64,000 bases of DNA from positions 1,306,492 through 1,370,491 of the forward strand of contig CAJINV010000012.1 of NCBI GenBank assembly GCA_905178155.1, in the 5' to 3' direction. The translations under genes and the position numbers were made by a program. The notes beneath the pieces were generated by a model. That model ran no database searches and was not told the DNA's origin. It saw only the letters and a list, made by a program, of their open reading frames with translations. Source of the stretch: Amoebophrya sp. A120 (Eukaryota > Protista > Dinoflagellata). Numbering within the stretch: the stretch's first letter is position 1; every line of letters begins with the position of its first letter. This document shows positions 1 to 64,000 of this stretch, in pieces.

Positions 1-3000
1 ACTTTTCTCTGCAACTCTTTCTCTAGCGCTTCGAGTCTGCTCTTCCGCTCCTTGATTTCCGCGACGCAGCGATTGGATTCCGCTTCGATTTTGGGCAACG
101 TCTGCTTCAGTTCTGCAACTTCTGATCTCCGTCATGCAATACAAACACCTGACGGCGGCCCCCTCTGCCGAGATAGTTTTCAGGGGGTCAGGATGTTGCC
201 CGATCAAATTTCTTGTCAACATCTTCTTGCGAAAAATGAGTAATCATGCAGTGTCTACTTCACTATACATGATGCGGTTGTGTTTTATTTAGTACCATGT
301 CAAAGATAACATCCGCGCATATGTTCAGCAGGTGGAAGAGCCGCGCAAGTGCATGACATAAGATTTTGTCGACCTCGAGTTCCTCTTCCTCCCATTCCTT
401 CTGCTTTTCCGCAAAACAAGTCTTCGATTCCTCCAGCTGATCCGCAAACTCATTCAGCTCGTTCTCCGTTTTATCCCACAGAAAAAAGCTCCGAGTAAGA
501 AGGCCCCATCAAATTTGATGTATGCGCAAAAACGACAAGCATCTGTTTCCATACATGGATGCCTGTACCCACAGCAACAGCATACTATACCCCTGTTTAG
601 AGCAAGCACAACGTAATACGCGAGACAGATGAGATTGTCTTGTAGTGTGTAAAGCAGTGGATAATTTGCTTACAGAACTAGTGGCTCTTGTCGTTCTACG
701 AGCTTCTTTCTTCCCTCGGATACTTTTCCTGGTACACTGCCAGCGTGTGCAGAAATTCTTTTTCCTCATTTATGCAAAGGAAAAATCCCCCCTCCCCATA
801 TCAAAATGGAAATTTCTGATGCTGATGCGCATACACAAATCCGATTTGTCTTGCAGTAAGGCACTCCGGCCAGATCCGCAGCCTAGGTGGGAGCGCTCGT
901 CAGGTCTAGTTGTTCAGCATTGCAAATGGCTACCGTCTAGGACCAACAGCATGCCAAATCGCGTCACAATTGGGCGGATGCCTCTGCACTTGTCTTTTTG
1001 CAAGACAAACCTGATTTGTGCTCGCAAATCAGCAACACAATAAATTTTTGGAAACATATCTTTTAATATGGGGAGGGGGGATTTTTCCTCTCAATATCAT
1101 TTAAAAGCTGGACCCGCTCCCGCGCTAGGTACGCGGAGTTCGCGCAGACACACAACTTCAGCTTCTGCTGAATTCGCGACTTCAAGCGCTTCGGCTGCGG
1201 TGGCTGCTCGTCCGGCTGCTGGTAGTAATGGTTCCCAGGTGCTGCCACGGAAGAGGTCGGCTTGCTTTTGCAACTGGTTGGCGAATGGTAGACATTGTAG
1301 TGGTTTTTGTGCTGATGCCTTTGCTGTCTGTAGTGTTGTATCCCGTGCAAAAGCCCTCCCCTCTCGCTCTCCTGTCTGATAATTTTAAATAAAAAAAATA
1401 CGCGCACTCAAGTCCTTAAAATGCTCCTCGTGGGGCTGTGCATTATGAGACCCACAATTTGCACACTCATTTATACACGATAAAAATTTCCAGCACAACC
1501 ACAGGGTAGCGAGAAGAGTAGTGTTTGCACAGCGTATCCTCCAGTCCAAAGTTGCTTTGCGAAGTGGGAGATGAAGAACAGGCGAAAGAGTTCTCTCCTG
1601 CCGCTGGTGACTTTGGTGTCCAACCTCCGCGAACGCGACAGCTTGGCGTCTGGCCGCCACCCGGCTGCCCGAGCTGGTACAGAGGTTTCCGCGCGGAGGA
1701 CTGCAAGTGTGGGTTCGTTCGTTTCATCCCCGACGCGGCTAGTGCAGCACTGGTGCCCGCAAGAACCTGGCGAGCAGTGGAATCGGCTGTTATTGCATCC
1801 TCGTGGTGCGCCGCCGGTCGGGCTGTGCCACCGTCGGTGGTCGAGGCGAGCTGGAGCTGCTCGGTGGATAACTTTCTGCTTGCACCACCCCCGTAGTTTG
1901 TCCCCGAACTCGAAACAACGGAGCTGCTACTCGCGGATGAGGACGCAGGACCGCAGAGCGTCGATTATGAGAGTGCGCAAGTCCCCCTCCCCCTCATTTG
2001 AGTTGCATGAACAGCAACGCAAGCACTGCCAAAGATGCAGCTTTTGCATGGCAAATTCCTAGAAGATTGTAAGTAGTGCTGTTCTGGATTCCGGAATCTG
2101 TCATGCAAATAGTGCTAATTAGGCAAAGGGTAGATTTGGAATCTTGCATGACAAACGAGGGGGAGGGGGAGTTGTGCACTGTCATATCGATCGCCCGGTG
2201 TTCAGAAAGCTTGCGTTGGTTGAGATGCGCGTGCTTGCGGTGGATATGAACTGCAAAAGCATCCTCGTACTAGTGGTAATCGCATTACAAATTGGCTCAG
2301 CATGACAGATGCAATTTGTCATTCTGATTTACCTTGGGAAGAAGATTTGTCATGCTCATCATGCATGGTTGCGATTACAAGAAAGAGTACTACGATACTT
2401 CTGCACTTGATAGTGGAAAGGGTGCTGCGATTCAAGTCTGGCACTGCGGGTCTCGATGTACTTCTTTTCGTCCCGGGGGAAGCACAAAACGCGTAGAACT
2501 CGCGGGGGGGAAGACCACCACTGCGGTGACCTTGTTGTGCCTGTGCGGCGGGCAACTTTGATGTTCTTGTTGTACTGGAATTTTTATTTTTCCAGTTGTT
2601 ATTTACCACCGGCGCCCGATCTTCTGAAGTAGATGTTTCCACCCTCGACGTGGCAAATGATCCACTGTCTCGCGGCTCTCGTGAAGAATGGCCGTGAAGT
2701 AGACGTTCTTGTGCAACTTCTTCCGGCGGAAAAAATCCGCCACCCTCCTGTTGCCGCACCACGAGCCGGCTCCTGGGCCGAGTCGTTGGTACAACAACTT
2801 GTCGAGACGACGACGACCCCGGCGCTGCAGCACCTTCTGCGATGTTGTTTTGCCCCCGGATTCGTGCCCGTGCGTGGCTTGTTTCGTCAAAGTGGAAGCC
2901 AGTGGGTTGTGGGGAGAAGGACTGGTCCTCATCCTGTTTCGGGGTTACAGGAGACAGATCTAGGGCAACCACGCCGTCTTCTGCAGCTTCTTCTTCGGAT

Positions 3001-4623
3001 GAATCAGCAGCATAGTTGCGATCAGCAGTTCTTCCCTTCTGTTCGCCTTCATCTGAAGACTCGTTGTACTGCTCCTTCTCTTCCAACCAGCCCCACTTAC
3101 TGTTCTCCGTAGGCAGCTGCTGCTCATGATCCTGGTCATGATGATGACTAACATGATGATCATGATCTCGACGTTTTTTACACGATGGCGCAACTGAAGC
3201 ACGACAGGCGGCTTCAGCAAAGAAAGAGGACGAGCTACTGCAGCTTTTAGTACCAGTTCCAACACCAATCCGTGGTCTGCCTGAACAACCCGCAGACCGT
3301 GGCTGTGTTGATGCTGTCCTTGCCGCATTTATTAATCTTTCGGTGTTGCTGGTGGTATTTCTAGAACATCCTGCTCTTCTACTCCCACGATCGACAAGGC
3401 AAGAGTCTGCAGATGAAAAACCGGCCCTCACCCCGTCCCTGCATCGAGCCTGCTCGTGGTCCTCCACATGATTGTTCTCGTCGTCGTTTTTTACTCTGCT
3501 CTGACAGCTGGACCCATTTTGGTGCGAGCGAAGCGCCCGATTTACCTCCCGCAATTGGTCGCTGGTGTCGCTCCGGCCCGTATCAGAAGAGGTTCCTTCT
3601 TCACTGGCGCCACTACAACTTCCTTCTTCATCTTCATACGCGGAAGGAGAGAGAAGGGCATGTTGTAGTTGATCTCCATCTTCTAGTACTTCTCCTGCTG
3701 CTGCACTATCTAGTACTTCACTGTCGCCGTTGCTGTTGTAGTACCCATAATTTTCCTCCTCCTCCTCCATCTCTTCGCCACTTCTACCGGTCTGATCTGA
3801 ACACGCTCCGCCGCTTCTACTTCTCTCCACACGTCCACCACCGGAATTATCTCCTTCAGAAGACGCGGAGGATGCGACTGAAGAATCCGCGGACTTGCAG
3901 CTTTATCCTGTGCAAAAGTATCGCACTCGTATAAATGCAAGTCTTGCATTACAAATTTTTTTCTTAAGCTAAATCCGCATGATTTCTCATGCTGAGGAAA
4001 TTTGTAATGCGTTTATACGAGTATGATCCTTTTGCAGTTCATAAGCTTCGACTCCTCGTCGCACCTCTTCTGGCACCAGGAGAACAAGTCCTTTTGGAAC
4101 TAGAAGTCTCACGAGGTGGACCTCCTCCCCTCGCCACGCCGGCCGGAGCGTCGCTCGCTGCATAATTTTCTACTGCTTCAACATCTTCGGAGTTGCTGTT
4201 GTATGAAAATGAATCTGATTCGCTTGCTGCCTCGTCCTCCGCTAGCTGCGGTCCATTTTCAGCGTCTTCAGAGGACGACGACGTGCTGTCCTCGACAGGA
4301 ATGTTTTTCCTCCACGAGGAGGAAGAGGACGATGAGGAAAATCCACGACGCAGTCCTGACCGTGCAAGTTCTCGCTCCTGCTGTGATGTAGAACAAGTAC
4401 CGCCTGTTGTAGAAGTATAGGACCCTTGTCCTGCTCGTGCAGCTGCTGTGCCGGAGGCTGCAACGAGCAGCCCGCCGGGCTTGTACAAGTTGTGATTCCG
4501 TTTCGACACCGTTCCAGCATGATTCTGATTCTCCACCACAGCTGCACCGGACGAGCGCATGATGTTTTGAATGCTTGTCCGGTAGAACCGACCTGTATCT
4601 TCGCGGGCGGCGGAGGTTATCAT
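1..4623 (-). CDS. Large low-complexity protein with C-terminal coiled coil; multi-exon, runs off the left edge
   Basis: ORFs 4039-4623, 2319-3830, 1467-1727 and 1063-1407 join after removing elements 3904-4043, 2245-2412, 1966-2186, 771-1096 and 472-722 (e.g. QLLNEEKEFLHTLAVYQE-ENELNEFADQLEE). Bases 1-130 read AELKQTLPKIEAESNRCVAEIKERKSRLEALEKELQRK. The junction near 1380-1526 is unresolved and the start could be fused to the upstream gene. Confidence 0.6.
472..722. mobile_element. Introner, family C2
   Basis: TATCCCACAGAAAAAAGCT...CTCGGATA; TSD CGTTT/CTTTT; frame restored. Confidence 0.75.
771..1096. mobile_element. Introner, family B (TIR core GAAAAATCCCCCCTCCCCATAT)
   Basis: TA...TA ends, TSD TCATT, frame restored. 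Confidence 0.9.
1966..2186. mobile_element. Introner, family D (TIR TATGACAGTGCACAACTCCCCCTCCCCCTC)
   Basis: TSD TCGAT, frame restored. Confidence 0.9.
2245..2412. mobile_element. Introner, family E (TIR core TGCAAAAGYATCG)
   Basis: TSD GTGGA, frame restored. Confidence 0.85.
3904..4043. mobile_element. Introner, family E
   Basis: TSD AGCTT. Confidence 0.85.
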
Positions 4624-5444
4624 CCTGTCCTGTGGAAAAATTCTGCAAATCTTACATCAAGAAGCAATAAGGTCGTCGTCGTCGTCGTCCTTTACATTGG
4701 TCAAAAAACTAGGACAATGACTGGCAGTGCTAGGCAGGCACCTTTCACTGCTCGCTTTCTTGTGGTCGTGCCACTTTCTAGTCCTCGGCTAGATTTAAAG
4801 TCAAAGTCTGGTGTTAATGTTATTCCCTTGAAGTGACACAAATAAAATGTTCCGCGGCACAAACCTTGCCGTAGCGAAATCACGTGGGCGTCCAATCGAA
4901 AAACAAAAAACCTGCTGCTTTGGCCGGCGTCACTTCGACGACTTACGAAATCGCTTCTCTCAAGACTTGTTGACCTGCCTCCACGAAATTTGGCGGGTCT
5001 ACAAAAGACTCGATGACAACCTAAACGGTAAAGCTAAAGTCTGTGCTCGCGCAGATTTCTAAAAGGCGTTTTTTTTACTCGATGCGGAACGTCGGAGGCG
5101 TTCTCACGCACGACCACAAAGAACAGAACACAAGAACTTTCCTCGTGGAAAGGACATAGAAAAATCATGCTCGTTCGTGTCAATTTCCTTCGTTGCAGAA
5201 GCCAACGAAATGTAGGAGAAAAAAGCACTGCATGTACTTGGTTCTTGCCCTGCGTCATGAATGTCGACGACCGCGTCAGAAGTTTGAAAGACACATATAC
5301 ACTCCCTACAATCAAAAAGTCAAAATCGGTTCGCTGTATCGGAATTTCTCTACTTAGTAGTTCTAACGATTGGTAGCTTGCAATACAACCCACTTCATTA
5401 AGGCAAGGAATCCGCGCTCTTCGCACATGCTTCAGAATAACTTC

Positions 5445-8400
5445 TTACCTTGCACCGTTTGCCGGCGACAAGTTCGCCAGGAATCCTTCCAGCAGAGCCG
5501 AAACAGAGGGTAAGTTCGTCGCCTTTTCGATGTTTGTCAACAACTCGGAAACCGCACCCTCGACATCCGAAGCATCTTCAGAAGGTCCAGCTAGTATCCC
5601 CGCCGACGTGAGAAAGGTACCAGTATTTTCAGTTCCATCCTGCTGCTTCCCCGAAAAACAACTGCTGCTCGACTGCTTCTTTGCCAGGGCCTTCTGCAAT
5701 TTTTTCACTACCTCCTTATGCTCTTTGGTCAGCGCGTGCTTGTTATTCAAAGCCCGCATGACTCTCCCCGACAGCCTTCGACTGCACGCTTCGGGCGTTT
5801 CCCGGAGGGGAGCAGTGGCTACTTGTACTCCGGTCGTGGACAGTTGTTCACTACCCCCTACTGCAAAATTCCCGGCAAACAGATTTTTGCCAGGACGTGC
5901 GCTCGATGATGAAGTAGTTTTTGCGCTCCCGTAGCTCTCTTTCGGCGGCACTCCACCGCGAGAAGTAGCTACCGCGGATCCTACTGGGGTGCTCGCTACG
6001 GAAGTTGCTGGCGTTCCGGTTCCGCCGGGGGTTCTGCTTTTGGCACTCGGGAGCTCCACACCCAGGGGGAGGGTTATCGTCCCTTCATTCGAAGTACTAC
6101 ATCTTCCCGGAGTGGAAGTAGACGTTGTAAAGATGTCATTGCTTCTTGACCACGCGGTGTCAGCACTACTTGGAAATACAAGCATTCCGGAAGGAGAAAT
6201 AGAACTGCTCACCACGGATGTGCTGGTGCTGGGTATCTCGGTTGTACTCGCCGCAGTAGAACTGGAAGCACTACTGGATGCCGGGGGCTCCTTTATTTGC
6301 GACACAACTTCTTGTTCCACCCTGCTGGCTCCACTAAGGTTTGCCACAGTTTCATCCACCTTCTCAGCAACGACTTCCCGCAGCTCCACTTTCGTCCCTG
6401 GAATGAGGTGAATTAAAGGTTTTACTTTTGATACTACACCTTCCGAATTTCTTCTCTGTTGTAACCGCTCGCCATCATAGTGCCGCTTCTTCTGCTTCGC
6501 TAGCGCCAACATAGACAGTTTCCCGATCACCACGTACTTCCACCACTGGCTTCTCACCTGCAGGAAGGCGTCTCGGTATTCCTTGTCGGCTTCAAAACGG
6601 TCCCGCTGCACAAATTGCACATTGTTCACGTTCAAGGAGACACAGGTATCGTGATCATCGTCCTCGTCGTGGTGATCCTCTTCATTCGCACCATCTGTCG
6701 AACAAATAGTTTTACTGCTGTTCTTATTTCCTGGTGCAGTTCCACCACTAGACTTCGACGTCGTGGTCTTCTTCACGACTGCAGCGCTTCTGTTGTTCAC
6801 AGCGCCAGAAATCGTCGTGGACGTCGCTGTCGTGCTAGCATCAGCAATCGCTTGTTTCTCAACATCAGCGACCGCTGGAGCGGGCCGCGTCACAACTGGC
6901 AGCTCGCGGCCAAAGTAGCTGAAAATCTCCCCGTTGACGCACATCAGCACGATCTCCAGTTGCGATACCAAAGTGGAAGTGGAACGACAGACAGGAGAGG
7001 TCGACAAAGACGTCGTGGAAGTACTATAATTATTTTGGGCCAAATTTGTGCTTGTTGTACTAGACGCACTAGGAACAACATCTCCACCTTCCACAGCTCC
7101 TCCTTCCCTTCGCCCCAAACTGGTCGGAATTCCCTCCTGCAGCACGTACTTTATCGTAAGGAAAAAGCCCCCCTCCCCATAATGAAAACGCATGCGCGCG
7201 TGGCGCAGATTTGTGACCACAAATCCTGTTTGTCTTGCAAGAAAGCAAATCTAGAGAGTCCGCTGCACTATGTAGGCGGTTTGTGATGCTGTTGGGCCTA
7301 CAGCATAGACGTTTGCCATGCTAGGCACCTACGTCAAAACCTCTCGCCTCAGGCTCGGCATATGCCTGCAGTCCTCTACTGCAAGACAAATGTGATTTGT
7401 GTACCCAAATCTAGCATCAGAAGTTTCGTTTTGATATGGGGAGGGGCGATTTTTCCTTTTGATATACTTCGGCGCCAGACAGACTTTGTTCCGCGGCCGC
7501 AGGATCTTCCGGTGCTGGTTGGTCATTTTCACACGATGTTGCAATACATAACTGCCGTAAAAGTTGTTTCCGAAGGTGCACAGGGAGGAGGATGGGACAG
7601 CGGGTTCTACTACCCGGCGGCCTTTGCTCTCGTCGGTGCAACCTCTACTAGTACTTCCTGTGGACGTTTTCGACGTACTCGAATCCGCAGGACCTCCTCC
7701 TACGTCTGGCGCAGCTACACCGCCCCGCCCATCTGCTCGTCCTACTTCTACCAAGTCCTCCGGCCCGAACACGCAGAGCCCGATGCCATTACAGCCATTG
7801 TCGTCCTTGATGAAAACTTTTTTCCACGGTGTCTGCGTCGACGACGGCGCCCGTGCTGTTCCACCCTTGTTCGATGCCATCGTGACCAGCTTCTCTCCGA
7901 CAAAAAACGCCAATTGGTCTGAACAATATTGCGCGTTCGCGGGGAGCAACTCGAACCTAGCCTCCAGATCGGTGTATGACAGTGCACAACTCGCCCTCCC
8001 CCTCATTTGTATTGCAGGAACGGCAGTACAAGCACGAGCAAGAATGCCGGTTTTGCATGACAAATTTGGACAAGAGTGTAGTGCTATGTATTTGGGCTGC
8101 CAGAACTTGTCACGCAAACAGTGCTCAGAGGCACAGTCTGGATTTGGGATTTTGCATGACAAATGCGGGGGAGGGGGAGTTGTGCGCTGTCATACGGTGG
8201 TTTCGTGGAGCAGAAGCGGTGCGGGACGCGGGTGGTTCGTCGGTTGATGTGCGGGATCACCCGGAGCACCTAAGTAGGCACGAGAACCCGGCGCTTTTCC
8301 CTCGCAAACCGACCCCTGTGGCTCCTGAGCAGCCCCATTTAACATTGCTACTTCGTCCACCTCCCTTTGCTCACCGGGCTGCTCAACATCTTCCGTCTCG

Positions 8401-10818
8401 GTAGTGCTGCTGCTCTCGGCTTGCGACGCGATTCTCCTTGAAAAGGCGTCCGCGAAGAACCGATTTTTCTCGAAAAGCCGCAGCTCTTCCAGCCAGGCGT
8501 GGATGTACGTGTAGACTTCGTGCTTGCAGTAGGAATTGTACAGTTCCGGGTCGTGTTCGTCTGGCGCGATCGCTTTAATGTTCTTCTGCCGCTGACCTAA
8601 TGGTGTTTCTACTGATTCGTCCGCGCGAGGACGACCATCTTCTACCTCTTCCACGGCTGCCAAGTCCGAAGGGTAGGACGTGTTCAGAATGTTGAAGACA
8701 TGATTTTCGCGACCTACAAGCGGGTGTAGAGAAGAAGAACTGGCTTGTGCTGGAACAACAAGATCTTGGGGTTCACAGACGGAGTCCTCTCCTTCCACGC
8801 CTCCAACTGCTCGATTGACGAACTGCTTCAGCGCTTTCAGGTGCGCGTAGTACGGATGCTGCTCCTGCGCCAGACCACCAGAGGGTAGAAGTTGTACTGG
8901 TGCGTCTTCTTGTTCGTCGACTTTCATCACTCCTGCATGTTTATCATTTCCCTGCTCAAGTTGTGCTCGTCTTGCAGGAGCTTCTGAACTTGAACTACAA
9001 CTCTCCCCACAATTATCCTGCACCTGTTCGGACGGTCCGACGCCGGCCTTAAGGTAGTCCTCTTCCACAATGTGAACGTGGACCATCTTCTTTTTCTGCA
9101 GCTCTGGACGTGGACATGGACAAGTTTGTCAGGTGAGTGCTCTTCTTGCTCTGTAGCTACCGGCGTTGGGTAGGCTTTTCTAGCTAGTTCGAAACTCAAA
9201 ATCCAAATGATTCATACTCTACTGGGCCTGTTCCTATCCTAGCCATGCGAACGGTCGCAGCAGCTTTGCTTCCGTTTCCTAGCCGTTCCGACCGCTCGCT
9301 GCGTCGTTCTTCCTCGGGCTGCCTACGTCGCCCGCTGTCCTGTTGCTGCTTGCTTGCCAGCCTGCTACTGACTGGATCTGTTTGCTACCTCGCCGCGTGG
9401 GTTGCGTGATTTGCCTTCATGGTTCTAGCCTACTAATGGCTCTACTTTGCTAGTGGTCTAGTTCTACTTCTACTTATGTGCTGGGCTCATAACTCTGTAA
9501 AGGGAAAATCTGCACTGTCACGCAAACTTCCCACGGAGTACGCAAAACAAACTACGATGGTAGAACAGCTCTGCACATCTATAGTGCCATGACTACTAGT
9601 ACTACTTCTATGCTGTTTGTCTATGTGCCTAACCTAGCTCAAGGGCCCTGGTAGTAAGTAAGTACGTCCATCATGTTGTCTCAGTGTTCGTCTAGTTCTT
9701 CACGCTGTTGCAGCACTAAGGATCTTGGTATGTCAGTCTTCATGTCCTTAGGCTAGTGTCTAGATCTTTGGACTGTTGGAGTGGATCAAGTCTGTACTCT
9801 GTGAGGCTTTAGGTGCATTACAAACTTATCCGTCATACCTTCTGGTAGTCCTCTTCCACAATGTGAAGGTGGACCATCTTCCTTTTCTGCTTCCCCGTCA
9901 CAGGCCAACGGGAAGGACCACTATTGTTCCGCTTTTCGGGATCGAAATTTTTCTTTTTCCCCACGACGCGGTGGCCCACCAAGAAATCGTTGCTATAATT
10001 GGCTCCTGTAGTACTACTACCTGCTTTTATTTCCTCGCAATCGCCCGCATTTCTGTCTTCTTCTATTCTCTGTCTTAAGAGTTTCGCCCCAATTTCGAAA
10101 TCCTTTTCGTACACATTGTTGAACCCCTGAGGATACCGATTCACGTCCACTGCGCAAACCCGCCCGCTTTCCGCCTGCCGGACGTCCACACTGCCCATAA
10201 GCGGTAGAAACGGGCGCAGTTTATCAAAGTGAAAAATCCCCCCTCCCCATATTGCAAAGGTATGACTCCGGAAATTTGAGGGCAAAAATCGCATTTGTCT
10301 TGCAAGAAGACAAGGGAAGTAGCTCCCGCCCCAGTAGGGAAGCGGTTTGTCATGCTGTTGGGCCTAAAGGGGAGCCGTTTGCCCTGCTGAACAACTAGAC
10401 CCATACGCCCCGACCTAGCCTGGGGATCTGGCCGCAGTGCCTACCTGCAATACAAAGCTGATTCGTGTACACAAATCCAGCATCAGAAATCCTGTTTTGA
10501 TATGGGGAGGGGGGATTTTTCCTTTCGATACAGCTTCTCCCTTTCTTCCAAGCGGGTGAAGAAATCCAGCAAATGCGGGGGCACGAGTGCCGGATCAGCA
10601 GCGAGCAGGGACGAGGAGGTTTCTTGCCCTGTGGTTTGAATAGTACTCTCCCCGCTCCTCGGGTGGAGAGCAGGCTCTTGTGCAGCTTCTGGATGCTGGT
10701 GCAGCATTTTTGCTGTATTGATCTGATAAATAATATCAGGGGGCGGCGGTAGTTTTACAGTTAGACGTAGTCGTAAGTCTCCGTCTTCTAGGGCTTCCTT
10801 GTCCTCGTCCTGCGGCAA
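5445..10818 (-). CDS. Glutamate-cysteine ligase-like protein of the ATP-grasp GshA family (PF08886/TIGR02049 type) with long low-complexity insertions and C-terminal extension
   Basis: Ordered motifs after splicing: GSVDVRQ..AVDVNRYPQGFNNV, VFIKDDNGCNGIG, YVLQEGIPT, LEIVLMCVNGEIFSYFGR, SLNVNNVQF, YVVIGKLSMLAL. These resemble the GshA motifs as I recall them (SVDLRN..PVDTNLFP.GFNNL, VKADAGTYGMG, IIQEGV.T, EPVVY, ENLN, YGV.ARLA.LAA). Elements 10222-10530, 7975-8194 and 7152-7464 removed; GT donors at 9838 and ~5448. True start and last exon not fixed. Confidence 0.65.
7152..7464. mobile_element. Introner, family B
   Basis: TSD TACTT; join reads APKYVLQE. Confidence 0.9.
7975..8194. mobile_element. 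Introner, family D
   Basis: TSD CGGTG; join reads HETTDLEAR. Confidence 0.9.
9053..9890. repeat. 47-bp direct repeat pair (9053-9099 and 9844-9890)
   Basis: 45/47 identical; encode MVHVHIVEEDY and MVHLHIVEEDY on the minus strand. Confidence 0.85.
10222..10530. mobile_element. Introner, family B
   Basis: TSD CAGTT/CAGCT; join reads EKLRPF. Confidence 0.9.
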
Positions 10819-11814
10819 AATTCGGAATGATAGCGCTCGCAGTACAAAAAATACGCATTTACCAGAAAGAATACCTACGAAGAAAAAAAGCCACGCTTTG
10901 CAGCGTCAAAAGGCCTCTACACACCGTGTTTCGATTTCGTTAGTTCGGATAAAAAAAGTCGATCCACGATTTAAAAATACAGTGCCTCGATATAAAAGAT
11001 TGTAAAAACCAAAGCAGCTCGTCACAAACGCCAGATTTCAAAATGAGAACCTGGACTGAAGAGAAATTTTACCAGAACTGATGATCGAGTGCGTGCAAAG
11101 ATAACTTTTTCGTTGAACACAACGCACAAGACGGGGCGGAAAACAAACTCCGACCGTTTCTCCGATGGCTGTACGCACTACGGCCCGGGGATGCCAATGG
11201 TGCACAAATTTTGATGATTTTCTTGAAAATATTGTACAAGTTACGTCAACAAATCAAGCGAAAAAAGCGCAGCCCGGAAGCAAGTTGTCAACATGATACT
11301 GTCATTTGTTCCAATCTTGATTTAGGGGAAAAAAGCTACTCTTTCTGGGTACGGAAGGGGACCACGTGCACGGAGCCGAGTTGCCTCAGCTCCGTACTAT
11401 CCCGGAAACAAAGAGAAATAAATGGGGCTATTTCTCAACGAGGGTAGGCTGTTCAAATTTGGTACAATCAGGTCTACGAAAAGTCAAAGTCAACACAGAA
11501 ACAAAAACATCTTACATTCTTGTGGCGCTTTACTTGCTGTCATGAATGTCGTATAGCGGTCATCTTGTCAATCAGCTCAGAAAACAGCACATCATGAAAA
11601 CCGCAACCGCAAGGGCTCATTGAAAATAAATGCAGAAACGGAAGTTCAACCGGCAAAATGTGTACAACAAACCCGCAATCACAAATAGTTTCATGGAAAT
11701 AATAAACTTCTTCAATCATACATCACGACGCATTCCGGTATAATATCACGACGCTCATTCCGGCGTTTTTCAGGATGATTGCAATTGCCCCAAGCTGCGA
11801 CGCAATGCTGACAC

Positions 11815-14800
11815 TTACCGCGGCGTTGGTGCATATTCCGCGGCCCCAGTAAGTAACCTCCCACTAGTCGCCTTCCCCGCCCCGCGGCCCCGGTGAAGTA
11901 CTACTATTTTCGCCAGCGCCTGCTCCTGCACTGCTGGGACTATTACTCTCCGCGTTTCGCAGCATTAACGTCGGCAGGTCCAGGGATAAGACCGACGAGT
12001 CGCACTTCGTGATCGGAAATGAGGCGTGGAATTCCTTGCCTACTTTCTATGCAATGCAAATATGTCTGGGTCTGGAAAGTTGTGATGCTAATTTGCCGAT
12101 CACAAGCAACCTCCAATATGTTGGGGACACGCATGACAAGTTTCAGTTTGTGAGCGACTAGGTCTTTCGTAATAAACTGCATGAGAAATAAGTAACTGGG
12201 TTCCTGCATCACAAAAAGGCAGCGCAGTAGCTCGACATGCATGACAGGTTTTTTGTTTTTCTCTTCTCGCTGCAAGAGAGCATTACAAGTTTTGCACTTC
12301 TCCAGACACAGACACTTTTACATTTGATACTTTCCCCGTCTTCCGCAAATGCTCGAAGAACGAGCAGCGCTCGTCCAGTGGCCGCGTTTCGAAGTCCTTG
12401 GTCCGTTTATCAAAATGAAAAATCCCCCCTCCCCATACTCCAAGGGAGATTTGTGTAGCGTGATTCGTGATCACAAGTCACATTGTCATGCTAGAAGGGA
12501 CGTGGATCGTAGTGCTGCCTGGCATAGGAGAGCCTTGCGCGTTCAGCATGACAGGAAGCAACTGGAAACGGGAAACAGCATGACAAATTGCCTGCAATAA
12601 AGGAGTGAGCAGCTGCGTCTCTTGGCCTTCTAGCAATACAAGTCGATTTGTGCACTAAAATACAGCAACACAAATTTCGTTTTGGATATGGGGAGGGGGG
12701 ATTTTTCCTCACAATACCGTTTCTTGTCCTCGATGATGTGAAAAGTGCCGCTCATTGACCCCTTTTTCGTGTTCAGCGTGGTTCCGGAGCCGTACAGAAA
12801 CTGGTCCCCCGGGGCGATTACGGGTGTGTGCCCCACGATGCCCATGGATTCCTTCGTTTTCGCGCGCACCGAGCCGGTGATGTTCCCCGATTCGTTCTGG
12901 AAAACCAGCTATGCATTGCAAATATTTGTCTGGGTCTGGATTTGTGATGCGAAATTCGAATTGAATTGAATTGAAGTAGCGACGCCCCCTGACGTGCCTC
13001 GGTAGCCGATCGCTCTACCAACCGGAGGTGCTAATTACATGCTTACTTTTTCCTTCGTCGAGCACCTTCTTCGCCATACAAACCGGCTGGTGAGCGATTA
13101 CCCGGACTGCCGGCCCAATTTGTGCCGGTTTTGGTGTTTTAGGGAGATACCCGCAACGCCCCCGCGGAGTTGGCGAAACCCTGATAGCGAGACGCAACCC
13201 TTGGCGGACCTGAACGACCTGAGACCATCCCCACCTTTGGATGTGTTGTCTCCCGCTTGTGCTGCACGCTCTGCTTCGAGCCGCCCAGACCCTGTGCCCC
13301 GCGGGATCTCGGTTCGCACAATGTTGGTTAGTACGCATGGGATCCTGATCGCGGACGGCGATTGTGTAGTTGGGGGGGCTACTTCTTTTCTTGAGGGGTC
13401 GAGGTAGCGGCATACTCGGTGCGCTGCGTTTTTCTAATCTAAAACAGGGGTGAGCTGTTGCAGTCCCGGGGTCCTGCTGCGCTCTGCTGCTCCCAATGAT
13501 CATTGCCATTTGGGGTCAAGCTACCTATTTTGTAACCATCCACGCAGGTCGGCTCCTATTGGGTTCGTTTTCAAAAAACATTAGTTTTGCTCCAGCTTTC
13601 CGCTACAGTGCCTACCTCTGGGGTCCTCTGTCCTACTCGTTCTGGTCCAGGGTTGAGCAAGGCCCTGGTGAAGGAAGTGATTCGTCGGAAAAGCAGATGG
13701 GACAAGCATCGCGCGCGCCCGAAGGCTGATCATTTTGCCGCTGTTGTCACCTTGACTGTGGGGCCTGTTCTTGACGTGCTCACTCTGCATGACAAGTCTT
13801 CGCGTAACTGTATAATGCATGAATGCGATGGACCAGTTTTTTGTCGTGCTGGATGGCACTTTGTAATGCTAAATACGGATGAATCCGCAAGGAGCCGCGG
13901 GAAATTTCTCATGCTGTTATGCCGTACAAGCAGCGAGTCTGGAATGCAAGTATCAGCAACGGAAGTTTCCAGACCCAGACGTATTTCCAATCCATACCAG
14001 CGACCGCGCGATTACCCGGTAGGTCTTGTTTTTGGACAGGTTGGTGAGCCGCACGTTATAGCTGAAAATGTGCCGGACCTCGTCGGACACCTCCTGGGCG
14101 TAGCCAGTGACCATTTCCACGAGGAGGCCCTCCGTCTGCTTCTCCGACGTGCACTCAGAAAGCTTGGACTGTTGCCGCAAGGCCCTGAAGATGTGAAGAT
14201 GAAAAGTCATAATTTTCATTTCTTGCATTGCGTCAAAACAGGTGCAGGAGAACGAGAAGCATCAACATACGCACTACATAAGTAATAACTGCCACCAGAG
14301 CGATGCACGACGTCGAGAAAGCAACTGTGGTAAGTTAGTACTTGAGCACTTCGAACGCAGCGTGCGTATCCGTCGCCCACCGGATGCAGTCTTTTCGGAG
14401 CTGGGACCTTGTGGGCCGCCGATCGTGTAGTTCATCATCATCTTCACTAAGGGAGAGCGTGCTCGTCGCAGAAATTTTTGGCTCGCTGTCTGCAAGTAGA
14501 TCTCCTTCTTCGCAATCAGCAGCGCCTTCTACGCGGTGAATTTCTTCTTGCTCGTTGCTGATCGTAGCGCACGATAATTCTTCTTCTTCAACTCCAGCAC
14601 TCTCCGCCACATGATCCCTAGCATGGCTGGTTGCGGACGCAGCTGCTCCTGCGCTGGAAGTAGTCCTTTCACGAACAGGAGAGGTAGGTGCGGTTGCACT
14701 CGTGGAATCTGCAGCGATGGACGTCGAACTTGTTGCACTAGGTGATTTTTCATCGTCCGCACCAGTTACAACTTCCGCTTCTGCTGCTACATCTTCACCA

Positions 14801-15633
14801 CCAGCAGTGGTAAAAACAGAAGCATCACCATGTTGTTGACTGGTCCTCACGCTCGCGCCCGACCACTGCTCGTCTAGAATCATCTGGTTGGACGTGTACA
14901 AAGTCTTCGCGTTTACGTAGTCGCGCAGCTCTATCAAACGCAAAAATGTCTGGCTCTGGAAGATTAGAACTTGTCATGCTAAATCTAAATGATGCAAAAA
15001 TCTGTGTTGCGTGAGTGCCAAAAGCTGTCCGCTTTTGACCAAGTTGAGAGGGAGTTTCTCACGCAGGAAAGGCATGATAGAGACTTCAAAGAATCTGTCA
15101 TGCTGGGTCTCGCATTCCAGACCTCATGGGTCATGGAAAACCTGCATCACAAGTCTGGCATTCTTCCAGACCCAGACATTTTTACATTTGATAAGCTCCA
15201 CGGGCACTAACCGTTTCAACCCCTTCTCATGCACCTCGATCTGCTGGTAGATGCCCGTGCCCCAAAGCTCTTGGATCGCCGGCATTTTCAGGTATGCATT
15301 GCAAAAAAGTAGATTATGCCTCTGGGCCTAGACGAGGAAAATGAAAATGTCCAAGAATTCTTGAAGCTCTCGTGAAAAATCCCGGATTACAACACTAATT
15401 ATATCTGTCTTTCAGATGAAGCCCGTCGGCTGGCGCCACCGAGAACATGCAGACTTACTTTAATCCAACGTAAGGATTTCTTGCTGCAACCCAGATGTAT
15501 ACTTGACACCTACTTTCTTTCCCCTTGATATGAACTTCCGAAAGTCGAACTTCCGCACCTCCCGCTGCATGTGGCGGTACAGAGACCGTTCGACGACGGT
15601 CGTTAACCGCTGCTGGCAACCGGGACCACTCAT
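11815..15633 (-). CDS. ApaG (DUF525)-domain protein with an LYR-like N-terminal segment
   Basis: Spliced product ...HIFSYNVRLTNLSKNKTYRVIARSLVFQNESGNITGSVRAKTKESMGIVGHTPVIAPGDQFLYGSGTTLNTKKGSMSGTFHII matches the ApaG pattern (Y.I.I.N..RHW..G.GVVGEQP.I.PG..F.Y.SG..L.T..G.M.G). N-terminal segment contains SLYRHMQREVRKFD. Four elements plus GT-AG introns. Confidence 0.8.
12048..12329. mobile_element. Introner, family A (TIR TATCAAATGCAAAAATGTCTGGGTCTGGAAG)
   Basis: TSD CTTTC. Confidence 0.9.
12408..12716. mobile_element. Introner, family B
   Basis: TSD CCGTT. Confidence 0.9.
12910..13996. mobile_element. Introner, family A, enlarged by an ~0.83 kb internal insertion
   Basis: TSD CCAGC; join reads ARSLVFQN inside the ApaG domain; 1087 bp versus ~260 bp for the family. 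Confidence 0.85.
12958..13785 (-). mobile_element. Possible 5'-truncated non-LTR retroelement fragment nested in an introner
   Basis: Unrelated sequence ending in a (TTCAA)n tail on the minus strand (TTGAA x3 at 12961-12975); a CPIC peptide near 13700; no TSD seen. Confidence 0.4.
14932..15193. mobile_element. Introner, family A
   Basis: TSD AGCTC. Confidence 0.9.
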
Positions 15634-17160
15634 CCCCGTGGGTTTTTTCGCTTCAACCAAGTTGCGCAACGAAATGTGCTTGTGTTACTTCCCTCCTGCC
15701 AAGAGAAGGCGTTCTACTAATTTGGTCGCTCTCGCAGCCCGTCCCCTTGTATCGACGCTGCCCAGGCCGCGAGCACTAATTTGACAACGTGTCATGCCAC
15801 AGAATGAATCGCCTTATCGGGGTACAGCAAGAAATCGAATATGAGGAAATCGAATATGAGGATGCACAGCAAGAATGGCTAGAAGCGCGCGGCAACGTCG
15901 TGATCTGTAGAAGAAGGTCTTACTGGTCGTTTTTCTTGATTCGAAAAGCTTTGAAGAAGATCGTCCGGCTTCGCATCGAGCTCCTGTTGTGCTACAACTT
16001 CTCAGCTCGATGTAGTGTGGTTTTCTGCCCCATTCGCGACGGAAAAGCTACTCTGACGCGCATTCATTTTTTTTCATCCTGATTTCTATGGCAAGTAACA
16101 TATGAGATAGTACACAAAAACGAAGCCCGAATCAAAAATGTTGGTGTACTAATGAAAAGCTCAACAAGAAAAGACCTACACAGGTTTATTATAATATTAC
16201 TGTAGCGGTAGCCCTACATCTCCGTGATGGGAATATCAAGATTCATCTTGATTTTTCAAGTCGTTATAAATGAGGTGATCGTGATGATTGAGTGAGAAGC
16301 TGCTGGTAAGGAGTCCATATTAACGCGATCAGAGTATTACCTTTACATGCATGCGACATTCCCTTCCCGAAACCCTGACAGCAACAGCTGATAATACCTT
16401 CCGAACCCTTGCTCTCTCCTCTTGCTTTCGTGTTTCTCACTCGTGCCTCTCGTGTCCACCTGATGAGCACAGAAAATGGCGCAGTCGTGCGTTTTATCTC
16501 GAAGCATGAGCGACGCAATTTTACTATTCCGAAACCGAATTTTGATTTTCACCTCAGGCGACTCACACGAAGATCTTCCTGGCCACTCCTCGAGAGTAAT
16601 ACTAAACTGCAGGCAAAAATAAAGTCCTACGCACTTCTCGACCCCTGCTATGGGACAAGAGCCGGCACAGTCGCATGGTGATGTGCGTCTATACATCTTT
16701 CGGCGAACGAATTAATGCTTGTGGCTGATGAACTGTTCAAGTAGGCATGTGTTGCCACAGCAACATCTTTGGGGCACAGGAACTGCAACTACGCGGCAAG
16801 AGTTATTTCTAATAAAACAATTCAATGTAACTACACCGACGTATACAACATAGAAACCACGCAAGAGCGCCAACAAGCAAGAAACACAATTGTAAGTATC
16901 GAACCCAACCGCGAAACTTTGAAGGGTAGAATATACGAAACGGAGAAACCGAAATTACTACAGGTTAAAACAAGACGGCGTTGATGAAATTTCGTACTTC
17001 ATTACGTAGTGCAACAAAATGAAGCGACGTATTACAGTGGCGGCGAGATTAAAAATTCATATTCACAGCTTGCGTTGCCCTGGTGCATGACAGAAGTCTG
17101 GCTTACAGGGGTCTTGCATGACAAGAAATAGTGTAGAATTTACACGATCCCTGTCGAAAA

Positions 17161-18551
17161 TCACTTTTTTTTCATCATTTTCATTTTTCCCGCGGGGGAT
17201 TTGCCGGCTTTCATTTTCGCATATCCACCGCAAGAAACGAAGAGAGGGCTTGTCATGCACAGAAATACTGTCCTCAACATTCATTCTCCAACCAGTTTTA
17301 TTTATGTCGCAGAAAATTATATGTGTACGCGCGGAGAACCATGCTAAAACGAGAAATGGCAGTGGTACCCTTCACTGCATGACAAGAAACCCCCTCTCGT
17401 CAGGTTGCGTTCCATAACCCTGCCGATTTCCCACGTGCTGGCGCTGCAGGTGTCTGTTTATTTTGAAAAAAAGAGTGTAGAAGCATACGCGCTTCTCTAG
17501 ATCTCCAGGAAGCATGGGGAATGTTTTTCGTGGTCTTACGTAAAAGTATTGCAAAAAAAGTACTAAAAATACTTTCTACCTTTGCCCTCTTCATTGACAC
17601 GGCTTTTTTCATTGATGAGTATGCAACAAGGGTATAAAATCCCCACCAGTATTTAATCTGAATTTGTCATGCTTCCCAGTGGTCACACGAAAATAAATGC
17701 GTCTTTTCGATGTACTGGGTTGAAGTCTGTTGTAGCATGACAAACGAAACAAGACTTGACTGGTGAATGATTTTCCGCATTGCATAAAACTGCGGCCTTC
17801 TTCATCGATTTTGGAGCTGACGCGGCTGCTGGTTCGTCATCTTTTTTTTTATTCCATTGTTCTGCTGCTACTAGTTGCATCAGAGTTAGAAAGAAGAAAG
17901 AGAATAAACGCAACCAGAATTATATAATATGCACCACACATGACAAATCAGATCCACTCCAAACAAGCATAGAGCAAAAGCAAGTAGAAGTACCATCTTC
18001 ATCTACGGCAGCCGCGATTTCTTCCAGCACATTATGAGCGTGCACAACAGCCCCCCCGCCCCCTCATTTGGAACAAACGCATGAACAGCCATGGTAGATG
18101 AAACACCACCACCAGCGAACATGGAGTCTGGCGTGCATGAAAACTTTTTTTGTTTCTACTGCACGACCGAGTGCTTTACTAGTACTACTGTTTGGCCTAG
18201 TACAACAAGTTGCGGAATTTGTCATGCAATCCCTGTCAGATGGCAGGAACAATTTTTAGTGCTTTGCATGTGACAAATGAGACGGAAGGACGGAAGTTTT
18301 GCACACTGATACACCTCCTGATCGTGGTAAAACAGCTCCAGGACCTTTTTCCTCCCAACATACCAGAGCACCGGGATCGCCAGGGTCGCGCACGCGATAG
18401 CCGTCAGCATTGCCGCGTAGCTGGCGTATGTTTTCGTTTTTCCATCCGCGGAAAGCACCGAGATGCCCGCACCAGTAGTGTAGATCCTTTCGAGCACCAG
18501 CTTCGGGTTATCAAGGAACACCTTGACGGCCGTTTTTACCGTCTCGAACAT
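17161..18551 (-). CDS. Small predicted membrane-anchored protein with a Lys/Met-rich basic tail
   Basis: MFETVK...YAAMLTAIACATLAIPVLWYVGRKK (hydrophobic helix), an acidic linker, then KSMKKAAVSMKKAVSMKRAKTPAAPARGKSAGKMKAGKSPAGKMKMMKKK-stop. Requires removing three decayed elements and two GT-AG introns. Confidence 0.65.
17222..17416. mobile_element. Decayed introner
   Basis: Degenerate TIR, TA...TA; TSD lost (sense AGGGT/TGCGA); in-frame join AGKMKAG. Confidence 0.6.
17620..17786. mobile_element. Decayed introner (B-like)
   Basis: TIR TATGCAA..AAAATC..CACCAGT at both ends; TSD lost; in-frame join AVSMKK. Confidence 0.65.
18033..18311. mobile_element. Introner, family D (diverged)
   Basis: TSD CACAT/CACCT; join reads DQEVLEE. 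Confidence 0.75.
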
Positions 18552-19409
18552 GTTTTTGTAGGTTCAGTTTCGGGAAGCAGAGGACCTTTTGTGTACGATA
18601 CCTTTTCGTCCCGAAGAAAACTGTCGTGTCGCAGGTACTTCTATCTTCAGAATCAAAAAACAGGAGATACTCGCGAAACAACTTCGTCCAAGTTCGAAAA
18701 TCAAAATCCTAGGACGACGTTCTTCTAGTCGAAATAAAAAACAAAACGAGAGGACATCACAACACGAAGTGCTATCACTTGTGGCGGCACGCGTAGGAAG
18801 CAAAAGACCACCGACGAAATATCGAAAAATACGAGGGTAAAGACCAAGACAAGCTGCACACCGCTTTCACTCTTGTTGTTCCCTCCCGGCAAGAACTCAT
18901 GCTCGTCTCGCTCACATTCCCAACGAATAAATCGATCCAAACGAAAAGCTCAAATAATTCCAACGAAAACGCAGGACGACCAACATCGGAAGATGAACTG
19001 AGATCGATTGCCGCCGTAGCCCTCTCCTTGGCGACGTGGGCGGAGCTACCAGGGCGGAAGTTCGACGACCCCATTGAGAGGATCTTCCTCTTTCAAATCG
19101 TAGTGAATTCTGACTTGCGTCTGTCTTTTCGGAGGTCGCTAGATCTTCATAATAAATTCGCTTCGGTGCTATTGGTGCTGCGCGATTCTACGCGGCGCAA
19201 GTACTTAGGTCGTTGGAAACAAAGAAAAGCTCAAGAACTTCGAGAATGTTAGCTGGTGGCCAGGTCGCTGTAATCAGAAAACTGCGGATGCTGAATCTCA
19301 TCTTCTGTCGCGCAACATTCTTGGTATTCAATAAATAGAGTTCTTCATCTGATCAACAGCGGCGTTCCCATCTTATGCTTGAAAACCTTCACAAGACCAC
19401 ATCTCTACT

Positions 19410-20197
19410 TCACTCCCTGGCAGCTCCTGCTCCACGACCGACCGCCGCATTGGCCGCCTCCCCTTCTGGCTGACTCGCATTTGGTGCGCTCGGGCCGCCC
19501 ACGCGACCACCCGTTTCCTCTCCTCGTTGGGTCGTCGTGTTCGTGTTTTTTATTCCGGAAGCAGGGGCATTATTGCTCTTGCCACCGCCCTTGGGAGAAG
19601 TTGTTTTCCTGTTTCCCCCTTTATTGCTCTTCGCTTGGTCGACACCGTTGTTCCGCCGTTCCTCGGACTCCGCTTCAGACTCGGACTCTGACTCGGATTC
19701 CTCTTCCTCCTCCCGTCGTCTCCTTTCCCGCTCCGCCGCGGCCTCGCGCATGCTGAGGAGTTCGTTGTTGGAGTTGTTTGTCATGCAGAGAGAGAAATGA
19801 AACTACGTGATTTTGTCCTCATGCTGTAGTATGCATGAACAACAACCAGAACAAGCTTTTATAGTTTTCAAAAAAATAATACCGATCCCTATCCGGCTTG
19901 CGGATGTAGGAGCAGACTGTCAGACCGTCCTCCTCCTGGTACATCATCTATCCAAGAAAAAAACGTTGTTAGTGTAAATTTGTGATGCGCACCATTCAAG
20001 CTGATTGCGTCTGTCATGCTTGGCATGCATCGTGGGGCTCATTAAAGGGCGTTTTCACGTAGTATCTGCGCATGACAGGTTTTTGCTGTCATGCGAGAGA
20101 TATTTGCCATGCTAATCCTCCAAGAAAGTTACACTTACACAGTTTTTTTCTTGCATATCATCGTGACCAGGTTCAGTATTCGGTGGAACATAAACAT
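19410..20197 (-). CDS. Small hypothetical protein (charged, low complexity)
   Basis: MFMFHRILNLVTMMYQEEDGLTVCSYIRKPDRDR-MREAAAERERRRREEEEESESE is in frame after removing element 19949-20157 and a GT-AG intron (~19755-19881). Confidence 0.5.
19949..20157. mobile_element. Introner, family F-like
   Basis: TATCCAAGAAAAAAAC...GTTTTTTTCTTGCATA; TSD TCATC. Confidence 0.8.
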
Positions 20198-20751
20198 TTT
20201 GCTGGCTGGGAGTTGTTATACTTCTGTTCTTGCCAAAAAGAAACTCGGCCAGTAGAGCGAGCAACCCGGTACAAAAACGTAATTTTTGTTTTAGATGTTT
20301 GGCTACTTGTTCTTAGTACTGTACATTTAATATCAACATCTCCGCCCTCCGTCTAAAATCGCTGGAAGAAACGGATTTGAGAAACGAAAAAGAGAATCGG
20401 AAAAAGACGCAAAATGAACTGCGATCCACCATTTTCAAGTCATGGTCTCGATTTTTGTTTTTCGTTCATCAATAAAGCCAACTCTATTTGATAGCCAAGA
20501 ACAACTCGCTCTTTCTCTAACTACAGTGGCTCCGTCAATATTTCTTGTTTCACTTATCAGATCGCCTCTAGGAAGAGGAGCAGCTCTGCGTGGTAGTGCT
20601 GGAAGTCTCAGCTTTAGAAGTATTTTTGCAAGTAACAAAAACAATCTCTCGTCACTTAGAAGCCGCTCCGCAAAAGAAAAATTGATCATCCGAAGTACAA
20701 CATCAACCTCGATTCGATGCGCGCGACGTCTTTTCGCAGAAGACAACGAGG

Positions 20752-20833
20752 AAAATGAAGCACCTGCTTGTTGGGGGATCAAAATGAAGCACCTGCTTGA
20801 GGGAGATCAAAATGAAGCACCTGCTTGTTGGCA
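20752..20833. repeat. Three tandem copies of a ~28-bp unit with core AAAATGAAGCACCTGCTTG
   Basis: Directly visible, downstream of the Nup96-like gene. Confidence 0.85.
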
Positions 20834-21109
20834 AATAGGTGGGCCTGAAGTTCTCATGTCCTGAATTCAATTTCTTGTCCTGAGTATTTGTTCGCTCATC
20901 GCTTTTGTCGTCGTTTTTTTGAAAATACTTGTATTCGTCATAGATTTCTATTTTTCGATCATATTCTCGTCGCTGGCGCCTTAGATCAGAGAGTGGGTAC
21001 GTCATTACATAGGTACTACTACGTGAGGCATCTTCAAACGCTCAGGCAGTGTCGTACCATAGCAGTAAGTAACCTCACGACCCAGTCATCTGCTCACGTC
21101 CTTCCAGTT

Positions 21110-24100
21110 CTAATAAATCGGAAACGCGTCGAGCGCGTCGCACATGAGCCTGAGTGGGACGAGGAAATCCCGATCCTGTGGCGTTGTCGCTTTACCTGTA
21201 TCTGCGTCCACCTCCATAGCGCTGCCGTTAGTACAACTCAACCCGGTGGTTGTAGTAGCCCCAATGGGTGCCGCCGCCGCGCCACCTGCATTACCTTCTT
21301 CCCCGGCGGGCAACAGAAACCGCGCTTGCCTCACATGCGTGCGGTATTGCAGGATCAATTCGTAGCACAAGTCGTTCTGCAGCCGCGGCAGTTTCTGGCC
21401 GAGGAAAACCAGCTTCTGGTACAGAAACTCCGCCAGGCTGTCGTACTTCTCGTACGCCAGCGCGATACGGACACCCGCGCACAGCGCATCGACGCTCGCG
21501 TTGAGAAGGCTGCTGTTGGACAAATTTGAGGGGTTTATCGCATTGCTCGTCGTTTGCTTGACTTCCTGCAGGCACAATTTCTGCTGTTTGATAGAGATGT
21601 CGTCGAACACTGTGTGCACCGTGTTGGCGTTATCCCACAGAAAAAAGCTGGCAGGTCACATTTGTAATGCAAAAACAAATACACAAAAAAAACTGTATTG
21701 CGTATCCTAAACAGCATGCTATCAGGCCGCCCATGGCAGATTTTTCTGTGTATTTATTTTTGCATTACAAATATGCCCTGCCCGCTTTTTTCTGTGGGAT
21801 AGGCGTCGCAGCACTGCTTCAGTGCGTCGTACAGGAGAGATTTGTGCCTCAAACACCGCCCTTTGAGCCGGTTCGCCGGCTTCACCTTCAATTCTCGCCT
21901 TATCAAAAGGAAAAATCCCCTCTCCCCATATCAAAGCAAAATTTCTGATGCCGGATTTGGATACACGAATCAGATTTGTGTTGCAGTAGAGGACTGCACG
22001 CAGATCCTAAGCCAGGGAAGGGCCTTTCGGTGTACACGCCTAGCATGGTAGACGGCTACCCTGTAGGCCCTACAGCATTACAAAGCGCCTGCATAACGTG
22101 GCGGACAACCTGCATGTGCCTTCTTGCAAGGCAGACCTGCTTTGTGGTCACAAATCTGCATCACAAATTTTCAGAATGACGCGCTTTCAATATGGGGAGG
22201 GGTGATTTTTCCGTGCAATACGCTTGTAATTCTCTTCAAACACCGACTGTGGCTGTTCCAATGGGTTCAGCTCGCAGTTTCGCTTCCGCGCGTCCTCCAG
22301 ATTTTTTAACAGGCGAAGTGTCCTCTCAAGTTCTGTTTGTTTGGCTGTACTTGCACGACTAGTATTTCTCATCTTGTTCCCGTCTTCATTTTTACTCTGT
22401 GTGCCGTCCGTTTTTGATGCTGCTGTTCCTTTTTTTTCCCTGTGGTTCTCCACATAGCTCTTTTCCCTGGATGAAAACGCCAGACTTGCCTGTTCGACGA
22501 CACTCATTTTGTCCCGCTCCGCTGCATATGAAATCCAAAAGCATCGTACTAGTAGAAATCGCATGAGAAATTCCTTCAGCATGAAAAACTGAATTTGTAA
22601 TGCGGGTTCAGGTTAATAAGGAGATTTGTGATGCGTGACTGCGATTACTACGACTACGATACTTTTGCATTTGATACTGCACTTAAAACCTCCAATCGGT
22701 CTTTGCACTCAATAATCGCGCGATCATACGCGGTCTCCACCAAGATTTGCAGCTGCGTCGTGCCGATCGTGTTTTTTTCCAACCGCGTCTTCAAGTTCTG
22801 CTCCAGTTGCTTCTGGCTGTGTTTCAGGTGCACGATTTTGATCAGATTTCTCTTCACCTCCGGGGTCAGCGGCTCCTCCTTCAGGGGAATGGACATGCCC
22901 CGTTTGACGCAACTCTTGAGGACGATGGGAAAGAGCTTTTTTAGAACAACGTTCTTCAGTTGCCGGACGCAATGTTCCAGCTCTTGTTGGAGCTGCACCG
23001 TCAACCGCTGCTGCTGCTGCTGGGGCGGTATAGAAGAAGAAGCTGGACCGGCGGAGAAGATGTTAGAAGTACCAGCTGCACTTCCGGCGAAGAAGTACAT
23101 GTTGTTGCTTGCCACGACCTGCTGCTGTTGAGCACCATGTAGTTGACCACTGGTAAAATCATTCTCTATCGTGTGCAGCTGGTACTCGAGAAGCCGTATG
23201 AGCTCCTCCAATGTTTTCGCTACTCCAATCACGTCCTGGTGCTGCCTCTGTCGCGCGAGCTGCATCACAAGGAGGTGCTTTTCCGGGAGAACCTGGGGCG
23301 ATGAGATGAAAGTTTGCAGGCGCGATGAACCATCCATACATGACAAAATTGCACCTGTCAGAAGTACGAGTACCACACAGGCAGAATTTGTTTCATCTTC
23401 TGAAGCAGATCCAGAAGGACGAGCAGCTCCTACAAGAATAAATATAAATGATCCTCCAAACATCACTCCTGTACTACCTGCCACGAACTGAGCACCCGCA
23501 GTCTGTCTGCCACGTTTTTCGGGAAGTCGAAGGTTTGCAGGAGTTTGCCCAAAATTCGTATTACAATGAAAAACGCCCCCTCCCCATATCAAAACGGAAA
23601 TCTGTGATGCAGATTTGTGGCCACAAATCAGCTTTGTGATGCTAGAAGGCAAAAGATGCGGACTGTAGTGCTTTCTAGCGTGGGAACGCCTTGCAGCTCC
23701 AGGATGACAGAAGGCAACTGGAAGTGGGAAACAGCATGACAGATTACCTGCAAAGAGGCCACAGCTTCGTCTCTTGGCCTTCTAGCAAAACAAGTCGACT
23801 TGTGTCCTCAAATACAGCATCACAAATTCGCGCATCTTCCGTTTCCGATATGGGGTGGGGGCTTTTTTCACTTTGATAATTCGCTCTCGCGATGGCACCA
23901 CCGGGATGAAGAGAGCGACGAAAATGGACGCAGTTTTACTGCTCCTGTTTCGCTGCTGATTATACACCCGAAGCCCGTCGAGCTCGTGGTCCCCCGCCCC
24001 GGGCGAAGATGTAGGTCTGTAATTACTATATGGTGATGAAGCTCCTACTTCTCGTCCTTCTCCGACGCTGAACTCAGACCTATCAGCTGCCCCACGACGT

Positions 24101-27100
24101 CCTCCACTCTGGCTCGCCCCCAACCGTTCGATATGCAATACCAACCGTTCATATCAAATGTAAAAGTGTCTGGGTCTGGAAGCGTCGTGCTGCTTCTGCA
24201 TGACACAGAAGGTCTGGCATGGAAGCTCTAGCATCACAGGGTTCGAGAAGCTTCCGCAATGCCGAACCCGCATGACAAATCCCCCATTTTGGTGACAGAA
24301 ATTGAGCAGCTCTTGCTACCTATGCATGAGAGATTTTTGTGTGTTCCGAAATGCGCATCACAGGTTACATCCTTCCAGACCCAGACCCTTTTGCATTTGA
24401 TAGTTCACACAGTTGCGCAAACTGGCTGTCAGACTCCCGGTACTGGCCACACTTGTTAAACGCCCGGAGTAATCACACAAAAAAAAGCCGGCAGGTGATA
24501 TTTGTAATGCAAAAACACATAGGCAAAAAAATCTGTATAGCGCATCCTAAACAGCATGCTATGGGGCCGCCCACGATAGATTCTTCTACGTATCTACTTT
24601 TGCATTACATACAAATTTGCCCTGCCTGCTTTTTTCTCTGGGATAGGAGCAATACCGCAAGCAGCCAGTCGGTTTCAATGAAAGACGAACTGCTGCTCCT
24701 GCTGGTACAACTACTACTAGCCGGGAATATCCATTTCAAATCGCTCGCGTCGGCCGGGAAATGCTTGCTCCCGGTGGCGAGTTTCAGCAAAGACAGCTCC
24801 ACGTGCTCCGCACATTCCTGCGCCGCCGTTTTCAAGATCATGCAAGAACTAGTACCCTGCATCGAAGTTGTAGAATATGGTCCTCCTGCTGTAGTACCTT
24901 TTACCCCGCTACTGCCTCGCTTGTTACAACCGTGGGGGTTGTTTATCTTCTTGTTAATACCGTCATAATTCTTGTTCCCTCCCACCATCTGCACACCGAC
25001 GGCGTGCAGCTGCTCGAGGGTGATTTTCAGACTGCTCTCCAGTCGCAAATTTTGGCGCGCGCCGCCGGGGGGTGGGGAAGTCGATGTCGAATTTGTTGAA
25101 ACATTATCGTCGTAGTTCTCCCCGTACCAGTAGCACGCAGCGAGTAAGGTCCAGCAGGTCAAGTTTTCACTGGTCTTGAACATGTGAATCTGCTTCAGTT
25201 TCCCGGCCAGGAGACAGTAAATGTCCCACAGCTTTTCCGGCATCTCGGTTTCCGCGGACAGCTGGGTCCAGTGGTTTACCTTTATTTTGGGTGGTATAGT
25301 GATGTGTGGTTCTTTATTCAGGAGAACCTGCACTATAGCTACATCCTCGGCTCGGCACTAAAGATTCTAAGTACTCTGCGTCTACTTCACACATGTTCTT
25401 ACAACGCACGGAACAAGCAAAACCTCGCCAACAGACGCAGAACAAGCATCTTTTTTATCGGAAAAAAATTTAATTATGGCTCGGTACCTGATCCGCCATG
25501 TATTTCCGGTCCACCCGGCCGGCTCCCTCCTCCCCGGGCGCCAGCGCCTATCACACGAAAAACGTGTTACAGTTACATATTTGTTGCCAATTTAGCATCA
25601 CAAATTTCTCTGCATGAGACGAGAGAAAACTTGCATTGCAGAAATCATACGGGGAAACACGCAGGAAACAAAGCTTCTATGCATATCCAGCATGACAGAG
25701 CTTGTCTGTCTTGCTATGCCTGCAACGCAACGTGTAACTGTAACACTTTTTTCTTGCGATAGCGCCGTGATGATCTGCAGTAGCCGCTCGAATTCAAGTC
25801 CCTGCTGCTCCTCGGCAACAAGCAGAACCGTGCAGGCCTGCTGCAAGTCGTTCGCGAGTAGGCAATAGAAGACCTTCGTCAGCACCTGGGTCTGCTCTTC
25901 CTCGTGCGTTAACACGCGGAGGTTGGAGGACATTGTCGCCGTTGCATGATTCGAAGTTTTCGTCATGCGGAAGTTCTTATCGTACTCCTCAAACTCTTTC
26001 AGCACTTTCTGCGAGAGCCACTGTGCGAAATTCCCGGTTTCGAGTGCGAGGAGAAGCTGGAAAATGTTTTTCGCGTACAGAAAACGGTCCAGCAGCTCTT
26101 CGGTCATTGCGTCATGGAGGGACGATGAAATAATTCTACTCCCTGAGTTGTCAACACCGGGCTCCTCCATATTACCAGAGGTCGTCGCGAAAGGGTAGTT
26201 GGGATTTTGACCACCACCGGCACCACCCGATGCTGCACCTCTATCGTACGGAAAAATCCCCCCTCCCCATATCGAAAACGAAATTTGTGATGCTCTATTT
26301 GAGCGAACAAATCGACGTGTAATGCTAGAAGGCCAAGAGACGCAGCTGTGGCCTCGTTTACAGGCAATTTGTCATGCTGTTTCCCACTTCCAGCTGCCCC
26401 CTGTCATGCTGAAGATGCAAGGCTTTTCCACGCCAACCACCACTACAGTCCGCATCTTTTCCCTTCTAGCATGACAAAGCTGATTTGTGGCCACAAATCT
26501 GCATCACAAATTTCTAGTTTGAGTATGGGGTGGGGGGATTTTTCATTTTGATAACCTCTCGAAGATGTCAACACGACGCGCTGGCACTCGTGATCCAGAT
26601 ACTGGCAGTACTCCTGCAAAAACGCGACGGGAGCGTTGCTCGCGCCATCCAACTTCAAACAGGTCGTGGAGATTTGTCCTTGCTGTCGTGAAGATCCACT
26701 ACGATGAGAACCAGGTCCCGCAGCCCCAGCCATCAAAATGCCGGAAAATAACGACGACGAAGACGACGTCGTCACACTCGCAGTAGCGGGATCCGGAACG
26801 CAGTACTTCTCCAATATTTTCATGGTTTCTTGGAAATGCGTCAGCGTCTTTCGCAGCACATAAGTACTTGTCGCAGGGGAGGAGGAAGAGGATGCCGAAG
26901 CAGCAGCCGGTCCAGCTCGTGCTTCTCGGAGTTCTTGTCCGCCTCCAGAAGTACGACCCTCGGTTTCTTGCTGGAAGGTCTTATTACCGGATAGCGCGTT
27001 CACTTCTACCCCGCCCGCAGAACTACTGTCCCGTGGTCGTCCCATATTCATTGTCGTGGTCTCGAGCATATCAAATGCAAAAATGTCTGGGTCTGGAAGA

Positions 27101-29190
27101 TTGCGAGATTTGTCATGCTGATCTGGCATGGCCCTTAAATCTGTATTGCGTGGGGCCATCGAAACAGCCTTTCTCGCCTGTCATGCAACAACGCAGTTTC
27201 TCATGCGGAATACGCAGCACAGAAGCACGAAGCAACTTGTCATGCTTGGCGGCGCATTACAGTGCATTTGTTATTGACTGACTTGCATCGCAAGTTTCCA
27301 GACCCAGACATTTTTGCACTTGATAGAGCACTACAGGTTGCTCCCCCGCGTGCCCAACCACCTGGCGCACCACGGTCTCGCAGACGTATGGATTGCAAAT
27401 ATGTCTGGGTCTGAAAGGTTGCAACTTGTGATGCTGTGTTTGGATTCCAAAAAAAACTTGTATTGCATGACCAGCAACAGGTCGTGTCCAGTTCTTGCTA
27501 CGTGGAGAGGGCATTTCTCATGCGGAATAGGCATCAGGAATCCCTCTAAAAGTCTGTGATGCAGCTATATCGTGCATTACAGGCATTCTGGGTCATCCAA
27601 AATATGCATGACAAACCTGGCAATTTTCCAGACCCAGACATTTTATACATTTCATAAGGCGGCATCGACCGCGACCTTGAAGCTGCTCCCGTTGGTCGTG
27701 TCCCGGATGAAAGGCATGCGGAAAAAATTGTTCGCCTGATCTGGTGCTTCCTGCGTTTGAAAACCGGTAGTGGTGTACCTGTTTTTTTTTTTGATACCAC
27801 GACCATGAATGATCATAATAACAGTGACCGCTGAAATCACTGTTGTATTTCCATCGTGCACTGTGATAGTAATTGTTGTGATGCTATACTATGAGGCAAA
27901 AATAAACAAGTACTTACATCCCGCTTGTATGTTCAAGCGCAAAAACTACATGCTGGTCGAAACTACTTCTTCTACACAACTTGTCTACAACTACCCGCGC
28001 ATCTCGGAATTCTTGGTATTCGGGACGGTCAGTGTATTCGTCCTGTGGCCCCCGCTGCTTGTTTTTCTTGCCCCCTCACCGCCTCCCGTACCATCACCCC
28101 CTCCGCCCACGTCGAGATAGGTCCATTTGCGAAATTTATCGGCCTTTCGCACTGACGAATTCTCATAATTGTTGGTGCCCAGAAAGTGGAAAAACTTCTT
28201 GCCCATTTGCTGTGCTCGTTGTTCAGGATCATGGGCGGCTAGAGGAGGATTGTTCTGATTCATCTTCTGAGGCCTGTGGGATGATCCGGTAGTAGCACCG
28301 TAATTCGCCGTAGCAAACCCGTTATAAAATGCAAAAGTGTCTGGGTCTGGAAGAATGCGCGCTTTGTCATGCAGCTTTTCCATGACCCATGAGGTCTGGA
28401 ATGCAGGACCTAGCATGACAGATTCTGTGCGACCTCTCTCATGCCTATCCTGCATGAGAAACTCCCTTGCGACTTGGTCAAAACTGGACGACTTTGGGTA
28501 ATCATGCAACACAGGTTTTTGCATGCTCCAGATCTAGCATGACAAGTTGCATTCTTCCAGACCCAGACATTTTTACATTTGATACCCGTGCAATTTCTCC
28601 TGCATCAGATCATGCACTGCGTACGCCCGCCAGTGCTTCGGGTCACGTGGCACCCCGTCTCTGTTTACAACTGGTATGTGCCTGGTGTTCTCGTGATTTA
28701 TTGTTTCTTGTCCTGCTCTAGTCGTTGCGCCATTTGTATTTGTTGGACGACCCCTATAGGAATTGCTCTGCCCACCTACCGTGGTCCCCCCGCTGCCCGT
28801 CCCGGTCATAGTAGTCTTCTGGTATTTCATTCTGGGCCCCTGGGCGAGGGGGACCTGATTCATCGTTTGGCCCCCGGGCAAAAATCCATCTTGCCCGTGA
28901 TTTCTTTGTGGCGGTGACGGGAGTTGCGTGGGAGGCGCCGCCACTTGTCTGTTCGATTGAACATCTTTTCCGCCAGTACGGGAGTTCGGGTTGAAGCGAA
29001 AGGTCGGACGGGCAGCGGTTCCCGTTGCGGCTGTCTGTTTGGCATGGCCGGGGTTCTGCGGAAGTTGCGAAAATGACCCGGTACTATTTGTTCCATTATG
29101 CTGCAGATTCCTCGTCGGCGCAAATTCCTCATCCCACTGCGCAGCAGAAATCCCAAACGTGAAACCCGTTTTGGGAGGTACGCCCGCCAT
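21110..29190 (-). CDS. Nup96-like nucleoporin (Y-complex scaffold), divergent
   Basis: Continuous frame across 11 elements and GT-AG introns. Segment FAQWL...VFYCLLANDLQQACTVLL..FERLLQII..RKYMADQV..WDIYCLLAG..LTCWTLLAACYWY resembles the Nup96 domain (AC..A..RLA.LL..M..QL..W..Y.LLAG..LDW...GL.LWY). An upstream SSFKV motif is also present. Confidence 0.55.
21631..21801. mobile_element. Introner, family C (TIR TATCCCACAGAAAAAAGC.GGCAGG.CA.ATTTGTAATGCAAAA)
   Basis: TSD GGCGT. Confidence 0.9.
21901..22220. mobile_element. Introner, family B
   Basis: TSD CGCCT/CGCTT. Confidence 0.9.
22527..22676. mobile_element. Introner, family E
   Basis: TSD CTGCA; join reads VLSAAERDK. Confidence 0.85.
23559..23878. 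mobile_element. Introner, family B
   Basis: TSD ATTCG. Confidence 0.9.
24152..24402. mobile_element. Introner, family A
   Basis: TSD GTTCA; close sibling of 41191-41442. Confidence 0.9.
24471..24645. mobile_element. Introner, family C
   Basis: TSD GGAGT/GGAGC; the sense-3' terminal TA is mutated. Confidence 0.85.
25549..25761. mobile_element. Introner, family F (TIR TATCACACGAAAAA.GTGTTACAGTTACA)
   Basis: TSD GCGCC. Confidence 0.9.
26242..26553. mobile_element. Introner, family B
   Basis: TSD ACCTC; reverse orientation relative to 12408 and 23559. Confidence 0.9.
27069..27325. mobile_element. Introner, family A
   Basis: TSD GAGCA. Confidence 0.9.
27387..27656. mobile_element. Introner, family A
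   Basis: TSD AGACG/AGGCG. Confidence 0.85.
28323..28584. mobile_element. Introner, family A
   Basis: TSD CCCGT. Confidence 0.9.
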
Positions 29191-30104
29191 CTTGTCGCTA
29201 GGCCTTCGGAATTTTTGTAAAAGTGGTATTATTTGTATTCTATTCTGTCGCTACTACTTACTCAAGACTTCGCGGGGGAGGTAATTGGCAGTGGCAGACT
29301 AGAGGGATTATAACATCGTACTGCCCGTGGTGAACGACCTACCAAATGGACACATGAGCGTCAAGAAGCTATGCTATTTTCATCTTTTGTCGCTGTTTCG
29401 TACTTACTACGAGAGAACCGTTGTGGCGGGTAAATGCGAGAAAAGTGGTTGATTGAGCTGATACAAACCGTGAGAACAATGAGAACCAAAGCTGAAATCA
29501 AAATCATCGACTTCCTAGGAGCGCAATCGATAAGGTGGATCAGAAGTCAGCAAATTTACACACATCCACAGACTCGTAGGACTAGCATACTTACTATAGG
29601 CGGGCCGCGGGCAGCTTTCGCTTTGACGCCTGCACGACAAACTCATCACTTTATTTCATTCAAAATTTCCAAATGGTGAATAAGTAAAAGGGATGAAGAT
29701 CTCTGACATCGTCTTACGACAGATAGATACCAGGTGAACAGCAAATGGGCCAGCAAGCGCGCTATCCAAAAACTAGAACCGGGAATAACTACGTGCAAGA
29801 TCATGAACAGCGATAACATCAAATTCAGAGATGGGAACCAGTGAACAAGCACAAAAGCACCGCGCTCGGCACCAGCACGATGGCCGGAGAAATAAGAGGA
29901 CCCGCCAAAAATCCGCCAAAATTCTTGTACCAGTTCATCGATTCAATCAAATTTTGTTCCACCTCCAAACAAGTTATCATACTGTTTCTTCTTGTTCGCG
30001 GTCTTCAAAGAGTGATCTCATCTCCAGAAAGCCCGAAACACGCCCTCGGTTCATTTTTTCAGCAGTAATTACAGAAATAATTCAGCAAACTTCTCTACTC
30101 CATC

Positions 30105-31995
30105 TCATTTTTTCGCGTCCGCGTAGAGGGTTTCGATGTGCTTGTCCACAAAGGTAGTGATCTTGAGAGGAAAAATCCCCCCACCCCATATCGAACAGGT
30201 ATGCTTCCGAAAATTTGCGTTGCTGATTTGAGGCCACAGATAGCGTCTGTCTTGCAAGAGGACAAGCGCAGAGGCTTCCCCGCCATTATGGAACCGATTT
30301 AGCATGCTGCTGGGACTAGGGGCCAGCCGTTTGTAATGCGAAACAACTAGGCCCAAACCCCCCAACCTAGGCTGAGGATCTGGCTGCGGTGCCGTATTGC
30401 AAGACAGCGCGCATTTGTGTACGGAAATCCAGCATCAGAAACTTCGTCTCGATATGGGGAGGGGGGATTTTTTCTCACAGTAAGTGAGCTTCGCGACGTA
30501 GTCCTCGTAATAAATCCGGTTCGTGTTGTTTCCTGAGAAAAAAGTGCTACCGTTACACACTCAGTTGCAGGCCAGGCAAGACAGACGAGCTCTGTCATGC
30601 CGGAAATGCATAGAAACCTCCTTTCACAGGTGTTTGTTTCCCCGTAGGATTTCCGCATGGCAAGTTTTCTCTCTCAGGTAGACAAATTTGTGTTGCTCAA
30701 TTGACTACAAATGTGTAACTGTAACACTTTTTTCGTGGGATATGTTGTTTGGGTCCCGGTCTTTTGCATACTCGTAAAACTCTGCCCACTCCTTTTCTCG
30801 AAACCCAACGGCGCCGGACCTCCATCCAAAGTAAAAACAACCCCACCCCGTAGTCAAGATGGGGAGTGATGATCCGAAACACAAAGTTACAAGCTTTGGC
30901 TGTCGTGCATGACAAGTTAGGGCTCGTAGGGGGTAGTCCTGCTTAGATAGTGCAACCGCATCACAAGTCCACTACCTCATCCTGATTCGAGCATGACAAA
31001 AACCAATCCCAATAAAACAGCATCAGAAAACGCTCCTCGTGGGGCTGCGCATAAGAAACATTTTAGACATGACAACTTGCATGACAACTCTGGAGTGGAA
31101 AGGTTTTTACTTGGCATAACCCCAGGTACTCTTTCATCTTGTCCACCTCGATGTACCCTTTTCCGTCTGGGTCCAAGACCTGGAGTTGTGTTCACACAGC
31201 ATTTCAAAATTCTGCTCCGCAAATTTCCCATGCGGAGGCAGCATAGCTGTTGCTCATTGTCATGCAAATGACGCATAAAACCGATTCTAGTACTTGTCTA
31301 TACCTTGAAAGCCGCGAGGAGTGTCTCGCTGTCGTCTGGATCGTATTCCCTTTCCATCAAACACCGGAGCATCAGCGCTATGGAAAAGAAGTAAATGCTG
31401 AGCCGCAACAAGTGGTCTCATGCAATGCGATACGCTGCTGGACCACGATCAAGTAGTACATCAGCATGGTGCAAGTTACTACGCGGATCTTCAGAAACAG
31501 AAATGCGACTTGAATAATATTGTCCGAAAGCGAGCCACAAGTTGTTCTGTCGATAAAGTGAAAGGTGCTAGTACAAGATAAACCACTCGACTCAGCAGTA
31601 CCTTGCTCGCATAATCTTCTCGAAAGCGTCATAGCTCACGACGTTAGACGGGTCGTCGTCCTGTGTATTTTACATTGTTTTTTCGGCACGGAAGATGTTC
31701 TGAATGAAATTCGTCTTGTCATGCAAAAAATCAAGTCACGAATCAATCTTCTCTGGTTTACCTCCATAAATCTCGCATGACAAACGAAGTCTTTTGAAAA
31801 CAACAAAAATGTAGGCACTACCTGTATCTCCCGCAAGATAACCTCAACCACGTCCTGTTCTGACGGGAACTGCCCCAAATATCGCATAATCGTAGCGACT
31901 TCCTCCTGTGTGACCGTGGCATTGCCTAATTTGTCGAAAAACCCAAAAGCCTCTCGAATCACCTTCCGGAGGGATTCCAGACGAGCTTGCGACAT
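30105..31995 (-). CDS. DRC8: Dynein regulatory complex subunit 8 / EF-hand calcium-binding domain protein 2
   Basis: IREAFGFFDKLGNATVTQEEVATIMRYLGQFPSEQDV..VSYDAFEK.MLRCLMEREYDPDDSETLLAAFKVLDPDGKGYIEVDKMKEYLGSGAVGFREKEW..NRIYYEDYVAKL. Calmodulin-like fold with DRC8-typical spacing; 4 elements and 2 GT-AG introns. Confidence 0.75.
30161..30482. mobile_element. Introner, family B
   Basis: TSD AGTGA; the sense-3' terminal TA is mutated. Confidence 0.85.
30529..30742. mobile_element. Introner, family F
   Basis: TSD TGTTG; the sense-3' terminal TA is mutated; join reads PNNTNRIYYEDY. Confidence 0.85.
30823..31118. mobile_element. Introner, family G (TIR core AAAAACG.CCCCACCCC)
   Basis: TSD ACCTC/ACCCC; the sense-3' terminal TA is mutated; join reads YLGSGAVGF. 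Confidence 0.8.
31379..31613. mobile_element. Decayed introner (singleton TIR TATG..GTA.TGCTGAG.CG)
   Basis: TA...TA; TSD diverged (sense AAGAT/GCGCT); in-frame join within DRC8. Confidence 0.7.
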
Positions 31996-32741
31996 GTTGC
32001 GGGTTGGTGTTTCTACTTACTTATTTGCTGAAGAACCAACAAACAGACAGCCTACAACATTGAAACGATCGATGGTTTTTCGGAGGCAATGAATGAACTA
32101 TCGTTGGTAGTTGTTTTTCGGAGGCAATGAATGAACTATGTGTACTTGCCACTACTGCACATTTGGTGGCCGTGTAGTTCTTTTTCCGATATAGCACGAA
32201 AGGACTTCATCTCGAAGAACTACCTGTCGCAAGAACAATGCAACTAGTACGATGCCCTCTACCACTTCCACATTCCCTCTTTCTTCGTCTCAGACGACGA
32301 GATAAACACTCCCCGGGAGGTGAATAGAACGATGAATAGCAACTGCGACGAGATGAAAATGGACGGCGGTGGTTTTGCCGTGTTCATTCGAACCGGTAAA
32401 TATTTCTCTCCATTCCAACGACTCCTCTTCACAACATTTTTCGAGTTGAAATGTGCTAATCTTGCCGACAAAAATGTGCTTACCCCTCATGAGCTAGACG
32501 ACAGAGAGGATGAGCAGCGCAATGGGGCATGGTCTTGCAACTTAGCGAACACCGAAAAAATCGCGGCACAACGAGGTTACAGTAGATGAACTGTTCTCTA
32601 TGCACCACAGAGATGACACGACAGATGGAAGTCGACCCTCATGCTTTTATTGCTCCTTAAACCAACTCTCTAACACCTTGGCACGCATCGCATTTCTTTC
32701 GCTTTCGTCATTGTTGCACGTTTACGCGTAGTAGAGTGACG

Positions 32742-34832
32742 CTAGCTAGAAGTACTTGTCGCACCCCCTCCTCCTCCCCCTTCCGGGGGCAGGGGAAACC
32801 TCGGGCGATAGAGCCACAAGTCCCTTCGCCAATTTTCCGGAAATCGGTAGTTCCAGCCCTTCAGGGTTTTCCCGCACGGAGCGTGCAGCTCGCGGCGTAT
32901 GATGGTTGGACTGACCATTGAAGTTGTACTAGCATCTTCAACTTCACCACCAAGTTTCGCTACTAAAGCCAGGTTGATGTTCTGTGATGATCCTGCTGGG
33001 CGGGCGGGCTCGTCTACTACAACAGGACGCCTCGAAAGCAAATTGTTGTCAAAACAGGTTACCCCGGACACCTTGCCGCAAAAGGGTTGGGTATGCATTG
33101 CCAAAGTACCGCACTCGTAGTAATCGCAACGCAAATTCGCTCAGCAGCTGAAAAGTGGAATTTGTCATGCTGATGTACCTTAGGAACGCGATTTGCAATG
33201 CGTGGCTGCAATTACTACGAGTACGATACTTGTGCACAGGATATTGGATCCGGTACTGCAAATGCTCACAGCGGAAGATTTGATTTTTCCCGTAACTTAT
33301 CAAGTACAAAAATGTTTGGGTCTGGAAGAGTGTAGACTTGTCGCGCAGATTTTCCATGACCCATGAGGTCTGGAATGCGGGACTTAGCATGACAGACTCT
33401 GCGAGGTCTCTGCCATGCCTATTCTGCATGAGAAACTCCGCTCCAACTTGGTCAAAAGTGGAAAGCTTTTGGCACTCATGCAACACAGATTTTTGCATAC
33501 TTCAGATTTACCATGACAAGTCGCAATCTTCCAGACCCAGACATTTTTGCATTTGATATAACTCGTCTTCCACAACCAACACCCAACGCCGAATCCGGGC
33601 AGCATATTGAAAGGGAAAATCCCCCCTCCCCATACTGAAAAAGTACATTTTTGGAAATTTGTGATGCTGATTTGTGGTCACAAATCGTGTCTGTCTTGCA
33701 AGAAGGCAACTGCGGAAGCTCTGCCGCATTGTGCAGACGGTTTGTCATGCTGTTGGGCCTACAGCGCGGACGTTTTTCATGCTAAGTGCTTAAGCCAAGA
33801 CCCTTCTACTCGGGCTTGCTATGGGCCTGCAGTGCTCTCCAGCAAGACAGCTCGGATTTGTGTACACAAATCCAGCATCAGAAATTTCGTTTCGATATGG
33901 GGAGGGGGGATTTTTCTTTTCGATACAGCAGGCTGCATACTTCGAACAAGTTTTTCCGGCTCCAGGCCCGGGAGAAGCAAAATTCCGCGAAAAAAGCAAT
34001 CGTCAGCCCGAAGTGCTTGGGCCAGCGCTTGCGGTGGTCGGACTTGATCAGGTTCACCCAGTTGCGCGTGTGCTTCTGCCACACGTAGAGCAGGGACTTG
34101 TGTACGCCGGGCTTGCGGCACGGTTTGCCGATCTCCGAGTAGAAAATCGGTGGTGTCCCACAGAAAAAAGCAGACAGGGCGTATTTGTATATCGATAGAA
34201 CGAATTCGCAGGAAGATGATCTCTCAAGGGGCTCGCCCCTAGCATGCTGTTCTTTCCCCCGATACGTCGCAATACATAATGTATTCTCGCATTACAAATA
34301 TGCCCTGCCTGCTTTTTTCTGGGGGATAGGCCGACGCTTGTCGCGGTAGTCCTTCCACCACCGACCGGTATGGAAGCGCCAGGAGGTGGGGAATCTACAG
34401 AACGTGAAATGGAAATGAAACAATTTGTGCTGCAAGAAATGCTAGTCGCAAGCAGCCTGGCATCAAATGAGAGGCCAGCGAAGCCGATCGCAAAAAGCCC
34501 CCTCGGGCTGATGTTGAATGGAGCTGTACATCATATAGAGGACGAGGAAACCAGCAGTCGTCCTCGTCTTTCTTCCAGACAGCATGCTGTACCACGATTG
34601 GATTTCATGCATCGCTTGATCCTAAAATTTGTCATGCACCGCCTGGAAAAATAGGCAACTACAGCACCGCTGTCGTCCCTTTTAATATGCATCACGAGTT
34701 GAAAAATCATCCTCCCACATTGTCGATTTTTCCCCAGCACCTGGCGCTCCCATACCCATGACGGCGATCGTATTCTTCAGGGTCGTGGGCGCCGATAGCA
34801 CGAGAGGACGAAGAGGAGGAACTACTGCTCAT
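32742..34832 (-). CDS. Mitochondrial ribosomal protein mS34-like
   Basis: Spliced RKNLFEVCSLLPGFGVGCWLWKTSYGKNQIFRCEHLQYRIQPFCGKVSGVTCFD resembles mS34 (K.LFE....L.NFGVG....K.W......GK.WG). 4 elements removed; 3' end uncertain. Confidence 0.55.
33092..33243. mobile_element. Introner, family E
   Basis: TSD TTGGG/TTGGA. Confidence 0.85.
33298..33558. mobile_element. Introner, family A
   Basis: TSD TAACT. Confidence 0.9.
33605..33925. mobile_element. Introner, family B
   Basis: TSD CAGCA. Confidence 0.9.
34154..34328. mobile_element. Introner, family C
   Basis: TSD GGTGG/GGCCG; the sense-3' terminal TA is mutated; join reads KRRPIFYSE. Confidence 0.8.
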
Positions 34833-35362
34833 GGTTACTACTTTTGTAAGTAGGAACGTAATACTTCCTTCAGGAAGAAATTTCAAAACTGGCACAAATT
34901 CATCTGCCGTGATTGATTCAAAGACGACAGAAATTTCATCGTTTTCAACTCAAGGAAGTGTAAGTAATCGATCTCCTAGATGAGAAGCAATAACTCAGCG
35001 TCTTTTACAATGATGAACACCAGAAGCTCCCGCGTTACAGAAAAACCAGGCGAGCACAGAAAAACAAGGCGACTAGACAGCGCCAGATTTGCTTTCCGTC
35101 ATTCGTTGATGTTCCATCGTGCTCGTTTTATTTTGCAAGAACGTGAGCATCGTATTTGCGGCGCGCAAGCCAACAACTTTTTTCTTGTGTCTCAAGTCGT
35201 CCTAGAAGATCTCAGTCGCTAATGTTCTAGAAGAGATCGTTTTCCCTTAATAATTTCATTTTTTCGTATAAGTTCGGATATGGTTCAATCTCTTTTGGGA
35301 AAGCAAGATTCAGGCTGCACCACCAGCTCCTACTAACTATACTGGACTCCTCGCGGCCTTGC

Positions 35363-38300
35363 TCACACCGCCGCCCGTCGCATCGCGTCCCGCATTCGCT
35401 GCCCCAGTGTCTCCTTCTCCTCTTTGGTCAGTGCGAACGCGGCCCACCGCAGGTATTCCCCAATCTCCCGTTTGTAGCGAAGCTCGAACAAGGATGGAGA
35501 ACAAGCCTTCCCACTGCTAGGAATGGGAAGAACAAGTTCTCTCCCGGTGCATACGTTGAACACCTCCTTCGCTGCAGAGAGGTGCTTCGTTGCCGCTTCC
35601 GATAAAAACCGTAATAGTTCCTCGGGCTGAAGAGAGGAGCAGCTATCTTGGTTTTCATTTTGTTCCGCAGTCGCGACCTCCACCTTTCGCTTCTTCGTTC
35701 CGTGAGTGGAATTATTCTCTGCCGCTTGCTCTTGCGCGACAGCACGAGGGACCACCTCCTCCGCAGTGGTACCATTTTTATTCACGACTGCCCCCCCACC
35801 CCGTTCCCCCTGCAACTGCTCCGCCAACAGGCAGAAGAGGCACAGGAGGTGGTAAACGACAAGAGATTCGTCGTACTTGGAAACCTTTTGCTCCAGCCAG
35901 GGGATACACTCTTTCTCGAACACGTCCACTCGAGCCTGCTGGAACATGCCGAGCTGGATCAGCTGAATAGCCTTCGTGGACAACAACTCTTGGCGGTCCT
36001 TGTCAAGGAGCAGAGTTTTATTCTTATTTTCCTCTTTGTTCATCTTCAAACTTTTATTCGCCTGCTCCACTTTTCCTTTAGCTCTTCCCCCGCCGGCGCA
36101 CTCGGCGTCGTCTACTAACCCGGAGGTTGTCGATCCGAGTAATTCATCCAAAAACGCGATCGCATCCTTTGGCGGGAGGAGATTCAGTTCCGCCTGCAGC
36201 TGGGCGTCGACTTGGGCGTAGAGCTGCTGCTTCTTTTCCAATATGCATCGCAAATACGTCTGGGCCGGGAAACTTGTAATGCTGAGCTGGAAATAGTGAG
36301 TGCCCTGTAATGCACAGCCAAGCATGAGAAGTATTTTCGTGCCTACATGTTCCGGCTTCCGCATGACAAACTGCGTTTCTGCACGACAAGAACATGGGTC
36401 TCTTCTTAGACACGCATCACAAACTCTTCAGTCATGCCAAACAAGCATGGCAAAGTCTGCACCCTTCCAGACCCAGACATCTTTGCATTTGGTATCCACC
36501 TCTTGTTCACTTGTCCGTGTGTTCTTTATTTCCATCTGTGCAGCTCCTTCCGCCACGCACTTTTCGCACTGGCAGACGAAGTCCCGGTTCAAAATCCCGG
36601 CGCGAAACCCCTTGTCCATGGCCAGATCTTCGTGCCCAATGTAGGAGATCTGCAGCTCGGCCCCCTTGGCAACGTCCTGGGTCGCCACGAAGAAGCACAG
36701 GTCGCCGATGGAAAACCGGGACACTATCAAATGCAAAAATGTCTGGGTCCTCTGGAAGGTTGGAGCTTGTGATGCTAACTCTGGACTCCAAAAAAATCTG
36801 TATTGCATGATCAGCAAGAGGAGTGTCTAGTTTCTGCTACGCGGGGCGGGCATTTGTCACGCGGATTAGGCATCAGGAAGGGTTCTAAAAATCTGCGATG
36901 CTAGGTCATGCATTACAGACATTCTGAGTCATGCAAAATCTGCATGGCAAACCCGGCAACATTCCAGACCCAGACATTTTTGCATTTGATAGACACGTTC
37001 GGACTGCAACTGTGGTTGAACATGCTGGCCAGCAGGTAGAGCCCCGTGCCCTGGAACTTTTGGTAATTCAGCGGGTAGGAAAACTGTTCGTTGTTCGTGT
37101 AGAACCCGAGCGCGTTCAGCCGCGTCTTCGCACGGAGCAGCAGCCGGTCCGTCCTCGTGCCGTACTTGGGCTCGAGCAACTCCGCGATCTCCTGCTGCAG
37201 TTCCAGCTTCTGCAGCGCGCTATCCACGGATTCTTCTTCCTCCTCCTCTTCCTCTTCTTCTGACTCGCTCTGACTGTCGCTGTCGTCGGGCTGACTGTCA
37301 TCTGCTCCATCCTCATTCCGCTTGATTCCGCCCCCTCGCTGATGCGCCGGTTTTTTCTCTGTCGCTTGTTTCCTCTGCTGCTGGGATTCCCCTGCTGTAT
37401 TGCGAGTAGTTCTACCGCAAGTTGTACCAGTTTTCGCACTTCTTTCCGAACAGGTGGACGGTGTTGGGGCGGCCGCGTCTTCTTGCTGGCTTTTGTTACC
37501 CATCTCCCCTGGTGAGTCGTTTTTCTTCTCGCTTCGTAACGTACTCTCGATTTCTGCCTTGGACATTAGGAGGCTGGACAACTTGTGCATCCCGGGAAGA
37601 TCATCATTTTCGCTAGTTGCACCACTACCGACGAGCGCGCTTTCATCCTTTTTTTCTTCCAATTCCGCGACCATTTCCTTGCTCAACTCGCCCACTTCCG
37701 TCGGATGCAGGAACTCAATCAGCTCGTCCGGTAAAAAACAGGTCGTGGATTCTGCATCCTCTTCCGACGCTGCATCAGACGTAGCGGTTGTAGCCTGGTT
37801 TTTTGTCGACGTGGTGGTCCTGTTTAACATTTGTTTTTGTTCTTCTCCCCCCTCTTCCTCCTCCCGAAAATCCGGGTCCAACACCACCATCTGACAGGCC
37901 AACGCCTCGGTGTCCACCCCGTTGTCGCCCGCCAGGTCTTCCCATTCCGGGTACGTTCGCTCTAATTCCACGTCTAGGATGCCCAAATACGGCTTCTCGG
38001 CCAGAATCAGCGTGCCGGCCGGTAAAGCCTCCCGGGCGACAAAGCCGCGGCCCTTGGTTGCGTGGGTTTGGACGCGAATCCGCGGATCTCTGGCGAACTG
38101 GATCGGTAGTTCCGTCCCGCCGAGGACCTGTCTGCTCAACAGCACGCTGGAAGCTTGCTTCACCTGCGTGTGTCTTTCCGTTTCTGCTTTGTCCCCCTCG
38201 GCCAAACCCGATTCCCGAAGCACCTCCGCCGCGGAAATAATTTCCTTGTTCAGTTTAGACGAAGCGGGGACTTGTTCCGCTTTCTGTCTCATCTTCAAGT

Positions 38301-38634
38301 GGATTTTCTCGGTCAGTAGTTTCCAGGTCAGTTTCGAGCCGAGCAGCTTATCCTTTTCGAGCCAGTCGTCTATCACACAGAAAAAAGCAGGCAGGTCACA
38401 TTTGTATATGCAGAAATAAATACACAAAAAAATAATGAAAGTCTGTATTGCATATCCCAAACAGCATGCTATGGGGCCGCCCAAGACAAGTTCTTCTGTG
38501 TATTTATTCTTGCATTACAAACTTGACCTGCCTGTCTTTTTCTGTGGGATATCGTCCAAGTCCTGAAAGCAGCCCCGGACATCCAGCACATCCGCCAGCT
38601 GGCTGGACTCGATTCCGCAGACAGTGTCCGCCAT
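35363..38634 (-). CDS. SET-domain (SMYD-type) lysine methyltransferase
   Basis: KGRGFVAREALPAGTLILAEKP; GLYLLASMFNHSCSPNVSRFSIGDLCFFVATQDVAKGAELQISYI (the join is restored by removing 36725-36991); post-SET FVCQCEKC; helical C-terminus. Confidence 0.9.
36242..36494. mobile_element. Introner, family A
   Basis: TSD TCCAA/TCCAC. Confidence 0.85.
36725..36991. mobile_element. Introner, family A
   Basis: TSD GACAC; splits the SET motif NHSCSPNV|SRF. Confidence 0.92.
38371..38551. mobile_element. Introner, family C
   Basis: TSD TCGTC. Confidence 0.9.
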
Positions 38635-39524
38635 GCTTGTTCTTGTTTTCTAGCTTGGTGTGGTACTACTTTACACGACAGTTTTGCCTTGTCTTATCGG
38701 AGGTACTTACCAGAAACGGTAGATGTTGATACTACAAGAACTGGCGTAGTATTTTTATAAGGGGTAAATTTCACGGAAAATGAAAGTCGCCTTGTTGTTT
38801 CTTTTGCTGGGTTTTCCTCTTTCCCGGAGTGCAAGTAAGTACTTCTTCCTGAGATCGTTGTGTGCAAAATTTTTGTTGAAGACCACTTGGCACCAGCAAC
38901 AGGGCTAGAGATCGTCCGTGCCAAGCCACATCAAAAACGACTTGAGGTTTATTTCCCAGGTGCAGAAGATCACTCCATTGTGTGGAATTGGATTCTGCTT
39001 GAGCGCCAAATTTTTCGACGTTGTCATCCAAATAAATTGTATCGATCGATGAAAGTAAGTAGATGTAGATCCAGCACGACAAAATGCTACACCAAAAGTA
39101 GTCGCCATAGCAGACCGCGCATTTCTTTGTGTTCCTGATCGCACTTCCCCCTCGCGCTCCAACGAGGATTATTCGGTTATCATATCAAACAAGCTTGAGT
39201 GGTGAACCAACTCCGCTTCATCACATTTGCTTTCACTTCAAAATGATGAAAATTTTGGTGATCATACGGCAACTTATTCATCCTAGAAACAAGATCTTTG
39301 TTGAAAAGCGCCAGAGATTACTAGCCGCCACCGCCGGCCTATGATGTTCCTGACGGTAAAAACCGCAGCCTACAGGATGTCAGAGAGACCACGCACTGTG
39401 ACGTCTAGCACGATTCATGGATGACGTCTAGTAGCATTGAACATCATACAACGAATTCTAATGCTGATTCTAAACAAAGCACTCTACGACGAGGATTTGT
39501 TGCGATGTTGTTGAAACGGGATCC

Positions 39525-42500
39525 TCATGCGGCGAAGAATTTACTATCGCCATCCCACCTCTCAGCGACCTTGTCTTTTGTTCTCTGCTCCAAATCACAT
39601 CGTTCCTGCAGGAGTTCCCTGATCAGTTCCCTGATCACTACTTCCGGCTGTTCAAATACGCGTCGCAAATTCAACCAGTCTCTGCAACTCGGTTTACTCT
39701 TCCTGGACATCAATTCCTCTTGCCCCGCTGCCCTTTTTTCTTCTACTCCATGCAGCCGGCAATATGCCTCCGCAAGTTCTTGGGCCTTGCCGTAGGCGAA
39801 GAGCGGCGCGAGCTTCGGATTTCTGCGAATGAGAAGAACTTCTTCGAGCAGCGCCTGGACGGAGTGTACGCCGCGAAATAAATTTCGGTACTTTGTCTCT
39901 GCGCTGCCTGGTGGTGCGAGGAAATAAAACCTACTACTTTGCAGAGCGTGTAGAAACCGCATCCTCCGGCACCGCAGTAGCGTTTTGTTCTCGACGCGAG
40001 GACTCGCTTTTGGTGTTGGGATTGACAAAGGTGTCGTACTGCTTCTACACGACGATGATGATGAGTAGACTCCTTTTTCCCATGCGACGCCGACGTGTTG
40101 ACAAGGCGAGGATAAAGAGCTAAGCCAGCTAGAAAAATCTCGAAACACGGACCAGACCCCTCCGCTGCTCTGCGGTATGCGAGAAAACAGAGAGAATTTC
40201 GCTTTCCTCCTCGTCCTCCTCCAGAACCAGATGTTGAATCTCCTAGAAAAGAATCCCTGTCCCTTGTCTACTTTCCGTCGGCGGTAAACTGTCTCCTCCC
40301 CCCACACAACCGGATTCAACATTTTCCGCCGGAAGACAGCTACTATTCCCTGCTCACAGGAGCGACCTCTTATCCGCCGGAAGAGACGCTGGGCGTCGAA
40401 ACGAGCATCACTTCTCCCAAGAAGAGGCAACGCTTTCTCCCTTGTCGCGTCCTCTCGAAGCCGTCGCGGCCGTTTTCGCCGCGCAAACAGAATGTCCGCG
40501 GCTAGCTTGTGAAGCAGCTCAAACCTGGCCAGCTGTCTCCTCGTTTGCCGAAGGCGTTGCTTCGTCGGATCGAGGTCGTGTTGTTCCCACTCCAGCAGCC
40601 ACGCGTCTGGCCATAGAAGTGTCGCCGGAGAAGATGAACAAGGCCGCAAGCTTCCTGCAACCGAAGTTCGTTCTTGGTCTTGCGGCTCTAGTACTCCTTC
40701 CTGTTGGCGCAGTCGCGTTGTAGCTCGTTTTGTATTATACAAAAACTCGGCTACGTGCGACGGAAATTCCTCCACGACGGCCGACGACGAAAATGTTGTG
40801 TTAGAAGTTTTCATCCCTCGACCTGTATCGTGAGGGAAAATATCCCCTCCCAGACCTTGCGTTAGTAAATTTGCAATGCTGATTTGTCGCCACAGATCCT
40901 CTCTGTCTTGCAAGAGGGCAACTTCATAGGCTCCCCCGCATTATGCAAGCGGTTTGTGATGCTGTTGGTCCTACAGTGTGGACGTTTGCCATGCTGGGCG
41001 CCTGTAACAAAACCGCTCTGCTCGGGCTTCGTATATAATGCCTGCAGTGCTCTACTGCAAGACACAGCTGATTTGTGGCCACAAATCAGCATCACAAGTT
41101 TTCTTTTCGATATGCGGAGCGGGGATTTTTCCTTACGATAACCTCTAGTCGGCGCTTTGATGGCCATCGCCAACTCCTCTCCCTCCCGCTTATCAAATGT
41201 AAAAGTGTCTGGGTCTGGAAGAGTCATGCTGTTTTTGCATGACACAGAAGGTCTGGCATGGAAGCGCTAGCATCACAGGTTTCGAGAAGCTTCCGCAATG
41301 CCGAATCCGCATTACAAATCCCCCATTTTGGTGACAGAAAGTGGGCAGCTTTTGCTACCTATGCATGAGAGATTTTTCTGTGTTCTGAAATGCGCATCAC
41401 AAGTTTGTCTTCTTCCAGACCCAAACATTTTTGCATTTGATACCGCTTTCCACTGGACAACAGCATGTGCAAGGCGTGTCCTAGCTCGTGCGCAACAGAG
41501 GACACGTGCACCGGCGGAAACAGATTTCGGACCACCGCGACGGGAACCCCATTCATCTTATGAAAGCCTCAGGTTGGAAATCCCCAAAGTGAAAATAATT
41601 TGTAATGCAAAAAAACGACTCCACTTGAAGCACGATTTGTTCTAGTCGGCGCATGACAAATTTCCCGGGCACTCAAAGCGTGTCTGTCATGCTAGTTAGG
41701 CAAAGGGGTGCCCTTCTCTCGTGTTAATCACCAGCCCAATTCTGAACCCGTAGAAGCACAATGGTCGGCCTCCATTGCGTTTTCTGCAATACAGTCTTTT
41801 CGGTGTCGCAATTCATGCATCACATATTATTTCCACTTTGAGAATTTCCATTCTGAGGCGCTCATACATCTCCGCGCGATCCTTCAGGAACACGGTGCAA
41901 GGGAGCTGCTGCACGACTAGGGGGTTGGAAAAGCGACCATACAGCTTCTGCCCTTCTCCCAGTCTCCTTTGTCCCGAACTGGTGCCACTACTAGTTTCAT
42001 CGCCTTTCCTCAAGTCAAAAATGATCCGGGCTCGTGTCGCAACAGTCGCGGCTTCGTCTTCGTTAGCCGGGGACTGCATTTCTGCGTCTTCTAGACATCG
42101 AAACAAGACTTCGTAACAAGCGAAAAGATCATTTCTCGGCGTGGAGCAGGCCCTATCTGATGTTGACGGCATTGGTGTAATATCCTGCCGAAGTAGTTGC
42201 ACTCCCTCTAGCTGTTGCGAAATCGCATCGACGACATCTCGGATCGCAAGTGCAACGTCCTCCATGGTTTCCAATACCATTCCAGGACGTCGAGTAAAAA
42301 TACTTTCAGCACTTCGTCGTGGCGAACCGAAGATGAGATGTTTAAGGCCCGACAGGAGCAGGCTGAATCTGTCACTCTGCCGGCTCCCTGCGTCTAGAGG
42401 CGGCTCACGCTGCTTGTGCCCTTGCGTGCTGTGGCCTCGAATCCGCCTATCAGCAGTTCGGTTCCACGCACCCCGAGATGAGGTTTTCTGGCGATCCGTC

Positions 42501-42667
42501 GTCGCAATAATCTTTTCCATTTCACTTCCCAACCCACCAACCGCTCTTTCCCGCTCGTATTCGGCGAAGTTTCTGCAATGCCTCGCCCGCGCGGTTCGGT
42601 GGCAGGTGGCCAAATAACGGTAGAGATGAAGCCAAGAGGGAGTCGTGACACCTTGCGCTGTCGCCAT
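39525..42667 (-). CDS. M3-family zinc metallopeptidase-like protein (MIP/oligopeptidase type), divergent
   Basis: PVAVVRNLFPPVHVSSVAHELGHALHMLLS (HExxH) followed by VEEFPSHVAEFL (third-ligand E.PS..E motif of M3). Frame restored by removing 41559-41866, 41191-41442 and 40826-41140. Start may lie further upstream. Confidence 0.65.
40826..41140. mobile_element. Introner, family B
   Basis: TSD ACCTG/ACCTC. Confidence 0.85.
41191..41442. mobile_element. Introner, family A
   Basis: TSD CCGCT. Confidence 0.9.
41559..41866. mobile_element. Introner, family H (~50-bp TIR TATGA..GCCTCAG..TGGAAAT....AAAGTG.AAATAAT.TGT.ATGC)
   Basis: TSD CATCT; join reads RAEMNGVP. Confidence 0.88.
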
Positions 42668-43985
42668 GTCAACAGAGATTCTTGCGCCATTGCCAGCAGG
42701 AAAGGATTTCTTCCTTGTTTGTTCCGACGAGGTGGGAGGACGTCAATGCTGGGGAGACACGAGCTTGCCGAAATGGAAACTCAAATTCTATTTCTTCTAT
42801 GGAGAATATAAGGCAAAGATCTACTTCACCTTCTCGCATCGATAGAGAATACGAATACGTAGCGACAGACGTTTATTACCGGAACTCACTTCCGGCGGCA
42901 CAAGATTTGTAATGAAGACCCGCTCAGTCTTTACACGAACCAGAGGGGCATAACGACGATCCGTGAGAGATCTGATAATTCGGACGAAATGCACTCTCAA
43001 GAACGCGTGGAGTAAGCATCAGACAACCTCCGCGAAGGAGCACCAAGATGCACTGATCTACCACTGCCTGCTTGAAGATTAAGGACAAGGTCTACTTTTT
43101 CCCTCATCCTTCTTTTTGTTTTTCCCCCGTCGATCACGCAGATTGCTACCATTACAAAGGGGCTTTTGCAAAAACGTTTCTCCATGCCGTTGTACGACTC
43201 CGGCTGCTTACGAACAAAAATCAGCGCTCTGTCGTAGTGACGGAGGATTTCGAAATTTTCTGTGTCGTTCATCACAAAGCTTGTTTTGCTGTACTATTTT
43301 GTTCGGCTGCTTTGTCACAGTGGAAAAATTATCTCTATTCTAATCTTCGAAACAGCGCGACGTACAACACAACAACATCAGCAGCTGCAACATCGTATAA
43401 CAAAAGTCAACCATCGTGTGCAAGAAATTCTGCTTTGTGCTTCTGCTTCCGCAAGAGAAATTAGTTTACTTATCACGTAGGAAAATTCCCATGCCGGTCA
43501 TTATCACAGATTTCAGGAAATAAGGGTATATTTGCTGGGCTAAGTACTAATTTGGGCTGCTAGTGGTCTGCGACGAGTGGGAAATAGTACGGCTTGAAGG
43601 CAAGACAAAGGGTCCGAAATTTGAGGGGGGTTCAAAATCCTCGCACACACAAAATCAAAATCTACAGTTCTTCCCCCGAAAAATAAATCTCACACCACGC
43701 ACTTCTTGTTTTTAAAAAATCGATAAGAACACCCAGCAATAAAGTTTCTAATACCGGGGGAGAAGAGAGGAAGCAGGGACGCACCTAAAATGGAAAAAAA
43801 ATTGCGTCGCGCTGTTTTTCTAAATCAAAAAATCGCCACCCTACTACTCATTTCCAAACGCGCCTATTATCCTCGTGGCGGGGTTTTTTGCAGAATGAAA
43901 TCCGTGCGCGAGCAGAGTGAAAACCAGCGCTCGAGCATTTTGCCGCGCGAATTCACTGAAGACCACACCACAAAACTCGCCAGGG

Positions 43986-44237
43986 TATGCATTGCAAATA
44001 TGTCTGGGTCTGGAAACTTGTGATGCTAAAAGTGAATGCGAGTTCCACTGCAGTGCGAAGCCAAGCATGCCAAATTTTTGGGCTCCTGTGTGTTGCGTGT
44101 TCCGCATGGCAAACTGCGTTTTTGCATGACAGGTAAGATGACCGCTGCGTGCCCATGCATCACAGATTCTTGAGTCACGTCAGACAAGCGTGACAAATGC
44201 AGCAATCTTCCAGACCGAGACATTTTTGCATTTGATA
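43986..44237. mobile_element. Introner, family A, host CDS not identified
   Basis: TSD CAGGG/CAGAG. Confidence 0.85.
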
Positions 44238-44724
44238 CAGAGACGAGTCAGTTTATTTTACAGCTGTAATTACCTACACACTTTGGATGAATATCCCTCC
44301 GGCGTGTTTGTGGTCAATCACGGTGCATAGAAGAAACATCAAATGTAGAATACAACTATCGTCGCCAAGTCGTGCTAAAAACTATCATATCCTACTCCAA
44401 AATTTTTACAAAGCGAAGGCGGGGAGTGAATAGCTACTAACTTACAAGAGGTCTTGATCTTTTTCGATTCGCTTGGACATATAATTCTAGGGTTAACTGC
44501 TTAAACTGATCGAAAGAAAAACCTGGTCAGCACTGTGGGCAAGTAAACGTAGTGGCTTCACGTTTCTTTCATCTTGCACCCTGATCCTGAATTTATTTGC
44601 TGTTATTTGAGTTATAATTTGCGAGTTTTTGGTAAGAAAAACCCAATGAAATAAAAAAAGATAAACTAGGTTCAAGTTTGTTTGCACGAGCAAAGATTGT
44701 TGGTGCTGTAACTGGTTCTGCTAC

Positions 44725-47700
44725 TTACTTGCTTTCTGCCCTCCGTTATGAACTGCAAAAATGTCTGGGTGTGGAAGATTGCCAGGTTTGTCATGCATAT
44801 TTTGAAAGACCCATGATGTCTGTGATGCATACTCTAGCATCACAGATTTTTCGAGGGCTTTGCGATGCCTCTCTCGCATGAGAAGTGTCCTCTCCGCGAA
44901 GCACAAACTGGAGTCCTCTTGCTGGTCATGCAATACTAATTTTTCTAGAATCCAAAGACAGCGTCACAAGTTTAGACTCTTCCAGACCCAGACATATTTG
45001 CCATTCATATCCGTTCATACAGCGCGCCCTCGGAACTGCTGGCACTGCTGCTCCTTAAGCCCCCCTGCTCCGCTATCAAGAAGAAAGATCCCCCCTCCCC
45101 ATATTGACAAGGCATGTTTTCAAAGTTTGTCTTGCTGATTTGTGGCGAGAAATCGCGTCTGCCTTGCAAGAAGGCAATTCCACAGACACCCGCCGCATTC
45201 TTGTGCAGGCGGTTTATCATGCTGTTGGGCCTACAGCGCAGACGCTTTTCATGCTAAGCGCCTAGGCCAAAGCCTCTCTACTCAGGCTTGATACGGGTCT
45301 GCAGTCCTCTCCAGCAAGAAAAATCTGATTTGTGTACGCAAATCCCGCATCAGAAACTTCGCTTCGAGCATATGGGGAGGGAATATTTTTCCTTTTGATA
45401 CTCGCGCGTCGTTCCTCTTCATCGGTCTGACACCGCACGTGCAGCCGACTCGCTTGCTTTCGCAACACCCGCGTCGCTTCGGCCATGTCCGCCGCCAAGT
45501 CTTCCGCGCCGGGCAGGGATTTCGCGATCACGTCGACTGCCCGCTTCAGGAGGAACCAAAATTGCATTCCCTTCTCCAGGTCCTGCACGGGTTGCACACA
45601 GCACTGAAAGTTTTCCTCCAGTTTTCCACGGAACTCCGTTACGTCGCCCTCGTAGGTGAGAAAGAAGTTGCAGATGATCCCCAAACACGCGCGTGGGAGT
45701 ATCGCTACAGAAAGAAAGGGCTAGCACTTGTAATGCAAAAATACGCACACAGAAAGATCTGTCATGGGGAAGCCCATCGGAAGATAGATGCTGTGTGCCT
45801 TGTGTAGTCATTTTTGCATTACAAATAACATGCTAGCGCCTTTTGTCTGGGATAGGAAGCGGGAACGCCGGTAGCAACGCGGGGTACTGCAGGTGGTTAT
45901 CCGGTGCTAAAGTATCGCACTCGTATATTAAATGCAAGTCTTGCATTACAAATTTTTTTCTGAAGGTAAATCCGTATTACAAATCTTATCTCTCATGCTG
46001 AGGAAATTTGTAACGCATTTATACGAGTACGATACTTTTGCAGTTCCTAGTGGTTTTTCCGATCCTGCGTCACGCACATGAAATCTTTCGGTAGCTGGTT
46101 TGTGAACTCCAGCTGCGGCAGGAGCAGGGACGCGAGGCAGCTTTCGGACAGCTGCCGCAGGGACCGCTTCAGGATCTTTATCAGGGTGTGAAACCCCGCG
46201 AGGTCAAAATTCACGTCCGAGTTCCACATATCGTTGCGCAGTTTTGGCTATCACGTTGAAAGAACACGCTGTACCCGCGACCCAACTGTGGTCAAGGTGA
46301 GTAAAGACGAACTACTTCTAGGGTAGTACTCAGCTGCACAAGGCCGAAAACTTTCTGCGGCGCTCTGAAGATGTCTCCACAGCGAAATCGTCCTTAGTTA
46401 GCATGATGGGTCGTGCATGACAAATCCACTGTCCTTTGCTGATGAGAGCACGACAACTGCAAAAGCAAGTAGAAGGGCAAGGTGCGAACTATCAAATGCC
46501 TCTCGTGGTCGTTCTCATGCAGGATTTTCCCGCATGAGAAACTTATCGCACATATGAGGATTTGCATGACAAGCTTTATGGGGTGGGTAAGTACGTTCTT
46601 TCTCAACAGGGTAACATCGGCACCAGACTGATTACCCGGTTGATCAGGATGTGCGACTTGTAATCCGGGTGCTACTATGCATTTTCAAAAAGAAGCGCTT
46701 CTATCGCGAGCGCCGTGCAATATCAAACTTGCAGCTGCGAAGATGAATTTTTGATGTCTCATGCAAGTACACTGCCTAAAGAAAAATTTATTTCTCATGC
46801 AACACGGCTGCGGCAAGGCAGGCGCGAAGACGCAGCTTCTTCCCAAGCGTATTTTTGGTGGGTATTCAGTTTGCGACGGAAACGGTTTTTCGGGTACCGC
46901 GGGCTCCTATGGATGGCAAATATGTCTGGATCTGGAAGATTGCAACTTGTCATGCTACATTTGGATTCTACAAAAATCTGCTTTGCATGAACAGCAAAAG
47001 AGGTCCAGCTTCTGCCACGGCGAGAGGGCGTTTCTCATGGGGTATAGGCATCAGGAAGCCGTCACAAAATCTGTGATGCTAGGGCATGCATCACAGCCAT
47101 CACGAGTCATGCAAAATGTGCATGACAGACCTTGCATCCTTCCAGACCCAGACATATTTGCATTTGATAGCTCCCACGTTTCGCCAGACATAACCCCGAA
47201 CTTCATCAGCTCCAAAGCAATGAGGGCGGGCTCGATGAACCTGATAGCGTCGATGGCGCGATTTTTTGTCATGCGAAACAGAGAAGCGACGCTCCGTAGA
47301 TGTTGTCATGCAGAATTCACAACTACACAAACGTGCTACAGTCAGACAGTCATCCTGTTCAAGGCCGGTCTGCTATAGTTTTTATCATTCTCAAAAACCT
47401 CTATACTCCTTCTGTTCGATATCCTGGAGCACATTTCCCAACACTATCCTGTGCAAAAGCATCGCACTCGTACTAGTTGCAGTTATGCATGACAAATTTC
47501 CTTTGCACGCTAAAATAGCATGACAAAATCCATTTTTCATGCTGAGTATGCAATTTATACTAGTACGATGGTTTTGCAATGCATAAACACCGTCATGCCG
47601 CCGTTGGGGCTGAGGAGGTCCAAATTCTCCAAAACCATGAAGTGGCAGTAGGCGGAGAGAGTATTTTTGTCCGCTTCTGCCAGGTATCAAATGCAAAAAT

Positions 47701-50700
47701 GTCTGGGTCTGGAAGATTCCGGAATTTGTCATGCTAGTCTGGCATGACTCTGAACTCTGTATTGCACGGCCGCGAAGAGCTCCTACTCCCTGTCATGCAA
47801 AAACGCTGTTTCTCATGCGAAATACGCAACTCAGAACCATGAGAAAAACTTGTCATGCCTGGCAGCGCATTACAGTGAGCTCACTACTGCCTTCCTTCTT
47901 GAATCACAAGTTTCTAGACCCAGAATGACATATTTGCATTTGATACCGGGAGTCTCAACTTGTAGTCACTATTCCTCGGCATCAGCAAGCCCTCGCGCTG
48001 GTCCTTCTGGCCGTTTTTCGTTGATGCTTGTTTCGAGGCGGCTTTACCCTGCTTGTTCGCCGCTCCAGCCTCCTCCTGCAGGTGCACGTGGTTATCCAAC
48101 AGAAACGGAAAGGTCGCACTTTTGTAATGCAAAAATGAATACACGAACAAAATCTGTATTGCACATCCGAAACAGTACGCTATGGGGTCACCTATAACAT
48201 ATGTGTCGTGCTTAGTTTTGCATTACAAACGTGATCGGTTAGCGTTTTTCTGTGGGATAGTGCCACTTGAGGCAGAAAACGAAGTCCACCGCGTTGGTCT
48301 TTTGCCGCATCGTTTTATCCCACAGAAACGCACACCCAGAGCACCATCTTTTTTATATCTTCTACGAAAGTATAGCGGCTTCTGTCTGTGTTATTTCCGC
48401 ATTACAGTTGTCTCCACGCATGTTGAATGTGCACAGGTTTTCGTCCATCTTATCAGCATGATCACAAAGCTTAACTTTTTTACTGTGCGAGAAATAAGTA
48501 CTTTGTGCCCGAAAAACATCAGCAACTCAAAGCTCTTGCGTTTTTTTTCTAGGTATTCATAGGTGTGCTTTATTTTTTTCTTTGCATACATCTCCAGCTT
48601 CACCTCCTCCTTGGTAAAGCTCCACTTCATTGGCTCCCGCAGCTCGGGGGAGAGAAACTGTTATCATATGCAAAAACGCACCCACCCCATAGTCAAGTTG
48701 GGAACGTAGCAACACAAGTCCAGAAGTTTTGGGAGCCACGCATGACAAGTTGCAGTCCGTAGTGTAGTGCATGTTAGCAAGGACAGCCGCATCCCAAATC
48801 CATGTGCTTATCCTGTTTGCAGCATTACAAATGCCGTTAACACGGTTGGAAATGCCTCCCTTGGGGACGCGCATTGCAGATGTTGCTGCAATTGCAAATC
48901 TGCATGACAGCGCTGGGGTGTTTATGTACTGGAAAAGACCAAATTTAAAGCACAGAGAAATTTCGAATTTTCAGAAAGGAATCGAGAGGAGAACGAACTA
49001 CGACAAGAAGAGAAACGCATATGCTATGTGGCCACTGTAATTTATTTATTTAGTGACAGCGCTGGGGTGGGGACGTTTTTAAACAGGATAACTGTTCCTC
49101 ATTGCTCATTTGAATCTGCTGCTGCAGCACCGCCTGTTGCTGGAGCAGGGCTTGGATCTTATACCAGTGCACAACTACTCCCCCTCGTTCTCATTTCTCA
49201 TGCAAAATACCAAATCCACGCTTTCCCTCCTGTCACTATTATGCATGACAAATTCTGGTAGCCCAAATAGCACTACACTCCAGCGATAAAAATCTGTCAT
49301 GCAAAACCGGCACTCTTGCTGATGCTTGTATTGCCTGATTCACGCTATACACATAAGGGAGAGCAGCAGGGGGAGTTGTGCAGTGTGATAGATCTGCGCG
49401 GGGTTGTACAGAGTCGGGTTCGATTGCGCTTGCGTCAACAGCATGGAATTCTGCTGGAGCTGCAAAATCTGCTGTTGCTGAAACTTCGCGGCGGACAGGT
49501 GCCAGTACGCCTTCATGGTGATTCGCTTGGACTGGAATTTGGGGTGCAGGTGCCGCGCGATCAGGCCGAGCGCCCGCTGCCGGTAGTCCTTCAGGTCCAG
49601 CAACAGCTCCCGGTACTCCTTGATGTCCAACAGGGGCTGAGATTTGTCGTACCAGACCCCCCGGGCGAGGGCCAGCGGAAGCTTGGAAGACACGATGCCC
49701 TCGCAGATCAGCTTGTACAGGCTGTTGGGCAGCATCTCGCCAATCACCGCCGAAAAATCGTAGGGAATCTGGTATTTTTTTCAAATTAATACTTATGAAA
49801 AAATATAGCAATTTATTCGTGATTTTTTGTCATCCTCAACTTAAAATTCACCTTCACGCGAGTCGTGGGTCGTGTAAGTAATAAAAGAGAAAGGCGCAGC
49901 TCCTGGGTAAATAATGTGTAGTTGCTGGTCGTTGTGTAGTATCAACTGCAAAAGTGTCTGGGTCTGGAAGATTGCAACTTGTCATGCTGTTTTTGGACTC
50001 TAAAACAATTTGCATTGCATGACCAGCAAGAGGAGCGCAAGAATTTGTGCTACACGGACAGGGCATTTCTCATGCGGAAGGTGCATCAGGAAGGGTTCTA
50101 AAAATCTGTAATGCTAGGGCATACATCACAGACAATCATGGGTCTAGAGAAATATGCATGACAAATCTCGCATTCTTCCAGACCCTGAAATTTTTGCATT
50201 TGATATGTAGTGGTACCTTTATCAGCTCCAGGGATTCGTAGTCGTCTTTTTCACTCACGTCCCCATTCCGATTGCCGTTGACCGCCTGTTATCCAGTGCA
50301 AAAGCATCGCACTCGTAGTACTAATTGCAATTATGCATTACAAATCTTCATCCCAAGGTGAAACAGCATGACAAATTCCATTTGTCATGCTGAGGGAATT
50401 TCTAATGCAATTACTACTTGTACGATGCTTTTGCAATTCATATCTGTCGCAAGGTGCTTTTGTTGACGCACTGCGACAAGGCCATCACCGAGTTGGTTTG
50501 TACGTTCCACACCGGCCCGTGCTTTATCAAAACCTTGCAGGTGCAGTACCCCTCGATGTGGTCGTTTTTCATCTCCTCCGTTGTATCGCAAAGAAACAGC
50601 AGGCTGCAGCTGCATAATATATATGCTACGTTCTTTATTCTCATGCAAAAATGATCACTGCACAGATAAATCTCCTGTCCTAGGAGCTTTTACGCATCCA

Positions 50701-52672
50701 ATATTTGCATGTATTACAAGCAGAACTCTGCCAACTCTACTTTTCTGTACGATACGTCGGAAACGTTTCCAGCCAGTTCACCAGCGGGGCGTGCTTTATG
50801 ATCACCACTGCGGCCTCGAAGTTAAAACGCGAGTTGCCGCCGATGTTCTGCATGGCGTTGCTCTGCTGCTGTATGTACTGGTCCTGGTTCAAAAAGGGGT
50901 AGGTGAGGCAGTACTCCGTTCCCGCCAGCATGCACGCATCCACGAACTGCGGCAGGGTGATTTGCCACTTGTTCAATATTACATCGAGCCCGAGCCAGTC
51001 GAAGGTTTGCTTGCCGAAATCAATGTGGATGACGCACTTCTCGATTCCGTACAGAATCTGTATGACAGTGCAGCACAAGAACCCCCGCCCTTGCGCTCCC
51101 TCATTCGTCATGCAAAAAGCCAAATTTTGAACTCTGACCCTTTTGACGATGAGGATGATGGCCGTGTTTCCATTACAAGTTCCTTCTAGATGAGCAGCCC
51201 AAACTGCACTACTGTTCGGGCCGTGCTGTGGGTTTGTCATGCAGTAGAAGCATGCATCCTTTCTGTCACTCCTGCTGCTCGTCCAGAAGATGTTGCCCAA
51301 ATAATACGAAGGAGGGAAGTACAAAAGTTCTTGTGCACTCTGATAAGCAGCCCGGGCGGCCCGTATCCCACGAAAAAAAGCTGGCAGGTCATATTTGTAA
51401 TGCAAAAATAAATAAATACACAAAAAAATCTGTATTGCATATCCGAAACAGCATGCTAGGGGGCCGCCCATGGCAAGTTCTTCTGTGTATTTATTTTTGC
51501 ATTACAGATACGCCCTGCCAGCTTTTTTCTGCGTGATAGCCCGAACACGCTGTTAATCAGCCCCTGTTCGGCGAAGTGGGCGAGCTGCGCACCCGCAAAG
51601 TAGGGCGCTTGGAAGCAGTCGTAATTTTTTGCCTTGAGGTATGACAGTGCACTACCCCCCCTTCCCCTCATTTGTCATGCAAAATACCCAATCCACCCTT
51701 GGCCCCTTGGCATTGTTTGCATGACAAGTTCTGGTAGCCTAAATAGCACCACAATCCAGTGTAAATCTGTGATGCAAAACCGGCACTCTCTCTGATGCTT
51801 GTATTGCCACTCATGCTATACAAATGAGGGGGAGGGGGAGTTGTGCACTGTCATATCAGGTGGTGGTAGAGAAAGTAGACAAAGTCCGAATTTATTCGAC
51901 TGGTGGACACCGCAAAGCACTTCTGCGCCTCGGAACGCTGGCCCTTCGCGAGGCAATTCCACGCGCGATCCATTTGCGAGTCCAGCCTGATAAAGAGGTT
52001 CTTGACAGTGTAGTAAATTCAAGGTTCTATAGCAAGGAAAAAGTTCTTTGTCACGCTTGGATAGGACAGCGTCAACTACATATGCCCATGCGTAGTAAAC
52101 GGACTGGTTTCCAATAAAAGCAAAGTACTAAAGTACATCCGTTCTTATTATACCTGTGTATGTACATCTGCTGTTGTGCCGGCGGGGTCATTCCTTGAAA
52201 CACAAACAGCGGCTTTATCCCTTTCCTCTCGAAGTTCTGCAGCTTGGATATGCAAAGTACAAAAGTGGGGCTCTAAATTTCGTGCCAGTTTTGGCGAAGT
52301 TGCATCACAAGCTACGTGACCTTGATTTTTTGACATGCGCGGAATGCTAGGCTTGTCCTCTTGCGAATAAGATCATGCACCGCACAACTAGTAAACTTGT
52401 GTGTAAAAAAGATGCACCCGTAGTAGAATATTTTTCATCCCGAAGGACCGACCCCCTTGTTCTTTTGCAGCTGTGATACCCTTGTCCACAAATCCGAATA
52501 TTCCGGGTGGCACGCCCCCAATCGCGTCGGCAAAGGGGTCCTTGAGCGCCTGAATTGACCGCAGCCAAAACACTGCGTCAATGCCCATGCGGAAGCCGGA
52601 CAGCTTCCCCAGCTGTTCTTGCTTGATCATGTGCTGATCCGAAAGGTGGGACTGCAGGTGCCGCACTCGCAT
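44725..52672 (-). CDS. MKT1: MKT1 homolog (XPG/PIN-like post-transcriptional regulator)
   Basis: N-terminus LSGFRMGIDAVFWLRSIQALKDPFADAIGGVPPG; APYFAGAQLAHF..FGPPGLLLYG; FVDACMLAGTEYC; IPYDFSAVIGEMLPNSLY; C-terminal MWNSDVNFDLAGFHTLIKILKRSLRQLSE..PRACLGII..DLEKGMQFW. Contains 19 elements plus GT-AG introns. Confidence 0.8.
44747..45009. mobile_element. Introner, family A
   Basis: TSD TCCGT. Confidence 0.88.
45074..45400. mobile_element. Introner, family B
   Basis: TSD TCCGC/CTCGC. Confidence 0.85.
45700..45854. mobile_element. Introner, family C (diverged)
   Basis: TSD GGGAG/GGAAG; join reads FPLPRACLG. Confidence 0.8.
45898..46049. mobile_element. Introner, family E
   Basis: TSD GTGGT. 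Confidence 0.88.
46249..46613. mobile_element. Decayed introner (TIR TATCACGTTGAAAGAAC..TACCC)
   Basis: TSD lost (sense GATGT/GCCAA); in-frame join LVPMKLRNDMW. Confidence 0.7.
46676..46851. mobile_element. Heavily decayed introner
   Basis: Weak TIR (TA.GC.T..AAGAAGC); TSD lost; in-frame join YPPKHPDYK. Confidence 0.5.
46908..47169. mobile_element. Introner, family A
   Basis: TSD GCTCC. Confidence 0.9.
47445..47585. mobile_element. Introner, family E
   Basis: TSD AACAC. Confidence 0.88.
47685..47945. mobile_element. Introner, family A
   Basis: TSD CCAGG/CCGGG. Confidence 0.88.
48093..48259. mobile_element. Introner, family C (diverged)
   Basis: TSD GTGGT/GTGCC; join reads FCLKWHVHL. Confidence 0.8.
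48316..48588. mobile_element. Introner, family C2 (diverged)
   Basis: TSD CGTTT/CATCT; join reads KLEMMRQK. Confidence 0.7.
48662..49090. mobile_element. Introner, family G, with a nested insertion
   Basis: TSD ACTGT; join reads NEEQFLSPE. Confidence 0.88.
48921..49053 (+). mobile_element. Short retroposed insertion (TPRT-like) inside an introner
   Basis: 133 bp flanked by a perfect 16-bp direct repeat TGACAGCGCTGGGGTG (48905-48920 and 49054-49069), ending in an (ATTT)n tail. Confidence 0.7.
49160..49390. mobile_element. Introner, family D
   Basis: TSD GATCT. Confidence 0.9.
49940..50205. mobile_element. Introner, family A, apparently inside a GT-AG intron
   Basis: TSD TGTAG. Confidence 0.88.
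50290..50442. mobile_element. Introner, family E
   Basis: TSD CCTGT/TCTGT. Confidence 0.85.
50584..50754. mobile_element. Introner, family C-like (decayed)
   Basis: TSD CGTTG/CGTCG; join reads TFPTEEMKND. Confidence 0.75.
51061..51345. mobile_element. Introner, family D-like (diverged)
   Basis: TSD ATCTG/AGCAG; join reads PPGLLLYG. Confidence 0.75.
51364..51538. mobile_element. Introner, family C
   Basis: TSD GCCCG. Confidence 0.9.
51640..51855. mobile_element. Introner, family D
   Basis: TSD TGAGG/TCAGG. Confidence 0.9.
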
Positions 52673-55600
52673 CTTGCCTTCGCTTTGTCGTGGATTTCTA
52701 CTTTATTTTCCTGTTCGACGATCCCAGCACGAAGGCCGCAGGTAGCGGCAGAGTCGTTCTTGCGCACCACGACCACGCGAGAAAGTTGTGAGAAGCGTCT
52801 GCCGCCCCCGGTCGAGAGAAAATCTGCGTCAAAAGCTTCGTGCTCGCTACGGGAGATTAGTTTGAGAAGCGTGCGGCGCGATCTTATTCCCCGAACCGCT
52901 GTTGCCACGTACAGGGAATAAACCTGAGACGGTTCTTAGACAAGTACAATCTCGGGAACAAAAAGATTCTTGTTTATTCGTCGGTCCTGACAGTAGTAGA
53001 GCCCGAATCTTTATCTTCCCATACTGGACGCTTGGCACCGCAAGTCTCGACGCCGCACTTTCGACCTTCGCTGTTCGGAGAAAAGTCTTTCCACCCGAAG
53101 CTGCCTCGAAGTTTTCGCCTGCTCTCCCCGACGACAATCTCCAACCGCGATCGTTGTTCTGCCCGGAGACGTCGTTGACGTTCTACTTCCCGCTTGTTTT
53201 AGTACTCTACTTGCATCTTCTTTTTATCCGGACTAGTACTTCTATGTTCTGTTCTCACCAGCGGCGCGACCTCCCGGAGTAAATATTCGATACGGAAGAG
53301 CGTTGTCCCGCCGGCGCGGGAGATGTGCTCGAAGTGTGTTGTTGAATTGTGGTACTCGCCCGTCTTGATTATTCTTGCAAGAAGATTTTGAATTTGAAGG
53401 GACTCAGCGCCTTCTCGTGGGCCCCCTTCGACGACGTCCAAAATAAATTCGTACGCGGCGACATGTATCGTCAGCAAAAATAAAACAGCGCGGTCGTACA
53501 AATTGTATATTCGGCAGATCGTGGTCAAAGCTACTTCTCAGGTAGATGGTAGCTAAATTTGCATTAAACCAGCACGCTTCGTTTTTCCGTTACAAGTGAA
53601 GTCTTTGTACGAGCGCAATAGTACTGGTTTTGCGGTGCATAAAGCGAGCTACTCGCGAATTCGGCGCTGCCGGCAAAATGGAGGCGTATCGCTGCTGCTT
53701 GATGCTGTTCGTGTAGTGATGAAGCAGTCTTCTATAATTTCGAGACAAAGCTGCACTTCCGCAAAGTTCCTGGCACTAGCACGCGCAAGTCTCTTTTCAA
53801 CCGCGCCGCGAGGGCGGACCTCCGGCCCCTTGGCTCGCGGTCGTCGCGGTACCCTCCCTAGTTGTGCCTCCCGTCGATAAAAAATAGGCGCTTCGAAGAA
53901 AGGTTGGGCGACTGCTTCTACCGGGCGCGGAAAACGAAAGCCATGCTTTTCTTCTGCATTTTTCCACGTCTACTTCCCGGGTAGCAACGGAAACAGCACT
54001 TGGCCCCTCACATACTTTCTTGTTTTTCCGGCTAAGTACTTGGCTTAAAAAACTCTGTATCACGTCGTGGGCTTGATTTCTATTACTTTTCTATAGCCCC
54101 ACGACACAAGTGCGGGCCTAAAATAGACCGCCTACTGAGATCGATTCCCCGGTCTAGGGTTTTGTAGCAGTTCGACTTTTTGTGGACATAGCTATGGATA
54201 TCAAAAACTACTTGGAAATGGTACAATAGGTGAAATGGCGAAGAAAAAACCAATGGGGCAAAATAGTTTCTAACTTCTTTTTGTCTTTCCGGCAGCTCAA
54301 AATGGTCAAAAGCGGCAAGCAGTGCAGAGGAAAAAAAGTCGTCTTCTACATTTGTTGCACCCCGGATGAGCAGGGCTCGGTTCTTGTGTTGGTAAATTTA
54401 CCACGCTGCAAACATTTAGTATGTTTTATTGGAATGAGAGATTCGGAACATTGATCGCGCGACGAACACCGATGCGATGAAAATGCCGCGCAACTCACAT
54501 CCTGTGAGATGTCGTAGAATCGAATGCGTCGTAGCGTGGAGCGAGTGCTATACTCTCATTTTTGTTTTCTGAAGGGATACGGGCTCGGTCGTTCCAACCA
54601 AGAGCAGCGCGGTGCCAGAGTAAACATAATTTCGTAGGGATCCAGAAGCACCTCTGTCAATGCGTAGCTCGCGGTAGCTCGCGGTAGCTTGCGGCGCCAA
54701 GAAGAATGATCGGGCGAGCGCGCCGTTCGGTGTAGCTCACCAACACCAGCCGAAGCGCCCAATCGAGCCACTCCCGCGGCACCTTTCGAAAAATCCCGAA
54801 AAGCCGCATCCGCCTGCGCGAGCACGACTACAGACACCGCCGCCGGGCGATTTGCCTGTGGCTGCGCGCCCTCTTTCTATCCGCCGGCGCCGATCTGATC
54901 GGCCCTTGCAGTATAGCGCGAAAAATCCCAGGCGCCGCACGCGGTCGGGCTGCAATGGATAGGCCGCGGGGCCCGGCTAAAAGTAGCGCGGACCGAAGGC
55001 ACGGGCGCCCGCTGATTTTATGCCTCCCCTTCCGCGCAGGCGGCCAAGGCCGCCCCTGCGAAAGTGCGGAGGAGCGAGAGGGCGCCCCCTTGGTTTGTGT
55101 GCCTCTATGCTGACCACGCAAGCCGATCCCGCCTGGGATAGGATAGGAAGGGTCCCAGCTTAGTGGAGAGGGGGGGGGGGGGATGCGACTGCCCCACCTT
55201 GATCGACGGAGGCCAATGGTCACCCCATAAGATAAGATGGCCCACCCCTGGAGGGCTGGCTGAGTGGTTTTCTTGATTTTAGAAAAATTCTACACAATGC
55301 AAAAGCGTCAGAATTCTTTGACTTAGCAGCTGGAAAGAGCATGAAGGAAACGCACCCAAGTCATCTTTTCTAAGTACGATAGGCTAGAAGTTCAAAGGTA
55401 TTCACCAGATAAGTGAGTTTTCAAAATTTTTGTTTTTTACAATTTTTGGAAAATTACAAAGATACCGCCATAGTGGATTCCTTTGGCTCTTACAGATCAA
55501 GAGGGGGAGCCCAAATACAGATTAAGCATTGCACTGCGGAAAGTCGAATCATATTTCTCGAATAAGTTATCACACAGACATTTTTTAAAAAATTTTCCGC

Positions 55601-57530
55601 TTTGACAAATTTGTAAAAAAATATCCTAATTGCAACCAATCTTCATTATAAAGCATAGCACTTGCTTCGTGATTTTGATAAGCAGGATATTTGCGCAGTG
55701 TTTTACTGTGTAAAGTGGCATAATTTCCACAATTTAACATTTTTTAAAAATTTTAAAATTTTTGAAATTCAGAGAAAATCAGCGCGATAGCTTGTTTTTG
55801 GCTTGTACAAGCCACAAAATAAAAACTGGGCGCCAATTATTTAATAATTACGGGAGTAAAGCTGTATACTAAAACTCTTTTTCAGGCAAGAAATTTTTTA
55901 GATTTTTTTGGTATTTTTCGAGGTCGTCTTGTAGGTGCTAAAAATTACGGCCGTGACTTGATTTCCCTAGGCGAAAAAAGTAGAAAGACACAAGAACATA
56001 GATTTTCCATGTTTTACAAAGAGATCTGACCACGTTGTAACGAGTTACAACGAAGATCACAATTTTTTAAAAAAATAACTTGAAAGGAAAAATGGCAAAC
56101 ACTGGCCCACATTTGGAAATGAGGTTAATACATGTGGCCGCATTTTGTGTTTTGAGCTTTATGCTTGGTCTTCTGAAGGCGATGGATGCAGTGTGTGTAA
56201 TGTGTCGTCGTTTTTGCACAAAATATAAAGAGAAAACACTTCTTTCATCCGCGCATTCACTATTGGCCCAGTGCGAGGCCCCTTGCGTGTCCGATCGCCC
56301 TTGCTAGGTCATCAGATACCCCTTGGACCAGCAGGGCCCTGCGCATTACCTACGAAAACACCATGCCAAAATCCCGAAAATGCGCTGGGATCGCGGGCCT
56401 GAAGGACCCGGGTCCGGGCCCGCGTCGCCAAGGCCTCCGCCTTGTCGATCTTGTTCGGGAGGGGCGCAGCGTTTCCCTTGCGCGACGTGGTGCCCAATGG
56501 CTTCCCTGCTCGGCGTTCGGCTTGCCCCCTGCCCCGCCTCCACACAGGGAGGAGAAACTAGCCGGGCGGCGCGCGCGCGCGCCGGGGGGCCCCGCGCGAG
56601 ATGATGCCACTTTCCCGCATGGCGCAGGCCCGACTCCGGCCCGGGTTGCCCGGATGCGCCTTGCATCGGCGGGCGCCCCGCGTTGCTCTTCCTCGCGGAG
56701 TGGATCTGCGGGGGCCGCCGCGGGGTCGGCCCGCTGGAAGGGGCCGCGATAAAGACTCGCCGCAGCGGAAAACCCCGCGGGCTTTCCAAAATTAAAGAGA
56801 GGCCGGCCTGTGCTGATCTAAACGGCCTCGATTGATCACCCCCCGGGCGTGTTTTACGAGAAAGCCGACGCCCCGCGCGGGTAGACCCGCGCTCATTAAG
56901 CCCCGTGCGCACCCGCGAGCACATGGGCTTCATCTGCGAAGAAGATCTGTCGAAGTCTCCTGTAGCCGGCAGGTTTGCTATTTCCACAAAAACACGAGAT
57001 CCTGCAGCTGAAAGTGTGCCTAACTAGTGGCTGAGCGACGTTCTTCTATTTTCGAGCGGCTTCATTTCGCTTTCTGACCGCCACTCTCTGCCCTCTTCAT
57101 CAACACATTTTATCGAGCTTTTACATCAACACAGCGACGCACCTAGCTTTGATCACCAGTAGGTTTTTTTTTCAAGGTCGCCACCGCTTTTCGCTTTCAG
57201 GCGAGCAGGAAAATATGAAAAAAAATGATTGTATCCACGAGGATCTGACCGGTAGCTAAGTCTGAAGACCTGTAATAAATAAACTGTAGTAGCAAAAAAT
57301 GCCTCACACTTGTAAAGACCCGCGACGGCAAAATTTAAAAGATTCTCCGTGGCCACACTTGAAATAATTAACTACCCCCCGTCCTCCGAGCAATTGTTTC
57401 GCCTTTTGTAGTTCGTCCGCCCTCCTAAACAACAACAACTCATAATCCACCCCACGTAGCGTTGATTTCTACTTCGTTTATTCCATCAGCAAAATAACTC
57501 CCCCTCGCTTTCTGAATCATAGCAAAAAAG
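52673..57530. promoter_or_regulatory. Divergent strand-switch region between the minus-strand gene run and TOP3B
   Basis: No recognisable CDS or introners; GC-rich blocks (~54690-55260, ~56270-56930) flank an A/T-tract-rich core (~55260-56240); poly-G at ~55170-55182. Regulatory function is inferred only. Confidence 0.4.
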
Positions 57531-60500
57531 ATGCCGTCCGGCTATCAGAAGCAGGTGCTGATGGTGGCGGAGAAGCCGTCCATTGCGGAAGCCTTAGCCA
57601 ATGCCCTCGCGGAGAACAAATCGAAGATCACAAAATCGAAACGAACCAGCCCGGTGTCGCCCATCTTGGAATTCGAGGGCTATTTTCCCTTCATCAAGAA
57701 GGGCCAGGAAAAGGTGTGGATCAAAATCACTTCGGCCGCGGGACACGTGTACAAGCGGGAGTTTACCAAGGAGTACTTGGACCGCAGGCAGCACCCGCCC
57801 ATCGTCCTCTTCGATGCCACCACGGAGCACTTGGAGGCCAACGGCAAGGCGCGCATGTATTGACAGGAAAAATCCCCCCTCCCCATATGGAAAAGGTATG
57901 TCTCCAAAAATTTGTATTGCGGATTTGAGGCCACAAATCACGTTTGTGTTGCAAGAAGACAAGGGCAGCAGCTCCCATCCCATTATGGAGGCGGTTTGTC
58001 ATGCTGTTGGGCCCAAAGGGGGGCCGTTTGCCATGCTGAACTACTAGACCCATACGCCCCTACCTAGCCTGGGGATCTGGCCGCAGTGCCTCTCTGCAAT
58101 ACAAAGCTGATTTGTGGCCACAAATCAGCATCACAGTTTTCCGTTTTCATATGGGGAGGGGAGATTTTTCATTTTGATAGCATGCCGGCCCACTTCAAGC
58201 AGGAGGCGAAAGACTGCAGCTACCTCGTGCTTTGGCTGGACTGCGATCGCGAGGGAGAGAACATCTGCTTCGAGGTGATGCGGTCCGCGGTCAACATGGC
58301 GGAGGACGAAAACAGCCGGCTGATTCCGAAGAAGCGGGTCCTGCGCGCGATCTTCTCGGCGTTGGACGAAAAATCGCTGCAAGAAGCGTATTGGGGCCTT
58401 TCCGGCGACGGGCCCAACAAAAACGAGTCGGACGCGGTGGAGGCGCGGCAGGAACTGGACCTGAAAATTATTGTGAGGAAAATTCCCCCCTCCCCATATC
58501 GAAAAGGCGCGCTTTTCAAAATTTGTGATGCTGATTTGTGGTCACAAATCGAGTCTGTCTTGCACGAGGGCAAAGCCCGAGCCTCCGCCGCAATTCGCCG
58601 GCGATTTGTAGTGCTGCTGCGCCAATGGGGCAGACGTCTGCCATGCTAAGCGCTGATCTCAAGCCACCCCTTTCCGGGCTTTGCATCTGCCTGCAGTGCT
58701 CTACTGCAAGACAGAGCTGACCTGTGTACGCAGATACAGCATCACAGACTTCCCTTTCGATATGGGGCGGGGGGATTTTTCATTTTGATAAAAATCGGGT
58801 GCGCGTGGACGCGGTTCCAGTCCCAGTTCTTCGCCGGACGATATCGGGATTTGGACGCGCAACTAATCAGTTACGGACCCTGTCAGACCCCAACCTTGTG
58901 GTAAGCATGAAGTGAGATCAGTTTGAAACTGGAAGAACTTTGGAAGGCGAAAGAGCGGTGTGCCGTTTTTCTTTCGCGCCGTCCATAATAAGTACAGAGC
59001 GCGCATCAACAGCAGTCGGCGCTTGCGTTTTTTTCGCCGGGCCGGGAACCCCTAGAAAAGCGCACTGCTTTAGTCCCGTCGACGCGCACTGCGTATTTAT
59101 TAGTCCTTGGGTGCGCACTACTTAAGCCCATCTCGCACTACTTAAGTCCATGTTCGCGCACTACTTAAGCCTTTTGCGCACTGCTTAAGTCTTTCGCGCA
59201 TTACTTAAGCCTTTCGCGCACTGCTTAAGTCTTTCGCGCACTACTTAAGCATTTCGCGCACTGGCTCAGCCCTTCGCGCACTGCTTAAGTCTTTCGCGCA
59301 CGACTTAAGCCCGCCTTCGCGCAGTATTTAGACCCCCCGCGCACTACTTAAGCGCTGCGCCCACAGCTTGACTCGTTTTGTCTTCTTTGCTTCTCGCAAA
59401 AGCATGAAGGAAGATCTTGTTTCGCATGACAACAATAAAGTTTCGATCAAAACGACCCAGGTTCTGCGTCCAGCGGCACGACCAGATAAAGAGCTTCAAG
59501 CCGGAGAAATTCTACCACCTGAGCCTGAAAATCAAGGTCCAGTCGCTGTTCGAAAAGATGATACTGAAGCAGAAGCAGATTGACCCGCAGAAGCGAACGC
59601 CGAAGAGCATCGCGCTGTTTAACAAGTACGAGTTTTTCAAGCAGCAAAACCCGCAGATCAACCGAACGGGCATGCAGGGGGTGGTGAAGGACGAAACAAT
59701 AGATATCCTCAGCAAAAACGTCCCCAAGACCCCAGAGTTGTCATGCAGATGTACAATTACAGAAAACGTTTGTAATGCGCAGCTCCATGATGAGTAGAGG
59801 CATTTCCGGTCGTGTTTTTGAATTTGAATGCTGTAAACAGGATGAGAAAATAGCTTTCGTGTGCGGCTTCCCCCGCCAACCAGCACTACACTGCAGAGCA
59901 GGAAGACTTGTCATGCACAGCTCCCAAAACTTGGAGACTTGTGATGCTAGATTCCCAAGTAGAACTTGGCTATTGATTGGGTGGGGACGTTTTTACATAT
60001 GATAATCGATTTGGAGTGGACGAAGGGCCCGCTGTTTTCCGCCGAAGTGGTTCAGGGGTTCAAATCCATGCTCGTGAAAAACTTCGTCTCCTCCGCCCAC
60101 GTATCAAATGCAAAAATGTCTGGGTCTGGAAACGTGTAGTGCTGCGTTGGGAATAGTGAATGCTCTGTAATGCACAGCCAAGCATGAGAAATATCTGCGC
60201 TTCTTTGTGTTGCGTTTTTCGCATGACAGGCTGCGTCTTTGCATCACAGGCAAAAGGGTCTCTTCTTGGACACGCATCACAAGCTTTTTGGTCATGCCAG
60301 ACAAGCATGACAAACGTGCATTCTTCCAGACCCAGACATTTTTACATTTGATACCACGCGGGTGTCCCCCGCGGGAGCGTCACGAGTGGGGGCAGTAGCT
60401 CTTCCACCAGCAGTTGTGCCTCCAGCACGACAAAGTCCCTGCAGTTAGAAGTGACCACCTGCAGTCGCAAAGAGGGCGTGCAGCAGCGACCACTCGGGAT

Positions 60501-63440
60501 GAACACGGTCACGATGTTGAAGCTCGCCTCGAGTTTACTGAACATCGGCTATCAAACGCAAATTTCAATCTGGGTCTGGAATGTTGTGATGCAAGTCTGT
60601 GAATGGCAGTGACCTCCACGGGGCGCACTGCAACGTGGAGCCAAGCAGAAAGAGAAGTTTATGACGTGCGTATGTGTTTCGTTTTCATCCGCATGGCAAG
60701 CTGATGTTTTTGCATGACGGGCAAGAAGGCGTGCCCTTATTTTATTTCTGCTTGTTTTTATGCAACACAGATTCAAGACGAGTCATGCCAGACAAGCATG
60801 ACAAACGTGCATTCTCCCAGGCCCAAATACATTTGCAATGCATATCGGCCCACACGAAGCGATGCGGGAGGCGGAGACGCTGTTATCAAATGTAAAAATG
60901 TCTGGGTCTGGAAGATTTCTAGATTTGTCATGCATATTTTCCATGACCCACGATGTCTGTGATGCATGCCGTAGCATCGCAGATTTTTGGAGCGCTTTGT
61001 GATACCTCTACCGCATGAGAAATGCCCTCTCCGCGTAGCACAAACTAGAGTCCTCTTGCTCGTCATGCAATACAAATTTTTTCAGAATCCAGAGACAGCA
61101 TCACAAGTTTAGAATGTTCCAGACCCAGACACTTTTGCATTTGATAGCTGTATCTCCGGGGCTATTTGACCTACCCGCGAACGGAGACCACCGCGTACCC
61201 CAAAACCTTCGACTTCGATTCCCTCATCCAGCGACAGGCCAACAGCACCCTCCCCTGGGCGCCACAGGCGAAGCTGTTGCAGAGGCAGAAACCGCGGAAG
61301 GGCGTGGACGCGGGGGACCATCCGCCGATCACGCCAACTTTGCAGGTGCCGCGGAGCGTGGACGAGTTCGGATCGAAATCCACCTGGAGATTGTACGATC
61401 TGATCACAAGAAACTTCCTGGCGTCCGTGTCTACCGATTTGGTCTTCGAAGTGCGAAAGTGGGGGCTGACTTTGTCCAACCCGGAGCAGCTGGGGCAGAA
61501 CCCGAGAAACCATGTTGTCGGAACTACGCCGGGGCAGAATGTGCAGCACCAAACGCGGATCGACAAGAACGAATACGAACCGGTGACGTACCAGTTTGCG
61601 ATTTCGGAGCGGAATCTGATCGACGCCGGGTTCCAGCGTTTGCTGGTGAATAACTTCGACGAAGAGAATTACAAGCACCAGTTTCACAGTGGGACGCCGT
61701 ACGGGATCGGGGAACTGCTCGAACTTTACGAGACCATCCACTTGAAGTACGAGGTGGAGAAGGACGACGAGCAGTTTTTCAAGTCCAACAAACGAATGAT
61801 CCAAAACGACTGTGTTTTGGACTCAAAAGAGATGGAAACCAGTCCGCCGGAGTACCTCAGCGAATCAGACCTGCTCGCCTTGATGGATGCAAATGGGATC
61901 GGTATAGAATAATCTAGATAGCTTTTCAGCATGCGAAAGTGTTTTTGTCATGCTGTGACTGACGCACGTTGCACTTTTGATTCTGGAATGAACATCCACC
62001 AAATTATATTCACTCCAGGCACCGACGCATCGATGGCCACCCACATCCAGACCATCGGTGACAGAAATTACGTGGAGATTACCGGGGGAAGGCGGCTGAT
62101 TCCGACGAAATTGGGCATAGCGCTGGTTCACGGCTATTCGCTAGTGGACAACGAGCTCTGCGTGCCTAGGCTGCGGCAAGACATGGAGGCGAGCTGCACG
62201 GCGATTGCAAAAGGGGAAGCGTCGAAAAAACAGGTAGAGAACAAGGACTACTTTTCATGTTGATACGACAATTTTTTTTGTTGGTACCAAGAACAAGAAA
62301 GGTTCTCCCCGTGAAGATGCAAACCTGCACGACATTCCAGAAGATAATTCGATCTAGCAGCGCAAGCTTCTGCATCAATCACAATCACACCCCACCGCAT
62401 AGGTCGTGCGCCACACTTTGGAAACGTTCAAGGCGAAGTTTGATTTTTTCGAAAAGCACATTTCCTTCATGGACCAGCTGTTCCAAAAAGAATACGAGTT
62501 CGTTGGCGCGGCGGGGGGTTTGCTGGGCGGCAGCAACGCAACCTCGACCATGAACAGTCTGAATAACAAGGGCAAGGGGAAAAACGACACGGGGCCCAGC
62601 ATCGACGAATTGCGCGAATTGCAGAGGCTCGGTCTCGGCAAGGGCGATTTCCAGCACAAGCTGGATAAAGCGAATGGGAAAGGTAGTAGGGTTTTTTTTT
62701 GTACAAAGAATAAATTCCGATATAATTCTTGCACCGCTACACTCATAGAATTACGTTTTGGTCGTGCCATTACAACACATCATTAAAACCACCCAAAAAA
62801 AATCGGACCTCCCCACTCCTAGGCGGCAAAGGCAGCAAGAAGGGCAAGGGGAAGAAGGGCAAGGACCGCGACGACGAAGATGGTGGGAGGAAAGGCAAGG
62901 GAAAACGCGACCGGGACGACGATTACGTGCCGCCAGACGAGCAGTGCTACATCGCGTCAAACCAGAAATTATGCATTGCAAATATGTCTGGACGTCTGGA
63001 AACCTGTGATGCGAGGAAGGGACTATTGAGCACACTGTAATGCGCTGCCAAGCATGCCAAATATTTCGGCGCTTCTGAGTTGCGTACTCCGCATGAGAAG
63101 CTGCGTTTTTGCATGACAGCCAAGAGAAGCTCTACTTTGTGGCCACGCAATACAGAGCTCGGAGTCATACCAGACTAGCACGACAAAGCTCGCAATCTCC
63201 CAGACATCCAGGGATATTTGCATTTGATAGAAATCGGACCCGGGTTTGGGGATTGTGGTTGTCTCCGCCAAGGAGAAAAAAGCGAAAGAGCTGGAAAAGA
63301 AGTTGAAGGAAATCGACCGGTTAGAGGATTCTGTTCTCGCGGAGGGGAAGGTGTTAGACGCGGCGCAAAAGAAAAAAGTCGCCATGCGGGGAGAATTGGA
63401 AGAGGAACTGCGGAAGGTGTTGGGGAAATTCAGCGGGTGA
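57531..63440 (+). CDS. TOP3B: DNA topoisomerase III beta (type IA)
   Basis: TOPRIM VLMVAEKPSIA and LVLWLDCDREGENICFEV; RQELDLKIGCAWTRFQ; ISYGPCQTPTLWFCV; catalytic LYLRGYLTYPRTET; DAGDHPPITP; GIGTDASMATHI. 7 elements plus GT-AG introns 58901-59460, 61902-62018, 62234-62402 and 62683-62822. Confidence 0.93.
57858..58179. mobile_element. Introner, family B
   Basis: TSD GCATG; join reads KARMPAHF. Confidence 0.92.
58469..58790. mobile_element. Introner, family B
   Basis: TSD AAAAT; join reads ELDLKIGCAWTRFQ. Confidence 0.92.
59113..59360. repeat. Minisatellite, ~12 copies of a ~20-bp unit GCGCACTRCTTAAGYCTTTC, inside a TOP3B GT-AG intron
   Basis: Directly visible head-to-tail repeats with no unique spacers. 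Confidence 0.9.
59704..60004. mobile_element. Introner, family G
   Basis: TSD ATAGA/ATCGA; join reads ETIDLEW. Confidence 0.88.
60102..60353. mobile_element. Introner, family A
   Basis: TSD CCACG. Confidence 0.92.
60550..60844. mobile_element. Introner, family A
   Basis: TSD TCGGC; join reads LNIGPHEAM. Confidence 0.92.
60884..61146. mobile_element. Introner, family A
   Basis: TSD GCTGT; join reads AETLYLRGYLTYPRT. Confidence 0.93.
62970..63229. mobile_element. Introner, family A (variant)
   Basis: TSD GAAAT; join reads SNQKSDPG. Confidence 0.88.
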
Positions 63441-64000
63441 ATATAAAGGAAAGCCGCGCTCTTTTTGCCATGCCGAAGTTGACGAACGACTGTAACTACT
63501 TACGCGAAATTATCATGGGTTGTATGTTTCACCGATAAGATGAAATCAGGTTTTTTCAGTTCAATGCGACAATACTAGTAAGTAAGTACCAGCATCCTCG
63601 AGAGCGGTTCTTACTCAGGGAAAGACGTTGGAAAAATGAAATCACGGCAGAGGAGTGATTCTCTTACTTTCATCAGAGGCAAGTGCTTCTAGAGACGCTT
63701 GCAATTTTCGACTTTCAGCTTTTAGCTATCTTTACTATGTTTGAACAATTATCGCGAAAGGAAGCTGCCACAGTGTGGGCTTTTCATCAACATTTTAACA
63801 TCATCATGCGAGAAAATGTACACGGATTCGAAACCGAATCAGATTTTCTAGAAAATTTCGAAGAAACGCAATAAACGACGGTAATACCGGCGGACCGCAC
63901 ATCATAACTGCCTGGCCCTGGCCGGCTGCATCAGCAAAGAAATCCGGTGCTTTCTTCTGGAGCAGTAGCTAGACCTTTGTTTGTTTGAAAGTCAATGGCT

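What the first reader, a model, noticed from the sequence alone, without database searches (positions are those of the whole stretch)
19755..19790. Shared GCATNACAA(A) motif across introner families and in canonical introns
GCATGACAA, GCATCACAA, GCATTACAA and their reverse complements recur, often several times per element and in both orientations, across families with otherwise different sequence. The motif also lies upstream of canonical AG acceptors: ~25 nt before the acceptor near 19755, at ~59423 before 59460, at ~31260 before 31180, and at ~31720. It is scarce in long exons. Its core TNAC fits the yUnAy branch-point pattern. Inference: it is either an orientation-proof branch site or splicing-factor site, or an array of binding sites for one shared transposase, or both.
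Basis: partly seen in the sequence, partly recalled or inferred. Interest (0 to 1): 0.78.

Follow-up and report, generated by a model that had tools for sequence, protein, structure and literature searches.

The report
Strand-blind DNA motif, not branch point
A 9-base motif fills the transposon-made introns of a parasitic dinoflagellate equally on both strands, with copies spaced by whole DNA turns, so it is likely a docking site for a DNA-binding protein that moves these elements rather than a splicing branch point, although intact copies also persist, unexplained, in some short ordinary introns.

Summary
The motif is real: GCAT[G/C/T]ACAA occurs 119 times against 2.8 expected. 102 hits lie in TAT…ATA introners of an Amoebophrya A120-type genome and 10 in GT-AG introns. 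RNA-like contigs confirm the focal intron 19753-19882, with the motif's A at -29.

The branch-point reading fails. In 324 introners with an assigned strand, sense and antisense sites number 753 and 799, with mirror-image distances to the two ends. Four of 20 confirmed introners have no sense site. In 62 plain GT-AG introns, 5 have a sense and 5 an antisense site at -15 to -45.

A double-stranded DNA site fits better: spacing has a 10.5-bp period, conservation ignores strand, and sites decay after insertion. Best reading: internal binding repeats for a shared mobilising protein, not identified here. This scan found the motif and its phasing before on other DNA of this genome.

New here are the strand tests and a residue: short canonical introns keep intact, mostly G-variant sites without any element trace.

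The parts
19753..19882 (-). Focal 130-nt GT-AG intron; no TAT…ATA or duplication trace recognised
   Evidence: joint 19752>19883 in X1 and X2, absent in X5
19778..19786 (-). Perfect G-variant motif, sense to the transcript, central A at -29 from the acceptor
19833..19842 (+). Degenerate inverted copy of the motif (one extra base) in the same intron
   Evidence: sequence; pairs with the sense copy in the predicted fold, z -0.85, not significant
19949..20157 (-). Neighbouring TAT…ATA introner with 5-bp duplication and several motif sites
31180..31303 (-). GT-AG intron of a probable EF-hand gene (label recalled; no Pfam hit for its first exon); motif at 31257-31265 sits at -81
   Evidence: reading-frame continuity; motif position
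31661..31821 (-). GT-AG intron with an outward-pointing motif pair (31716-31724 and 31775-31783) inside an extended inverted repeat, the layout seen in introners
47241..47406 (-). GT-AG intron with two sense motifs at -29 and -66
   Evidence: joint 47238>47405, read as CT..AC with the cut moved 2 places
48662..49090 (-). Introner with six motif sites, all antisense to the transcript, yet spliced
   Evidence: joint 48655>49090 in X1 and X4; sites
53466..53641 (-). Old introner with no motif site on either strand, yet absent from the transcript contig
   Evidence: adjacent contig pieces 52480-53460 and 53642-54337 (table 8)
58901..59460 (+). GT-AG intron of a topoisomerase III-type gene; motif 59424-59432 at -32; 20-bp tandem array inside
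   Evidence: PF01131 hit
61902..62018 (+). GT-AG intron whose only perfect motif (61945-61953) is antisense
28323..28584 (-). Typical 262-bp introner: sites point outward near both ends, repeated 31-32 bp further in
52311..57995 (.). Largely intergenic and UTR stretch (includes first exons of two genes and one old introner) with no exact motif; control

Best explanation
The motif is repeated inside TAT…ATA introners equally on both strands, at fixed distances from either end and with whole-helical-turn spacing, and it is likely a double-stranded-DNA binding site for the still unidentified protein (transposase or its cofactor) that mobilises these non-autonomous elements. Shown: enrichment, strand symmetry, geometry, conservation within families, decay after insertion, and splicing without a sense copy. 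Inferred: that a protein binds it; that binding serves transposition, with several sites on one helix face gathering subunits at the ends; and that families share it because they share the mobiliser, as they share TAT ends and 5-bp duplications. Copies in GT-AG introns and UTRs would be remnants of older insertions. Splice sites are set by the element ends (one base before TAT, four after ATA), not by the motif.
For: Strand: sense 608 vs antisense 647 in 255 elements from related loci (p 0.28) and 145 vs 152 in 69 window elements (p 0.73). Sense distances from the 3' end and antisense distances from the 5' end share peaks at 35-36, 43-47, 66-67 and 74-79. Polar families lie 83 vs 97 relative to transcription (p 0.33); a family with all six sites one way lies 11 vs 8. 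Motif mismatch per base is 0.094 when sense and 0.097 when antisense, against 0.206 outside the motif. Same-direction spacing has best period 10.5 bp with 44 of 177 at 31-33 bp. Among loose superfamily representatives, 9 of 23 show the 31-33 spacing against a null mean of 1.9, maximum 7 in 2000. Private substitutions are 2.9% in motifs vs 7.3% elsewhere in 288 copies with intact duplications. The extra divergence in 86 copies with damaged duplications is +1.5 vs +1.9 points, i.e. about neutral after insertion. Precedent: transposase binding to short subterminal repeats in Hermes (PMC10368747, passages) and the Emigrant MITE (PMC1636448, abstract).
Against: No binding was tested, and no transposase was found (0 of 93 ORFs scanned with Pfam, a small sample). 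Farhat et al. report no transposase in A120 and argue against general transposase mobilisation (PMC7789003, section 16). Plain GT-AG introns hold 20 exact sites against a background of 1, with little decay tail (1-mismatch 33 vs 19.7, 2-mismatch 159 vs 153), 17 of 20 G-variant (p 0.003) and no duplication or TIR trace; neutral remnants should look more eroded. The interval on the post-insertion decay difference (-1.6 to +0.7 points) leaves room for some host selection. Sites also fill element interiors, not only the ends.
Confidence: 0.65

Rival explanations
1. A host double-stranded-DNA-binding protein reads the motif as a strand-independent intron or chromatin mark that would aid co-transcriptional splicing. 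Introners spread in exons because they carry it, and short canonical introns keep it under selection.
For: Exact sites occur in 12 of 31 plain introns of at most 180 nt vs 3 of 31 longer ones (p 0.016). They are intact, G-rich and without element trace, and 4 of 8 same-direction spacings are 32-33 bp. Density is 1.2-2.9/kb there vs 0.19 outside genes and 0.06 in exons. U1 snRNA was not detected in A120 (PMC7789003), so an unusual intron-definition route is expected.
Against: 35 of 62 plain introns have no site. Introner 53466-53641 has none and is spliced, and 4 of 70 window elements have none. Motifs decay after insertion about as fast as other bases. 48 of the 62 plain introns are model predictions without RNA support.
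Confidence: 0.2
2. The motif is the branch site, made orientation-proof by being present on both strands.
For: Three window introns have a perfect sense site at -29, -29 and -32, inside the 21-34 range of human branch points (PMC2367711, passages). Among 56 strict GTA…YAG introns, exact sites at -15 to -45 are 3 sense vs 1 antisense. Many symmetric families put a sense site at -39 to -51 whichever way they insert.
Against: 136 of 324 introners have no sense site in their last 60 nt and 32 have none at all. Of 20 RNA-confirmed introners, 6 have a sense site at -15 to -45 and 4 have no sense site. There is no orientation bias in polar families and no extra conservation at the 3' sense position (0.089 vs 0.070). 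Exact sites in plain introns are 6 sense vs 14 antisense. Position -3 is a purine, and position -1 is A in 0 of 119 and 18 of 1181, although A is the base of the UACUAAC that pairs with U2 GUAGUA (PMC2367711).
Confidence: 0.05
3. Inverted motif copies pair in the pre-mRNA and fold the intron into a hairpin that brings the splice sites together.
For: Outward-pointing pairs are complementary, and they pair in the predicted folds of introns 19753-19882 and 31661-31821.
Against: Neither fold beats shuffles (z -0.85 and 0.12). Polar elements have no partner copy and are spliced (48662-49090). Pairing needs no fixed sequence across families and no 10.5-bp period.
Confidence: 0.07

Closest known systems
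Amoebophrya sp. A120 introner elements (Farhat et al. 2021, PMC7789003; Gozashti et al. 2025, PMC12130899)
   Same: Non-canonical introns with inverted repeats starting TAT, then an A run, short direct repeats, many families, about 150-330 bp; some GT-AG introns share the layout.
   Different: In the parts seen (abstract, passages, section 16 and supplement text of Farhat; passages of Gozashti) no shared internal motif, spacing rule or fixed cut offset is described. The supplement's figures are images and were not seen.
Subterminal repeats bound by transposases: hAT Hermes BED domain (PMC10368747), pogo-like Lemi1 on the Emigrant MITE (PMC1636448)
   Same: A short motif repeated inside the ends in both orientations and, for Emigrant, on non-autonomous elements moved in trans.
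   Different: Here the motif is 9 bp, shared by dozens of otherwise dissimilar families, spaced by whole helical turns and spread through the interior. The duplication is 5 bp, and no binder is identified.
U2-type branch point yUnAy / UACUAAC (PMC2367711)
   Same: Contains TnAC; a few copies lie 29-35 nt before an AG.
   Different: No strand or 3'-end preference, dispensable, purine at -3, A avoided at -1.
Fritillaria borealis non-canonical introns (PMC13326754, passages)
   Same: Mass non-GT/AG introns; A-rich intron 3' ends.
   Different: There U1 and the U2 branch-recognition sequence are conserved and U2AF paralogues explain the change; no shared internal DNA motif appeared in the passages seen.

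Membership tests
U2-type branch point | Acts on the transcribed strand only | tested here: not met
   753 sense vs 799 antisense in 324 introners; 17 vs 24 in 62 plain introns
U2-type branch point | Concentrated about 21-34 nt upstream of the 3' end | tested here: not met
   5 of 62 plain introns have a sense site at -15 to -45, and 5 an antisense site; introner peaks are mirrored at the 5' end
U2-type branch point | Present in introns that are spliced | tested here: not met
   4 of 20 RNA-confirmed introners have no sense site
U2-type branch point | yUnAy consensus | tested here: inconclusive
   UnAy fits; -3 is A; -1 almost never A
U2-type branch point | Pairs with this organism's U2 snRNA; lariats map to the A | not testable with these tools
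   A120 U2 sequence not in the supplement text; no Rfam hit in the window; raw-read runs X7 and X8 barely map
Subterminal repeats of TIR DNA transposons | Host element has terminal inverted repeats and a target duplication | tested here: met
   285 of 419 related elements have a perfect 5-bp duplication
Subterminal repeats of TIR DNA transposons | Short motif repeated at set distances from the ends, both orientations | tested here: met
Subterminal repeats of TIR DNA transposons | Conserved while the family is mobile, released after insertion | tested here: inconclusive
   2.9% vs 7.3% in young copies; extra decay 1.5 vs 1.9 points with a wide interval; intact sites in plain introns point the other way
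Subterminal repeats of TIR DNA transposons | Bound by the element's transposase | not testable with these tools
   no transposase among 93 ORFs scanned; needs a binding assay
Amoebophrya A120 introners | TAT-start inverted repeats with an A run, short direct repeats, removed from mRNA without GT-AG | tested here: met
   the organism itself is inferred from these features

The most novel reading that the evidence does not exclude
A U1-less eukaryote marks introns at the DNA level: a host protein binds this motif on double-stranded DNA in either orientation, in short canonical introns as well as introners, and couples it to splicing. Dozens of transposon families became harmless introns by carrying that mark, and the same sites may also serve their mobiliser.
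Probability: 0.15. Interest if true: 0.85.

Novelty: new variant of a known kind. Interest (0 to 1): 0.45.

Why it matters
How A120 introners move and how they are spliced without GT-AG and without a detected U1 are both open. A shared 9-bp site with a spacing rule is a direct bait for finding the binding protein. Ruling it out as the branch point means that the branch signal of these introns must be sought elsewhere. If the intact sites in short canonical introns are under host selection, intron recognition through DNA would be a new mechanism.

Tried and rejected
No whole genome was held. No listed holder is on record as RNA, so X1, X2 and X4 count as RNA only by their intron-free joints. 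Raw-read runs X7 and X8 laid only 13 and 72 partial reads, so no lariat test was possible. The viral collection gave 0 matches, and Rfam gave none in the window. Pfam found no transposase in 93 ORFs: 86 of 161 long ORFs from the loci and 7 window pieces. No other branch-like motif stands out at -45 to -10 in 62 plain introns; only A/C-rich words do. A GTAT donor does not predict motif presence (p 0.44), and motif-bearing plain introns show no more duplication or ATA trace than others. Candidate introns 122-373 and 17871-17993 were left out of the plain set as unverified. No orthologous insertions were available, because the related loci do not overlap the window. RBFOX-type UGCAUG and ApiAP2-type TGCATGCA (both recalled, no call) were considered and dropped, since half of the sites have C or T at position 5. 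Paper searches. The whole-word search for the two motif 8-mers gave 3 unrelated papers; papers outside the held library were not covered.

Full report
Setting. The window is intron-rich eukaryotic DNA. Removing 70 elements that begin TAT or TAC, end ATA or GTA and are flanked by 5-bp duplications, plus GT-AG introns, restores long reading frames, among them a 957-aa topoisomerase III-type protein. These features match the introners of Amoebophrya sp. A120 (PMC7789003: abstract, passages, section 16 and supplement text seen), so the organism is inferred to be A120 or a close strain. Contigs of runs X1, X2 and X4 join exons across these elements (each table shows only 15 joints). One cut offset fits all 19 joints tested, and 3 joints force it: one base before TAT and four after ATA in transcript sense.

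Observation. GCATNACAA occurs 119 times against 2.82 expected, never with A at position 5; the wider consensus is GCAT[GCT]ACA[AG]. 102 hits are in introners, 10 in candidate GT-AG introns and 7 elsewhere. The focal site 19778-19786 lies in intron 19753-19882, which is joined as GT-AG in X1 and X2 but not in X5, with the A at -29.

More data. A pattern scan of metagenome contigs gave 150 loci of one related assembly with the same families, up to 95% identical, and no overlap with the window. After de-duplication these are 491 kb with 419 elements; on the window the detector found 56 of 70, and 56 of its 58 calls were true. These loci were chosen by one family's end plus a motif, so that family is over-represented. 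A gene model trained on the loci put all 14 window gene pieces on the right strand but recovered only some canonical introns exactly. A strand could be given to 255 of the 419 elements; 164 were dropped, as was one 1.1-kb window element.

Branch-point test. Sense and antisense sites number 608 and 647 in the loci and 145 and 152 in the window. The sense distances from the 3' end mirror the antisense distances from the 5' end. 136 of 324 elements lack a sense site in their last 60 nt, and 128 lack an antisense site in their first 60. Families whose sites point mostly one way lie 83 vs 97 relative to transcription. Motif conservation is the same on either strand (0.094 vs 0.097 mismatches per base), and terminal sites are no better kept when they fall at the 3' end (0.089 vs 0.070, p 0.41). 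Old or singleton elements show no strand bias either. Of 20 RNA-confirmed introners, 6 have a sense site at -15 to -45 and 4 have no sense site; 48662-49090 has six sites, all antisense. For GT-AG introns I kept 48 of 117 predicted from the loci (63 passed the flank filter, 61 the length filter, 13 were element-like) and 14 from the window. In these 62, 5 have a sense and 5 an antisense site at -15 to -45, and the totals are 17 vs 24. The motif also fits the human consensus only in part (PMC2367711, passages). The general branch-site reading is therefore rejected; occasional use is not excluded.

What the geometry says. With one representative per family, same-direction spacings have best period 10.5 bp and 44 of 177 fall at 31-33 bp; outward-pointing sites have best period 10.1 bp from the nearest end (its Rayleigh p-values are inflated by relatedness). 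With 47 looser superfamilies, 38 carry a site, and 9 of the 23 with two same-direction sites show the 31-33 spacing against a permutation mean of 1.9 and maximum of 7. A period near the B-DNA turn, indifference to strand and fixed distances from both ends point to a protein on double-stranded DNA. I took the idea of testing helical phasing from earlier notes of this scan and tested it here. Private substitutions hit motif bases at 2.9% against 7.3% elsewhere in copies with intact duplications, and the extra divergence of older copies is about equal for both (+1.5 and +1.9 points, difference -1.6 to +0.7). This suggests constraint during mobility and release afterwards. Such arrays are known from Hermes (PMC10368747, passages) and the Emigrant MITE (PMC1636448, abstract). 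The binder is not identified: 93 ORFs gave no transposase family, and Farhat et al. found none in A120.

The residue. Plain GT-AG introns hold 20 exact sites against a background of 1, at 1.2-2.9/kb against 0.19 outside genes, 0.06 in exons and 11.3 in elements. These sites show little decay tail, are G-variant in 17 of 20 against 52% in elements, sit mostly in introns of at most 180 nt (12 of 31 vs 3 of 31), are 6 sense vs 14 antisense, and come with no duplication or TIR trace. Half of their same-direction spacings are 32-33 bp (4 of 8), and intron 31661-31821 keeps an introner-like inverted layout, which suggests descent from old insertions. Their intact state, however, suggests retention. 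These are small, partly post-hoc counts on mostly predicted introns. A host role cannot be essential, since 35 of 62 plain introns and spliced elements such as 53466-53641 lack the motif.

Verdict. The motif is a real, shared, helically spaced DNA site in known introners, most likely serving their mobilisation (0.65). A host DNA-level mark is the main rival (0.2), an RNA hairpin role (0.07) and a branch site (0.05) are unlikely. I found no description of it in print in searches or in the passages read (PMC7789003, PMC12130899, PMC9860276, PMC12005148, PMC13326754). The supplementary figures of PMC7789003, including the U2 alignment and the example elements, could not be seen and may bear on this. 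The scan has reported the motif before on other DNA of this genome; the strand and canonical-intron tests are what this window adds.

Noticed in passing
window, 19 RNA joints in 12040-20157 and 44741-49391: Only one cut offset fits all joints: the intron starts one base before TAT and ends four bases after ATA, whatever the dinucleotides are.
   Followed up: yes
window 12910-13996: An introner carries an insert of about 0.8 kb shortly inside its first motif, with a short tandem repeat at one end and about 5-15-fold depth in run X5. It is still spliced out whole, and 298 bp of it recur in L134. It may be a retroelement.
   Followed up: partly
62 plain GT-AG introns (window and loci): The tract before CAG is A/C-rich and G-poor rather than a polypyrimidine tract, and most donors start GTA.
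   Followed up: partly
window 17085-17743: Six exact G-variant sites in a 3'-UTR-like stretch; one old TAT…ATA element is likely at 17222-17416.
   Followed up: partly
window 49769-50216: A GT-AG intron holds a nested introner (49940-50205) that starts 11 nt after the donor.
   Followed up: partly
window 59110-59364: A 20-bp tandem array lies inside the 560-nt intron of the topoisomerase gene.
   Followed up: no
window 43986-44237 and 53466-53641: Introners in apparently untranslated regions are also absent from transcript contigs.
   Followed up: partly
window 9096-9838: A 743-nt GT-AG intron lies between two similar copies of a short coding stretch (about 9055 and 9843).
   Followed up: no
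window 55300-56200 and 56350-56950: An AT-rich block followed by a GC-rich block between two divergent genes, not covered by the RNA-like contigs; a possible regulatory region.
   Followed up: no
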